From positions 3,067,538 to 3,131,537 of the forward strand of contig OZ037772.1 of the NCBI GenBank assembly GCA_964035545.1: a stretch of 64,000 nucleotides of DNA, read 5' to 3'. The stretch's first letter is position 1, and every line of letters starts with the position of its first letter. The notes under the pieces were generated by a model that worked only from the letters and a program-made list of their open reading frames with translations, did no database searches and had not been told where the DNA came from. The translations under genes were made by a program, and so were the position numbers. Source of the DNA: Bugula neritina. Its lineage: Eukaryota; Animalia; Bryozoa. This document shows, one piece after another, positions 1 to 64,000 of the stretch.

Positions 1-288
1 GAGAGAGAGGGAGAGAGAGAGGACGGATCAACAGTTACTAGCATCTCAATTTCCCCACAATTCTCACCTGTTCTGTGATCTTCACCTTGATCTCTTCCAA
101 GTTGTCATGACTTGGTAACCTGCTGTCTCCACTGTTGGAATCTGGTCTTATACCCTCACTCTCATTGGACAAGTTGCTAGCTAGTAATGTGTGAGCAAAT
201 GGTGTGTTGGTGTTTAATGCTGAGTTATTACTAGTGTTTACTGCTGACTGAGAGAGATTCGGCCTCAACTACAAAACATAACAGGATA

Positions 289-653
289 ATCTACAGTACA
301 AGGAGGGGATCTACAGTACAAGGAGAAGATCTACAGTACAAGGAGAGGCTCTACAGTACAAGGAGAGGATCTACAGTACAAGGAGAGAATCTACAGTACA
401 AGGAGGGGATCTACAGTACAAGGAGGGGATCTACAGTACAAGGAGAGGATCTACAGTACAAGGAGAAGATCTACAGTACAAGGAGAGGATCTACAGTACA
501 AGGAGAGGATCTACAGTACAAGGAGAAGATCTACAGTACAAGGAGGGGATCTACAGTACAAGGAGAGGATCTACAGTACAAGGAGAAGATCTACAGTACA
601 AGGAGAGGTTCTACAGTACAAGGAGAGAATCTACAGTACAAGGAGAGGATCTA
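289..653. repeat. 20-bp minisatellite (ATCTACAGTACAAGGAGAGG)n, ~18 copies
   Basis: Directly visible tandem array. Confidence 0.97.
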
Positions 654-837
654 ATGTATTCTTTAGCTGCAGTCTCACAAGAGAATGGATACTCTACCAG
701 ACGTGTGTATGATATGTGAGTGGTAGATGAACTCACCTGGTCAGCCATTGAAAGTCGAATGAGTTCACTAGATATCACTCCGTCTGTGTCACACAGGAAG
801 TGCTTCCTCTAAGAGTTCTGGACCTTTGTCTTCGCTC

Positions 838-967
838 CTATGGCAACAGCAGTGAAACTATTAGTTACTATAGCAACAGCAGTGAAACTATTAGTTACTA
901 TAGCAACAGTAGTGAAATTAGTTACTATAGTAACAGCAGTGGCATTATTAGTTACTATAGTAACAGC
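838..967. repeat. 27-30 bp tandem repeat (AGCAACAGCAGTGAAACTATTAGTTACTAT), continuing at 2138-2185 after the MITE
   Basis: Tandem units on both sides of the inserted element. Confidence 0.85.
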
Positions 968-2137
968 CAGGGTTGGGGTCAATTACATGTAAATGTAATT
1001 AATTACAATTACAATTACATGAAGATTTGTCAATTACAATTACAATTATAATTACAGTTAAAAATAAATGTAATTAATTACAATTACAATTACATGGCAA
1101 TGTAATTAATTACAATTACAATTACTTTTGTTCTCACAAAAAATAAATAGAAGTCACTTCTAGGGTCTAACTACCAGGGGCAGTGTTGACAGTGGTGAAC
1201 CTCTTTTATTTTCTACAGTGATACTATAGGGTCATTCCATACCAAATCAACCAACTTTCAAGGGGTCCCACGTCTTTGTGTTTCAGATTTTGCTCATATT
1301 TACACTAAATGGACCTACACATGTTGAGATTACCATTCGTGAATATTTCTGGCCTGACACAAAAACATTTTGAGAAATTACTACTTTGGTAAACAAAGGT
1401 TGGAAAATATTTTGAGGAAAATTTGTGATTTATACTTTTAGACCAATTTATAAGTAATTTAAAATTTGATTAGGCGAGTATTTGAAATTTTTCAAAATTT
1501 ACAAAGTTTTGTTCATATTCAATGACTTTGCATATATGCACACAAAGTATTCTGTAGTATGTGTTGCTACTAGTGCAAATTAATAGGTATTATCAAACCA
1601 CACAGCAAATTTTAAGGCTCAGTCTAGAAAAATGATTGAGATATAGACGTTTATAGATTAGTCTAAAAGTAGAAATCACAAATTTTCCTCAAAATGTTTC
1701 TCAACTTTTGTCCACAAAAGTAGTCAGTTCTCAAAAAGAATTTGTGTCATGCCAGAAATACTGAAGAAGAGTACTTGAGGCATGTGTAGGTCTGTTTGGT
1801 GTAAACATGAACAAAATCTGAGACGCAAATAGACGCGGGCAATTCGGTGAGTTAGCATGAAATGACCCTATACTATATTGACCTAACTATCTGAACTTGT
1901 TATTTAACAGTAGGCATTGAAGAAAAAGAAGGAATTTTTTAGGATTTAAAAGTTGGAAGTAATTGACATGTAATTATAAAGTAATTGTAAAAATCAATTA
2001 CATTAGATATGTAATTAATTACAATTACAATTACAATTACATTTTTAAACCTCAATTACAAATTACATTCAATTACTTGAAAAAATGTAATTAATTACAG
2101 CCAATTACAATTACAAATTACAATTACCCCAACCCTG
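968..2137 (+). mobile_element. hAT-type non-autonomous element (MITE) copy 1, with (AATTAC)n subterminal arrays
   Basis: TIR CAGGGTTGGGG...CCCCAACCCTG; 8-bp TSD GTAACAGC at 960-967 and 2138-2145. Confidence 0.95.
1229..1868. mobile_element. Nested fold-back MITE with long imperfect inverted arms, inside hAT MITE copy 1
   Basis: GGGTCATTCCAT...ATGAAATGACCC flanked by TATA/TATA; the empty site (gatacTATActac) is seen in copy 3 at ~19402-19415. Confidence 0.85.
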
Positions 2138-2276
2138 GTAACAGCAGTGAAATTAGTTACTATAGCAACAGCAGTGTAACTAGTAGCTAAACTAACTCGT
2201 GCACAGAGCAAATATAAACATACACAGCTATAGTGTACACAGAGTAGATATAAATATACACAGCTATAGTGTACAC

Positions 2277-3423
2277 CAGGGTTGGGGTCAATTACATGTA
2301 AATGTAATTAATTACAATTACATAAAGATTTGTCAATTACAATTACAATTATAATTACAGTTAAAAAGTAATGTAATTAATTACAATTACAATTACATGG
2401 TAATGTAATTAATTACAATTACAATTACTTTTGTTCTCACAAGAGATAACTAGAAGTTATACAATGCCACTTCTAGGGTCCAACTACCAGGGGCAATGTT
2501 GACAGTGGTGAACCTCCTTTGTTCCCAGCAGTGACACTATAGGGTCAATTCATGCCAAATCAACCAAATTTTAAGGGGTTCCATGCCTTTGCTTCTCAGA
2601 TTTTGCTCATATTTACACATGTTCGGAGCACTATTCGTAAATATTTCTGACATGACAGAAAAACTTTTTGAGAAATGACTACATTAGTGGACAAAGGTTG
2701 GGAAAACTTTTGAGGAGAATTTGTGATTTCTACTTTTAAACCAACTTATAAATGTCTATATCTAAACAATTTTTTTAGACTGAGCTTTAAAAATTGATGT
2801 AGGAAATATTTAAAGAAATTTCAAAATTTACAAAAATTTGCCCATATTCAATGGTTTAGCATATATGCACACAAAGTATTCTGTAGTATGTGTTGCTACT
2901 AGTGCAAATTGATAGGTGTTATCAAATCGCACAGCAAATTTTAAGACTTAGTCTAGAAAAATGTTTGAGATATAGATGTTTATAAATTGCTCTAAAAGTA
3001 GAAATCACAAATGTTCCTTAAAGTTTTTCCCAACCTTTGTCCACAAATGTAGTCATTTCTCAAAAAGTTTTCTGTCAGGTCAAAAATATTTAAGATGAGT
3101 ACTCAGGACATATGTAGGCCTATTTGGTGTAAATATAAACAAACTCTGAGACACAAAAGCACCGGCCATGTGGTGAGTTGGCATGGACTTGTTATTTAAC
3201 AGTAGGCATGGTAGGAAAAGAATGATTTTTTCAAGATTTAAAAGTTTGAAGTAATTGACATGTAATTATAAAGTAATTGTAAAATTCAATTACATTAGCA
3301 ATGTAATTAATTACAATTACAATTACATGTTTATACATCAATTACAAATTACATTCAATTACTTGAAAAAATGTAATTAATTACAACCAATTACAATTAC
3401 AAATTACAATTACCCAAACCCTG
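2277..3423 (+). mobile_element. hAT-type MITE copy 2 (carries the same nested element at ~2542-3186, right end deleted)
   Basis: Same TIRs; 8-bp TSD GTGTACAC at 2269-2276 and 3424-3431. Confidence 0.95.
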
Positions 3424-3745
3424 GTGTACACAGAGTATATATAAATAGACACAGTTATACACAGAGTATATATAAATATACACAGCTATACACAGAGTAT
3501 ATATAAATATACACAGCTATACACAGAGTATATATAAATATACACAGCTATAGTGTACACAGAGTATATATAAACATACACAGCTATATACAGAGTATAT
3601 ATAAATATACAGCTATAGTATACACAAAGTATATATATAAACATACACAGCTATACACAGAGTATATATAAACATACACAGCTATATACAGAGTATATAT
3701 AAACATACACAGCTATAGTGTACACAGAGTATATATAAATATACG
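3424..3745. repeat. ~31-bp minisatellite (TACACAGAGTATATATAAATATACACAGCTA)n, starting at ~2200 before the MITE
   Basis: Tandem array. Confidence 0.9.
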
Positions 3746-5979
3746 CAGCAACAGTAAGGGTTGACACCATAATTTAGAATAAAGGAAGATTCTGTTTTCA
3801 CCTGAAGAAGGTAGAAGCTGTTGGGTGGTCCTGTGTTCAATAGATGAGAGATTATCTCGGTATATGGTGTACGCATCATCAGATATGGGAGTGAGTCCTT
3901 GGTGGTCACATTTGAAGAGAGAGAAAGGTTCTGATACTCTGTGGGATATGTACAGTACATCAATTCAGACATGTACAGATTTGATGGATATAACGGTTTG
4001 TCTACTGTGAGCTATAGTCTATAGCTATAGCCAACTATACTATGTATTGTACAGAAAGAAACACTTTCTCTCTCGTATACAATGGCAAATATTCACATAT
4101 ATCTTTATTGTATACTGTGGTGTTAATAACTGGTCAATATTAATACAGTCTCTGCCCCCACTACTATAAACCATATGTAAAACTAGTAACATTTCTGTCA
4201 ATATCCATTAATAACATTCTGAGAACAGCATGTATATAAATGATAACTTTTTACCAGTAAATATTTCTACTGTAAGAACAGCTCACAGGAAAGCCAGGTT
4301 GTCGACTACTGACTCATAATTATCACTAGTTGACTACTAGTAACCATGGTAACAACTAACATCCTATTACTATCAAATGTTACTTGCTATCACCTGAATA
4401 AGTATCAGAATAGAGGGATAGTGTATGAATAATGTTGGCAGACAGCAGCCTACCAGTATGTCACTCTTAGTAACTGAGTCAATATACTGAGAAGTTACAG
4501 GGAGATGATACAATCCTTATATCTAATCACTTGTACTAAACGAGGAACAAGAAAACTTGTGTTCTAGTGTGAACCAAAATCTCTACTTAGCTACAAACAT
4601 AGCTGATACTCTCCCCTGTTTATATAATAAAATTGTAATCTAAAGAATACAAACACACTTTTCCTTAGTGGATGTCAGGACTGGACTACTCAAAGCTCTC
4701 ACCAGTTTTAACTTCTCAGGAGCATTGAGGAACACGGTCTACAAAATACACCCACACATATCTAGAACTACCCTCTATATTCACTAAACAGAGTTCCTCA
4801 GTCTATTCAGCATGATAGGACACACCCAGCAGGAAATAAACTCAAGGCTAAAACAGTTATCTGACTGCGAATCACACATTTTATGTTTCCACATTGAAGA
4901 ACACATTGAACCAGCACACACTAGGCTAACTACAATCAGCTAGTCTCATGGTTCTCTCTCATACTACAGAGAGCTAAGTCTATCTAACTGGTGGCCAGCT
5001 ATAAAGTTCTGAGTATTTATATAGTGTGCCCATGAATTGTTAACAGGGTGGACTCAACTTCTTTAACCCCTTCGTCTCGAACTCTCTGTATAATACTTAT
5101 ATTATGGGGCGCAGTAGCTATGTATTTTTGTAAATTGAAAAAAAAGTATTTAAATATACTCCAGTTGCAGTTTTATAATAGATTAGGAGACAACTAGCTA
5201 ATGTTTAAATGAAAACATTTAATGGCCTACACCAAGCTTGAAAATAATTAGATATAAGCCTACCCCTTGTGCTAGTCACATATTATTATTCATAGCTTAA
5301 GTGAGCTGAAGCACACATCACAGTGGCTGATCATCACCACACACATTCTCACACTGTTCTCATAAACTGCAGAGTCGTAAATGGTACTTGAACTCGAACT
5401 GAAAGTGTTGCTCATAACTGTTCATATTGACACTGACATTATGAAGTTAGTAGTGATATTTCATTTTCAATAGTAGGGCTTTTAGATGGTATTGATTCAT
5501 CCACAATGAGAAATACTTGCAAATGTTGATAAATTATTTTATGATTGAATTCGTGAGTTATAATCATAATGTGTATCATTCAAATGTGAATACTGAACAT
5601 GATCTGGTGACCTTCATTACCTCATATTGATTCATCATAACTGTCAGTATAATTGTGCCATAGAGAATTCTATTAAGTTTGAAAATTGACATTCAGTTTC
5701 ACATTGCTCATTCAGTGATCCATGCTTAGTGTCACATTGGCCTTCAGGCTTAAAGCAACGAAATCTAACAGTAACACTATCTATAAGTATATTTATATTA
5801 TTATCAAGTATTAGCATTATGACATAAAATTAAACTTAAAGCCTGTCAGTTATAGTGTCTATGAAATTAAATTCCAAAAATAAAAACAAAACAAAAGTAA
5901 CTTTTATTCACGCTTCAACTTTCAAAACGAAGACTAAGTTCAACCCAACGAGGTAAGAGATGATCATTTAATCAGTTAA

Positions 5980-7900
5980 TCACAATGCCTAGTATGTTAT
6001 CACATTCACGCAAGCTTTCACTGTGAATCACAATGATTATGAGTATGATTTAATGAGTATCAGTATGGCAATCCCAACGACAATAACTAATAAGTATAAC
6101 TGTTAGTGTGAGTGACTGACTGAGTGTGACTGATAAGAGCCAGGCCAATGCCAGGGGCAATCGCAATCGGTATGACTGAATCACTATCAGTATAAGTATT
6201 ACAATCACAAAGTCAAATGACAATGCCATTATAGCACTATCAATATCATATTGAATTGAATTTTGATTGCGATTATCAAATAGCACCCTCTTAGTTCTTA
6301 CTATTACTATTAGTATTACTTACAACTTGCTTATGCAAGAGAATTAAATCTTTAAAGCGTAGCATCCTTTTCAAGCAAAATAAGGATAATAAGTTTCGTC
6401 AAATTGAGTTAAAAACTACAACTTATAAGTCACAAGTATAAAGCAACTCATCACTAATCCTAGTCATAGTGGGTACGGCAGGCATATAGCATTATTTATT
6501 TTACAATGCGACAAGATTATCTAGACGGTGCGCTTACGCCTCTCATTGTACTTAAAGGCCGTAAGCATCCAGATTATTTATTACATTTGAGCAAAAGTTT
6601 GCATGCTTTTCAACTGTTTTATCAGCATTTCATCCAATTTCTTATACGAAAACACTACAAAAATGCAAGTAAAAGTGGTCACATTAGGTGTCTTAGACTT
6701 GCCCAGACTTGCCCGCGAGCGTGCCCTCCGTGTCCTATTCTGACGTGGGGATGGCAAAATAGCCCTATTGTAGCGTGAGTTTATATCGCGTAAAGTTATT
6801 AAAGGCGGGTTTGTCTCAGATTCTCGTCATTCGTAGCTCAAATCACATGAATGTTACTCTTCGGGTGGCTACTAATAACTAACGTTAGCTACGCAACATC
6901 AAGAAAGGTAACTAATTTGACTGTTTTCAAATGGACTATTCCATTTCGCTGGTTTGTAACTTGCCGTAAATCACAAAATAATTATCTTCCCTATTTTAAT
7001 TTCAATTATCACGTCGACCACACTACCAGAAAATTACTTTTAAATATGCAGTAAATGATGATTTTCAACCGTTTTGTGATGAATTATAGGTTAGTAGTTG
7101 TCTACGTAAAATCAAGTTTTAAAATTTGTAACTGAATCAGTGAATCACAGTATCAGTATGAGTATGACTATGAATATCACTATGTCTATGACTCTCACTC
7201 AGTCTGACTATCGCCTATTGGTGAACTATTAGTATTATTAATAATATTCAATGGTTATATTTATTAATACTATTAATAATCATAATGATAATCATATGAC
7301 ATTTGACAATATCAGTATGTTACGGAGCAGGATCAGTTTCGAAACTAATACTAATAGTAATAGTAATAGTAATACTTATGTTATAATATTAGTTATAACT
7401 ATAAGTATAAGTTATATCGATAGCAATATTAATATAAATATTTATATTCATAGTAATATTAATAGCAAATGTAATATTATTATGTTGATAGTTATACTTG
7501 TAAGTTATAGTATAAAGCAAACGAAACAAGTATTAATTTGAACTGCTGGTCTTAAAATAAAAAATAAAATAAATATAAATAATAAATTATAATAATTTAA
7601 TTATACTAATACTAATAGTAATAGCAATACTTTTACAGTAATATAATTATAATAAATTTATAAAACCCAAACAACTTTAAATTTAATGAACAACTTTAAA
7701 TACAAACATAAAGATAATATTAAATAATTATAATCATAATGGTCATAACAATAAATATGATTCCAATAATTACCAATATATTATATAATATTTAAATTAT
7801 TTTAATTTATAATTATAATCATAATTTTTATAGTTATAGTGAATAAATTCAATATGACATAATTACTATAATATAAAGCAGTCAGTCTATCTCTAATGCT
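5980..7900. repeat. Degenerate 3/6-periodic tracts (AGTATC/AGTATG/AGTAAT-like) flanking a more CpG-rich unique core (~6310-7130)
   Basis: Low-complexity hexamer-like tracts at ~5980-6310 and ~7135-7900; similar tracts at 10600-11220, 12250-12459, 14253-14470 and 61680-62430. Confidence 0.6.
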
Positions 7901-10900
7901 GATTGATATTCAGATTGTTATGACTGTATCATTATTCACTAACTCTAAGAGTAAGTGACTACAATCATTAGTATCAATGTTGTGTTAGAGTACTATACCC
8001 ATTGGAATTTTGATAAATCCATTATATTTACAACTCTGCCTGTTACAGCTATTAATAAATTGAACCAAAATACTAACAGTGCCTAATCATCGCCTTATTT
8101 GTAAAATAATCACTATCATAATGCTCAAGTTAATAGATTGGAAATTATTGAAAATTATATTGATGCTAATATAACTATGACATTGCATGCATCCAAGTAG
8201 TGATGTTGTAATATATCTTGGAAGATAATTACATTATAATAAGAGTTAAATTCCTCTAAGTAACTTTTTTGCAATTATTCCTTAGAATAACTATAACTTA
8301 TACTCCTAATATTTAGTAGCGCATTAGTTTTAGATTGAGCTACTAATTGTATTTATTGCATGTGAAGGTTAGTTATTCTCCATCAGCTGCATGAATGTGA
8401 CTGGTAAATTTTGTAACCTTTGGCAGTAATAACTCTATAGCATAAATTAGACACATTTTTATAAAAATACATAATTGCTATAGCTGCTAGTAATTCTAAT
8501 GGGTGAAATAATATTACTTTCACCAGCATTAATTTTTACTTTGTTCATGCTTCATGAAGCATTTTCTAAATTCTTTTTTAAATAAATTTCTACAATACAT
8601 ATAATGTGCTGAATAGATTACATATGTTGGGGTTCTTCCTTTACTGCAGCTCAGCCTACACTCCCGCCACAAATGTTCCTAAACTACTAGCTCCATCAGG
8701 ACACAGGTTGATGGAGCTGTATTGATAGAAACTTCTCTTTTTAGCAGTAGAGGCATCATGGAAAATGGCAAGTATTTTACTCAATAAGAATGCAGTTTTT
8801 TACTTCTACAAATTTGATAGCCTACACTATTCTATTTAAATGGAGACTGGTCTGACATGATGTGTCTGCAATTTATTAGTTATAATATAGTAAATACTAT
8901 GCGGGCCTATAGATAAAAAGGCTCAAAAAATAATTAAAAAAAACATTACACAATGCTGTACTTATTAGCAATGTGATACTTAGCAACTAATTTCACATTA
9001 TTATTGTTTGCAAAGTTTTATATATCTACATATGTTTGTTCAATTCAGTGTTCTGGAATAGAAGGTTCCAACAGCAGGGAAAAGCCTTGAACAAGATATT
9101 ATGTTCTACATCTCCAACTCATTTTAACTTTGCTGGTCAGTCCATTGTGTATCTGGAGCATAGTTTTGTATTTTCAAGTAGTCCATCAGATACCTTTGTA
9201 GATAGTTAAGATTACAATGTTTGTGCAATGATGTCCATAATGTTGAACTGATTTATTGAAACTAAAACTGTTCTTAATTATAACAAAACTTGACAATCTT
9301 TACAAAAGACTAATGTCCTATAATCTATCTTCATTGTAAACAAAATTAGAAACTTCCACATCAGCAAATTGTTTATCATCATCTGTAGGTGGAAGACGCT
9401 TGCACTCAGTTATAAAGGCAAGCTGAAAGTGGTTTTCTTTGCCTTCTATGAAGATTTGAAAAGAGCCAGAAAATTAATACTCTATAACTGCAAAACCATG
9501 TTGTAGTGTCTTGTGTTATTGATTGAATTATCTAAAAGAAAAATTGTTGTATCATTATAATTTTGCTGTTAATGAATTAGCAAATCTACTTATCTTGGTA
9601 AATATGTTCAAGAACAAATACTATAGTGTAACTCAGTTTTGGTTATGTGTATGCTCCTTAAGTGAATTTACAGCAGATGTTAAACTATATATTAGAGACT
9701 GATATGGGAATTAAATTTGAGCTAACCATGATGATGTAAATAGCTGTTGTATGTGACTTGGAGAACTCTGCTGGCCATGTCAGTTCAAATACACCATTAT
9801 TGAAATTCAGCCTTTTCACAACTATGGCAGCATTCTGACTGCTCCTTAGCTTTCTGCGCCTGAAATTTCTTCTACTTGCACCATTCTTCTATTGGTGGAA
9901 TGTTAGTCTATAACAAACAGGTGTACCAAAGCTAAAGAAAAATCTAATTCACTTCACTAGGATATTATTCAACTCATTTAAATTTAATATATAGCGGTAA
10001 AACAATCACATAATTGTATTTATTTTATCAGCTTTACTTTACAAAGCTGAACCATATGATTTAGTAACTTGTCACCATAATAAACATTGTACAACATACA
10101 AATTGAAAACCTGATGTGATTGCTTTTTAATAGAATATACATCACAAACATGTTACTTTAATAAGCATGTTCATAATAAAAGTATTAAACCAGTTTGAAA
10201 AATTTTTTGTTATGTAAGGGATCACAAAACTACATCATTTTAGATCTGTAGCTTAATGTTCCTTAAGCAACGGGCTGCTATGACTAATTAACTTTCTATC
10301 ATTGCATTTGATTGTTCTACTCATAGTGTATTGGCGAGTTAAAATTATTGGTAATTTAATGTATATTTTAGCTACCTCTGTACAATCAATGTCATAGTAA
10401 TATCTATTGGATTTTAAATTTCACTGAGTTTATAGTAATTCATTGCATAACATTTGGCTAGTTCTCTAGTTCATTAAATAACCATACAAACTTTAATTTA
10501 CAACATGACAAAACACACAAAGCAAAATTAAAATAAGCATATTATGAACCAATGTAATTGATAAGTGATAATGCTGTTGTAAAACATAAATTATCAAATT
10601 GAAATAGTTATTATTACTATTACTATTAGTATTACTATCATTATAACAACTATAATTATTATTAGTATTACTATTAGTATTAGCATTAGTAGTAAAAAAT
10701 GAGTAGAGTTCAACATATACAATCTAGCTTACTATAAAAGTAGAAGTAGAACTTCTAAAACTATCATCTGCATCATTATCAGAACTATGAGTAATACTAG
10801 TAGTTGTACTGATAGTAATACTATTATATTAATATTATTTAATTATTCATTATTAATTAATTATTGATACTAATAGACAATAGTAATAGTATAACTATGA

Positions 10901-12459
10901 GTATGAGACTTGGGCTGGCAGTGATTATCACTATCAGTATCAGCATCGTCATAGTCAAAAGTTACAAGAATTAGAAGCCATATTGATATTCATATTGATA
11001 TTCTCATTGAGTTATGCATAGCCATATTCATAGTAATAGACATAGTCTATCACTGATTGAGTTAATGTCATAGTGATACTCATACTCATAATTAATTTAT
11101 ACGATACTCATACTCATAGTCATAGAGTATCATAGTCATAGTGACACTTCACCGTGAATTTCAATTTAATAATTTCAATTTAATATTATCATTGTTGCTA
11201 ATAGTAATATTATGTCTTACTCTTAGTCTAACAGCAGCTTTATGAAGAAGTTGAACATAACTGATAACAAAACAAATTTAAAAAATAATATTGTAACAAT
11301 CAATATAATAATAATGTATATCAATATGCTAGCAACCTAATTTTCAGCTCACTTCATTAACTTTCCGTGCAGTATTGTGATAGAATAAATTTATTAATGG
11401 TGACCTTGACATCTTCGTCCAAACGCCTTTCACGTCAAGCCCCGAACCAATTTGTAAAAATTTTGGATTTTTTACTTTTGATTATTTTTTACGAAAAGAG
11501 CTTCAAAATAAATTTAAAAAAAGTGATCTGTTGTCCACATGAAAAGAAATATATAAGCCAATTTTCTAAATTCAAAAAGTTACCAGAGGGTCACAATATT
11601 TTTTTTAAAAAATCTGTATTTTCACGGCAAGCTCTATATGTCAATATAGAAAAATAGAAGACAACTCTTCTTTCAGATTTTTCATGTGCCATGGTCACGT
11701 CAATATCAGTGCTATTAACACATATATTTTAATTCATTTTTTCTGGTATATTGAGTTGAGATTTTTTTTATATATTTTGTGAATGCAACTAAAAAAGTAT
11801 GAACTTTTATTTAACAGTAATTGATTTTATCAAAATAACCTGGATGCCTACGATGTTTAAGCAATATCCAATTGTATGGTTTTTATGACTTTAAAATCCG
11901 TTTTTGAGAAGCAAGGCTAGATAGAAATTAATGATCGATATTGACTCGCTAAGAGTACTCATGTAAACCCGCAAACTACAACTTTTAACTTGATCGCAAA
12001 GCTGGAAGTACGATAAGCGTCGCCGTATTGATTTCAGGCGAATTTTAGCTTATTTCTTTCAAACTGCTGAGAAGTAATATTTGCTTCCAATTTATGTCTG
12101 TATCAGCCATCAGGGCTATCGCGATACAATTATAAATGTTCTTAATTCAATCAATATTATGAAATAATTAATGTAGGAAATTCAATTTTGACTATATAGA
12201 ATAATCTCAATCTGAATAAGTAGTATTTATTTATTGTAACACTTGCACTTCGTCTTACTCTTACTCTTAGTCAGATAACATAGTACATACTGATACTCAT
12301 ACTGATACTAATACTTATACTCAATCCCATACTCAATCTCATACTGAGTCCGATACTCATAGTCATAGTGATAGTCTTTGCCATTTATTGCTAGATAATT
12401 TAAGCTAGTACTAGTACTACTACTAGTAGTACTACTACTAGTAGTACTACTACTAGTAG

Positions 12460-14252
12460 CAGGGAAGTAGTGGTACCCATACGGTCCCATACGCCGTATG
12501 GCCTAGAAGAAAACAGACTGTTCTAGGCCATACGCCCGTATGGGCATAATTATTTTTGAAAGATAATTAGTGCACAGGATAGTTTGGGCATCCTCACTGA
12601 GAATATCATAAATTTTGCTCACAATGTAATTTAAGTTCTTGTTATGTTAATGCTATGTGGGTGGCATGCGTGTTGCCTACTTGTGATTGTTTAGCCTGAG
12701 ATTACACTATGAATAATATGCAGCTATCAACATTCCATCTTCTCATCTCTACGTGTTCATTGAAGCGCGAAGTGCTGCGCATTGGAGATTACTAAAGAAA
12801 CAATAATATTTCATTTTCAGTGTATAAATCACTAACTTTTAGAAAATCTATGAAGGCTATTGAAAAGATCAAAAAATTTGCCATGCATAAATTTCTCAGG
12901 TTTCCGACAGTGTTTGTTCTATTCGAATACCATGCTTTTCTGCTGAGAAATTTGGCAGGGATTGAAAAATAAATTTTTCAGGTAAAATTGGCCAAAAATG
13001 GGTAGATTTTTGTCTAACTTTGCAAAAAAATATTGAAAACTCAAAAAAGCAGGTGCTCTGAGAAACAGGAAGATCTAAAACATAGTTTTTAAATTTTAAT
13101 TCTAGCACAATTCTTCTAATATAGGTACCAATAATGTGGCCTCAGCAAGGCTGTGACAGCTAGAAGGTTGCCCTTATCTATCTTGTGTGGACTTGAATTT
13201 TGTCAATAAGCAATGGAATTTGGAAAAAACCAACATGAAATCTAGAAATGAAATCAAAATGTCTTCAAGAAACAGTACCAGGTGTGTAGGAGAGGCTAAT
13301 AAAAATTTATCACTGAGGTCTACAGGTACTAGATCCACATTTTGGTCAAAAACCTAGCGTTATTGCATGTTAATTATTAATGCAATAAGGTTTGCAAACT
13401 GTACACCACCATAAGTAACCTTTTATGTTTGATTGTACTAAAGTCTGGCTTTACATTTAATAATCTTCTAGGTTAACACATATTAAACCTGTCAAATTTG
13501 TTCTTTTGGGGGTATATTTCCTTGATGTATCTAGTGGAAGCTCAGGGAATTTATTTTAAAACTAAGTTAACATACTCTTCTTGGGTGTGCATATTCATTG
13601 TTTGTAAGGAGGTGTGGCGGTATCACCTTATGGATTAGACTAATACTCTAATAAACTCCAAATAGGCTTTCAACCAATTTCTGCTTGCCATGCAATGAGT
13701 TATCAATTCAAATTGCTCTTTATAAATAACCAACACACATTTTCTGATTAGCAATCTTCCTCTGTTCTGATCTACTATTCTTTTTCTGTGCACGGCAGTG
13801 TATTAGTTATTTAAAGTAATCAGGTTGCATTTGGAGAGCACTTGTTACCTGCCTCTATCCTTCCATCTTTTTGAGATATTCAGCAATTTTTCTGTACAGG
13901 TTGGACTTAGTGTCAGAACAAACCTAACTGCAGTTGAGTAAGACTATATTACATTACATCACAGTCAACAGGTATGGGACAAGACTGAATATTTATATAG
14001 TTTGCAGCAATGTCCAGTCGTCATGTAGCTGGTATGGTATGAAAATAATAGCGAGGTGCACATTTCAACACATATTTTTTTCAGAAGAATTATAATGCAC
14101 AATGGCTTTAAATTGCCTAAATATGCATCAGAAGAGCTCTGAAGGCTTCGGTGAATCCGGGGCGCTGCCCCGGACCCGCCGGGGGCCTGGGCAGCCCCCT
14201 GGACCCCCGGCCTGAGAGTATGGCCTAGAACATTTTTGCCACTACATCCCTG
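12460..14252. mobile_element. hAT-type element, 1.8 kb, with decayed internal sequence
   Basis: TIR CAGGGAAGTAGTGG...CCACTACATCCCTG; 8-bp TSD ACTAGTAG on both sides; subterminal GTATGGCCTAGAA repeats and a GC-rich GGGGCGCTGCCCCGGACCC motif. Confidence 0.92.
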
Positions 14253-15077
14253 ACTAGTAGTACTACTACTAGTACTAATAATCACAGTAGTAATAGTAAT
14301 AGTATTAGAGTAATACTAATACTAAAGTAATAGTAATACTACCACTAGTAGTAGCAGTAGTGCTAGTAGTAGTAGGCTACATGATGAAGATCATTATGAT
14401 TATGATTATGAAGATGGTTATTACTATAACTATTAGTATTACGGTATGAGTATAACTATAACTGTATTAGTATTTGATTTTATTTTGCATTGCTAATTGA
14501 AGACCATGCGTTAAAATTAACTGTTTCTCTCTTTTCTAAGTTACATTTCAAGTTGCACACTAATAGACATATATGCTTTCAATTTTTTTGGTCTATCTTT
14601 AAGTTGTGAAACTTGACCAGTATGACTACGACTAACTGTAACTAGAATAAAAAATTGGATGATAGAGAAGTTCCATACAGTTACACCTCCTTTGACTTGT
14701 GCTACCGTCGGTAGTGCTAAAAGAGTGGAGCCAAAGAAAAGCAAAATCACAGAATTCACAGCCTGCTGGTTTGAGATTTTTGTTGTCTGGAGATTGTATT
14801 GGGTTACAGAGATCTTTTTCCCGTCTGTGAATTTCTGATCCCTGCGGTTGTTTCTGACTGTGGGTAGTTGGAGGTGTTGAGGGAGTGGGCTCACTGGGTA
14901 GGTTATGTTATTGTAATCATATTAACCAACTTGACAGTTTACTAATTCATTGTCTAACTCTGTCTGTCTTAGTCTAGTAACACTATTTATTTATTTATTT
15001 ACTTATTAATTTATTTATTTGACTAAATCTTGTCTGTCTTTGTCTAGTAACACTATTTATTTATTTACTTATTAATT

Positions 15078-16345
15078 AAATTACTAGTTTATATTACCAA
15101 GTTATATTACTAGTTTATATTACCAAGTTATATTACTAGTTTATGTTACCAAGTTATATTACTAGTTATTGTTACCAAGTTATATTACTAGTTTATGTTA
15201 CCAAGTTATATTACTAGTTTATGTTACCAAGTTATATCACTAGTTTATGTTACCAAGTTAAATTACTAGTTTATTTTACCAAGTTATATTACCAAGTTAT
15301 ATTACCAATTTATATTACCAAGTTATGTTACTAGTTTATATTACCAAGTTATATTACTAGTTTATGTTACCAAGTTATATTAACAGTTTATGTTACCAAG
15401 TTATATTACTAATTAATGTTACCAAGTTATATTACTAGTTCATGTTACCAAGTTATATTACTAGTTTATGTTACCAAGTTATATTACTAGTTTATATTAC
15501 CAAGTTATATTACTAGTTTATATTACCAAGTTATATTACTAGTTTATATTACCAGGTTATATTACTAGTTTATGTTACCAAGTTATATTACTAGTTTATG
15601 TTACCAAGTTATATTACTAGTTTATATTACCAAGTTATATTACCAGTTTATGTTACCAAGTTATATTACCGGTTTATGTTAACAAGTTATATTACCAGTT
15701 TATGTTACCAAGTTATATTACTAGTTTATGTTACCAAGTTATATTACCAGTTTATGTTACCAAGTTATATTACTAGTTTATGTTACCAAGTTAAATTACT
15801 AGTTTATGTTACCAAATTAAATTACTAGTTTATATTACCAAGTTATATTACCAAGTTATATTACCAGTTTATATCACCAAGCTATATTACTAGTTTATAT
15901 TATCGTGTTATATTACTAGTTTATATTACCAAGTTATATTACCAGTTTATGTTACCAAGTTATATTACTAGTTTATGTTACCAAGTTGTATTACTAGTTT
16001 ATATTACCAAGTTATATTACTAGTTTATATTACCAAGTTATATTGCTAGTTCATGTTACCAAGTTAAATTACTAGTTTATGTTACCAAATTAAATTACTA
16101 GTTTATATTACCAAGTTATATTACTAGTTTATATTACCAAGTTATACTACCAAGTTATATTACTAGTTTATGTTACCAAGTTATATTACCAGTTTATGTT
16201 ACCAAGTTATATTACTAGTTGATGCTACCAAGTTGTATTACTAGTTTATATTACCAAGTTATACTACCAAGTTATATTACTAGTTTATGTTACGAAGTTA
16301 TATTAGTAGTTTATGTTACCAAGTTATATTACTAGTTTGTGTTAC
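15078..16345. repeat. 26-bp satellite (TTATATTACTAGTTTATGTTACCAAG)n built from two 13-bp subunits
   Basis: Tandem array of ~1.25 kb. Confidence 0.97.
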
Positions 16346-16689
16346 AGCATTTTTATTTGTAGAGATAAAATTTATCAAAAGAGTTTCATACACTTGTATA
16401 TACTTAGACTCGGACTGTGTTGGTGTGTGTGTGGGGGGACTTTGCTCAGACACTTGCAAGTACGAGCTGTCATGCACACTTTGCAGGACGTGTCAAGGTG
16501 GCAGGTGCTTCTATCCGTGTACTGACAACACAGCCTGTCCTAGTGATGGACAGATCTGTCACCATGGTGTCTGTAAAGAGGGCTGTCGGGTGACTAGTCG
16601 CTATGACTTATACTGCGAGTTATTGATGACTTTCATACTATGAGTTATGACTACCTATTATAATTTATACTGCGAGACCAAGTAGTTGC

Positions 16690-16870
16690 TGTAACTTATA
16701 TTGTGAGTCATGACTAACTGAAATCACTTATACTGTGAGTCATGAATAACTGAAATCACTTATACTGTGAGTCATGAATAACTGAAATCACTTATACTGT
16801 GAGTCATGACTAACTGATATCACTAATACTGTGAGTCATGACTAACTGATATCACTTATACTGCGAGTCA
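16690..16870. repeat. 32-bp tandem repeat (AACTGAAATCACTTATACTGTGAGTCATGACT)n
   Basis: Tandem array in an intron. Confidence 0.9.
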
Positions 16871-17123
16871 ATTATCAAAAATAGCAAAGAAGTAGAGATA
16901 TGTTGTGTATGTGAGATATGTGAGGTTATTTAGTGACTAGTTCGCTATTTATAGAGTTTTGTTTCTATTAATAGACTGTACTGAAGATGAACAATGTGGA
17001 TCTGAGTTTACTGAATGCATATCCAACATATGCTATCAGCTTTATCCTCTCAACAATTCAGATCTTTCTGATGCTGAGCAGGACAGACTCTTTGATGATC
17101 CGCTGGACATATAGAATGATGGT

Positions 17124-17368
17124 AAGTTACTCTGTTAGTACAGTTACTCTGTTAGTACAGTTACTCTGTTAGTATAGTTACTCTGTTAGTATAGTTACTC
17201 TGTTAGTATAGTTACTCTGTTAGTACAGTTACTCTGTTAGTACAGTTACTCTGTTAGTATAGTTACTCTGTTAGTATAGTTACTCTGTTAGTATAGTTAC
17301 TCTGTTAGTATAGTTACTCTGTTAGTATAGTTACTCTGTTAGCTTAATTACTCTGTTAGTATAGTTAC
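17124..17368. repeat. 17-bp minisatellite (AGTTACTCTGTTAGTAY)n beginning at the splice donor
   Basis: Tandem array. Confidence 0.95.
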
Positions 17369-17609
17369 AGTAGCAGTTTGCTAGTCATAATAACTTGCAC
17401 TGTTAGCTGCTTAACTAGTTATTCTACATCTCTTGTAGCCACAACCAAAGTGGTGTCTATATATCCTGCTAGTGACTTGAGTAATGACTCATATGTCTCC
17501 TACAGTACGAGTGGTCAGCTTGCGGCAGTGTTGGAAGAGAGTGGAGACAACTTGGATCAGAGGTATAGGTATTGCTTAGTATAAGTTATACCATTACCAT
17601 ATATAAGCA

Positions 17610-17735
17610 GAGTGACAGATGAACTGACTGACTGACGGACAAACTGACTGACTGACTGACTGACGGACTGACTGACTGACTGACGGACTGGCTGACTGAC
17701 TGACTGACTGGACAAACAGACAGATAAACAGATAG
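17610..17735. repeat. (ACTG)n / (ACAG)n microsatellite
   Basis: Directly visible. Confidence 0.9.
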
Positions 17736-19158
17736 GTAAATATTGATCACATATATAGCGAAGCTACCAACTGAGACCCAGACTGTGTTTTGATTTAGCA
17801 TATACTGGTATATGATATCTTTCTAAAAATGTGTTTACAGTTTACTCTACAAAGTATAGTTCCATCAGATGGACTCACTCTACTCATGTGTAAGACTCAT
17901 CAAGAATGTTTACCCAATCAGATCTGTGTTAACGAGGTGTGCACACTGACATGTAAAAGTGACTCTGAGTGTACATTCAACCAGGTTAGATACTGCATAC
18001 ATGTCTCTATCCTAGCAGCTAATTGTACGACCATATATGGAAGTGTTCAATTCTATGTCTATATATGGGAGTATTTATCTCTGTGGCCATATATGGTAGC
18101 GAATGTCCTTGTGCATGTCCGTATTTGGCAATATGTATATCCGTGACCATATATGGTATGAACATATTTTATGGCAAACTGTTTCTATGATGCATGTAGC
18201 TGTATACGTTTTTATGACCATATTATATAACAGCAATGTGAATAACAGTTGATGAATGTATGCATTTCTATGACCATATATAGCTGTATATTTCTTCATG
18301 ACTGTATTTAGTAGTAAACTATCTCTATGTTCAGGATATAATATCTATTAAGCAAACTTTCTATTACACATCAGGTCTACTCTGACAGTAGCCTGTATAC
18401 ATATAGATATCATTTACTGACTGGATGTTTTTCCTAACATCGCTCATAGCCTTTTTCGTGGCTCAAACCTATTATTTCGTGTTTACTAGGCAAACCCTCG
18501 AAAACCCCTAGACTATGTCTGCCACATGTTATTTATTTATGTGGGTGTCAGTGTGAAGTTCCGGTTTGTAGGAGATCCTGGTTTAATTGGACCACAGGGA
18601 CCCAGCGGACGAGACGGAGAAAATGGAGCTCCTGGTTTACAGGTATTTCACAAACTATTCTGAAACTCATACTTTTATTGTTCATTGTCTATGTATTCTC
18701 CACCATGTTTTTACTAGAAGTAAACTTTAATTCAGTAATAAGTTCAAATAAATTATTGTTTCGCATTGTACAGTTTATTATTGCCTGAATATTGTTATGA
18801 GCGACATGATTGGCTTAACAATACCAAAGCAGCCATGTGATTAGCTACTCTGTTCTGTTCTGCAGGGCTTCAGAGGAGACGAGGGGAAACGGGATTGCCC
18901 TGTGCTGTAGGAGATGCTGGAAAACCCGGACCTCAATGTCCAATGGGAGAGAGCCGGTCGACTGGGCTCAAGAGATTCCTCGGACCAGTTGGTGCTCCTG
19001 GTTATCCTGACCTGCAAGAACCGAGGTTAGTGAATAGTATCTTTGTGGGGCTCACTGCTTGTGTGGAAGTTGTCTCCTCTGAAATATTTGGAAGTGTAGC
19101 TTGAGTTCCTTGCCTTGTGTTATCAGTTAGCCACGCCTAGGTGTTTCACAGTTTATTA

Positions 19159-19668
19159 CAGGGTTGGGGTAATTGTAATTTGTAATTGGTCGTATTTAAT
19201 TACATTTTTCCAAGTAATTGAATGTAATTTGTGATTGATGTATAAAAATGTAATTGTAATTGTAATTAATTACTTATCTAATGTAATTGATTTTTGCAAT
19301 AACTTTAAAATTACATCTCAATTACTTCAACCTTTTAAATCTTAAGAAATTCATTCTTTTTAACATGCCTACTGTTAAATAACAAATTCAGGTTAAGTCA
19401 ATGTAGTATAGTATCAGTGTTGAGAACAAAGGAGGTTCACCACTGTCAAAATTGCCCCTGCTAGTTGGACCCTAGAAGTGAAAATGCATAACTTCTATTT
19501 GTCCTTTGTGAGAACAAAAGTAATTGTAATTGTAATTAATTGCTTTACAATGTAATTTTGTAATGTAATTAATTACATTTATTTCAACTGTAATTATAAT
19601 TGTAATTTACAAATTCTCATGTAATTGTAATTAATTACATTCACATGTAATTGACCCCAACAACCCTG
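19159..19668 (-). mobile_element. hAT-type MITE copy 3 (510 bp, no nested insert, opposite orientation)
   Basis: Same TIR family; 8-bp TSD GTTTATTA at 19151-19158 and 19669-19676. Confidence 0.95.
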
Positions 19669-20744
19669 GTTTATTATGGAGCTCCTACTTATATTGTTCA
19701 AGGTCTAGATGTATTCTCCACCATGTTTTTGATAGAAGTAAACTTTAATTCGGTAATAAGTTTAAAATAAATTGTTTTTCATATTTTGCTGTTTATTATT
19801 GCCTGAGTATTGTAATGAGAATATTGGCTTCACAATGTCAGTGCAGCGATGTGATTGGTTTGACAATATCAATGCAGCGATGTGATTGGTTTGACAGTAT
19901 CAGAGTAGTGATGTGATTGGCTACTCTGTTCTGTTTTGCAGGGCCATGCCTGCTTGTATTATGTGGTAATCTTGTTTTGCAGTGAACAGAAAAGGAGAAT
20001 GGGTCCCAAAAGACACCCGGGATCTTACCATGGAGAGGAAGGGTTCACCCGATGTTGATGGCCTGCCTGGTATATCCGGCAATCCTGGACATGCAGGAGA
20101 AAGGAGACCACCTTGTTTCCCAGGAGATACCGGACTTTTTGGAGAACCAGGTGATGTTTACGCTCAATTGAGTTCAATCTGTCAAGTTATGTTGGGATCT
20201 TTTTCGTTTTCATTATTTTATGTTTGTTACGTGGAAAAAGGAAAAAACTCTGTCTTGGAGCATTTTGGTTTTTTCAGAGAGCTTTGGATTATTTGATTAT
20301 GGTCTACACAGGGGTGTAGACAGACTAAACTAGACAGGCGTGTAGACAGAATAAAATACACAGGGCTGTAAACAGACTAAACTACACTGGGGTGTAGACA
20401 GACTAGACTAACCAGTGGTCTAGATGGACTAAACCTACTACCAACTTACAATTACCTTGCGTCATGACGTCTCTATTCTCTCCTATTATTTGACTTTTAT
20501 CTAGCGAGCAGATTTCTAGTAGTCTATAGTGACCAGTCACACTGTTTATTATAGCAACATAGAAATCAAGTTATAAACTAGTTGCACTTGTTGTGATGCT
20601 ATCACTGGGTGCTTATAGGTAGAGATGGAGTACCTGGACCTGTTGAGATAGGATATCAGGGTAAACAAGGAGATCAAGGTCCTGCAGGTGAGAATGAGGA
20701 GTTACTCACCCTTGCTTGTGTATTTCTGTTCTTTTTAGGTATTC

Positions 20745-20983
20745 TATAATATGCTGGGGTTTCCCTCACAGCTATTATATATGCTGGAATTCCCCTCACA
20801 CCTATGATATATGCCGGGGTTTCCCTCACAGCTATGCTATATGCTGGGGTTTCCCTCACAGCTATTATATATGCTGGAATTCCCCTCACACCTATGCTAT
20901 ATGCTGGGGTTTCCCTCACAGATATTCTATATGCTGGGGTTTCCCTCACAGATATGCTATATGCTGGGGTTCTCCTCACAGCT
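20745..20983. repeat. 30-bp minisatellite (ATGCTGGGGTTTCCCTCACAGCTATGCTAT)n, ~8 copies
   Basis: Tandem array; overlapping ORFs are repeat artefacts. Confidence 0.95.
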
Positions 20984-23900
20984 AGTCTGCACTAAGGCAG
21001 GGAGTAGGCTAAGTAATCATATTAAATCCCAGCAGTGCTTGTTACTTCAACTGGCAGGATTACTGTGTATGATAGTTACTCTGACTGGTTTTCATGGATC
21101 ATTTTTACCATATTGTTTGCCACATGATGCATTGTCTTAGTAAAAACAAGAAAACAAAGAAATATACCAGAAATGTTGAGAAATGTGGTGTTCCAGAATT
21201 AATAAATGACCACTTGTAATGCATACTGGTGCTGCTTGGTTCATAGGACCTGTGGAACAAGCTGGAGAACCTGGTCTGGATGTTAGAAATGGAAAGACAG
21301 GAGAAACTGCACAAACTGGTATGCCTGGTCCAACCGGCTCAAGGGGGGTCACTGGAGAACCCGGATCTGATGGAAGGTATTTTTTGTGCTTTACTCTACC
21401 CTATTCAGCTTCTTGGAACTTTTTATTTGATTTAGTTTTTATAATTTGTTGTCAATTTTTTCAGAGACGGTTTACCTGGAGTACTGCGTGCTGATGGTAG
21501 ACCTGGGGAGCAGGGTGATCAAGGAGACAAGGGTGATAAGGCAGGAACATTCTTTATTCAGTTTTCTATTTATTTCAGTTCTCTGGTTTTCCACTAGTCA
21601 ATCCTGTAGTTGTTTATTTGTTTTAGTTTATTTATGTTAATACTAAAGTTGCTTCAGTGACATCACATGATGTAATATATTACACAACAGTACAGTATAA
21701 TACACCATAATATAATATGTTATACAATACAATAATATTACAGAAAATATAATTTACTAAAATCTCACAGCTAAGGCGTGTCTCCTAAATATATTCATTA
21801 CTATAGGGGCCAGCTGGGCCACAGGGTGCTTCTGGACCAACTGGATTGTCTGGGCCAACTGGTCCTCAGGGACCCCACGGAGCTTCCGGGAATTCCCGGC
21901 GAACAAGGACCTAAAGGTATGAATTAAGTTGAACCTATCTTTGTCCTTAGTTATTGGCCATCAACAGAATCTTGACTCTAAGAGTTATCCTTCTTGGTAA
22001 GAAGGTAAGGCAACTCCTAACTCATGATAATATGAATATCATCTGTAAGACCCACTGGTTTCCAGGGACCGCAGGGATTCCCCGGAGCTCCCGGTATTGA
22101 TGGTGAAAGGGGAGATGTCGGACCAGTGGGTATTGCTGGACCACCTGGGCTACGGGGTGCAGACGGCAAACAAGGAATTATTGGTTCTCCTGGTGCTGTG
22201 GGTGCTATGGGACCACCTGGACCTGATGGTGCTAAGGTAAACACTTACACTGCTAACAGGTTATTGTCACTCATCTTGTTAGTTTAGTGGTAATAAACCA
22301 ATAGTCTGTATTTCTAGGGTGAACAAGGGAGAGATGGGGAAATGGGTAGTCCTGGCAGACCTGGACCTCCTGGACTTCCTGGTGAAGCCCCATTATTTGG
22401 TTAGTTATTAGCAAAACCAAGTTATTGTCCATTACTTGTATCTTTTTCATTCTCTTTCAACTGTGTTTTGGTAATATTTTGGGAATTTCATCCATAGCTT
22501 GTGATTGAAGCTTTGATTTTATTCTACCACGGGTTATGTTAGGTGCGCCCCCTATGATGATGAGCCAATGATGTCCAACTGTAAAGGTGTACAAGCTGAT
22601 GATGCAGGCGCCAACAATGAGCTCTATAATATGTACCTCAGTGAGTAATGGCCATGACGTGCTTTGATGTTGCCTGCTTTGTAGCAGAAAGGCTCTTTTA
22701 AATGCTGTTTTGGAACTCAAATGACGGACCTGTTTCAAATTGTTTGTATGTTCAATTTGCAGACAAACAATTTTATAATTTACTGCTAGAAACTATTGTA
22801 ATAAAAATATAGACAGCTGTTGTAATGTGTTTCTCCTCCTAGCATTGATGATTGACATTCTTGTTTGATGAGTCGCTTATTTAGTTCGCTTCTTCAGTCA
22901 AATGTTGCTACATTCTGACATATCATATAATGTTGGTTTTATTGCTGTTAGCTTACATAACTACTTCTACCTTATTTCTCTAGAAACAAAAGTAAGGGAT
23001 GGGTCCAAAGACAGCCCTGTTAGAGACTGTAGAGAACTCTTTACTGAAAACCCAGAGTTCAAGAGTGAAACTTATTGGGTGAGAGAAGATGCTGATATGT
23101 TTCTATTTTCTCTGCTGTATGGATTGTAGTTTGAGTATCTGGCAGAGTTTTCCTAACTCAACTTTCTTCAAATTCACTCTGAGAGAGCAAACCCAGACTG
23201 ACAGGCAATAGTCACTGCCAACAGTTTATCAAATAGTCACTAGTTGCTAGTCACCAGATACTAGTCCTCTACTATGTTGCTAGTCACTTGATAATCTGAA
23301 CAATCACAGGCCTTTTTAAAGCTGAGCAAGTTGTTGGCATGACTATTCCATTTGCTGATTGTAGATGTATAAACTCAGTGGCAGTAGAAGACGCATATGG
23401 TAGGAAGAATAAGTCAGTCATTTTATATACAGCTGGTGATAAAGAATACACAGCAACAGATAGCAGGTTCCAATATTCTGTGCTGCAGGATGATTGCAAG
23501 GTATGTAAATCTGACCTATATACTGCAAATCTGACCTATAAAGTGTAAATCTAATTTATATGGTGTAATTTCGATCTGCACTTGAACATGATTGCGATAG
23601 TTGCATCTTTTTTCTGTTAATATGCAATATAGCTTGCCTTTGAGTCTTTTTAATAACTACTTATGACTTCAACCCAAAAGCCACTTTGAGTGCTGTACGA
23701 GTTTAGAGTTTTGAGTTTGCCCTCTGCCATTTTGTAGTATGCCAAATCATCAGAAGCTCAGACAGAGATTGACACCAAGACCGCCACCCACTTGCCTATT
23801 ATTGACATTGCTCCTGGTGACATCGGGACCACCCACAAAGAGTTTGGGGTTCAGCTAGGGAGGGTGTTATGCCCCTCCCTGTGACTTTATATATTTAGAA

Positions 23901-24182
23901 ACTGTTGTTAATTTAGTAATTCTGTTGGTGCATTTAACAGACGCTAGTTAGACATTCCAGCATAGCAATACATAAATAATGTAAATTTCATAACAAAATC
24001 ACTCAGCCATACGCAACTATCTGATGCGCGTAGCTTGCACTACGTGAAACAATATTGTAGTCAATAAAATGAATATATAAGTTTATTATTATATCCGAAC
24101 TTGTATCAGTACCAAATATAAATACTCTACTTTTCAAAATATTGAGTCCTTTTGATTAATTTTTTAATCGTAGAAACTAAAC

Positions 24183-24193
24183 ATATATATATA

Positions 24194-24252
<59 letters not shown>
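24183..24252. repeat. (TA)n microsatellite
   Basis: Directly visible. Confidence 0.95.
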
Positions 24253-24256
<4 letters not shown>

Positions 24257-24412
24257 TTATCCTTATGCAGCCCAGAGAGAAACTCAGTCATCATGAACTT
24301 CAATGTAAATAATTTTAATATAAAATAATACATATTATGATATAATATAATATTATATTACTCTTTCGGGATAATTATTCTATTTATACTAACACCTGTT
24401 TATTTGAAGTAC

Positions 24413-24952
24413 TGTAGTGAGTAGTGCAAGTACAAATACAGGAATCGCCCTCTCCCTACTCTTGGAATACTTAGACTCTTATGTAGCAACCAATTAGCAG
24501 CTCCGGAAGATATGCTTCCGAGTCACGTGACATTTCCCGGGTTATTAACATTATATCACGTTGTTGTAAGCGGAGGCTTGTAGTAGTAACATGTGTTAGT
24601 AGTGGACTCTTGTATAGAATAATTGATGTGATGTTTGGTTTAAGCCCTGGCCACACGATCGTGAGAATCACACGAAATCGTCTATTTGACACGAAAAAAC
24701 ATTCGTACGAGAAAATTTGAAGGAATTCAAACGAAATCGTCATCGTTGGGTGTGCACAACGATGACGATGGACGAAAAATCACAATCGACGATAAGTACC
24801 ATTTGATTGGTCAATAGACTTTTAGCAACAGTGATTATTTCATTTCTACTAAGTTTCTCTATTTGGCAATGTTCTGCTGCTTGTATCTCGTGCAAGACTC
24901 ATTCACGGACTAATAAAAATGACTTGTTGCCATCAAAGTGGTATATATTAAG

Positions 24953-25032
<80 letters not shown>

Positions 25033-25636
25033 GCACGCCAAATAATTACTACAAATTTCAAAAATAGCATAAATTAAGTAGTATTACTATGCCTATTTGT
25101 ATCCAATTTACTAGTCTTACATTTATAGCAACTGTAAAGTATTTTGCGTAAAATAGCTATTGCAAGCATTATTCAATTCATATCCACATGGTAATCACAG
25201 CGAAGCTTAAACTTTATAGCTTTGTATTTACGTGCATGAGTGAGTTTTAATTTTTTTTTAATTTTATATGCATAAAAATGTTTTTAAAAACTTTACCAAT
25301 AAACAAAACTAAAAAAATGTACACATAAAATACCAAAAAAATAACAAAAATGGCAAAATTTTTCCTTTATAACTTATATAAACTTGCGGTACCAATCTCG
25401 GCATAATGACTTTTCGTTTAAACGATCATGTGGCTGGTCAATACGAAAAGATAACTCACGAATAATCGTCACACGAGTTTCGTGTCATTCTCACGATCGT
25501 GTGGCCAGGGCTTTATGCTTTATTGTGAATAATAAATACACTTACTCGACAGCTACCTTAGTAATTGATAACAGAATAACCAGCTAACTATACGCAAGTA
25601 AATAACTCACGCTCAGTAATTGCGCAAATTACTACA
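24413..25636 (+). repeat. 5' LTR (351 bp plus Harbinger MITE)
   Basis: Matches the 3' LTR except one substitution (tgtataGAat vs tgtataGGat) and the MITE; contains CCAAT, CCGGAAG, GTCACGTGAC (24522-24531) and AATAAA. Confidence 0.96.
24643..25512. mobile_element. PIF/Harbinger-type MITE (870 bp) inserted in the 5' LTR; contains (TA)n at 24955-25028
   Basis: 26-bp perfect TIR AGCCCTGGCCACACGATCGTGAGAAT; 3-bp TSD TTA; the empty site is present in the 3' LTR. Confidence 0.95.
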
Positions 25637-25637
25637 G

Positions 25638-25655
25638 TGGTGGCAGCGGTGGGAT
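25638..25655 (+). promoter_or_regulatory. Primer-binding site complementary to the tRNA-Leu 3' end
   Basis: TGGTGGCAGCGGTGGGAT lies 1 nt after the LTR and is complementary to ...ATCCCACCGCTGCCA-CCA of eukaryotic tRNA-Leu. Confidence 0.88.
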
Positions 25656-25671
25656 CTTGCGTATAGCAGCC

Positions 25672-26622
25672 ATGGCAGAAGACGGCACGGAGCTACCCAT
25701 TCCACTGAATGAAGGTGAGAGAGATAATGTTGATATACCTGTGGAACCAGTGGTGTTAGATGAAGAAGTGAGAATTCTTAGAGAGCATGGTGAAGATAGA
25801 TACCGGCTGAAGGCGCCCAACTTCACTGGCGAAGAAGCAGTGGAGCAGTTCATCCAAGAATTCCAGGATGTGATGGAGATTGCAGAATGGCCGCCAAGGG
25901 TGGCGTTGCTAAAGCTCAGGATGGCGTTGACGGGCAAAGCTAAGCCGTACGGAGCTGGACCTGACATAGACGGAATCTTTGCTTCCCTGCGGGCCCGTTT
26001 TGGCATCTCTCCCATAGATGCGCGGGCCCGTCTACAGAGGATGCGGCGTGATCCTCACACGTCACTAGAAGAGCACGCTGCCACGGTGTACCCATTAGCG
26101 CAGATTGCATTCCGCGATCTGCCTCCGGTACACCGTGAGAGGTATACCTATGATGCCTTCGTGCAGTCCATCAACGACTTGGGGCTCCACCATCAACTCC
26201 AAGCGAGGGGAGTCACCACAGTCGAAGATGCACTTGCGGTGGGAGAAGCCTATCTCTTGGCGACTCATATGCACCGCAACCGCGTGGCCTCCCGCCAGGT
26301 GACCACGGAGCACTCTACTGCTCACACCGAATTAAATGCGGAACCCCCCGCGGTGGCTAGTGTGAACCAGATGTCACTAGCGTCAAAAATCTCACAGATG
26401 TCTGACATGCTAGATAAACTGGTCACCACATTAGCCTCCCCAAGCCAGGTAGATACTGCCCGTGAGCCTTGCGGGCCGCAGGTACAATCACCAGGCATGG
26501 GGCACCATTTCTGCTGGGAATGCGGAAGGCCAGGACATTTCCAGAGAAACTGCCCTCAACTCCCACCAGGGTTAAACTACCCCGGCCCGCAGATGTTCCC
26601 ACCTCCTGCGGGCCGTCTGTGA
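25672..26622 (+). CDS. gag: Gag (capsid-like region plus CCHC zinc knuckle)
   Basis: ATG at 25672; KAPNFTGEEAVEQFIQEF..W capsid-like motif; CWECGRPGHFQRNC knuckle; ORF uninterrupted. Confidence 0.93.
   Translation: MAEDGTELPIPLNEGERDNVDIPVEPVVLDEEVRILREHGEDRYRLKAPNFTGEEAVEQFIQEFQDVMEIAEWPPRVALLKLRMALTGKAKPYGAGPDIDGIFASLRARFGISPIDARARLQRMRRDPHTSLEEHAATVYPLAQIAFRDLPPVHRERYTYDAFVQSINDLGLHHQLQARGVTTVEDALAVGEAYLLATHMHRNRVASRQVTTEHSTAHTELNAEPPAVASVNQMSLASKISQMSDMLDKLVTTLASPSQVDTAREPCGPQVQSPGMGHHFCWECGRPGHFQRNCPQLPPGLNYPGPQMFPPPAGRL
26571..26615 (+). promoter_or_regulatory. Putative -1 ribosomal frameshift signal
   Basis: G_TTA_AAC in the gag frame, 5-nt spacer, then a perfect 10-bp stem CGGCCCGCAG/CTGCGGGCCG; the -1 frame is the pol ORF. 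Confidence 0.8.
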
Positions 26623-28829
26623 ATCACCCAGGGAGGCCCGCGCGTCTGTCGCCCCGCTGGGCGCCGCGCGGAGATGCTGTGAAGTGGCGACCCCCGCGGC
26701 AAGTAGGCTCAAGCCACTCGCCGCCTGGGTCCTCTACGCCACTCCGGCACCAACACGGAGCCGGCAGACGGTTGACCACAGAGCCTGCGAGGGAAACGGT
26801 ACAAGCGCCGCAAGGCGTACTGCCCCAACCTCGGCAGCTGGTCAATAGTCGCCGCCAACCGTGGACCCCTCGACCCACAGCGAGGGAGGTGCAACCACGG
26901 CACACTCAATTGCAGCCGCACGGAAGTAGCTACTTCCTGCCAGGGAAGTTAGCCGGCAAGCCTGCCAACTTCCTCCTGGACTCCGGCTGCACCACCAACC
27001 TCCTTAGCCGTCAGTTCTTTGACACCCTCAGCGCTAAGGTCAAGGACAGGTTGGCACCGTACGAGGGGGATCATGGCACCTTGGCAGACGGGTCGTGCAT
27101 TCCCTTCTACGGCATTATTGAGCTAACTGGTTACGTCCGTAACCAGGCCATCCAGGAGACGTTTATCGTCGGGCAGCTCAACGAGGATGCTATCCTCGGG
27201 ATGCCATTCTTACAACGACACGGTTGTCGCATCGATTTCAGTAAATCTGCGATAATCATGGGCGACAAGGAGCTCGCTTGTGTCGATAAGTTTGGTCGTC
27301 CTCTAGCGGGAGCAGTGCAGGTAGTACGGAGCTGTACTATACCAGGCCTCTCCCGGGCTACCGTCCGCTGCAAGGTAGACGGTGGCCAAACCTCTAAGTT
27401 GGGAGTTGTCGAAAGTACGCACTCGAGAGTCCAACTTGCCCGTAGTTTTAGCCGGCTCACAGGGCAAGGAGAGATCTCAGTGCAGTGTGTCAACCCCTTC
27501 TCAGAGACAGTAGACCTACCACCCAGATCCATGCTGGGTCGCTTCCATCCTGTCCAGGAGGAAGCCATTGGGCCGTCGTCGGGAGCTACGACGGAAGGTC
27601 CTCAACAGAGCCCGTCTCAAGGGCGGAGGACCGTCCCAACCCACGCCTCCCCCCCTCCAGGGACGCGTGGCTGCACAGGCAACGGGAAGCGCCAGGCTAT
27701 GGCTAGGTTGCCACATGGGTACAGTGAGGCGTTCAGCCACACAGACCACGGAGCCCGCCTAAATAGAGCAGGCTGCCGTGAGGTACCGCGGGCGGCGAGG
27801 ACCGCCCCTGCTCAGCCACTTCAACAGAGGGCTGACACGCCCCCGGAGGCTGCCCAGAGCCTCCGCGCCAAACCTGTATGGGCTGGTAACGTTAGGGAGC
27901 TGCCGAAACTCCAGGAATGCCTTCCTGGGGTGGTAGCCGACGTGTACCGAGCGAAACAGGAGGGGCGACGACCCAGTAGTACACAACGGCGACAGGGATG
28001 CGCCGAGTTACGGCTGTACTGTCAACGTTGGAGCTCTCTGCGGGTCGGGCCAGATGGTCTGCTAACCATGACCTTGGCCACCAACAGCAGACAGCCAGCC
28101 AGGAAGAGGGTTGTCTGCCCAGTTGCCATCCGCCGGAAGTTGATACAAGACACTCACGAGGAGACTCACGGAGGAGTCCAAGGGGTGGTCACCAAGCTAC
28201 AACTCCGGTGGTACTGGCCTAACATGGAACGGGATATCCGACGCAGAGTGAGACGGTGCAAAGTCTGCCAGACCAACAAGCATAGCCGTCTCCCTGGTGA
28301 AGCGGGGCGGCAGACGCATTGTGCGAGAAGGTCTCGGCAGGCGGAGACTGTCAACCTGGCCGGAAACACCTCCATGACACGTCAGGAAGACTTGGCGAGG
28401 CGAGAAAGGCCACTTCCGTCCTTGAAAGTGCGCCCACCGCCCCCAACGTCAAGCCTGCCATCATCACCACTTCCGGAACCAGAAACAGGTCCGGAAGTGC
28501 AAAAACCCCCCGTGGGAGGGGCTCCGCAAGGAGATGCCAACATAGGACTAACACCACACACTAGGCAACTTCCAGCGTGTCTCAAAGACTGTGTACGTGA
28601 CCGCGGTATAAGCGGCAGTAACAAAAGTCTAGAGAGGCCTCGCGTGGGAAAACAGGCAAAGAGCCGTGGGAGTTGTGATCACCACGAGAATCTCAACTTT
28701 TGCCTCGGCGGAATCTCACACGAGATTCATCCGCTGGAAGTGAAAAGCCCTAGTCACGTTTCACAACCACGCTGTCCGGTCTTTTCCTATGTTGATGCAG
28801 TCGAGAGTAGACGTGCCAGTAAACAGTAA
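26571..28829 (+). CDS. pol: Internally deleted Pol: Pro/Arg-rich linker, aspartic protease, degenerate pre-RT stub, integrase H2C2 zinc-binding domain; no RT, RNase H or DDE core
   Basis: FLLDSGCTTNLL..AILGMPFL protease; THEETHGG..WYWPNM..CKVCQ; no LPFG/YxDD motif; start of rve degenerate (AETVNLAG). Confidence 0.9.
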   Translation, partial: VKLPRPADVPTSCGPSVNHPGRPARLSPRWAPRGDAVKWRPPRQVGSSHSPPGSSTPLRHQHGAGRRLTTEPARETVQAPQGVLPQPRQLVNSRRQPWTPRPTAREVQPRHTQLQPHGSSYFLPGKLAGKPANFLLDSGCTTNLLSRQFFDTLSAKVKDRLAPYEGDHGTLADGSCIPFYGIIELTGYVRNQAIQETFIVGQLNEDAILGMPFLQRHGCRIDFSKSAIIMGDKELACVDKFGRPLAGAVQVVRSCTIPGLSRATVRCKVDGGQTSKLGVVESTHSRVQLARSFSRLTGQGEISVQCVNPFSETVDLPPRSMLGRFHPVQEEAIGPSSGATTEGPQQSPSQGRRTVPTHASPPPGTRGCTGNGKRQAMARLPHGYSEAFSHTDHGARLNRAGCREVPRAARTAPAQPLQQRADTPPEAAQSLRAKPVWAGNVRELPKLQECLPGVVADVYRAKQEGRRPSSTQRRQGCAELRLYCQRWSSLRVGPDGLLTMTLATNSRQPARKRVVCPVAIRRKLIQDTHEETHGGVQGVVTKLQLRWYWPNMERDIRRRVRRCKVCQTNKHSRLPGEAGRQTHCARRSRQAETVNLAGNTSMTRQEDLARRERPLPSLKVRPPPPTSSLPSSPLPEPETGPEVQKPPVGGAPQGDANIGLTPHTRQLPACLKDCVRDRGISGSNKSLERPRVGKQAKSRGSCDHHENLNFCLGGISHEIHPLEVKSPSHVSQPRCPVFSYVDAVESRRASKQ

Positions 28830-28852
28830 TCAGATACCACTTTCATTCCAAA

Positions 28853-29900
28853 ATGTCTTACTATTCTGGATCGAAGGGTGAGTTAATTATGTTTTTGGTA
28901 CGATAACTAGACTGCATCAGTCAGCTACACTAGCTAGCTGGAGATTCGATAATGATAAACAGTGGTGGGAATACACGTCGACTTTGATTTTAAATAATCT
29001 ATCATAGCGAGTGTGTTCTCCATCAACTATTCATTAGCCTGAATCTCACGAGTGTAACTGAACAGAGTACCGGTCAGGCTGTACACGCCGACGGTGCCTC
29101 AGTGTATAATCTTTAACACTGCTACTCTTTCAGATCACACTCGAGTGACCACCTCCCGGTCACGGGACCAGCCAACCTCTCTGTCTATGGAAGAAGAGCC
29201 TGTAATGGAGAATGGCATACCAGTAGTACTCCGCCGACGACACCGTTGGGTGTCACCCATGACAGAGAGGAGAATTGAAGAAGCCTGGGGACCCAGTGGA
29301 CCACACCGAACCTGCCAGGTCTGCTTTGAGGAGTGCCCGTCGCACCGCTCCTTGCGTTTACATGTAGATGCCCATTTCCTACTCCACTTCTGTCCCTGCG
29401 GGTTCCACGACGTCTACCCGTATCCCGTGACAGTACATAAGCTAAGCTGCTTCGCCGGAGAGAACCACACTGTTGATGAAGACAGTTTCCCCCTATACCT
29501 GGATGCCATCAAGCCAGTCATCAGGAAGGCTATTACCCTGGCCGCACTAACGTCAGGGTTTCACGTACTGTTACTATCTGCCCGCCATAAGTCCCCTATG
29601 GTTCAGGGCCCACCTCCTACCCCCGTCAACCCTAGCAACACCCCAGAAGTAGAAGAAACAACCATATCCCGTATAACGGAGACCCCTATAACCCCACCAA
29701 GACCTAGCCAGCTGGCTAACGTAGAAGAGCGGCTTCTAAGACTGCAAGCCGAGTTCACACAACTTGCCCCTGACTTGCTGGATACGACGACAGGTCTATA
29801 CCAGTTGAAGGACTCAGTGGGACGACTGAAGAGGCGGCTACGGGCCCGACAGGCTCGACACAGAGCACGGTCGCTACAAGAAGCAGAGTCCAACCAATGA
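28853..29900 (+). CDS. Accessory ORF3: putative spliced gene (exon 1 28853-28877, exon 2 29134-29900) encoding a C2H2-like zinc finger and a C-terminal coiled coil with basic tail
   Basis: aaATG MSYYSGSK, G|GTGAGT donor, ..TCTTTCAG| acceptor, phase 1 joins in frame; CQVC-x12-H-x3-H and CPCG..H..C; LANVEERLLRLQAEF..LKDSVGRLKRRLRAR heptads. An unspliced alternative start is ATG 29187. Confidence 0.78.
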
Positions 29901-30179
29901 GAATGCCTGGGGTAGGCACCTTCGTTGAGCTATAGCTCGTTTAGGATGTGACGAGCGCTCCGACATTGGCCCGCGTGCTGGTAAGCACCCTCTCTCTTAA
30001 TAGCTGACTAGATGTGTGTGATCGATCACCCTGTTGTCTTCTAATGTAAACGTTGTCGTGTTTAACTATTTCTTTTCTTACTCTTTGTGGGTTTACTTAT
30101 GAATATTTCCTTTTTGGATTATTGTATGGTTTTTCATTATGTTTTTTTATTGTGTTATCAGAAAGTAGGGCTTTCTGCT

Positions 30180-30190
30180 GGGGGGGACGG
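30180..30190 (+). promoter_or_regulatory. Polypurine tract
   Basis: GGGGGGGACGG directly before the 3' LTR. Confidence 0.85.
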
Positions 30191-30541
30191 TGTAGTGAGT
30201 AGTGCAAGTACAAATACAGGAATCGCCCTCTCCCTACTCTTGGAATACTTAGACTCTTATGTAGCAACCAATTAGCAGCTCCGGAAGATATGCTTCCGAG
30301 TCACGTGACATTTCCCGGGTTATTAACATTATATCACGTTGTTGTAAGCGGAGGCTTGTAGTAGTAACATGTGTTAGTAGTGGACTCTTGTATAGGATAA
30401 TTGATGTGATGTTTGGTTTATGCTTTATTGTGAATAATAAATACACTTACTCGACAGCTACCTTAGTAATTGATAACAGAATAACCAGCTAACTATACGC
30501 AAGTAAATAACTCACGCTCAGTAATTGCGCAAATTACTACA
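30191..30541 (+). repeat. 3' LTR (351 bp)
   Basis: TGTAGT...ACTACA, followed by the TSD GTAC. Confidence 0.97.
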
Positions 30542-30672
30542 GTACTTTAATAAGTTTTACTTTAAATTTATTTCTCAAACCAGCATGTCAGTTAAATATA
30601 AAAGTACAATCACACATACAACATGTAGACATGTAGTGATATACATTATAAAACATATTATGTTGGTGAAAC

Positions 30673-32222
30673 GTTATACAGTATATTATGTTATACAGTA
30701 TACTATGCTATACAGTATACTATGTTATACAGTATATTATGTTATACAGTATACTATGTTATACAGTATACTATGTTATACAGTATATTATGTTATACAG
30801 TATACTATGTTATACAGTATATTATGTTATACAGTATATTGTGTTATACAGTATTTTATGTTATACAGTATACTATGTTATACAGTATACTATGTTATAC
30901 AGTATATTATGTTATACATTATACTATGTTATACAGTATATTATGTTATACAGTATATTATGTTATACAGTATATTATGTTATACAGTATAGTATGCTAT
31001 ACAGTATAGTATGTTATACAGTATAGTATGTTATACAGTATACTATGTTATACAGTATATTATGTTATACAGTATATTATGTTATACAGTATATTATGCT
31101 ATACAGTATATTATGCTATACAGTATAGTATGTTATACAGTATAGTATGTTATACAGTATAGTATGTTATACAGTATATTATGTTATACAGCATATTATG
31201 TTATACAGTATTTTATGTTATACAGTATATTATGTTATACAGTATGATATGTTATACAGTGTATTATGTTATACAGTATACTATGTTATACAGTATACTA
31301 TGTTATACAGTATATTATGTTATACAGTATACTATGTTATACAGTATATTATGTTATACAGTATAATATGTTATACAGTGTATTATGTTATACAGTATAC
31401 TATGTTATACAGTATACTATGTTATACAGTATACTATGTCATACAGTATACTATGTTATACAGTATATTATGTTATACAGTATATTGTGTTATACAGTAT
31501 ATTATGTTATACAGTATACTATGTTATACAGTATACTATGCTATACAGTATATTATGTTATACAGTATACTATATTATACAGTATACTATGTTATACAGT
31601 ATATTATGTTATACAGTATACTATGTTATACAGTATATTATGTTATACAGTATATGGTGTTATACAGTATTTTATGTTATACAGTATACTATGTTATACA
31701 GTATACTATGTTATACAGTATATTATGTTATACATTATACTATGTTATACAGTATATTATGTTATACAGTATATTATGTTATACAGTATATTATGTTATA
31801 CATTATATTATGTTATACAGTATACTATGTTATACAGTATATGCTATGTTATACAGTATATGCTATGTTATGCAGTATATTATGTTATACAGTATACTAT
31901 GTTATACAGTATATTATGTTATACAGTATACTATGTTATACAGTATACTATGTTATACAGTATATTATGTTATACAGTATACTATGTTATACAGTATATT
32001 ATGTTATACAGTATATTATGTTATACAGTATACTATGTTATACAGTATATTATGTCATACAGTATATTATGTTATACAGTATATTATGTTATACAGTATA
32101 CTATGTTATACAGTATATGCTATGTTATACAGTATATGCTATGTTATACAGTATATTATGTTATACAGTATATTATGTTATACAGTATACTATATTTTAC
32201 AGTATATTTTGTCATGCAGTAT
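30673..32222. repeat. 17-bp satellite (TATGTTATACAGTATAY)n, ~90 copies
   Basis: Tandem array; the long Y/I/V-rich ORFs are artefacts. Confidence 0.98.
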
Positions 32223-33465
32223 ACAATCATTCACCACCATGTCAGTCAAATAATATAATATAAAGTATATTATGTATAGCAACAGCTGGGCTGTGGTGAA
32301 ACTCTACCAGTCTAAATTCTTACATGCAGACATGCATATTTAATTAATTCAAACATTTTAAAAATGAACTTAAAACTCAAGAATTTAAAATATGAAACAA
32401 AATAATGTGTCCTATAAAAATAGCACAGCTTCTTAGAAGCAAGTATTTTACACTTGAACATGCAGAATTTGTACAGCTTATAATGATGACATTGTTGAAT
32501 TGATACACACCTCTGATTGGATGAGTTTTACATAATAAAACAATTGTTCATCACTTTTATTATTAGTCTAAGGTTGACAATAATTTACACTGTTATAGTT
32601 ATTGGTTGTAAACTGATTAATTCATCATTAAGTACTTGTTTGCTGCTGCCTGGTTTATCACTGCTCATCATGATTTTAATAACAAGGAAATTATCTTCTC
32701 CTGTTGTCTCCAGGTGCTACTGTATTTGACAGGTTTCCCTGTTATTAAAGTAATTTTATACTGTTACTGATGACATCCACAAATACTTGTGTAGGGAAAC
32801 AATTGACCTTTTTCTACAACAGGAAAAGAATTGGTAAGACACGTACTAATAATATTACATACTTTATTTCATCAATTCACTTATCCTTAATCTAATTGAT
32901 TAAAAGCTATTTGCATGTAGGCTATTTTATAAATTGTTCTTAAAACTAATTTGGGTGTACCTATACAATACTAGGTTTATATGACTGTAGTATATTGCTG
33001 AGTGCACATGGGCAGTGTCAATAATTATAGTTACTGTAGACTTTGCTCTTAGTGATCTGGTTGGAATAATTTACAGTCCAGTTCTTCGTGATGGAAAATT
33101 TTTATCTGCGGAGCAACTCTAATTGAGAAACTGTTATCTAAAGTTTGTTACTTCAAGTACTATAAAAATATTATTAGCAGCTTGACATTTGTTATCATTA
33201 AGGAGTGTTAAATATAAATATAATACTTGAGATAAACATTCTCATGTGATATACTGCAACCTAAAGTTATATCATATGACTTGACTATCTCTACTAGAGT
33301 TAGGGTGGGTCACCTGACAGCCCACACATATCCATACACTACAACACATACTGTAGGAACACTGGCACAGCTGAGGCTAGGCTGACTAATAAGTATGGAG
33401 TAGTTGACCCAGCAGTTAGATACTTTGTTATAGAGACTTTAACTTTCTAGTAGTAGAAATAAAAG

Positions 33466-33867
33466 CAAGAGTGTCCAACCTTTTCAGAGCGAGGGCCACT
33501 GCATGAAAGCAATTAATACTTCATGACGAAGGCCATATTGGACACGTTAGCTTGCTCTGATAGCCACAGCATCAGCATTTTTAAATTTACTTTATTCCAA
33601 ATTCCTATAAATCGCTACACAATAAAGTTCCAATAGTTACTGTTTTATAGCATGTGTATAAGTAAGACATTAGAAAGATAGCTTCTCACTCTAATCCATG
33701 TATACATGTGAAATATTGTTTTAGTTTTTTGCCTTTGAGGGCCACATATAAATGTAGGTTGGGGGCCACTTAAATGTAGGCTGGGAGCCACATAAATGTA
33801 GGCTGGGGGCCACATAAATGTAGGCTGGGGGCCACATCCGGCCTGGGCCGCCTGTTGAAAAGCCCTG
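33466..33867. mobile_element. Old hAT-like MITE with internal 22-bp repeats (GGGGGCCACATAAATGTAGGCT)
   Basis: Ends CAAGAGTGTCCAAC...GTTGAAAAGCCCTG resemble degenerate hAT TIRs; TSD not conserved. Confidence 0.55.
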
Positions 33868-34509
33868 CTTTAAATAGTTGGTATATAAGTATGCCAGTGA
33901 CCTAAAATTTAATGGTCACTCTAGTGTTACTCTACACTTAACACAATTCAAATATTGTATATAATAATCTACTATACTCCATTAGTATAGTATAGTAATT
34001 GTAACCACCTGCAGGATGGTCACATGACCACTGCTACTTCTCAGACAGTTCACTAAATGACAGAATGAGAAGAATGATGGCTGATCAGATGTATAATAAC
34101 ATAGTTTATCAGTTCACTTGAAGTCTTAAATTATTTTTGTTGAAAGTTAGTTGCTTGCATTTTAAAACTTGTTAATAAAACTATTATAACTATACAATAG
34201 TAGGTTTATATGTGACTGCAATGGAATATTTACAATGAAATTTACAGTCCAGTTCTTCGTGATGGAAATTTTTTATCTGCAGAAGAGCTCTAACTGAAAA
34301 ACTGTTATCTAAAGTTTGTTACTTAAAGTACTATACAAATATTATTAGCAGCTTGACATCTGTTATCATTAAGGAGTGTTTAACATAAATATAATACTTG
34401 AGATAAACATTCTCATGTGATATACTGCAACCTAAAGTTATATCATATGACTTGACTATCTCTACTAGAGTTAGGGTGGGTCACCTGACAGCCCACACAT
34501 ATCTACACT

Positions 34510-35543
34510 GGTGTCAGGTGATAATGGTACAATTGGCAAAATAGGTAAAACTATATAGCACATTTTTAATATTAAGGTTTGAGGCAGGTTAAGTAGTTAA
34601 GAAGGAGTTAAGGTTTGAGAATGAGGTTCTTAGTTTGGGGTTTGGGTTTTGAGTTTGTGGTTTACCCTCCTAATTACGCTTAACGTATTGTACGCCATAA
34701 CAGCAAATTTCAGCCATTCCTGGTATAAGTTGCAGCGTTAATCAAGCACTGCTTGGCTCAAAAAATCACACCAGGCAGAGTTGATATGGTACTATAAAAT
34801 TTAAAAAATACTTTCCGCTGGTTTGTTTTAATCGCTTATTGTTGATTTAATTTAATAAATTCAAAAGTTTCAAAGGTATAAAATATCTTTTTCCCCTTGC
34901 TTAAATTAAATTCAGCTTAAAAATGTAGATTTCACTAATTACTAAAGTATGCAAACCAACAATGTAAAAATTAATTGGACAGCTTAAATATTTTTCTTAT
35001 TCAAATTAGTTTGCACAATTATATATTTAATGGACACATATATTTAAAGGAGAGGTTTCTTTTTTTAAATGCTTTTATCTAGTCAATAACATTAATATCA
35101 CATTTTTTGAAAATAATTTTGCAATAATTTGTAAATAACATTCAAAGGAGTACAAGTAACCGCAGACAAGAATTAACCTTATTATGATTGGTCATAGCTC
35201 AACGTCATGCGTTGTACTTTTCTCAGTGTGTGACGCATGCCGAACAAACGTAACAGCAGGGCAATTTTATGTTTACCGTATGGTAAATGTGAATAAGGGG
35301 TTAGAGTTGAGGGTTTGAGTTTGGAGTTTAAGAAAACTTATAAACACCAGTAAGCCATTTTTTCCTGCTAGGCTTTTTCCATTTGTGCCCTTGATACCAG
35401 AACCATTATTACCTGCGTGCCATTCTACCTGCGTGCCATTTTATTTGTGCCATTTTATACCTGTGCCATTTTACCTGTGCCATTATTACTTGTGCCATTA
35501 TTATACCTGTGCCATTTTCCCTCTGCCATTATTACCTAAAATC
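34510..35543. mobile_element. MULE-like MITE with GGGTTT/GAGTTT and TGTGCCATT subterminal repeats
   Basis: Interrupts copy 2 of the triplicated segment; imperfect TIR (AGGTGATAATGG / CCATTATTACCT); 9-bp near-TSD ATCTACACT/AACTACACT. Confidence 0.7.
34665..35300. mobile_element. Harbinger-like MITE nested in the MULE-like element
   Basis: TTA flanks; ends CCCTCCTAATTACGCTTA../..GTAAATGTGAATAAGGGG; a homologous left end lies at 51994-52110. Confidence 0.65.
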
Positions 35544-36473
35544 AACTACACTACATCACATGCTGTAGGAACACTATGGCACTCTAATTGAAAAATTGTT
35601 ATCTAAAGTTTGTTACTTCAAGTACTATACAAATATTATTAGTAACTTGACATTTCTTATCCCTAAGGAGTGTTTAACATAAATATAATACTTGAGATAA
35701 ACATTCTCATGTGATATAATGTAGCCTGAAGTTATATCATATGACTTGACTATTTCTACTAGAGTTAGGGTGGGTCACCCCACAGCCCACACATACAACT
35801 ACACTATACACCACATACTGTAGGAACACTGGCACAGCTGAGGCTAGGCTGACTAATAAGTATGGAATAGTTGACCCAGCAGCTATATACTTTGTTATAG
35901 AAACTCTAACTTTCTAGTATTAGAATATAAATAATTCTCTAAAGAGTTGGTATATCAGAAAGAGAGTCACTCAACACCAATTAACTTGGTTGTCTCAATC
36001 AGAGCTGGTCTCTGTGTAGTTCAGTTTGTTTTAAAGGTTCTCTGAAGCTTCCCCAGTCTTTATGAGCTCTCTTTAGATATATACAATAGTTTTAATACAA
36101 TACAAAGACAATTATTGTTAACACATGTCAAGTAATACAACAGGAATAAGGCCTCTCTGGTAGTTATTTGAATATCTACAAGAAGTATAACTAAATATAC
36201 AATAATAACTACATATCTAGAAACATGCAGAATATTATACTTGAATAAATCTCTTGTAACAAAGTATTGTTACATAACTGGAAAATAGAGAAACTATATT
36301 TCACAATTCAGAACACAATCTGCAATCAGCATTCAGTGCTGAAATTAAGCAAAAGCGATGACAGTTGTTATATGAATATAATAATATCATGATGTAAATA
36401 ATGATAATGATATTATATTCATATACCAAATGTCATTGCAGTTCCCTAAGCCAAGCATAACTGGTTATTGTAT

Positions 36474-36580
36474 GTCACGTGACTCAACAAATACACGCCC
36501 CTTCCGTTGTAACATTATAACGTCATTGAACACAGTCATTCACACGTTGACTGAAGGGGGCTACACACTGATAACTCGGA
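36474..36580 (+). promoter_or_regulatory. Candidate promoter and first non-coding exon of the TRIM-like gene
   Basis: Palindromic GTCACGTGAC, CGCCCCTTCCG and local CpGs, then a GAG|GTTAGT donor at ~36581. Confidence 0.4.
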
Positions 36581-38547
36581 GGTTAGTATAACATTTATAG
36601 ACTTGGTTTATCAATAGTCGGCAATCAGTATAAGTATTACATTTACTACATTACTATAACTATTAGAATTAGATTCAGTGTTGCAATCAGTTTTAATACC
36701 ACGCTCGCTACCATCATCATTAAATTTATTTAAAATGATTATCTTAACAAGTTATACTTATAGTAGGTTTATTAATATTATTATTTATAACCAGTGAGTC
36801 ACTTATCTTTACTTTGTGAATTTATAATTGTAACACTGAATAGCATTATCATCATTATAATTATAGTAATAATTATAATTATAATTGCAAGTTTTTAAAT
36901 TAATGTTACACTTACTCGATTTGAATATCAGAATATCTTACCACTGGCACTAGTCAGTTATTAATGACAGTGCATAGTGATCACTGCATGTGAGACATTG
37001 TCATACCCTGCACATTCCAATGCACTGCCCTTCTGTATTCATTGTGAATAGCATATTTAGTTGGCTTATATTATTTTACTCAGCTTTGATTATACAACTA
37101 ACATGTAGTGCACTGCTCTAATTTATGTAACAACACTAGTTGCTGCTATCTTTACCTCTAAATTTATATCATTTAAAAAACTAACATATTTACATGATAG
37201 GTATTAAAATTAAAGTTACATAATTGGAATTGACTATTCTATAGATTACTGAGAATATAAGGTTAGCCACATTTATATGATGTTGTAGACATAAAATATG
37301 AGGTTAGTGTTAATAAATCATTTGCTAGGTAAGAGTGTAGAATAAATAATTGGCTAGAGATGAGTGTAGAAGCTGCCAACTCATGAAACAACTACACCTG
37401 ACCTAACAGAGGTACAAACATGTTAAATTAGTTTGTTTCACACCACCATAGTTTCTATTAGATGATTAGAATAGCAAACTAGCAATTGATGGCATGTTTC
37501 CTGACAGATGGAAGGGTGACTCTAAGTAACATATTAAATCATGCATCACCAACACTGCAGAAATGTTAAAATGAGTTTTGTCATGTAGATTATCAAGGAA
37601 ACAAAGAATTTCCAACACCCAGCACAAAATATTTCATAGAACTATGTTTTCTCACACTGCTATGTTCCCCCTGTTTAGTTTCTCACTCATGCTATACACT
37701 CCTTGCTATGTAATAGTTCAAAGTACACCCTGGGAAGGAACAAAGTCTATCCTATGCTCAGGTGTAGACTCTGTCCCAGTAGTGTGTCAAAATACTCAGT
37801 TAGAAACACATTATTATTGGGAGTTCATGAAATATCCAGCTTATATAAGCAGCTGAGCCCAATTCTGCTGTTTGTTCATGAAATTTTTACATAACTCACT
37901 GGTATTCATGTTTCACTTCTCCTCTACATATTGATGGTCTGGTTATGACTTAGAACTTAATAGGCCAGTCTTTGGTTGGGAAACCTTCACAGATGTAGTG
38001 TAAAATATTATGCTAAGAGTATGTGTATCTTTTACAGGATTTCCTTATCATATAACCAAGATGGCAGAATCCAGAGTTGTGAAAAAGAGACTAAACAATT
38101 CGTATCGCTGTGGGTACTGCTCGCAGTACTTCAACAAACTTGAAGATCCCAGAACTCTGCCCTGTCTGCATGTGTACTGCATGAGATGTTTGAAGACTGA
38201 CATCGGTGGTAGGAAGGATCATATCAGATGTGCTTATTGTAGGTGAGTTACAGTACATAACACAATATATCATGTCATAGGCTTGCATATGATTTTCTCA
38301 CTATCATCTAGGAGTTGTCTGATCTGTGTCTATGAAAAGCAAACAATACTGTATATTCTATGTGAACTCTGGTTACTAACTTGTGGAGTGTGTGGATATC
38401 TTTTCATTAGGTAGAGAAAATAACTGTTATGTAGATTGCATCATCAGCTGTCCTCTCTTGTTGAATTGGGTATACTGTTGGATGTCATGGGATTGGGGTT
38501 GTCTCCTCATTATATTATTTTGTTCTCATACAGTACAGACTTGTTAG

Positions 38548-39001
38548 ACCAACCTTTTTCATACCATTCCATTTTCATACATGTTTACTATTAATTATCC
38601 CCCCTTTATAAAAAGCAATATTTTTTCTATTACATTTGAATATAATATAGTTATTTCTGATAATTATATTATGCATGTATAAAACACAGAGCAGTTCAAT
38701 TATTAATATTATGGCTGCAGCTGATGACATTGTGTCAGCTTGCTTTCAAACCTCCCACCCCAACCCCTAAACCCCAACCCCAATATTGTAATTAAAAACA
38801 CATTCATGTAGAAGTAGACTGAGATGGCAGAACTGGTTAAATAGATAAGCTAAGATAAATGCTTATAGATATACATGTAACTTGCAAGAGCTCAAAAGTC
38901 TTCAACAAACTGCTTGAAATTTTCAAAATCGAAATCCAGGCTCCCCCTAAAAAGCCCAAATTCCCTCTTATAGGGGGATTCCCCCAGGTTGGGAACCACT
39001 G
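38548..39001. mobile_element. Degenerate hAT-like MITE
   Basis: Right end GGTTGGGAACCACTG; left end only partial (CCAACCTTTTT). Confidence 0.4.
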
Positions 39002-42000
39002 TGTTGGATTGACTTGTGTTTACTATCTCCTTTCCTGTGATTAGAAACATGTATGATGTTGTCATGACAACACAGTTACTGTGGCACAAAGTATAGTTTA
39101 CTAGTATGTAGTGATTGTGTAGTGAGAGTGGAGTGTATGGTTATTGTCCAGGGTTATGTGTAATCTGTAAGGAGTAGAATTATATTATTTTAATATAATG
39201 TTGAGGTACTTCTATAATGGCAGTTTGCTCAATAGCTTTAGTTCTATTGCGATAGACTCATAGCTCTGGAGTCTAGCAGCTGCTACTATTACCACTAGCT
39301 GTTCAAAATTCAGCCAACATCCGGGCTGCCAAAGTGTAATAGCCATTGACAAGGCCAAGCAGTCACTGGGAAATTATTTGACTAAAGAGCAGGTCTTATG
39401 ACAATTAGACAGGAAACAATGATTCTGTGACCTATTTAGTTAAATCCAGAGCTGACCTTTTGATTGATTATTAGATAGCCATCACAATTGTATTTGGTAC
39501 TATATAATATTATGGGGTGTCAATCAGTGTCTAATATAATCTGTGAATTGAGTGTCTACTTTAGTTGGTTACTTCTTCTACCACCAGTCAGTTGTATTAA
39601 GTGTTACTTTGTACTGAGTCATGAATCGTGTTAAGGATTTGGGCCTATATTATGCCAACCCCTCCTCTGACTTAGACTGTGATCCAACCTGCTGCACATA
39701 CATAGTAGTACTACACTGAAGATAGTTAACATGTGTATGTGTCATCCTACTAGTAATGGATTACTAACTAAAACTTATCCTATGACTCACTCTTCTTATG
39801 ATAGCTGCACGCGATAGACAACACTCACACGTGACACGCACTCACAGTGCACTAGCTCTTGAAACATTGCCAAGGATGATGAAATGACAGTTTTGCGCCA
39901 CTCCTAGCAGTTAGAGTGGCAGGGAATAGTTGTAGTATGTTGTAGTATTGGCTCCTCAGAATTTACACCTCAGTAATTAGTTGCATTGCACAAACTTGCA
40001 ACAGTAGTGAATAATTATTGACAATATGGCCTCCACTCAGCAGTTAACTAGTAATTTATCTTGTCATTTTACTCTACAAATTACAGTTGAGTCTGTTTGT
40101 TGAGTAGCAGTTCTTTGTCATGAGTGACTATTTTCCAGCATATTAGGTACATAATATAGTCAAGTGTGTTTGTGTGATAGCCTGTGGTCTATATAATGAA
40201 TGTGTGTTGATGAGTGATGAGTATTTATATGAGCATTTGTCAAAGACATAGCTGTGTGTGTGGATGGAGTATTTCATTACTTGAGATATACTAAACACAG
40301 CTAACACAGGCAACATACTGATTGCTATATATTGTAGGAAAGATCACTATGACATCACAGATCCCACAACACTACCAGTAGCTCAGCATGGAGATCCCTT
40401 AGAATACAAGTCTCCACCCAAACCTGCACCCATTCCCTGCGATGTGTGTAAAGGTGGAACACAAGCTGCTGTGTTTTGTCTTGAGAGTCAAAAGAAATTA
40501 TGTCAGCAGCATCAAGAAGTGAGTCTTTCTTATGTCATTTCTCAAGATTAGTTACTAAACCAGTTCTGGTTTGTATGTAGAATATTATTGAAAAGAAATG
40601 TTGAGTCTGTGTGACTTTTTATACTAAACACACAGTTTCACAGTGCAGTGAGTCAACTATGACAGACTTGTTGGTGAAAATACAACCAACTAAACTGTTG
40701 ACCTTTATTATACAGAATCACAGAGAGCTGATGGGAAATAGACATCAGTTTATTGACATTGAGGTCTACAGAGCTTCTCCCCAAAGATATACTATAACTG
40801 AATGTGAACATCATAAACAGGAACAGCTGACAGAAGTGTGTTCCAAGTGTCACCAGATATTCTGTATGAGATGTGATATGAGGACTGGCTGTAAGGATAA
40901 GACAGGTATTTACTTGCTGTTTATATTTCTGTAGGAAGAAACTGAGAAATGTTACAAGAAACTGTTATTTATTATTTTATTATTAAAGTGAGTTATGTAA
41001 CAGTAAAAGAGTAAGTAAGTTTGTCAGCATTAAGGTTTGTGTGAGACAGAAGTGGATGGTGCAGGAGTTTATATTCTCACTGTTATGTTGAATATTTAGT
41101 ATATTTCATTCTTCAAGTGTTTGTTTCCTTGATAAGATGGTATAGGCATAGCTTTAACTCAGTTGTGTCCCACCTTTTTTATAAATGTTTTCTATTAAGT
41201 TTCCGCCTCTTTGATAAAATTGTAATAAATGGAGACACTCTGGATACTATCAGCTCAGTGAAGAACACCAACAGCTACATGGTGGTGGGAGATAATCCAA
41301 CCTGAAGGGTTGGTGGTTGGCAGCTGGTGTAACAGAGATAACGAAGAGGAGGAAACAGCTGAAGTCTCACTTCTTGATCCGAACTCCTTTGAGAAGACTC
41401 GCTCTCTCTACAAGCATTCAGTAGATGGACCCTTCGCTTACTATAGAACAGCTCAGCACGACTCACTGCTCTATATTGTAGACTGGAGAGAGAAACAGCT
41501 GGTAGTCTGTAATCTAGTTGACAATAAAATACAGAAGTTCCCACTTCCTGAGATGAAGGACCCTTACCCTGTATGCATCCTCCCAGACTCAACTCTCCTC
41601 ATAGGAGACTTCACTGTAGATGGTAAAGTGAGAAGATATAAAGTGGAGAACACAACTCTCACTCTAATGTGGGAGTTTCCTCACATCTCACGACCAACTG
41701 GTATTTCCTTTGATCCAACATCTGAACTGATTCACATCTGTACACTGGAAGGACCTCTCCTCATCCTCTCACTTGAAGGTAAATACTCTGTTTATTATAG
41801 TAAGTCTAGTTATTTTATATATAATTATGTTGTAGTATATAATATATTATAATAATTAACAGTAAACAACTTCCACTCATAAGATATATTATGATATTGT
41901 TAGTATTTATCAAGTCACTGATGTTATTTTTAGCTAAAAGTTATGTAATAAAGAGTGTAACATGCTGATAGTAGATGTTATGTTCTTCATCACATGACTT

Positions 42001-42185
42001 GTAGCTAATAATAATATTAGTGAATAATACTGTCTCCCTGCAATAAGTTTATTTCCAGCTGCAGTAACATGCAGGATGTAAGCACAGGTAAAAGTGTATA
42101 TTATATTGTATAGGTTTAAGGTGTACTCTGTGTAGTGTGCAGTGAGCTCTTATAGTAAACTCTCTATTCAGTCTTCCTTTCAAAG

Positions 42186-42270
42186 GGTTCACCTGGTAGA
42201 GTAGAGGATAGGGACTCCACACTGCTGAGTGAGTTGGTGCTGCAAGGGGTTCAAACCCACCTATCAGCAT
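42186..42270 (+). mobile_element. Possible tRNA-derived SINE head
   Basis: A-box-like TGGTAGAGTAG and B-box GGTTCAAACCC. Confidence 0.35.
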
Positions 42271-44493
42271 GTCTAGTTAGTATACTATGCAAGTGTTTTA
42301 CAGTAATTTTAGAGGTACTCAGTCTAACAACTGTGCAGACTGTCAGCTACACATGAGTTATGAGTTGTAGTTTGACTTCAGTCTAGTGCTGCTATTGTTT
42401 TGGTCATCAGATAATTTAAATATAAATAATTTGATACTTTTGACTGCCATTACTGAGACTATGTAATTTGATGATGGCTGATAGAGCAGTGTTTGCTGGT
42501 GGGACTCAGGTGGCTGTGGTTGGTTCTTGTCGAGTATTTTATACGTGATAATGTTGGAGTAGCTGCAGTAGTATTAGAAGTAGACGTGTGGGTGTGTTCT
42601 TGTTAAGAGCCACAGGCTAAGTTTGTGGGTCAAGGTCAATACAGTTGTATAATGAGACACTATTTTCTGCTGTTTAAATATTTACTTCATGCATGTAACC
42701 TTCTTAGTTCCATCTTTAAAGGCAGTCTGTCTGTTTCTCTCAATACACACCAACTGATACAATATGATGCTATTATTTACAGGTCAACTGGTGCTTACTG
42801 TTCCCAGAGAAAGTCTTGGTGTGAGTGCCTGGGTGTTTGACATTGCTGTGTATAACAGAGACACAGTGTTTCTAGCAGGTGGAGATGATGGTCTGAGGAG
42901 ATACACAATAAAATACTAAATTTATTAGCAACAGTTTACTAATAATCAGCTCAGTGAGGTGCTGAGAGATAAAATGGATAATATTTGTCATCAACATAGT
43001 TGGATTCATTACAATTCATCATTACACACACTCTGTATTTATAGTTAGATACGAGATGTTTTACTGTATCAAATATATGTTGCCATTTTACTATCTAATA
43101 AAGTTTATTTACTAGCGAAAATATAGTCTGTTTTCATGCCTCATTAGCTTTAGTTCAAGTTGAGTTCACTTACTAAAAAATAATTTTTACTGGAGCAGTA
43201 ACTGTAAATGACTTGTCTGCAGGAGAATTTATTCACTGAATTGACATGCAGGTGCAAGTAACTCCAACATGACTAAGTAAATTTATTCCAACCATTCACA
43301 ATGTTATACATTCCATTGCTGTGCAAACAATAGCATTGAGTAGCCAATCAAATTGTTTCTTGTCATGCATTCAGGAATCTGATAAATAATATATAAGGCA
43401 ATCAACTAGATATAAGCACTGTTTTACTCTACACATGAGCTGTCTGTGATGCAGCTGCTTTGTAAACTGTGTGTAATTTGATAAGTTTAGTTCTATTGGT
43501 TGCAGTTTAATTATGACATGTTCACCATTATGTAATATTAGAGGACAACTCCTATCCAGTGTGCAGTGGTAGTATACTATTAGTCAAAGGGAGTGCTCAG
43601 TATAATATAAATAGCTGACCTCTCCTACACCAACACTCCTGAACACCAGCCAGACGACAAGGACTCTTGAACACCACTCAGGTTAAAGGACTCCACCCAC
43701 CCAGGCACCCCTGAACACCATTCAAGGCAGACGTGTTCTGGATCATAGTCTTAACTCCTCACAGACTAAGACAGGAGCTGGAGTCATCCTCACAGCCAAG
43801 CAACCCATGCCAATATACCAACCCTAGCTAACCTGAATACTACAACTTATATATTATAGTATTCGGAATAACTCCAAAGTAGCATATTTCTGTTAAAACA
43901 ACATTAATAATAAACAGATAAATTATACATTTACTGATTCAATCACTATTTGAGTTTTCAAATTGAAATTCAATAAGAGACATCAGCAATTAATAATCAT
44001 ATGTTATGTAATAATACATGCAACAAAAAGGCATCACTCTAAAATTTAACAAAATGTATTAGCAGTTATCTATACTGAGATTATAATGTAATACTAATGT
44101 TGTATAAAGTATTAAACTATCAACCCCTCTCTCATATTATTTAACTTTTGACCTACAAACAATGATTAAATCATTTTCTTGTTGCTATACTGTCTTTTTT
44201 TTAGTTGGCTCACAGAAACAGTTTCAATCTAACAATGTAGTGTTGATACAAATCAGAGTATATAAGCTCAACAATAAAACAGAAAGAAATAATTATCCTC
44301 AATATCCTAAGGAATATTCCAGAGAACACTGCAGGCTAAGCTAAGATATTTTACAACTACATGCAGTTGACATAACTTCATGAATTGTGGACCATTTTGG
44401 TGTTTCTGTGTGCACAGACAAGTTGTAATGACTCCAACAGAAATTTTTTTAGTAGGTTTCAGTTCATCTTGAATATAGTACAGCTTGTTGTCA

Positions 44494-44714
44494 TTTGGCC
44501 TCAATATTATTGATGATACACTACCTTGTTTGGCCTCAATAGTATTGATGGTACACTACCTTGTTTGACCTCAACAGTATTGATGGTAGACTACCTTGTT
44601 TGACCTCAATAGTGTTGATGGTACACTACCTTGTTTGGCCTCAACAGTATTAATGGTACACTACCTTGTTTGGCCTCAACAGTATTAATGGTACACTACC
44701 TTGTTTGGCCTCAT
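44494..44714. repeat. 35-bp minisatellite (CTACCTTGTTTGGCCTCAACAGTATTGATGGTACA)n
   Basis: Tandem array, ~6 copies. Confidence 0.92.
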
Positions 44715-45585
44715 TAGCCTTGCTAATATAAAATTAAGAGCACAACTTGCAAGATTTAACTAATTTAACTTGGTTCATATTATGATGTTAATATGTTGAC
44801 ATTCATAACCTCTGATATATTTCTATGTTTATAACCTATCAATATGCTCTGATCTACAGTCTTTATTGCCATTCAAGGTGTTGCTCACTGCTGGTCAACC
44901 CCATTAACCCCCAACTTACTGTCTACATAGAAAACTGTCTGCTTTCCCTTCATGGCACATAGCTCATACAATGTGTATATTTGCTTTTGCACACTCATTA
45001 CATAAAACACCAGCCATTGTGTTAAAAGTAGAGTTTTGTTGTATAGTCTCCCATATTGGAACATGGCCTTAAGATTTGTAGTTTCTGAGGCTTTTATTAA
45101 GCTAATGCAGGAGAAAATTGCTAAGAATTTACTGCAGTGAATCTTTGTATAAGCATTACTTATGAAATGCATATCTGTGGAATACTTGATCTACTCTGTA
45201 TCATGTAAACTAACTTACACACAAGTTATATACAGCTACTACTTGATAAGGAAGTAATAGACTTACACTAACAGAGTTATTGACATGAAAAAGTAAATAA
45301 TATTTAAATTGTGATGACTAAGTAAGTAGATGAGTCATAAACCAGTCAAAAATTAATTTCTACAAACAAACTTTATTGAGTGAATGTGACTACAGAGTCT
45401 TGACAACATAGCAGAGTAAATATGTTACATAATCATTACTATCAACATCAAATACTGCATATAAACAGTGCAAGTTCTGTGGAATATATAATATTATACT
45501 GTGAGTAGAACACCATATATTATATTTGACATGTACTATTGATGACCTCACTGAGCTGATTATTAGTAAACTGTAGCTGATAAGT

Positions 45586-45719
45586 TTAGTATTTTATTGT
45601 GTATCTCCTCAGACCATCTCTACATGCTAGAAACACTGTGTCTCTGTTATACACAGCAATGTCCCACACCAAGTCACTCACACCAAGACTTTCTTTGGGA
45701 ATTGTTACCATCAGTCCAC
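45586..45719 (-). pseudogene. Orphan terminal exon of a paralogous TRIM/propeller gene, within an inverted duplication (~45545-46335 vs ~42455-42965)
   Basis: GGLMVTIPKESLGVSDLVWDIAVYNRDTVFLACRDGLRRYTIKY* vs GQLVLTVPRESLGVSAWVFDIAVYNRDTVFLAGGDDGLRRYTIKY*; the upstream intron is also homologous. Confidence 0.88.
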
Positions 45720-46339
45720 CTTTAAAAAATATAATGTCAGATTGAATCAGTTTGAGACAAACAGACAGACTACAGTGACATCACAACAGCTGACACCACT
45801 ACAAGCAAGTTTCTACTTTCTAGTATAATATAGTAACTGAAATATATTCGATAATAATACAATAAATTTCAAATATATTTCTCACTCAGAAAGACTTCCT
45901 TTAAAGATGCAACTAAGCAGATTATGTTGAAAATAATAAAGTTCTACCAGTCAGTATTGAATGATTCAATGAGCTACTCTACTGTTTACTTCATAATAAA
46001 TGACAACATGGAGAGACTCGACATAGAAATTTACCCCCTCAGCAAATATGATTATACAGGAGAGAAGATATATAATATAAGTATTACATACATGAAGTAA
46101 ATATTCTAACCGAAAATAGTGTCTCATTATACAACTGCATTGACCTTGACCCACAAACTTAGCCTGTGGCTCTTATATAGAACAAACCCACATGTCTACT
46201 TCTAATAATACTGCTACTGCAGCTACTCCAACATTATCACATATTAAATACTTGACAAGAACCAACCGCAGCAACCTGAGTTAAACCAGCAAACACTGCT
46301 CTACCAGCCATCATCAAATTACACTAATCTCAGCAATAA

Positions 46340-46862
46340 TTACATAACATAAGTTATATTACATGATATAAGATATATTACATGATATAAGTTATATTAC
46401 ATGATATAAGATATATTACATGATATAAGATATATTACATAATATAAGATATATTACATGATATAAGATATATTACATGATATAAGATATATCACATGAC
46501 ATAAGATATATTACATAATATAAGATATATTACATAATATAAGATATATTACATAATATAAGATATATTACATGATATAAGATATATTACATAATATAAG
46601 ATATATTACATGATATAAGATATATTGCATAATATAAGATATATTACATGATGTAAGATATATTACATGATCTAAGATATATTACATGATATAAGATATA
46701 TTGCATAATATAAGATATATTACATGATGTAAGATATATTACATAATATAAGATATATTACATAATATAAGATATATTACATAATATAAGATATATTACA
46801 TAATATAAGATATATTACATGATATAAGATATATTACATGATATAAGATATATTACATAATA
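46340..46862. repeat. 19-bp satellite (TATATTACATRATATAAGA)n
   Basis: Tandem array. Confidence 0.97.
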
Positions 46863-47096
46863 TTTATATTATAATCTTTCTATAATGTATAATCTTGCAT
46901 ACACATACAGCCATTAAAACCTCTTGCCATTTAGTTTAAGTTTATCAATTTAGACACAGAATGCATTTGATCTTCAGTCCCATGACTGTCAAAACAGCAC
47001 ATTTCACATTCATTGGTTATACAAGAGATTGTTTCCCAATAATAGCAGCGTTACTCTAAATTGAAAAAAAACTATAAAGTTATCAGGTAATTAAAC

Positions 47097-47297
47097 AGAG
47101 TCATCTAAAGGGTATAGATATAGAATAAGTATATTGAATAGAGTCATCTAAAGGGTATAGATATAGAATAAGTATATTGAATAGAGTCATCTAAAGGGTA
47201 TAGATATAGAATAAGTATATTGAATAGAGTCATCTAAAGGGTATAGATATAGAATAAGTATATAGAATAGAATCATCTAAAGGGTATAGATATAGAA
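47097..47297. repeat. 43-bp minisatellite, ~4.7 copies
   Basis: AGAGTCATCTAAAGGGTATAGATATAGAATAAGTATATTGAAT tandem. Confidence 0.95.
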
Positions 47298-47732
47298 TGG
47301 TAACCACAGACATCAGAAGAAGCAGAAGACACTTTCTACCACTAGACGTACCTCTTTGAAGGGAAGCTCCCGGAGTAGGAATTGTCCCATCATGACCATG
47401 CGGGCCACCCAGAAGAAGAGGATGTCGAGTCCAGTCTCTAGCAGAGTACCCGGGTAGTAGGCTTGCAGGTCGGGGGTGTTATCTGGCCACCCCATAGTCT
47501 AGAAAGGAAATATTCCAGAACTAAACCATGTGTCCAGCACATCCTCATCTGTATAACAGGCAGGAAATGGAATAATGTTCAGAGTTGTCTTCTCTGACAA
47601 ACTGAAACTGGGGTTAATTTACTCAAAGGAAATGTCTAGTCCGTGAACAAAAGAAAGTAAATTATCAATAAGTAGTTAGAGAAATGTAGCTCGATGCTTT
47701 ACTATAAAGGAGAAGAGAGAGTTGGAGGTGTG

Positions 47733-48245
47733 TACATACTCAATATATACTCAATACATACTCAATACATACTCAATATATACTCAATACATACTCAATA
47801 TATACTCAATATATACTCAATACATACTCAATATATACTCAATATATACTCAATACATACTCAATAAATATTCAATGCATACTCAATATATACTCAATAC
47901 ATACTCAATATCTACTCAATATATACTCAATACATACTCAATATATACTCAATACATACTCAATGCATACTCAATACATACTCAATACATACTCAATACA
48001 TACTCAATACATACTCAATATATACTCAATACATATTCAATAAATACTCAATACATACTCAATACATACTTAATACATACTCAATACATACTCAATATAT
48101 ACTTAATACATACTCAATATATATTCAATACATACTCAATACATACTTAATACATACTCAATATATACTCAATACATACTCAATAGATACCCAATATATA
48201 CTCAATATATACTTAATATATACTCAGTATATACTTAACATACAC
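47733..48245. repeat. 11-bp satellite (AYATACTCAAT)n
   Basis: Tandem array in a VARS intron. Confidence 0.96.
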
Positions 48246-48454
48246 TTGAGCTGTCATATGGAATAGACTTACCCTGGCTAAGACTGATGACATTTGGATG
48301 TACGTTAAACTTCATTGCTGCCTTTTACAGCGCTTCATGATAGGATCTGCCAGTCACCCAGTAGTTGCTGTCACTAAACTATGTAAAATATACAGAGGTT
48401 AAGAGGTCACTAGACTATGTAAAATATATAGAGGTTAAGAGGTCACTAGACTAT

Positions 48455-48910
48455 CACCGGCTTTCCATGTACCGATCTCAGATCGATCTCAGCGAGATCG
48501 ATCCATGGAAAGACGCCAAAGATCGATCTCCGTCGATCTGAGCTGGTCGGTCTGTGGAGCTCGAACTCAGATCGATCTCATGTCAATAAGACCATGGAAA
48601 GACGCCAGATCGATTAAAAAATTAAAACTAATTATTTTGAATTGGCCAAATTACCATACACTGAAAACTTTGCTGCGTATCGTTTATAGCTGGGATTAAA
48701 TTTTAGATTACTACCATCTGGTTTTCAACAGTAGTAGCTTTAATCACTCAAATAGGTGAACAAATTATATTTTTAAAGTATCCTTCACTTAAGAGGAGGC
48801 AACTTCGCGGGATCGATCTGACACTCTCATGGAAAAACGATCGATCTGAGCACATGTCTCAGATCGATCTCAGCGAGATCGATCTGAGATCGGTACATGG
48901 AAAGCCCGTG
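48455..48910 (+). mobile_element. CAC-ended (CACTA/EnSpm-like) MITE with GATCGATC repeats
   Basis: TIR CACCGGCTTTCCATGTACCGATCTCAGATCGATCTC / mirror at right end; 3-bp TSD TAT, judged against empty minisatellite units. Confidence 0.88.
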
Positions 48911-48949
48911 TATGTAAAATATATAGAGGTCAAGAGGTCACTAGACTAT

Positions 48950-49381
48950 CACGGGCTTTCCATGTATCGATCTCACTGAGATCGATCTAAGAAATGTGCT
49001 CAGAGTGTCAGATAGATCTCACGGAGTTACCTCCTCTCAAGTGAAAGATACTTTAATAGTATAATTTGCTCACCAATCTGACTGATTAAAGCTACTGCTG
49101 TCAAAAACAAGATTGTTGCAGTCTAAATTTAATGCCAGCTATAAACTATACTATAATTTTATATAATCGAGTTTTCTTAATCATCGTACTGAAAGTCAAA
49201 GTTTGGCATCTGAAAATATGACTATCATAATTAATAAGTAATTTGCTGAGTAATTATCAATAACTTATCATTTTTATTAGCAGACAGCATTTTAGCGAAC
49301 ATTTATTTTTCTACTTCTCAGATCGATCCTTCGTCTTTCCATGGTCTTATTGCCTTGAGATCGATCCATGGAAAGCCGGTG
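48950..49381 (-). mobile_element. Second copy of the same MITE family, opposite orientation
   Basis: CACGGGCTTTCCATG...CATGGAAAGCCGGTG; TSD TAT. Confidence 0.85.
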
Positions 49382-49506
49382 TATGTACAAGATGTAGAGG
49401 TAAAGAGGTCACCAGACTATGTACAAAATATAAAGGTCAAGAGACTATGTAAAATATACAGATGTCAAGAGGTCACTGAGCTATGATGAACAATGTACAA
49501 TATAAT

Positions 49507-49604
49507 CACGGGCTTTCCATGGACGACTGAGATCGATCTTTGATGTCTTTTCATGGAGCGATCTCACCAATATAGATTTGAGATCGATCCATGGAAAGCC
49601 AGTG
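49507..49604. mobile_element. 98-bp minimal derivative of the same MITE family
   Basis: CACGGGCTTTCCATGG...CCATGGAAAGCCAGTG. Confidence 0.75.
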
Positions 49605-49984
49605 AAAGGGTCACCCCCACTCCAGAAATGGCCACACCCACTCCGGAAAGAGCCACACCCACTCTAGAAAGGCCACACCCACTCCGGAAAGGGCCACATT
49701 AAAGGGAATTCATAGTTTATCAACATAAACATAGTCTGTGGTGAATATTAGGTCTGTGCTAAACCCGCTTGCTTTCTGTAAATAACACAAGACAGGATAG
49801 AGAATGAGTCATACCTCAGCCTTAGGTTGCCCCTGGATCTGCACAAAGTAGGCTGGTATTCTGTGCCCCCACCATAGCTGTCTGGAGATACACCAGTCCC
49901 TGGAGTTCCTCAGCCATTTGTACCAAGTGACTGCGTGATAGTCTGGTATGATCTTTAGCTTGCCTGATTCTACTACCTGCAGTA

Positions 49985-50215
49985 TACATACTATGCTATA
50001 GATATAGTATACTATAGATATACTATACTATAGATATACTATGCTATAGATATACTATGCTATAGATATACTATACTATAGATATACTATGCTATAGATA
50101 TACTATACAGTACTAATATACATACTATACAGTACTAATATATACACTATACACAATACTAATATACATACTATACAATACTAATATATTATATACTATA
50201 CATAATATATAATAC
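49985..50215. repeat. 16-bp AT-rich minisatellite (TATACTATAGATATAC-like)
   Basis: Tandem array. Confidence 0.85.
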
Positions 50216-50464
50216 AAGTACCTCTACAGCCTTGGCTGCCATATCGTCACACGCCACATACCACTGTGGTTTGGGTATCGGCTCAATGATATCTTTAGAT
50301 CGACTATAACACAAGAGACCACGGTGTGGAGGTCATTGTTAACAGACAGACTCACATAGTAACAGTTCAACTCAACAGCATTGTAAAATATAGTGGATAT
50401 GTTAATGGAGCTATTCTTTAGGAGAACAAGAGAGGGCAACTTCTATTACATCGAGATCTGTAAC

Positions 50465-50652
50465 TATGAGTCATTTTACTTAATTTAGCACACAGAGCCA
50501 TATACCTCTAGCTTTTAGCTATTGTTCACAGTTGAGCTGCTAATTCAACATTTTAATGTAAGAAACTATACACATTAGCAGCTAAACTGTGAAAAATAGC
50601 TAAGAACCAGAGATATATGGTGTGTACTAAACTAAGTAAAATGACTCGTAAG
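50465..50652. mobile_element. ~190-bp imperfect palindrome (fold-back MITE remnant)
   Basis: GAGTCATTTTACT..AGCTATT..TTCACAGTT.AGCTGCTAAT mirrored by ATTAGCAGCT.AACTGTGAA..AATAGCT..AGTAAAATGACTC. Confidence 0.75.
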
Positions 50653-50899
50653 TAAACATGACTAGAAAAAGTTCAGGATCTAACTGGACGTGTATGAAGA
50701 GGATGTAATGGAACTTGTAGAAATCTAACAAGTTGGGATAAAATTGTAGAGAGAAGACGACTCACCTACATACAGGAACCACCATAGGGTTGTCTTCCTT
50801 TCCTTTGTATAGCCCCAAGTCTTCCAACCTTCTCTGAACAGCTTTACAGGCATCAAACCTGCACATGAAACTTACATGGAGTATAAATTGCTAATGGAC

Positions 50900-51022
50900 T
50901 CACACCTGTCACCTGCTCACACCTGTCACCTGCTCACACCTGTCACCTGTACACACCTGTCACCTGCTCACACATGTCACATGCTTACACATGTCACCTG
51001 CTCACACCTGTCACCTGTACAC
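50900..51022. repeat. 17-bp minisatellite (CACACCTGTCACCTGCT)n
   Basis: Tandem array. Confidence 0.92.
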
Positions 51023-51480
51023 AAATGGTATTAAACAACTAAAACCTATGTAGATCAATATTTTCTTGCTATTAAGTTGACTAATTGTGAAACAGCCAAA
51101 ATAGGAAAATAAGACGTTGTAGTGCAGTGAGCAAGGCAAGTTCAAGCCATACAACTTTAACATGTTGCATTACAGAAGAAAGACCTGCTTCATTTTGGTA
51201 AATAACTATAAGTAATATTGGGAGTTACGCCACCTATGAGTAACAACATGGAGTTGTGTTTCTTTTCATAAACGCAACAATGTAAAAATTACTTGTTTCT
51301 TCGAGGTAGCACAACTCCTAATTGTGTGACATATTTCTAAGTTGAAATGGTTTTTTCTTGCATTATATATTATATAATGCAAGGAAAAACCATAGTAGAA
51401 TTCTTACCTTAGCAGAATACCATATTTGACACACGGATCTGTTAAATTATTTTGTTCCTACGCACAAAAGGCTTTGAGAA

Positions 51481-51695
51481 CACAGGACAACAGGCTATGA
51501 ATATACAGGACAACAGGCTATGAATATACAGGACAACAGGCTATGAATATACAGGACAACGCGCTATGAATATACAGGACAACAGGCTATGAATATACAG
51601 GACAACAGGCTATGAATATACAGGACAACAGGCTATGAATATACAGGACAACAGGCTATGAATATACAGGACAACAGGCTATGAATATACAGGAA
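51481..51695. repeat. 23-bp minisatellite (TACAGGACAACAGGCTATGAATA)n, ~9 copies
   Basis: Tandem array next to a VARS splice donor. Confidence 0.96.
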
Positions 51696-54600
51696 ACAGA
51701 GCACCTGTCCCAAACTCCATCTCCACAAAGTCGTCAGCTACAATAGGTATTCTCCTGTCAGCAAAAAGATGTCTCACAAATTTCCCGTGTAAGTGTTTGT
51801 ATCGGCCGTCTTCAGGGTGGACAGCCACGGCAGTGTCACCTACAATAGTTACCAGACTTTAAAGTCTCTCCCAGTATTGAGTATTGATATACAATTATAT
51901 ATTTACTGAGTGTTTACCAGATCCAACTTTACAGTCACTATACTCAGAGTACACAACTCCCAGTAAGTTAGTATCAAGCTAATTAACCACTAACCCCCTA
52001 TTCACACTTACCGTATCGTACGCCGTAACAGCAAATATCAGCCACTTTTACAAATGTCTGAGCTTCCTGTACGGTGTTGCGGTACGGTAGGATCAAGCAC
52101 TGCTTGATTCAAATAAGTTGCAGCGGACTCCTATTGGACAGAAAAACTTTTGCGTAAATTCATTGGATATAAATGTCTAATGAAGCGTCATAGATCGTAC
52201 CTAATAGCGGACTTTGAAAACTTCAACCCGCACCTTAAACCAAAATGGAATAATAAAATTAAAGAATTTAGGCTATCTCAAGTTCTCCACTACTGCTCCT
52301 AAGTGAGAAAGTAAGAATAGTTAGAGAGATCTACTGGAGTTACTTTAACTGGCAGCAAGAGTCAGCCATTATTACGTTGCTAAGCAACAAAGCTATTAGT
52401 GACATTGATGTCTACTAACCCAACATAGTTTCTAATCTAGTTGTGGCCACAATAATCTCTTCGTCAGAGTCTTCTACTTTATATGCAAAGGAAAGGAGAA
52501 CTCCGAACTCCACCTTCTCCTTGTAGCCCGGCACAGAGAGCATAGTCCTTCCTGTCAACTCTACTTTGTCTACCTGCAATCAGTGATACAACTCTCTCAG
52601 ACTATACAGGTCAAAGGTTAAACTGTAGTGTGTGCCTCTGAGTCACTGCGTTCTCATTCTTTTCTATTAGTTCATATAATGTATATGAATGCTCGTACGA
52701 ATGAATATGTGGCTGTGGTCTCATTGATGTATTCATTCGAAGATAGTCATAATGTAATATATCAGGCTGTGTCTGAATACTACTATTAGGTTAGTTACCA
52801 CCAACACACAAGTCTCGCAGTGAATAAACAGTTGACGTACACACAGCCGGGAGTCAGACTTATACTGTACAATATACCTCAATATCAGAGATGGCAGAGT
52901 TGAGAGTACAGGACCAGTTGACGAGTCGGTTAGCTCTGCAGATCACACCTTTCTTGTGCATTCTGATAAACGCTTCGTTCACCGCTTTTAAAGATTTCTA
53001 ATAAACAAGTATATATGAGTGATGTGTCAAGTGTGAGCTGATTGGAGACCAGGCCTCATGATTAACCAATCATAGAGAGGATAACACACTGAGTCAGTAA
53101 ACAGCCGACATGGCATATAGACTCCACTACTCAAACATAATACATGTATAGAGAGGATAACTCCTCACCTCATCCATAGTGAATGTAGTTCTGTCCCAGT
53201 CATAAGACCCGCCCACTTTCCTCAACTGATGGTAGATTCTGTCTCCTTTTCTATAGAAATTATATAATAATACTGACCAATCGTTGTGCTGCAAAACTTA
53301 GTTATATTAGCAACTTAAATAATGAGTCCAATGATAGAGTGCGATGAAGTAAACCTATATTTAACTTTTTGTATATTCAATTATATATATAATTTTTTAT
53401 CATATTATCGCTATTATATTATCTTATATCAAACTGTAGCAACTGCACACCAATAAGATAAAATAAAAACTCAAACCCGAATACTAAGTCGCTATGAAAT
53501 GCATTTTCGAGATAAAATATTCCCTTACTGGTTCTTCCAGTTCCACACTCGTCTCACAAACTCATCTCGTCCCAAATCGTGTCGAGTTTTATTCTCTTCT
53601 CTAGCGAGTTTTTTCTCGACGACAACTTGAGTGGCTATTCCTGCGTGGTCACATCCGGGTACAAACAGTGTCACCTTCCCATTCATCCGGTGCCTGACAA
53701 TACAACAGAACTGACCCCTGCAGACACCTGACAACACAAGCATATCAGACACCTGTAGATATTCTGGAAAGGTGCTGAGAGAAATATCTGTGGTTGAAAC
53801 AACATCAATATAATAGATGAATGACTTATGCCAACCGGTACTTAACACAAATTTTCTCAGCATTCAAAAAAGAATTAACAGGGGGATGTTCATAGCCTGT
53901 CTGTGGAATATGTCAGAGTGAGTTGGCAAGATGCCAAAATGTCATGTAGTCACCACCAGAGGAATGGTGTCTACTGTTACATGCTATAAGCTACATACAC
54001 CACCAGTTTAGTGACTAGGTAAGTACGGAGTTGTCTCATCTATATGAATGAACATCTCACCACCGAACTATCGCATTCTCGACCGCCCCGTGAGGGCATG
54101 TCCTAGGTGAAGAGTCCCGATCACATTGGGGGAGGGATCATGATGATAAACTTCTCTTCAAGTGTGAGTTTCAGCACATCTCTACCTGTTACAAAGCAAC
54201 CAATCACATCCTTCTCGGTTACAAAGTAAAAAGCAACCAATCACAGTACCTGTTACAACAGAGTAACAAATCACACCTCTACGTGTTAGAAGTAACCAAT
54301 CGCACATTATAGACTTTACTATGATGAGAAGTGTACCTTTGAGATTATACTCAGGTTTAAAGAATCCTTCCTTCTCCCACCAAGAGTACCAGGCAGCTTC
54401 CACATAGGACGGGGAGTAAGAATCAGGCATGGGACACGTCGTGTCTAGAATAACAGAAAACTATAAAGTATAGGGGAGCAGCTGATTGACTTCTGGTGCC
54501 ATTACTAAATACTAGTTGAGTCACAGAATCTGGTAGTTTACTAAAACATACAAAGAAACAGTCAGACTTGCTTTTCAAGGTTTCTATATCAAAACTCATA

Positions 54601-56194
54601 TTAATGTGAAGCATGATAAAAATAACTCAGTGTACATACTGTAAGTGAAAACAACATTTAAAGCAAGTGGGCTTATATGGTCAGAATTTGAGTAAAATAC
54701 TCTTTAAGAAATCCTATGCCAACAAACACTGCGTGATAGTTTCAACTTCTATTTAATTTTATAATCATTATTCTACAAAATGATATTTATTTTACAAGCA
54801 AATTCAACAACTTTATCAAAAAAGTTCTATAATTATATGGTCGATCAAAATCTCAGTAAAGATACAACTAATATACATAGTACTAAGATGTTATGAGGAG
54901 TAACTCAAATGATTCTAACATAGCTGTGTTTTATTACTTTGAATTACAACAACAGTTGTGCTCAGACTAGACTGCAGATGTGTAAGATCGTTGTGCAGAC
55001 AAAGCACCACAGTAAACATGCCTACTGTCACTGCCTTGACAAAACCTCATGTTACCCTGTATGCTAATCATATTGATAAAAGTTATTTTTAGTTGAATTA
55101 ATTTTCCGGCTTATAGTATGAATCTGCACTTACACCACATATTGGTTACTAGAGGGCGCTCCAGGTAGGCCAGTCTCATGCGCAGCAACAGAACGATATT
55201 GATAACTTGACTGTGTGATAAGACTTTTATTACTGCAGCACGGTTAGGAAATTATGTCTATTAAAGTAAAGTCCGAAAATTACAAAGAAATACAGTGATA
55301 CATTAAATAAACATAATAAAATACAGATAATAAATTATATACATGCTGTTATTAAATTAAAACAAAATCCTTGTAGCTATCCATGCTGATGTTTTGACAG
55401 CGGTATAAAAACAAGCACCTGTCACACATCCGGATTGGGCATTGTCTCCCCCGCCACGACTGATTCGCTTCTTAGACTGATCTGAAAATGCATCAATTGA
55501 GTAAAAAATAGGTTTGCATATTGCATAATAATATAAATGTTGACAAAAAGACATAAATTGAAAGTTAAATGTTAAACTAATTATTGATAAGAAAGACTGA
55601 GTTCTTATAGCACCTACTTGAAAGGCACACTATTATATATAACTATATTTTTGTTGTACAGATCAACATCTGCAGCTTTTCAGAGAAACTAAACTGAATT
55701 ACGTTGTAAGGCTATTCATGCTATAGTTAACCACTACTATCAATCAATAAAAACAGAAATTGAAAATATCTCTAGTTACTGTGACATTGCAAAAATCTTG
55801 TAAGAAAAATTATTCCAACTGGTAGAAATTGAAAAAAAATTATATTTATAAAAATATTGCAACCTGTAGGAAATTTCAAAGATGTTTTCAAACAAATCTA
55901 AATTTACAACTTTAAAGGGAGAGATCTCAAATAATAATAACAGATTGTAATAATCTGATTCAAATACATACCTTTTCGGTTAGAGAAGAATCCTTCAAAT
56001 ATGACATAGTTATTGACTTGAGGGATCGTAACTCTCAACTTGTAAAGTTTTGTAAGGAACGCCAAGAATTTGTCTGTCCACAGCCAGATGTGACGGTGTG
56101 ACTCTCTCGTTCTGTAATGTCACAAATAATTAATAAATCGACAGTGAAACAATAAACAGTGTCTGTGATAGAGGTAGATCTACAAAAAGGACCA

Positions 56195-56600
56195 TGTGTA
56201 GCGTAATAGTGTGAGTGTTTTAGAACCAAACACTATTGGTGATGTTTGAAGAGCCCCAGTCATAACTTTGTCCAGAATGGAGATAGACCTATAAAAGGGA
56301 CAGCTGTGGTGTACTGAGTAGAGTGCTGGCCTAGTAAACATAAGGTCAGTGGTTGGAGTTCAAACACAGACAGTGATGTGAGAAAGAGCATGCAGTAACA
56401 ATTGCTCCTGCTTCACAAAGTCAATATAAATAAAAAATAACAAACAAAAAGATGGAGCAGCTGTGGGCTAGTGGTTAGAGCACTGGTTTAGTAAACACAA
56501 AGTCACGGGTTCGAACCCCAGTAAAGGCTATTGGTGATGTTAGGAAGAGCATTCAGTCATAATTGCTCTAGTGCCCCACCTGAACACGTCCTTAGTCTGG
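56195..56600 (+). mobile_element. Cluster of three degenerate tRNA-derived SINE copies (best copy at 56457-56580)
   Basis: A box TGGGCTAGTGG and B box GGTTCGAACCC, followed by a shared GGTGATGTTAGGAAGAGCAT..CAGTCATAA core in all copies. Confidence 0.7.
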
Positions 56601-56968
56601 TTTAGAAAAACTCTTTCCATCAGGGGTTTCTCACAGGGATAGTGATTATACACTCACAAGAGTTTTACAATTATTAAAGCAGCAGAATTAGCAGAACATC
56701 AGTGAATGTTAACTCAGGTGAATATTTTAAAATTTATAACATTAAACTAGGACACAGACCTCTAACATAAACTCAAAGAGCCTCTTGCCAAAACCCTGCC
56801 GTTGCTTCCTCTCATGGACATGGAAGTCAAGGATACACAGTGGCTCCATCTCTCTCTGATTACCTTGATGGTCGTAGAGAAACAACTTCTTGATAAAACC
56901 AACAGCTGTGCCTTTTTATTACTGCAGCAGTATGAAATTATCAGCAACTTGCAGACAGAGAAAGCTTA

Positions 56969-59900
56969 TAGTCTAGAAGTAACCTTCCAAAAAGTGCTCA
57001 AAAAATTGGCTTATTACACTTTACTAGGTGGCCACTCAAAAAAAATTGTTTCTAGATCAGAATTTTGTGCTGATTCTGAATCTACAAACTCTAGAATTCT
57101 ATTTCTACCCAAACTCAAGTTATTGCAAAAAAACAAATCGACATTTTGGATGGGTGATAAAAAGAAATGTGGATTGTGCAAAATAGTATCCAATTTTATC
57201 AAGCTATCTTGAAAAAAAAAATTTATTTGCTGAAATATCAAAAATAATTGCCTCTTTCTTAGAATTATATGCTGATACTGAATTTAAAGACTGCAAGACG
57301 CTATCTCAAATTAAAACCAAGTTGTTTATATAAACATATATGTTTGTTATGAATCGACATATTGCATGCGGCATAAGCATGCAGAATAATTGTATGACCA
57401 AGCTATTTATACAAAAATAAAAAAATTCATGCTGATGTGTGAAAAAAACTATATTTATAAAATAAATGTTGAAATAAATAAGTATTGAAATCTTTTGAGC
57501 ACAGTCCAAGTGAATCATTTGCTAGTCTGTCAGTATAGCCGTTAAACGTCTGCAAAAATCAACAAGATTCTGTAAAATTATTTAGAGAAACAGAAGCATG
57601 AGAGATGATCAAAATCAAATTGGTTGCAGCAAAATATATAACAAATGTCTAAAAATAGTGCTTTATTATGAAAAAGTATTCTCGCCATCATTGTCACTGC
57701 CGTCAGTCTCATCAGCTTCTTCCCCAATATAGAGCTTCTTTTCAGACAATCCTTACATTGACAAACATCAGTGCATGCACTGCATTTGAGACTTCTGACA
57801 TCCACATCTTGATATGTTGCAGCTGGTCTTACAGGAGCAGTTTAAACTTTGCAATATACATGTTCAGGTGCGGAAGCTTGAATCATCTACTTTATATTTA
57901 TGCTGCCATGATTCTCAACAATCTTTTCATAATGTTTTGGGGGTGGTGCATCAATAAAGGCTGTTGTCACCCTTCTCCAAATGGCTGCCTGATAATTTGC
58001 TCTTTTTACGTGCAAATTTAATTCATCTTTTGTTGGAGGCAAACTGTTTTAAGTTATTTTAGACGGTGAATGAAATACAGTGTATCAGACATTATCTATA
58101 TTTGAATTTCCTGCTCCATAAAGTTTATAGACAAATAACAAATTGTTCTACTAATTCAGCCGCTGTAATGGCTTACAGCTTAAAATACTTCCTAAGGTGT
58201 TCAAAGCTTCCCATACATTATGGATATTTTCTCAAAAGAGAGTAGGCTATGCGCCATCCTTTTTCATAAGAAGCACTATAGTCCAATAACAACCTGTTAA
58301 AGCATGAAATCCAGTAAGTGCTGCACACAACTGCAGTCCAGATTTATTTGCTGCAATGTTTACTTCCAAATACCTTATATGATTATGGTTTTCTCCCAGA
58401 TAGACCCTGTTTTTATTTTGTTACCATATATATATATATATAATAATATTACCTATATAACTGTTGTATTGATTGCTAAATAGCTAATATGCTAATAGCT
58501 ATAGCAGCTAACATGAATTATCTAGAATAATATTCTATTATTTTTACGAATTTGTGTGAGGCAAAAAGTAGTAATACATTAATAAAAGGCACTATCTTTA
58601 ATGGATACTTATTAACTAAATATTTTTTCAAACAACAGGCAAGATGTATAAAATATACAAAATTACTAGGTTAATGCAAATTAAAGGAATTTATTTATGT
58701 GCTAAATAACAAGCAATTGATCCAAGTTTATTTAGATATACATATATTTCAATAATATTAAAGGAAGTTGCACATGAAAATACATTTTACCAAAATAAAT
58801 AACTAGGGTCTATGTAGGAAATTTAGCCTAGCCTGATCTATCTATAATATAATATACTATAATATATTAATATAATATAATTAGTAAGAAGGTAATGTTT
58901 TGCAAACAGCGAGACTTGAGATGAAAACATCAGTGTCTTAAGATTTGATTATTACACGTAGGATTATGATGTTCATAAAATACTTTGCATGTAACAAAGT
59001 TTGTGTACCTGCCTTCTCATGATCTAATTGGAAGCATTTGAGTTCTGCTTTCTTAGGAATTCCACCATGTTTGAAAAATTGTAGCTGAACGCAATTTTTT
59101 TGGGTATGCGACAACTATAATAACAATATTTTTACTTCATATTTCACACAAAAATGCACCAGTCTCAAATTCAGCTTGTTTTATTTGCTGATAAGAAATT
59201 ATTATTTTTGTGACAAATGGCACACATAAAAAAAGTACATGCCTATGATCTTTGAATAAGGCAGCCCAAGATCATTTTGCTAATGGGTGGCCTAAATGTA
59301 ACCATATATATTTTAAATTATAGGGAAGCTTTAGGGTATTCCTTCTGTAACTATAACTGAGCTAAATTGACTCTAGAGTCATTCTATCAAGATAGTATAA
59401 AAATATCCATTTAATTTAACCAATAGCATTGTTTTAAAAACCAAATTGCTTATTTATATATAGTTCAGCCTAAATTTATTGGCAAAGCTAATTGCACACG
59501 TTTAAAATATTTTGTTCCGGAGTCCAGATCAACCTGCTCATGCTTTTCATTAATTTTTTTGTAAAAGTAATTATCATAATAACAATCGTGAAGAAAATCA
59601 TTATTAGACACAGATTTACTTATAGCCGATCAATAATAATGTTTGCCTTATAACTGAAAAACCCATTCCTTTGCTTGTTTTCGTCCATATAGTCCCCTTT
59701 TTTTCAGATTTTTAGACAAGAAAATCACTAGAATTAAACTCAGAAGTGAAAAGCACATCTATGATTATCTGCAAAAGTTTTTGCTTGTACATATAATAAA
59801 CTAGCTTCAATAATTTCAAGATAATATTTAATAGATTTGGACAAAGTTGTGGGGAAACAACTCCTGTAGAATTTTAAAGAGTTTTTGTGACTAACTAGGT

Positions 59901-60223
59901 GGATAGAAAAATTTAGAGTTTTTATAACAGAATAGTGAAAAGAGCATCTATAATTATCAGCAAAATTATTTTGCTTATATAAAATAAATTAGCTTGAATA
60001 ATTCCAAGATATTTAGCTGATTCACAAAAACGTTAAGAGAAAACAACTCCTGATCAATTTTAAAAGTTTTAAAGCACTTTTGTGGCTAGCTGGGTGCACA
60101 GAACAGTCTAGAGTTTTCACAGATTAATTAGGACCCTACAAACTCTCCATTTCTAAAAAAAATTGCGTGGCCACCTCTCGGAGTGTAATGAGTGAAAGAT
60201 AATTGGAGGTTACTTCTAGACTA
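56969..60223 (-). mobile_element. Academ-type DNA transposon (3.25 kb, decayed transposase) in an ATAT1 intron
   Basis: TIR TAGTCTAGAAGTAACCT; 3-bp TSD TTA; minus-strand remnants GFHALTGC, LPPTKDELNLHVKRANYQAAIW and C-terminal CSCK..LKCSACTDVCQCKDC; ~190-bp subterminal direct repeats at 59740-60120. Confidence 0.85.
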
Positions 60224-63200
60224 TTAATCAAAAACGAAATTCAGTTTTCCAAATATATGTAAGCTTTCAAGGAGTAAAATAAAAATTGGCAGCCAATTAC
60301 AGAGCAAAATGTCAACTTACAATTTTTATACTTTCAGCTTAACGTGAACATCAAATATGCAAAATAGAAAACTCTATAGTCTGAGAATTTATAACTTTAG
60401 CCCAGTAAAATAGTGTGTATTTCGAGTGCTGCCTAACTGCCCTGCATCCAGTAAAGGTATTAAAATAGATGATGACTCACCTATTTGACTGACATTCAGT
60501 ATAAATATAAACTCTTTGGTGAGTATAGAAAAGCTTGCTGCTGGTAGTTGTCACAGTTGAAAGGCCCTGGGCTCTCTCGGGTGCCTCACCCAGTCTGTCA
60601 ATGACATGGCACAGGTGCTTCTGAGTGCTTGGGAGACTAAAAGGAAATGTCATGACATCATTTCCTTTCGTATTACAACAGTAAGTAGATATATTATGAT
60701 CAATACCAAAACTATGCCAACCCAATTTCCAAACTACCATTCAGATTTGGCATGTAAGCCAATAAATTAATATGAATAGACTCATTTCAAACTATCACAA
60801 AAGTTTGCTATTTTATGAAGCTGTAAGTAAACTGTAGTATGAAAATTAATGAAATAAATGTGCTTTTTTGTGACTGTAGTACGTGTAGAACTAGTAGTAG
60901 TCTAACTTGAATCTCAAAATTTTATAATGCAAAAAACTCTAAAATTTTATGCTGATTCCTTAACTTATATTTTAATGTAGAATACCTCTATCCTCTTTTC
61001 TAACTTTAGATCACTCACTATCTATGTTTGTATACATAACATTTGTTAAAAAACTCTCAATTTATCAGATTATTTAAAACTACATTTTTCCTTTATTTCA
61101 CTTAAATTTCAACATAAAAATTCGATCGAGTATGAAATAACGTTAAAATTAACTTCAAGAATCTTGGTATGTTTTTAAAAATATAAAACCTTAATTCAAA
61201 CTTTGATAATTTAGAAAAAATTAGTTTAAAATATAATTGCAGCAACAATTACTATTAGTTAATTGAAAAAGGTTTTGATTTAGCTGACCTAAGGCTAATA
61301 ATAAATTGTTCAAATTTTTGTACATGTGTCACCAACTTTAAATTACTTACTTTACAAATACTTTTGCTGGTTTTAAGAGTCTATCGATGATAAGAATAGT
61401 CTTTCCTTCCACAAGTGAGCTAACATTGAAATCAAAATTTATTTGATCTTTTCTTCAGCTTCTGCCCAGATATGGCAATTTCAACTTGCTAAACCAAAAT
61501 TGAAAAGTTCACTTCTATCATCATTGCATATGAAATGAGCATTTCGCAGTTGAACTCATCAGAAATGACAGAATTAATATGAAAAAGAATGAAATACAGC
61601 TTAAATTTGATCAAATTTGTTTGCAGTGTTAGTGCATTGTCATGGCCCATGAGCATAATATCAACATGTATACAGCTAATAGCATGATTGTTTTACTACT
61701 ACTATTATAAGTTTTTACTCTCAGCATAATTGACTATTACACTTACTATAGCAATAGGCATGGTCAATGACCATAAATTGAGTGTTAGCATGGCTATCAG
61801 TAATAAGTACAGCATAATAGATTATTATTATAAATGTATTTATACAAATAGTAACAGTAATACTAAAAGTAATATTTTTAGCTATAATTGGTATCCACCA
61901 GTTTGCACTACAATTTTAAATTACATACAACTTCAACTTAAAAGTAAGAGTGAAACGCTTAATAGTTATTACAATAACTATGACTATTAATATTAGTATA
62001 ATATGGTAAAACTAATACTTAACCTATTTGTAGATTCTAAACTTTTAAATTAGACCTAATAGTAATAGTAATAGTAGTAGCAGCAACCTTGCGGTAACTC
62101 CTACAGTTAATCCTAGTTCTATCATCTATCAGTATCATTATGATTATCATTATGATTATTACTATCAGTATCAGTACCACCATCACCATGACTTCAAGTC
62201 TAAAACTATGAGTATCAGTATGATTGACTGTGAGAGTATCACCACCACTATGAGTGGTGGTGATAGTGAGTATCACTATCACTACAATACTTAATTAGTT
62301 ACTTATAGTTATACTTATACTGTGAGTTATACTACTATCACTATCAGTATCACTACGACTATCACTATCACTATCACTATCACTATCAGTATCACTATCA
62401 GTATAACTATGACTATCAGTATCAGTATCCGTCTTCTTGGGTTAGGCAAATTTTCAACTTCCGCGCTGGGATGAAAACTCAACTAATTTTATTTTCAAAG
62501 CTCACGTTTAAGGAACTACAGTGCAAGCAAAAATTATCTAATATCGATGCTTAAAAACAAAAAGAAAACCTATCCATTTCAATTCAACTAATGCCTTGGG
62601 CTTGTAGCTTACTCAATGTTGCCTAACAATTCACAACATCCGCTGCGTCTTTATTGTTAGCTAGGGAACCAAAAATCCGAACGACCTACATGACGTTTTT
62701 CAGACTAGGGGGCTTGTTTCTTGTGTTATGTATTATAATCTTTTCCACCGATTTTCTCAATTTGTTTTTATGACCATGGGCAAGGCCAAGGTTTCTCCCG
62801 CGGATCTGCAGCAAAAATGAAGAGGATTGTTGTGAAACAGAAGTTGCATTTGTGTAGTTTATCATTAATATTATTATTAATGATATTAGTTATTGATAAT
62901 ATTAATTATTATTAATAATTTCTTGAATTTTATACTCATAATGATATGATTATGTCTATTTATTATTATATCCATATAATTACCATAATATCAATTGTAG
63001 CAGTAGCTGGCAGCATGTTTACATGCACGCTGTGTGTATGCGTGTGTCATAGCCCATCGTCATAGCATATTAATAGCCCCTAAACAAAACAATAAATTCC
63101 TACAACTGCGCAGCAAAAGCCACAATCAATGAATCAAGTGTATTGCAAAAGCCTAAGACAACAAATCTGCCAGAATATTTCTGTTCCCTTATTTGGAATT

Positions 63201-63825
63201 ACTTGGGGCTGGTGGTGCAATTTGGGTGACCAATGGGATCTGGAACACATCATTTTTGTTTATTTGTTGTTTGTGTATTATTCTGCTGCTGTTGGAAAGC
63301 ATTGGTTATACTGATCAGTTTCAATTAGTAGAGCCAAAGAGCAAGTTATACTACTTATAATTTTACATTAAACAAGATATATATTACTATCTATTGAAAC
63401 CTAAGAGCAGAAGCTGTATTATCAAGTTATCAGAGAAGTGCTAAAAGTTTGTCTGCTATTAATTTTTCTATCATTTATTGTCTTAATGCTGTAATATCGA
63501 TACATTTAGCTTATATTATATGAAGTGGTTTATAGCTGACATTATTTTTAATGAATTATTATGCAGTAATATTTTGCTTACTTTAATAATTTTTATGTGT
63601 GTTATTTCCTTACAGTTCTTATATTCTTGTACTTTATTTAGCCTTATATTGTGTGTATTTTATTTAGATTTCACGGTGTAGCTTTGTGAGCAAAAGTGTT
63701 ATAAGTTGGAATAAAATACTAATAACTACACTCACAAGACATCAGTTGAATTCCTAAACCTACTCTGATAAGCTTGCGATTACTAGCAGACCTAACAAAA
63801 CTGCTACAGTGAAATCTTTAACGAG

Positions 63826-64000
63826 GTCCAGAGAGACACCTTGTGACGCCCCGTAGAGCCACACCTGAAATAAAGTCCAGAGAGACACCTTGTGACGCCC
63901 CGTAGAGCCACACCTAAAATAAAGTCCAGAAAGAGACACCGTGTGACGCCCCGTAGAGCCACACCTAAAATAAAGTCCAGAAAGAGACACCGTGTGACGC
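63826..64000. repeat. 49-51 bp tandem repeat containing a minus-strand splice acceptor and exon start
   Basis: GTCCAGAGAGACACCTTGTGACGCCCCGTAGAGCCACACCTGAAATAAA units; runs off the window edge. Confidence 0.9.

Follow-up and report, generated by a model that had tools for sequence, protein, structure and literature searches.

The window analysed here is a 64,000-nucleotide stretch of the Bugula neritina genome, and all features described below lie on its + strand, except for one nested element to which no strand is assigned. At positions 24413-30541 the window carries an LTR retrotransposon, which measures 5.26 kb without this nested insert. The element is flanked by a target-site duplication, GTAC, found at 24409-24412 on the 5' side and as the same 4 nt at 30542-30545 on the 3' side. 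The 3' LTR (30191-30541) is 351 nt long and runs from TGTAG to CTACA. The 5' LTR is divided into a left part (24413-24642, LTR positions 1-230, with the TGTAG start) and a right part (25516-25636, positions 231-351, containing AATAAA and the CTACA end). The left part matches 30191-30420 with one difference at 24618, and the right part is identical to 30421-30541. Between the two parts lies an 870-bp MITE-like TIR element (24643-25512) with perfect 26-bp TIRs and a TTA target-site duplication (24640-24642 and 25513-25515), which splits the LTR at position 230, between a TATA-like motif and AATAAA. It has no counterpart in the 3' LTR or in the LTRs of the related loci L002 and L010, and does not belong to the retrotransposon family. 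The LTR pair differs at 1 of 351 nt (A24618 versus G30396), a figure that is valid only once the nested 870-bp element is taken out; the insertion is recent. The first-pass annotation had already described LTRs with this single difference and an intact target-site duplication, primer-binding site (PBS) and polypurine tract (PPT). All of these were found, but the 5' LTR turned out to be split, and since the TIR element disrupts it the present copy may be poor as a source copy.

The PBS, TGGTGGCAGCGGTGGGAT at 25638-25655, adjoins the 5' LTR. It is conserved in all RT-less copies of the family, with one substitution in L007 and no change in the others, and its first 11-18 nt are common to the RT-bearing relative L003 and to a second element in L007. 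The primer is presumably tRNA-Leu(AAG)-like, and a search of the window for a matching tRNA gene found none. At the other end, a conserved block (30158-30190) ends in the PPT, GGGGGGGACGG at 30180-30190, next to the 3' LTR; it is kept in RT-bearing L003 and in RT-less L006. Hence the hallmarks of Ty3/Gypsy elements are present, namely TG...CA LTR ends, a short target-site duplication, a PBS adjoining the 5' LTR and a PPT adjoining the 3' LTR.

The first gene, gag (25672-26622), encodes 316 aa including a CCHC knuckle at 26512-26553 (Pfam zf-CCHC, E=5e-5), and in a comparison of the Gag capsid with solved structures the knuckle alone gave a match. A putative -1 frameshift signal lies near the end of gag at 26571-26614. 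It consists of the heptamer G_UUA_AAC (26571-26577), a 6-nt spacer and a 9-bp GC stem, in which 26584-26592 pairs with 26606-26614. We take GUUAAAC to be a proven slippery site in equine arteritis virus. The heptamer is the same in all copies including RT-bearing L003, with the exception of L008, which has lost it through an 18-nt deletion. The stem is retained across copies, with G-U changes in L001. Folding of the region gave a z score of only -1.6, and conservation across copies is better evidence for the predicted signal than this folding score.

In the -1 frame relative to gag, a pol-remnant ORF of 786 codons extends from 26469 to 28829, about 750 codons of it beyond the slip site, as the first-pass annotation had stated. 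The other two frames of this region carry 24 and 32 stops, and in 500 dinucleotide shuffles the longest open run averaged 153 codons and never exceeded 354. Pfam matches on the ORF were limited to Asp_protease_2 and Integrase_H2C2. The former (aa 158-247) marks a retropepsin domain at 26940-27218, with the motifs DSG at 26979-26987 (aa 171-173) and ILGMPF at 27192-27209. The latter (aa 551-606, E=1e-14) marks an integrase N-terminal HHCC zinc domain at 28119-28286, with HEETH at 28155-28169 and CKVC at 28257-28268; the two H and the CxxC are retained in every aligned RT-less copy. As predicted for a check with domain profiles, Pfam found no RVT, RNase H or rve domain in the ORF. Likewise, when RT, rve-core and full-length pol sequences were used as tblastn queries against all frames of the 64-kb window, no homology to RT, RNase H or the integrase core was found. 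The reading frame indeed passes from protease and a pre-RT stub straight to the integrase zinc domain. The order protease (PR), integrase zinc domain (IN-Zn) and integrase C-terminus is kept, whereas RT/RNase H and the integrase core are missing.

Both deletions can be located against L003. The pre-RT stub, LPHGYSEAFSHTD at 27708-27746, and the RT/RNase H junction occupy 27708-27833, with the junction itself at about 27801-27827. About 1.37 kb is absent here, of which 90 bp are due to a secondary deletion restricted to the subfamily of this copy. The RT deletion proposed earlier was therefore seen, but the junction present in this copy is that of the secondary, nested deletion. The integrase core is reduced to a degenerate start, which shares the segment 28344-28409 with the junction of the core deletion (about 28380-28392); about 0.9 kb is absent here. 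In ETVNLAG (28344-28364) an Asn replaces the first catalytic Asp seen in autonomous relatives (VDLVG), in agreement with the degenerate rve start noted from the letters alone; among copies this position drifts between D and N. The integrase C-terminal remnant (28393-28829) follows in its native frame and matches, by tblastn, the L003 frame that carries SH3_Tf2-1. Both junctions keep the native reading frames of L003 and are thus in frame, as claimed.

A third coding region, ORF3, has its coding exon at 29134-29900 and more than 120 homologues in the family. Its message consists of gag codons 1-14 joined to the ORF3 exon. The splice donor AAG/GTGAGA (25714-25716) ends exon 1 at 25714, one nucleotide after gag codon 14, and the acceptor CTCTTTCAG/A (29120-29134) opens exon 2 at 29134, which is the junction seen in L009. 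This locus is a genomic copy missing exactly the GT...AG interval, and because it is a precise intron-less copy it proves the splice of gag codons 1-14 onto ORF3. The donor GT is retained in 6 other aligned, intron-containing RT-less loci (L001, L002, L005-L008), and the acceptor AG in L003, L006 and L007; the donor stretch found no match in RT-bearing L003. The extra gene described by the first-pass annotation is present, but it is a family gene expressed by splicing and, since L003 also has it, not an addition of the RT-less lineage.

In the ORF3 protein, a C2H2-like finger (29313-29375) is followed by a second Cys/His cluster (29388-29450); the protein also has a Pro-rich linker and, at its C-terminus, a coiled coil (about 29712-29880). 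An AF2 model (mean pLDDT 68) gave a helical bundle and a long coiled coil. In Pfam, no family passes for ORF3. The best Foldseek match of the fold against the PDB had E=2.9 and was a mere local C2H2-finger resemblance, and a sequence profile search of the PDB found nothing. An exhaustive profile search returned only family members and distant homologues of the N-domain, among them uncharacterised proteins of the bryozoan Watersipora, with sub-threshold C2H2 hits. The model and motifs suggest that ORF3 combines zinc fingers with a coiled coil. An env identity was considered and rejected: no signal peptide is apparent, the N-terminus is acidic, the maximal Kyte-Doolittle 19-aa mean is 1.43 (1.1-1.24 in homologues) and no Pfam family matches.

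Related loci were retrieved as contigs encoding homologous proteins; they are short metagenome contigs and can be chimeric. A scan of a metagenome-contig collection with the PR-to-end protein returned nothing, and this collection apparently lacks the samples holding the relatives. At least 6 other RT-less loci, 74-99% identical, have the deletion architecture in common, and 5 of them come from Bugula neritina samples. L002 and L010 match the present copy at about 98.8% identity and are colinear with it through both junctions. L001, L006, L007 and L008 are 74-80% identical and carry the RT-deletion architecture, and three of these, L001, L007 and L008, are also colinear across the rve junction; other copies with the same two junctions, which the first-pass annotation had proposed to look for, do exist. 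L005 clusters with the RT-less copies; at the DNA level its match to the window ends before the junction, and its protein P0011 crosses the RT junction, as do at least 8 further distinct RT-less proteins (at least 9 in total) with the same residues. The pol-remnant frame is open for 722 codons in L001 and for at least 514-629 codons in L005, L006 and L008, despite 20-26% divergence. Not all copies keep the whole remnant: P0010 is without the entire IN-Zn region, and L006 has a further, frame-breaking deletion in the post-protease part. The RT-less sequences form a single clade nested among RT-bearing relatives (support 100/98, and 100/99 without the stub), and they have a single origin. The first-pass annotation had suggested that the deleted form has long been replicating and did not arise by one deletion after insertion, and the shared junctions and the nested clade bear this out.

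The closest RT-bearing relatives, L003, P0028 and P0029, have the order PR-RT-RH-IN with Gypsy-type Pfam domains (RT_RNaseH, Integrase_H2C2, rve). RT-bearing relatives from the same samples have the PBS, PPT block, LTR termini and frameshift heptamer in common with the RT-less copies. The LTRs of L003 are 98-99% identical, and the RT-bearing lineage was therefore active in a similar time frame; L003 itself is frameshifted. An autonomous partner with similar LTR and PBS had been anticipated, and RT-bearing relatives do share these signals, but an intact full-length helper pol was not found in the same samples, where RT-bearing ORFs reach at most 735 aa, a result limited by the shortness of the contigs and by the length range that the search covered.

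Selection was assessed by NG86 dN/dS, and the values are rough because dS reaches 0.6-1.0 in some pairs. Within the RT-less clade, pairwise omega was 0.21-0.28 for gag overall and 0.11-0.14 for its core, and 0.09-0.38 for the protease. ORF3 gave 0.18 against L006, and a wrong-frame control gave 1.2-1.3. These estimates show purifying selection on gag, PR and ORF3 within the RT-less clade. Recent changes between the window and L002 were 7 synonymous and 2 nonsynonymous in gag, and 5 and 2 in the PR-stub region. Further downstream, omega was 0.36-0.66 for the stub, 0.34-0.98 for the segment after the junction and 0.46-0.75 for the C-terminal remnant, where the confidence interval includes 1 and 5 of 5 recent changes against L002 were nonsynonymous. 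For IN-Zn the values were noisy (0.12-1.8), with several pairs at 0.12-0.39. In the dN/dS check proposed with the first-pass annotation, gag, PR and ORF3 thus all fell far short of 1, but constraint on the integrase remnants appears weak or inconclusive, so that retention of IN-Zn for a reason is only a possibility.

Might the RT and integrase-core deletions be private to this copy, made in one step at or after insertion in an otherwise full-length family? A single copy would not distinguish this, and two in-frame junctions arise by chance in about 1/9 of cases. However, both junctions recur in L002 and L010, the RT-deletion architecture in L001, L006, L007 and L008 and a colinear rve junction in L001, L007 and L008, all within one deep RT-less clade. 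Since copies 20-26% diverged share the junctions, we regard this explanation as refuted. Spread of the RT-less form as DNA, by segmental or tandem duplication or gene conversion rather than by retrotransposition, is very improbable. The circularly permuted contig L010 has the order ORF3-LTR-gag-pol that a tandem array would give, and L002 holds two copies head to head. A permuted contig is, however, what assemblers usually make of an LTR element present in many copies, and the upstream flank of L002 is unlike that of the window. Furthermore, the present copy has its own 4-bp target-site duplication and near-identical LTRs, and L006 likewise carries a pair of LTRs, which are 97% identical. The precise intron-less copy in L009 requires an RNA intermediate and hence also argues against spread as DNA.

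The selection estimates themselves could be borrowed. Retroelement RT recombines co-packaged RNAs, and template switching or recombination with autonomous relatives might refresh gag and PR or re-create RT-less forms, so that the proteins of the RT-less elements need not function. L009, whose LTR pair was not confirmed and whose two ends are unlike each other, could mark such a recombinant, and mosaics are possible in metagenome data. We consider this unlikely. The RT-less PR region is monophyletic (support 100/99, stem branch 0.19), which would not hold under frequent exchange, omega stays below 1 in pairs where both members are RT-less, and the RT-less sequences have the junction residues in common. 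A stronger contender, to which we give somewhat less than an even chance, holds that only gag, protease and ORF3 matter, and that the approximately 540 post-protease codons are a functionless passenger, left open by the young age of the source copies and a GC-rich sequence. The omega ranges after the junction, in IN-Zn and in the C-terminal remnant (whose interval includes 1) fit this explanation, as do the drift of the catalytic Asp between D and N, the exclusively nonsynonymous C-terminal changes against L002, the loss of IN-Zn in P0010 and the frame-breaking deletion in L006. It is harder to reconcile with frames of 786, 722 (L001) and at least 514-629 codons that stay open at 20-26% divergence, when shuffles reach 354 at most, with HHCC residues kept in all aligned RT-less copies and with the several IN-Zn pairs at omega 0.12-0.39.

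We therefore favor, with a probability of roughly 80%, a young insertion of a long-lived non-autonomous Ty3/Gypsy-type lineage in Bugula neritina, whose deleted form has persisted by borrowing enzymes from relatives. In-frame deletions would have stripped an ancestor of RT/RNase H (about 1.3 kb) and of the catalytic core of integrase (about 0.9 kb), and the deleted form would have gone on transposing and diverged into subfamilies that are now 74-80% identical to the present copy. LTR-driven genomic RNA would yield Gag and, after a -1 slip at G_UUA_AAC before the GC stem, a fusion of roughly 1050 aa that joins Gag, protease, the integrase zinc domain and the integrase C-terminal remnant. A spliced subgenomic RNA (donor 25714, acceptor 29134) would give the first 14 Gag codons fused to ORF3, a probable accessory protein found throughout the family, also in RT-bearing members. 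With its own Gag and protease, the element would assemble and mature particles around its RNA. With RT and integrase core lost, the missing enzymes must come from relatives, and RT-bearing family members that recognise the same PBS, PPT and LTR ends would supply RT/RNase H and integrase. The first-pass annotation had proposed a trans-mobilised lineage with its own capsid and protease; selection and shared cis signals support this, as do, indirectly, the young LTR pair and target-site duplication of a copy that has no RT and the intron-less retro-copy, while the act of mobilisation, co-packaging with a helper, the identity of that helper and any role of the integrase remnants are what we infer. 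More tentatively, the lineage may persist stably as a satellite of an autonomous Gypsy family, having lasted through a long diversification thanks to its own Gag particle, its own protease for maturation and the accessory protein from the spliced RNA, with the HHCC and C-terminal modules kept not as relics but as adaptors recruiting helper RT-IN into its own particles, a possibility that we rate as rather doubtful.

If true, Bryozoa, whose mobile elements are to our knowledge almost undescribed, would harbor a retroelement with its own capsid and borrowed enzymes, akin to a satellite virus. The RT-less lineage in itself offers a natural dissection of functions needed in cis (capsid, protease, accessory protein and frameshift ratio) and of those open to borrowing in trans (RT, RNase H and the integrase core). 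The two deletion junctions and the splice junction can serve as markers when bryozoan genomes are annotated; without them, copies of this kind would be labelled as broken Gypsy elements.

The usual picture of a non-autonomous LTR element is that of a non-coding shell (LARD, TRIM, ETn) or of an element with Gag alone (TR-GAG). LARD and TRIM are LTR-bounded, PBS- and PPT-bearing non-autonomous derivatives that are non-coding by definition. The present element falls outside this definition, as its gag, PR and ORF3 are open and under purifying selection. Expression of a third ORF from a spliced RNA with the donor just inside gag is known for env of Gypsy/errantiviruses and for retroviral subgenomic mRNAs. 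The likeness to errantiviruses extends to the acceptor upstream of ORF3, but ORF3 is not env-like; splicing-based expression of a third, non-env ORF is thereby documented in an invertebrate Gypsy family through a retro-copied spliced RNA. TR-GAG elements of plants are shorter than 4 kb and have a single ORF coding for GAG only (PMC4350172). They resemble the RT-less lineage as non-autonomous LTR elements with a Gag ORF and without pol enzymes. The bryozoan element nevertheless does not fit their definition, being 5.26 kb long, of animal origin and equipped with PR, a frameshift signal, remnants of the integrase N- and C-termini and a third ORF expressed by splicing. In the mouse ETn/MusD pair, a coding-competent relative mobilises ETn, the two having LTR and cis sequences in common, and ETn causes most of the documented germ-line insertion mutations of the pair (PMC6466679). 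ETn lacks coding capacity, whereas the RT-less lineage has three ORFs and at least 3 products under purifying selection. In the mouse IAP subtype I-delta-1, the most active one, an in-frame deletion makes a novel Gag-Pol fusion ORF that acts in cis, and the element requires proteins in trans from full-length relatives (PMC6466679). Both are deleted, trans-dependent, non-autonomous LTR elements with a Gag-Pol fusion. IAP I-delta-1 is, however, a vertebrate betaretrovirus-like ERV that loses part of gag and pol while RT and IN remain; the RT-less lineage has intact gag and PR, has lost RT/RNase H and the integrase core, and is much more diverged (74-80% nucleotide identity between subfamilies). 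The element is a parasite of a parasite of a known kind, and a clear animal example.

The RT-less LTR retrotransposon at 24413-30541 of the window retains gag (25672-26622, 316 aa), which encodes a CCHC knuckle, and a pol-remnant ORF (26469-28829) that is open in the -1 frame. Within the gag/pol overlap lies the heptamer G_UUA_AAC (26571-26577), with a 9-bp GC stem (26584-26592 paired with 26606-26614) 6 nt 3' of it. The heptamer was unchanged in all related copies, including the RT-bearing metagenome contig L003, the sole exception being the RT-less locus L008, where an 18-nt deletion takes it out. Its flanks are variable across these copies and the stem is retained, with G-U changes in the RT-less L001. 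As the first-pass annotation had stated, the pol frame is free of stops for ~750 codons 3' of the slip; the remaining two frames contain 24 and 32 stops, and in 500 dinucleotide shuffles the longest open run averaged 153 codons, with a maximum of 354. Pfam searches of this ORF recovered a retropepsin (aa 158-247, containing both DSG and ILGMPF) and Integrase_H2C2 (aa 551-606, E=1e-14) and no further domain. RT, RNase H and the rve core were absent from every frame of the 64-kb window, as had been predicted.

Breakpoints were placed by alignment to the RT-bearing P0013/L003 (63% aa identity over the protease and the stub, the remnant before the RT) and to the full-length pols P0028 and P0029 (35-37% identity). 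Window 27801|27827 corresponds to L003 6835|8209, with ~1.37 kb of RT/RNase H missing. The integrase core is missing immediately after the motif with the first catalytic Asp, where ~0.9 kb is gone and the junction lies near 28380-28392. Here the window reads ETVNLAG-NTSMTRQED and relatives read VAVDLVG-PMPETNRGN, in agreement with the earlier description of a degenerate rve start with a replaced Asp. Since the window frame on either side is the native frame of the L003 ORFs, one with the integrase HHCC zinc domain (IN-Zn) and one C-terminal with SH3_Tf2-1, the claim that both junctions are in frame is correct.

A protein search returned 39 relatives, nearly all from two JGI samples and all on short metagenome contigs. 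The sister copies L002 and L010, with unbroken LTRs, 98.8% internal identity and 96% in the LTR, were colinear with the window across both junctions, so that copies of the kind the first-pass annotation had proposed to look for exist. Five further RT-less loci (L001, L005, L006, L007 and L008) match the window at 74-80% identity. The RT junction is crossed by at least 9 distinct RT-less proteins with identical residues there. Among the diverged RT-less copies, all that reach it carry ~90 bp (30 aa) there that the window and L002 lack; the window subfamily therefore has a secondary, nested in-frame deletion. L001, L007 and L008 align colinearly across the rve junction, where L006 has an additional small deletion. 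L006 is bounded by LTRs of its own (97% identity), its gag and ORF3 are open, and its pol frame stays open across IN-Zn. Both deletions belong to the lineage and not to the window copy alone. In a maximum-likelihood tree of the protease-to-stub region, every RT-less sequence fell in one clade (support 100/98), nested among RT-bearing sequences with the P0013/L003 group as nearest, and a repetition on aa 146-380, excluding the stub, recovered the same clade (100/99). The RT-less sequences have a single origin. With junctions common to copies 74-80% identical, and path lengths inside this clade of up to ~0.5 substitutions per site, the view that the deleted form has long been replicating is supported.

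Some relatives are further rearranged. The 470-aa P0010, aligned to window pol aa 212-502 and 642-786, is an RT-less variant that also lacks the integrase zinc domain, a further reduction step within the lineage. At L002:1-151 lies the 3' end of a further copy from this subfamily in reverse orientation (insertions head to head), and the order ORF3-LTR-gag-pol in L010:1-4770 reflects either tandem copies with an LTR in common or a circular permutation by the assembler.

We calculated Nei-Gojobori dN/dS for pairs in which both members are RT-less, so that the entire path postdates the deletion. With NG86 values approximate where dS > 0.6, dN/dS was 0.21-0.28 for gag overall, 0.11-0.14 for the gag core (aa 61-210), 0.09-0.38 for the protease, 0.36-0.66 for protease-to-stub, 0.34-0.98 for the post-junction segment, 0.46-0.75 for the integrase C-terminal remnant (CI touches 1) and 0.18 for ORF3 (window versus L006); a wrong-frame control gave 1.2-1.3. 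Thus, among the genes for which the first-pass annotation had suggested this comparison, gag, protease and ORF3 lie well below 1, but IN-Zn is short and noisy (0.12-1.8). The window and L002 are 1.2% apart; they differ in gag by 7 synonymous and 2 nonsynonymous changes, in protease-stub by 5 and 2, and in the C-terminal remnant by 0 and 5. The HHCC residues are kept in all aligned RT-less copies, and the orphaned catalytic Asp varies between D and N. Overall, the deleted lineage has clearly preserved gag, protease and ORF3, and may or may not have preserved the integrase remnants.

ORF3, which had been listed as an extra gene of the RT-less element, is indeed present and under selection, but it is also carried by the RT-bearing L003 (52-55% aa identity, split over two frames), and more than 120 distinct homologues occur in the same samples. 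ORF3 is thus not confined to the RT-less lineage. In the protein alignment the N-domain, with a C2H2-like CxxC-x12-HxxxH and another Cys/His cluster, is conserved, as is a coiled coil at the C-terminus; the Pro-rich linker between them varies. A moderate AlphaFold model (mean pLDDT 68) gave no structural match, and ORF3 had no family match. Hydropathy gave no sign of a membrane anchor, and we therefore do not regard ORF3 as env-like. Two proteins of another bryozoan, Watersipora subatra, annotated as uncharacterised, P0284 and P0333 (XP_067940964.1, XP_067944745.1), are distant homologues of the N-terminal zinc-finger domain and are candidates for either host genes or element ORFs.

The ORF3 homologue P0052, which starts with the N-terminus of Gag, lies on contig L009. 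That contig matches window 25630-25714 and then passes straight to 29132-30544; L009:829-2283 is a genomic copy from which the GT...AG interval separating gag codon 14 from ORF3 is precisely absent. The donor is AAG|GTGAGA (exon 1 end 25714) and the acceptor CTCTTTCAG|A (exon 2 start 29134), and the exons join in frame as Gag codons 1-14, Asp and ORF3. The acceptor AG is conserved, L003 included, and the donor GT is shared by the other six aligned RT-less loci that contain the intron, L003 being unmatched there; conservation of the ORF3 frame extends 5' of its first internal ATG. The direct join at these points identifies L009 as a retro-copied, spliced subgenomic RNA. It shows how ORF3 is expressed, from a spliced RNA, and also that RNAs of the family are reverse transcribed. 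In L009 the 5' LTR does not resemble the 3' LTR, and the element (by recombination) or the contig may therefore be chimeric; the splice junction itself cannot be an assembly accident.

Direct-repeat search and sequence reading of the window yielded a pair of 351-nt LTRs, the 3' one at 30191-30541 (TGTAG...CTACA) and the 5' one in two parts (24413-24642 and 25516-25636) with 870 bp between. The reported 1/351 difference (A24618 versus G30396) holds, but only once this insert is removed. The TSD, PBS and PPT were found as described: GTAC lies on either side of the element (24409-24412 and 30542-30545), the PBS TGGTGGCAGCGGTGGGAT (25638-25655) lies one base 3' of the 5' LTR, and the PPT GGGGGGGACGG directly abuts the 3' LTR. 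We take the PBS to match the 3' end of eukaryotic tRNA-Leu(AAG); the 64-kb window contains no tRNA gene. The internal region has 54-60% GC in a landscape of 26-41%. The insert (24643-25512) is a MITE-like element whose 26-bp TIRs (AGCCCTGGCCACACGATCGTGAGAAT) are perfect and which is flanked by a TTA duplication; it sits between a TATA-like motif and the AATAAA of the LTR, probably within R. Since it is missing from the 3' LTR and from the L002 and L010 LTRs, it is a still younger insertion into the window copy. Being younger than an LTR pair with a 1/351 difference, it shows its DNA-transposon family to have been active very recently. The window holds no second copy. Between the window copy and these sisters, LTR divergence (~3.5%) exceeds internal divergence (~1.2%).

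The surroundings are unusually dense in minisatellite arrays with units of 11, 13, 17, 19, 20, 23, 30 and 35 bp (209-728, 14946-16400, 17091-17430, 20719-21014, 30531-32260, 44459-44773, 46225-46977, 47612-48300 and 51418-51739); a 17-bp array starts ~90 bp 3' of the 3' LTR. Tandem units of ~1.3 kb, 85-92% identical, occupy 990-3780, with inverted partial copies 16 kb away (19169-19557), and a second set of three ~1.2-kb units lies at 33068-35802; both are unclassified repeats. A 180-aa ORF in AT-rich DNA (41310-41852, forward strand), without Pfam match, is possibly a host-gene exon.

RT-bearing relatives that share cis signals with the RT-less copies, as a trans-mobilising partner would, were found. 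L003 and the RT-less copies show conservation of the PBS, the LTR termini and a stretch of 33 nt that ends with the PPT. A second, more distant RT-bearing relative adjoins the RT-less copy on L007 (7960-11674; gag 46% and protease 63% aa identity to the window), and its LTR 3' end (…CACTACA) and PBS nearly match those of the window. The L003 LTRs are 98-99% identical, which indicates that insertions of RT-bearing relatives date from a comparable period. However, L003 pol is frameshifted, these samples contain no RT-bearing ORF >735 aa, for which short contigs and search length limits may account, and full-length pols with 67-69% RT identity came from other samples, so that the putative helper of the RT-less lineage is one that we infer rather than identify.

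Almost no mobile elements have been described from Bryozoa, and a literature search gave no relevant paper. ETn, LARD and TRIM elements are non-coding, and the window element falls outside the LARD/TRIM definition. It also falls outside that of the plant TR-GAG elements, which keep Gag alone (PMC4350172). The closest working analogue is mouse IAP I-delta-1, in which an in-frame deletion created a novel Gag-Pol fusion acting in cis, and which depends on full-length relatives and shows high activity (PMC6466679). The window element is best classified as a non-autonomous Ty3/Gypsy derivative with coding capacity.
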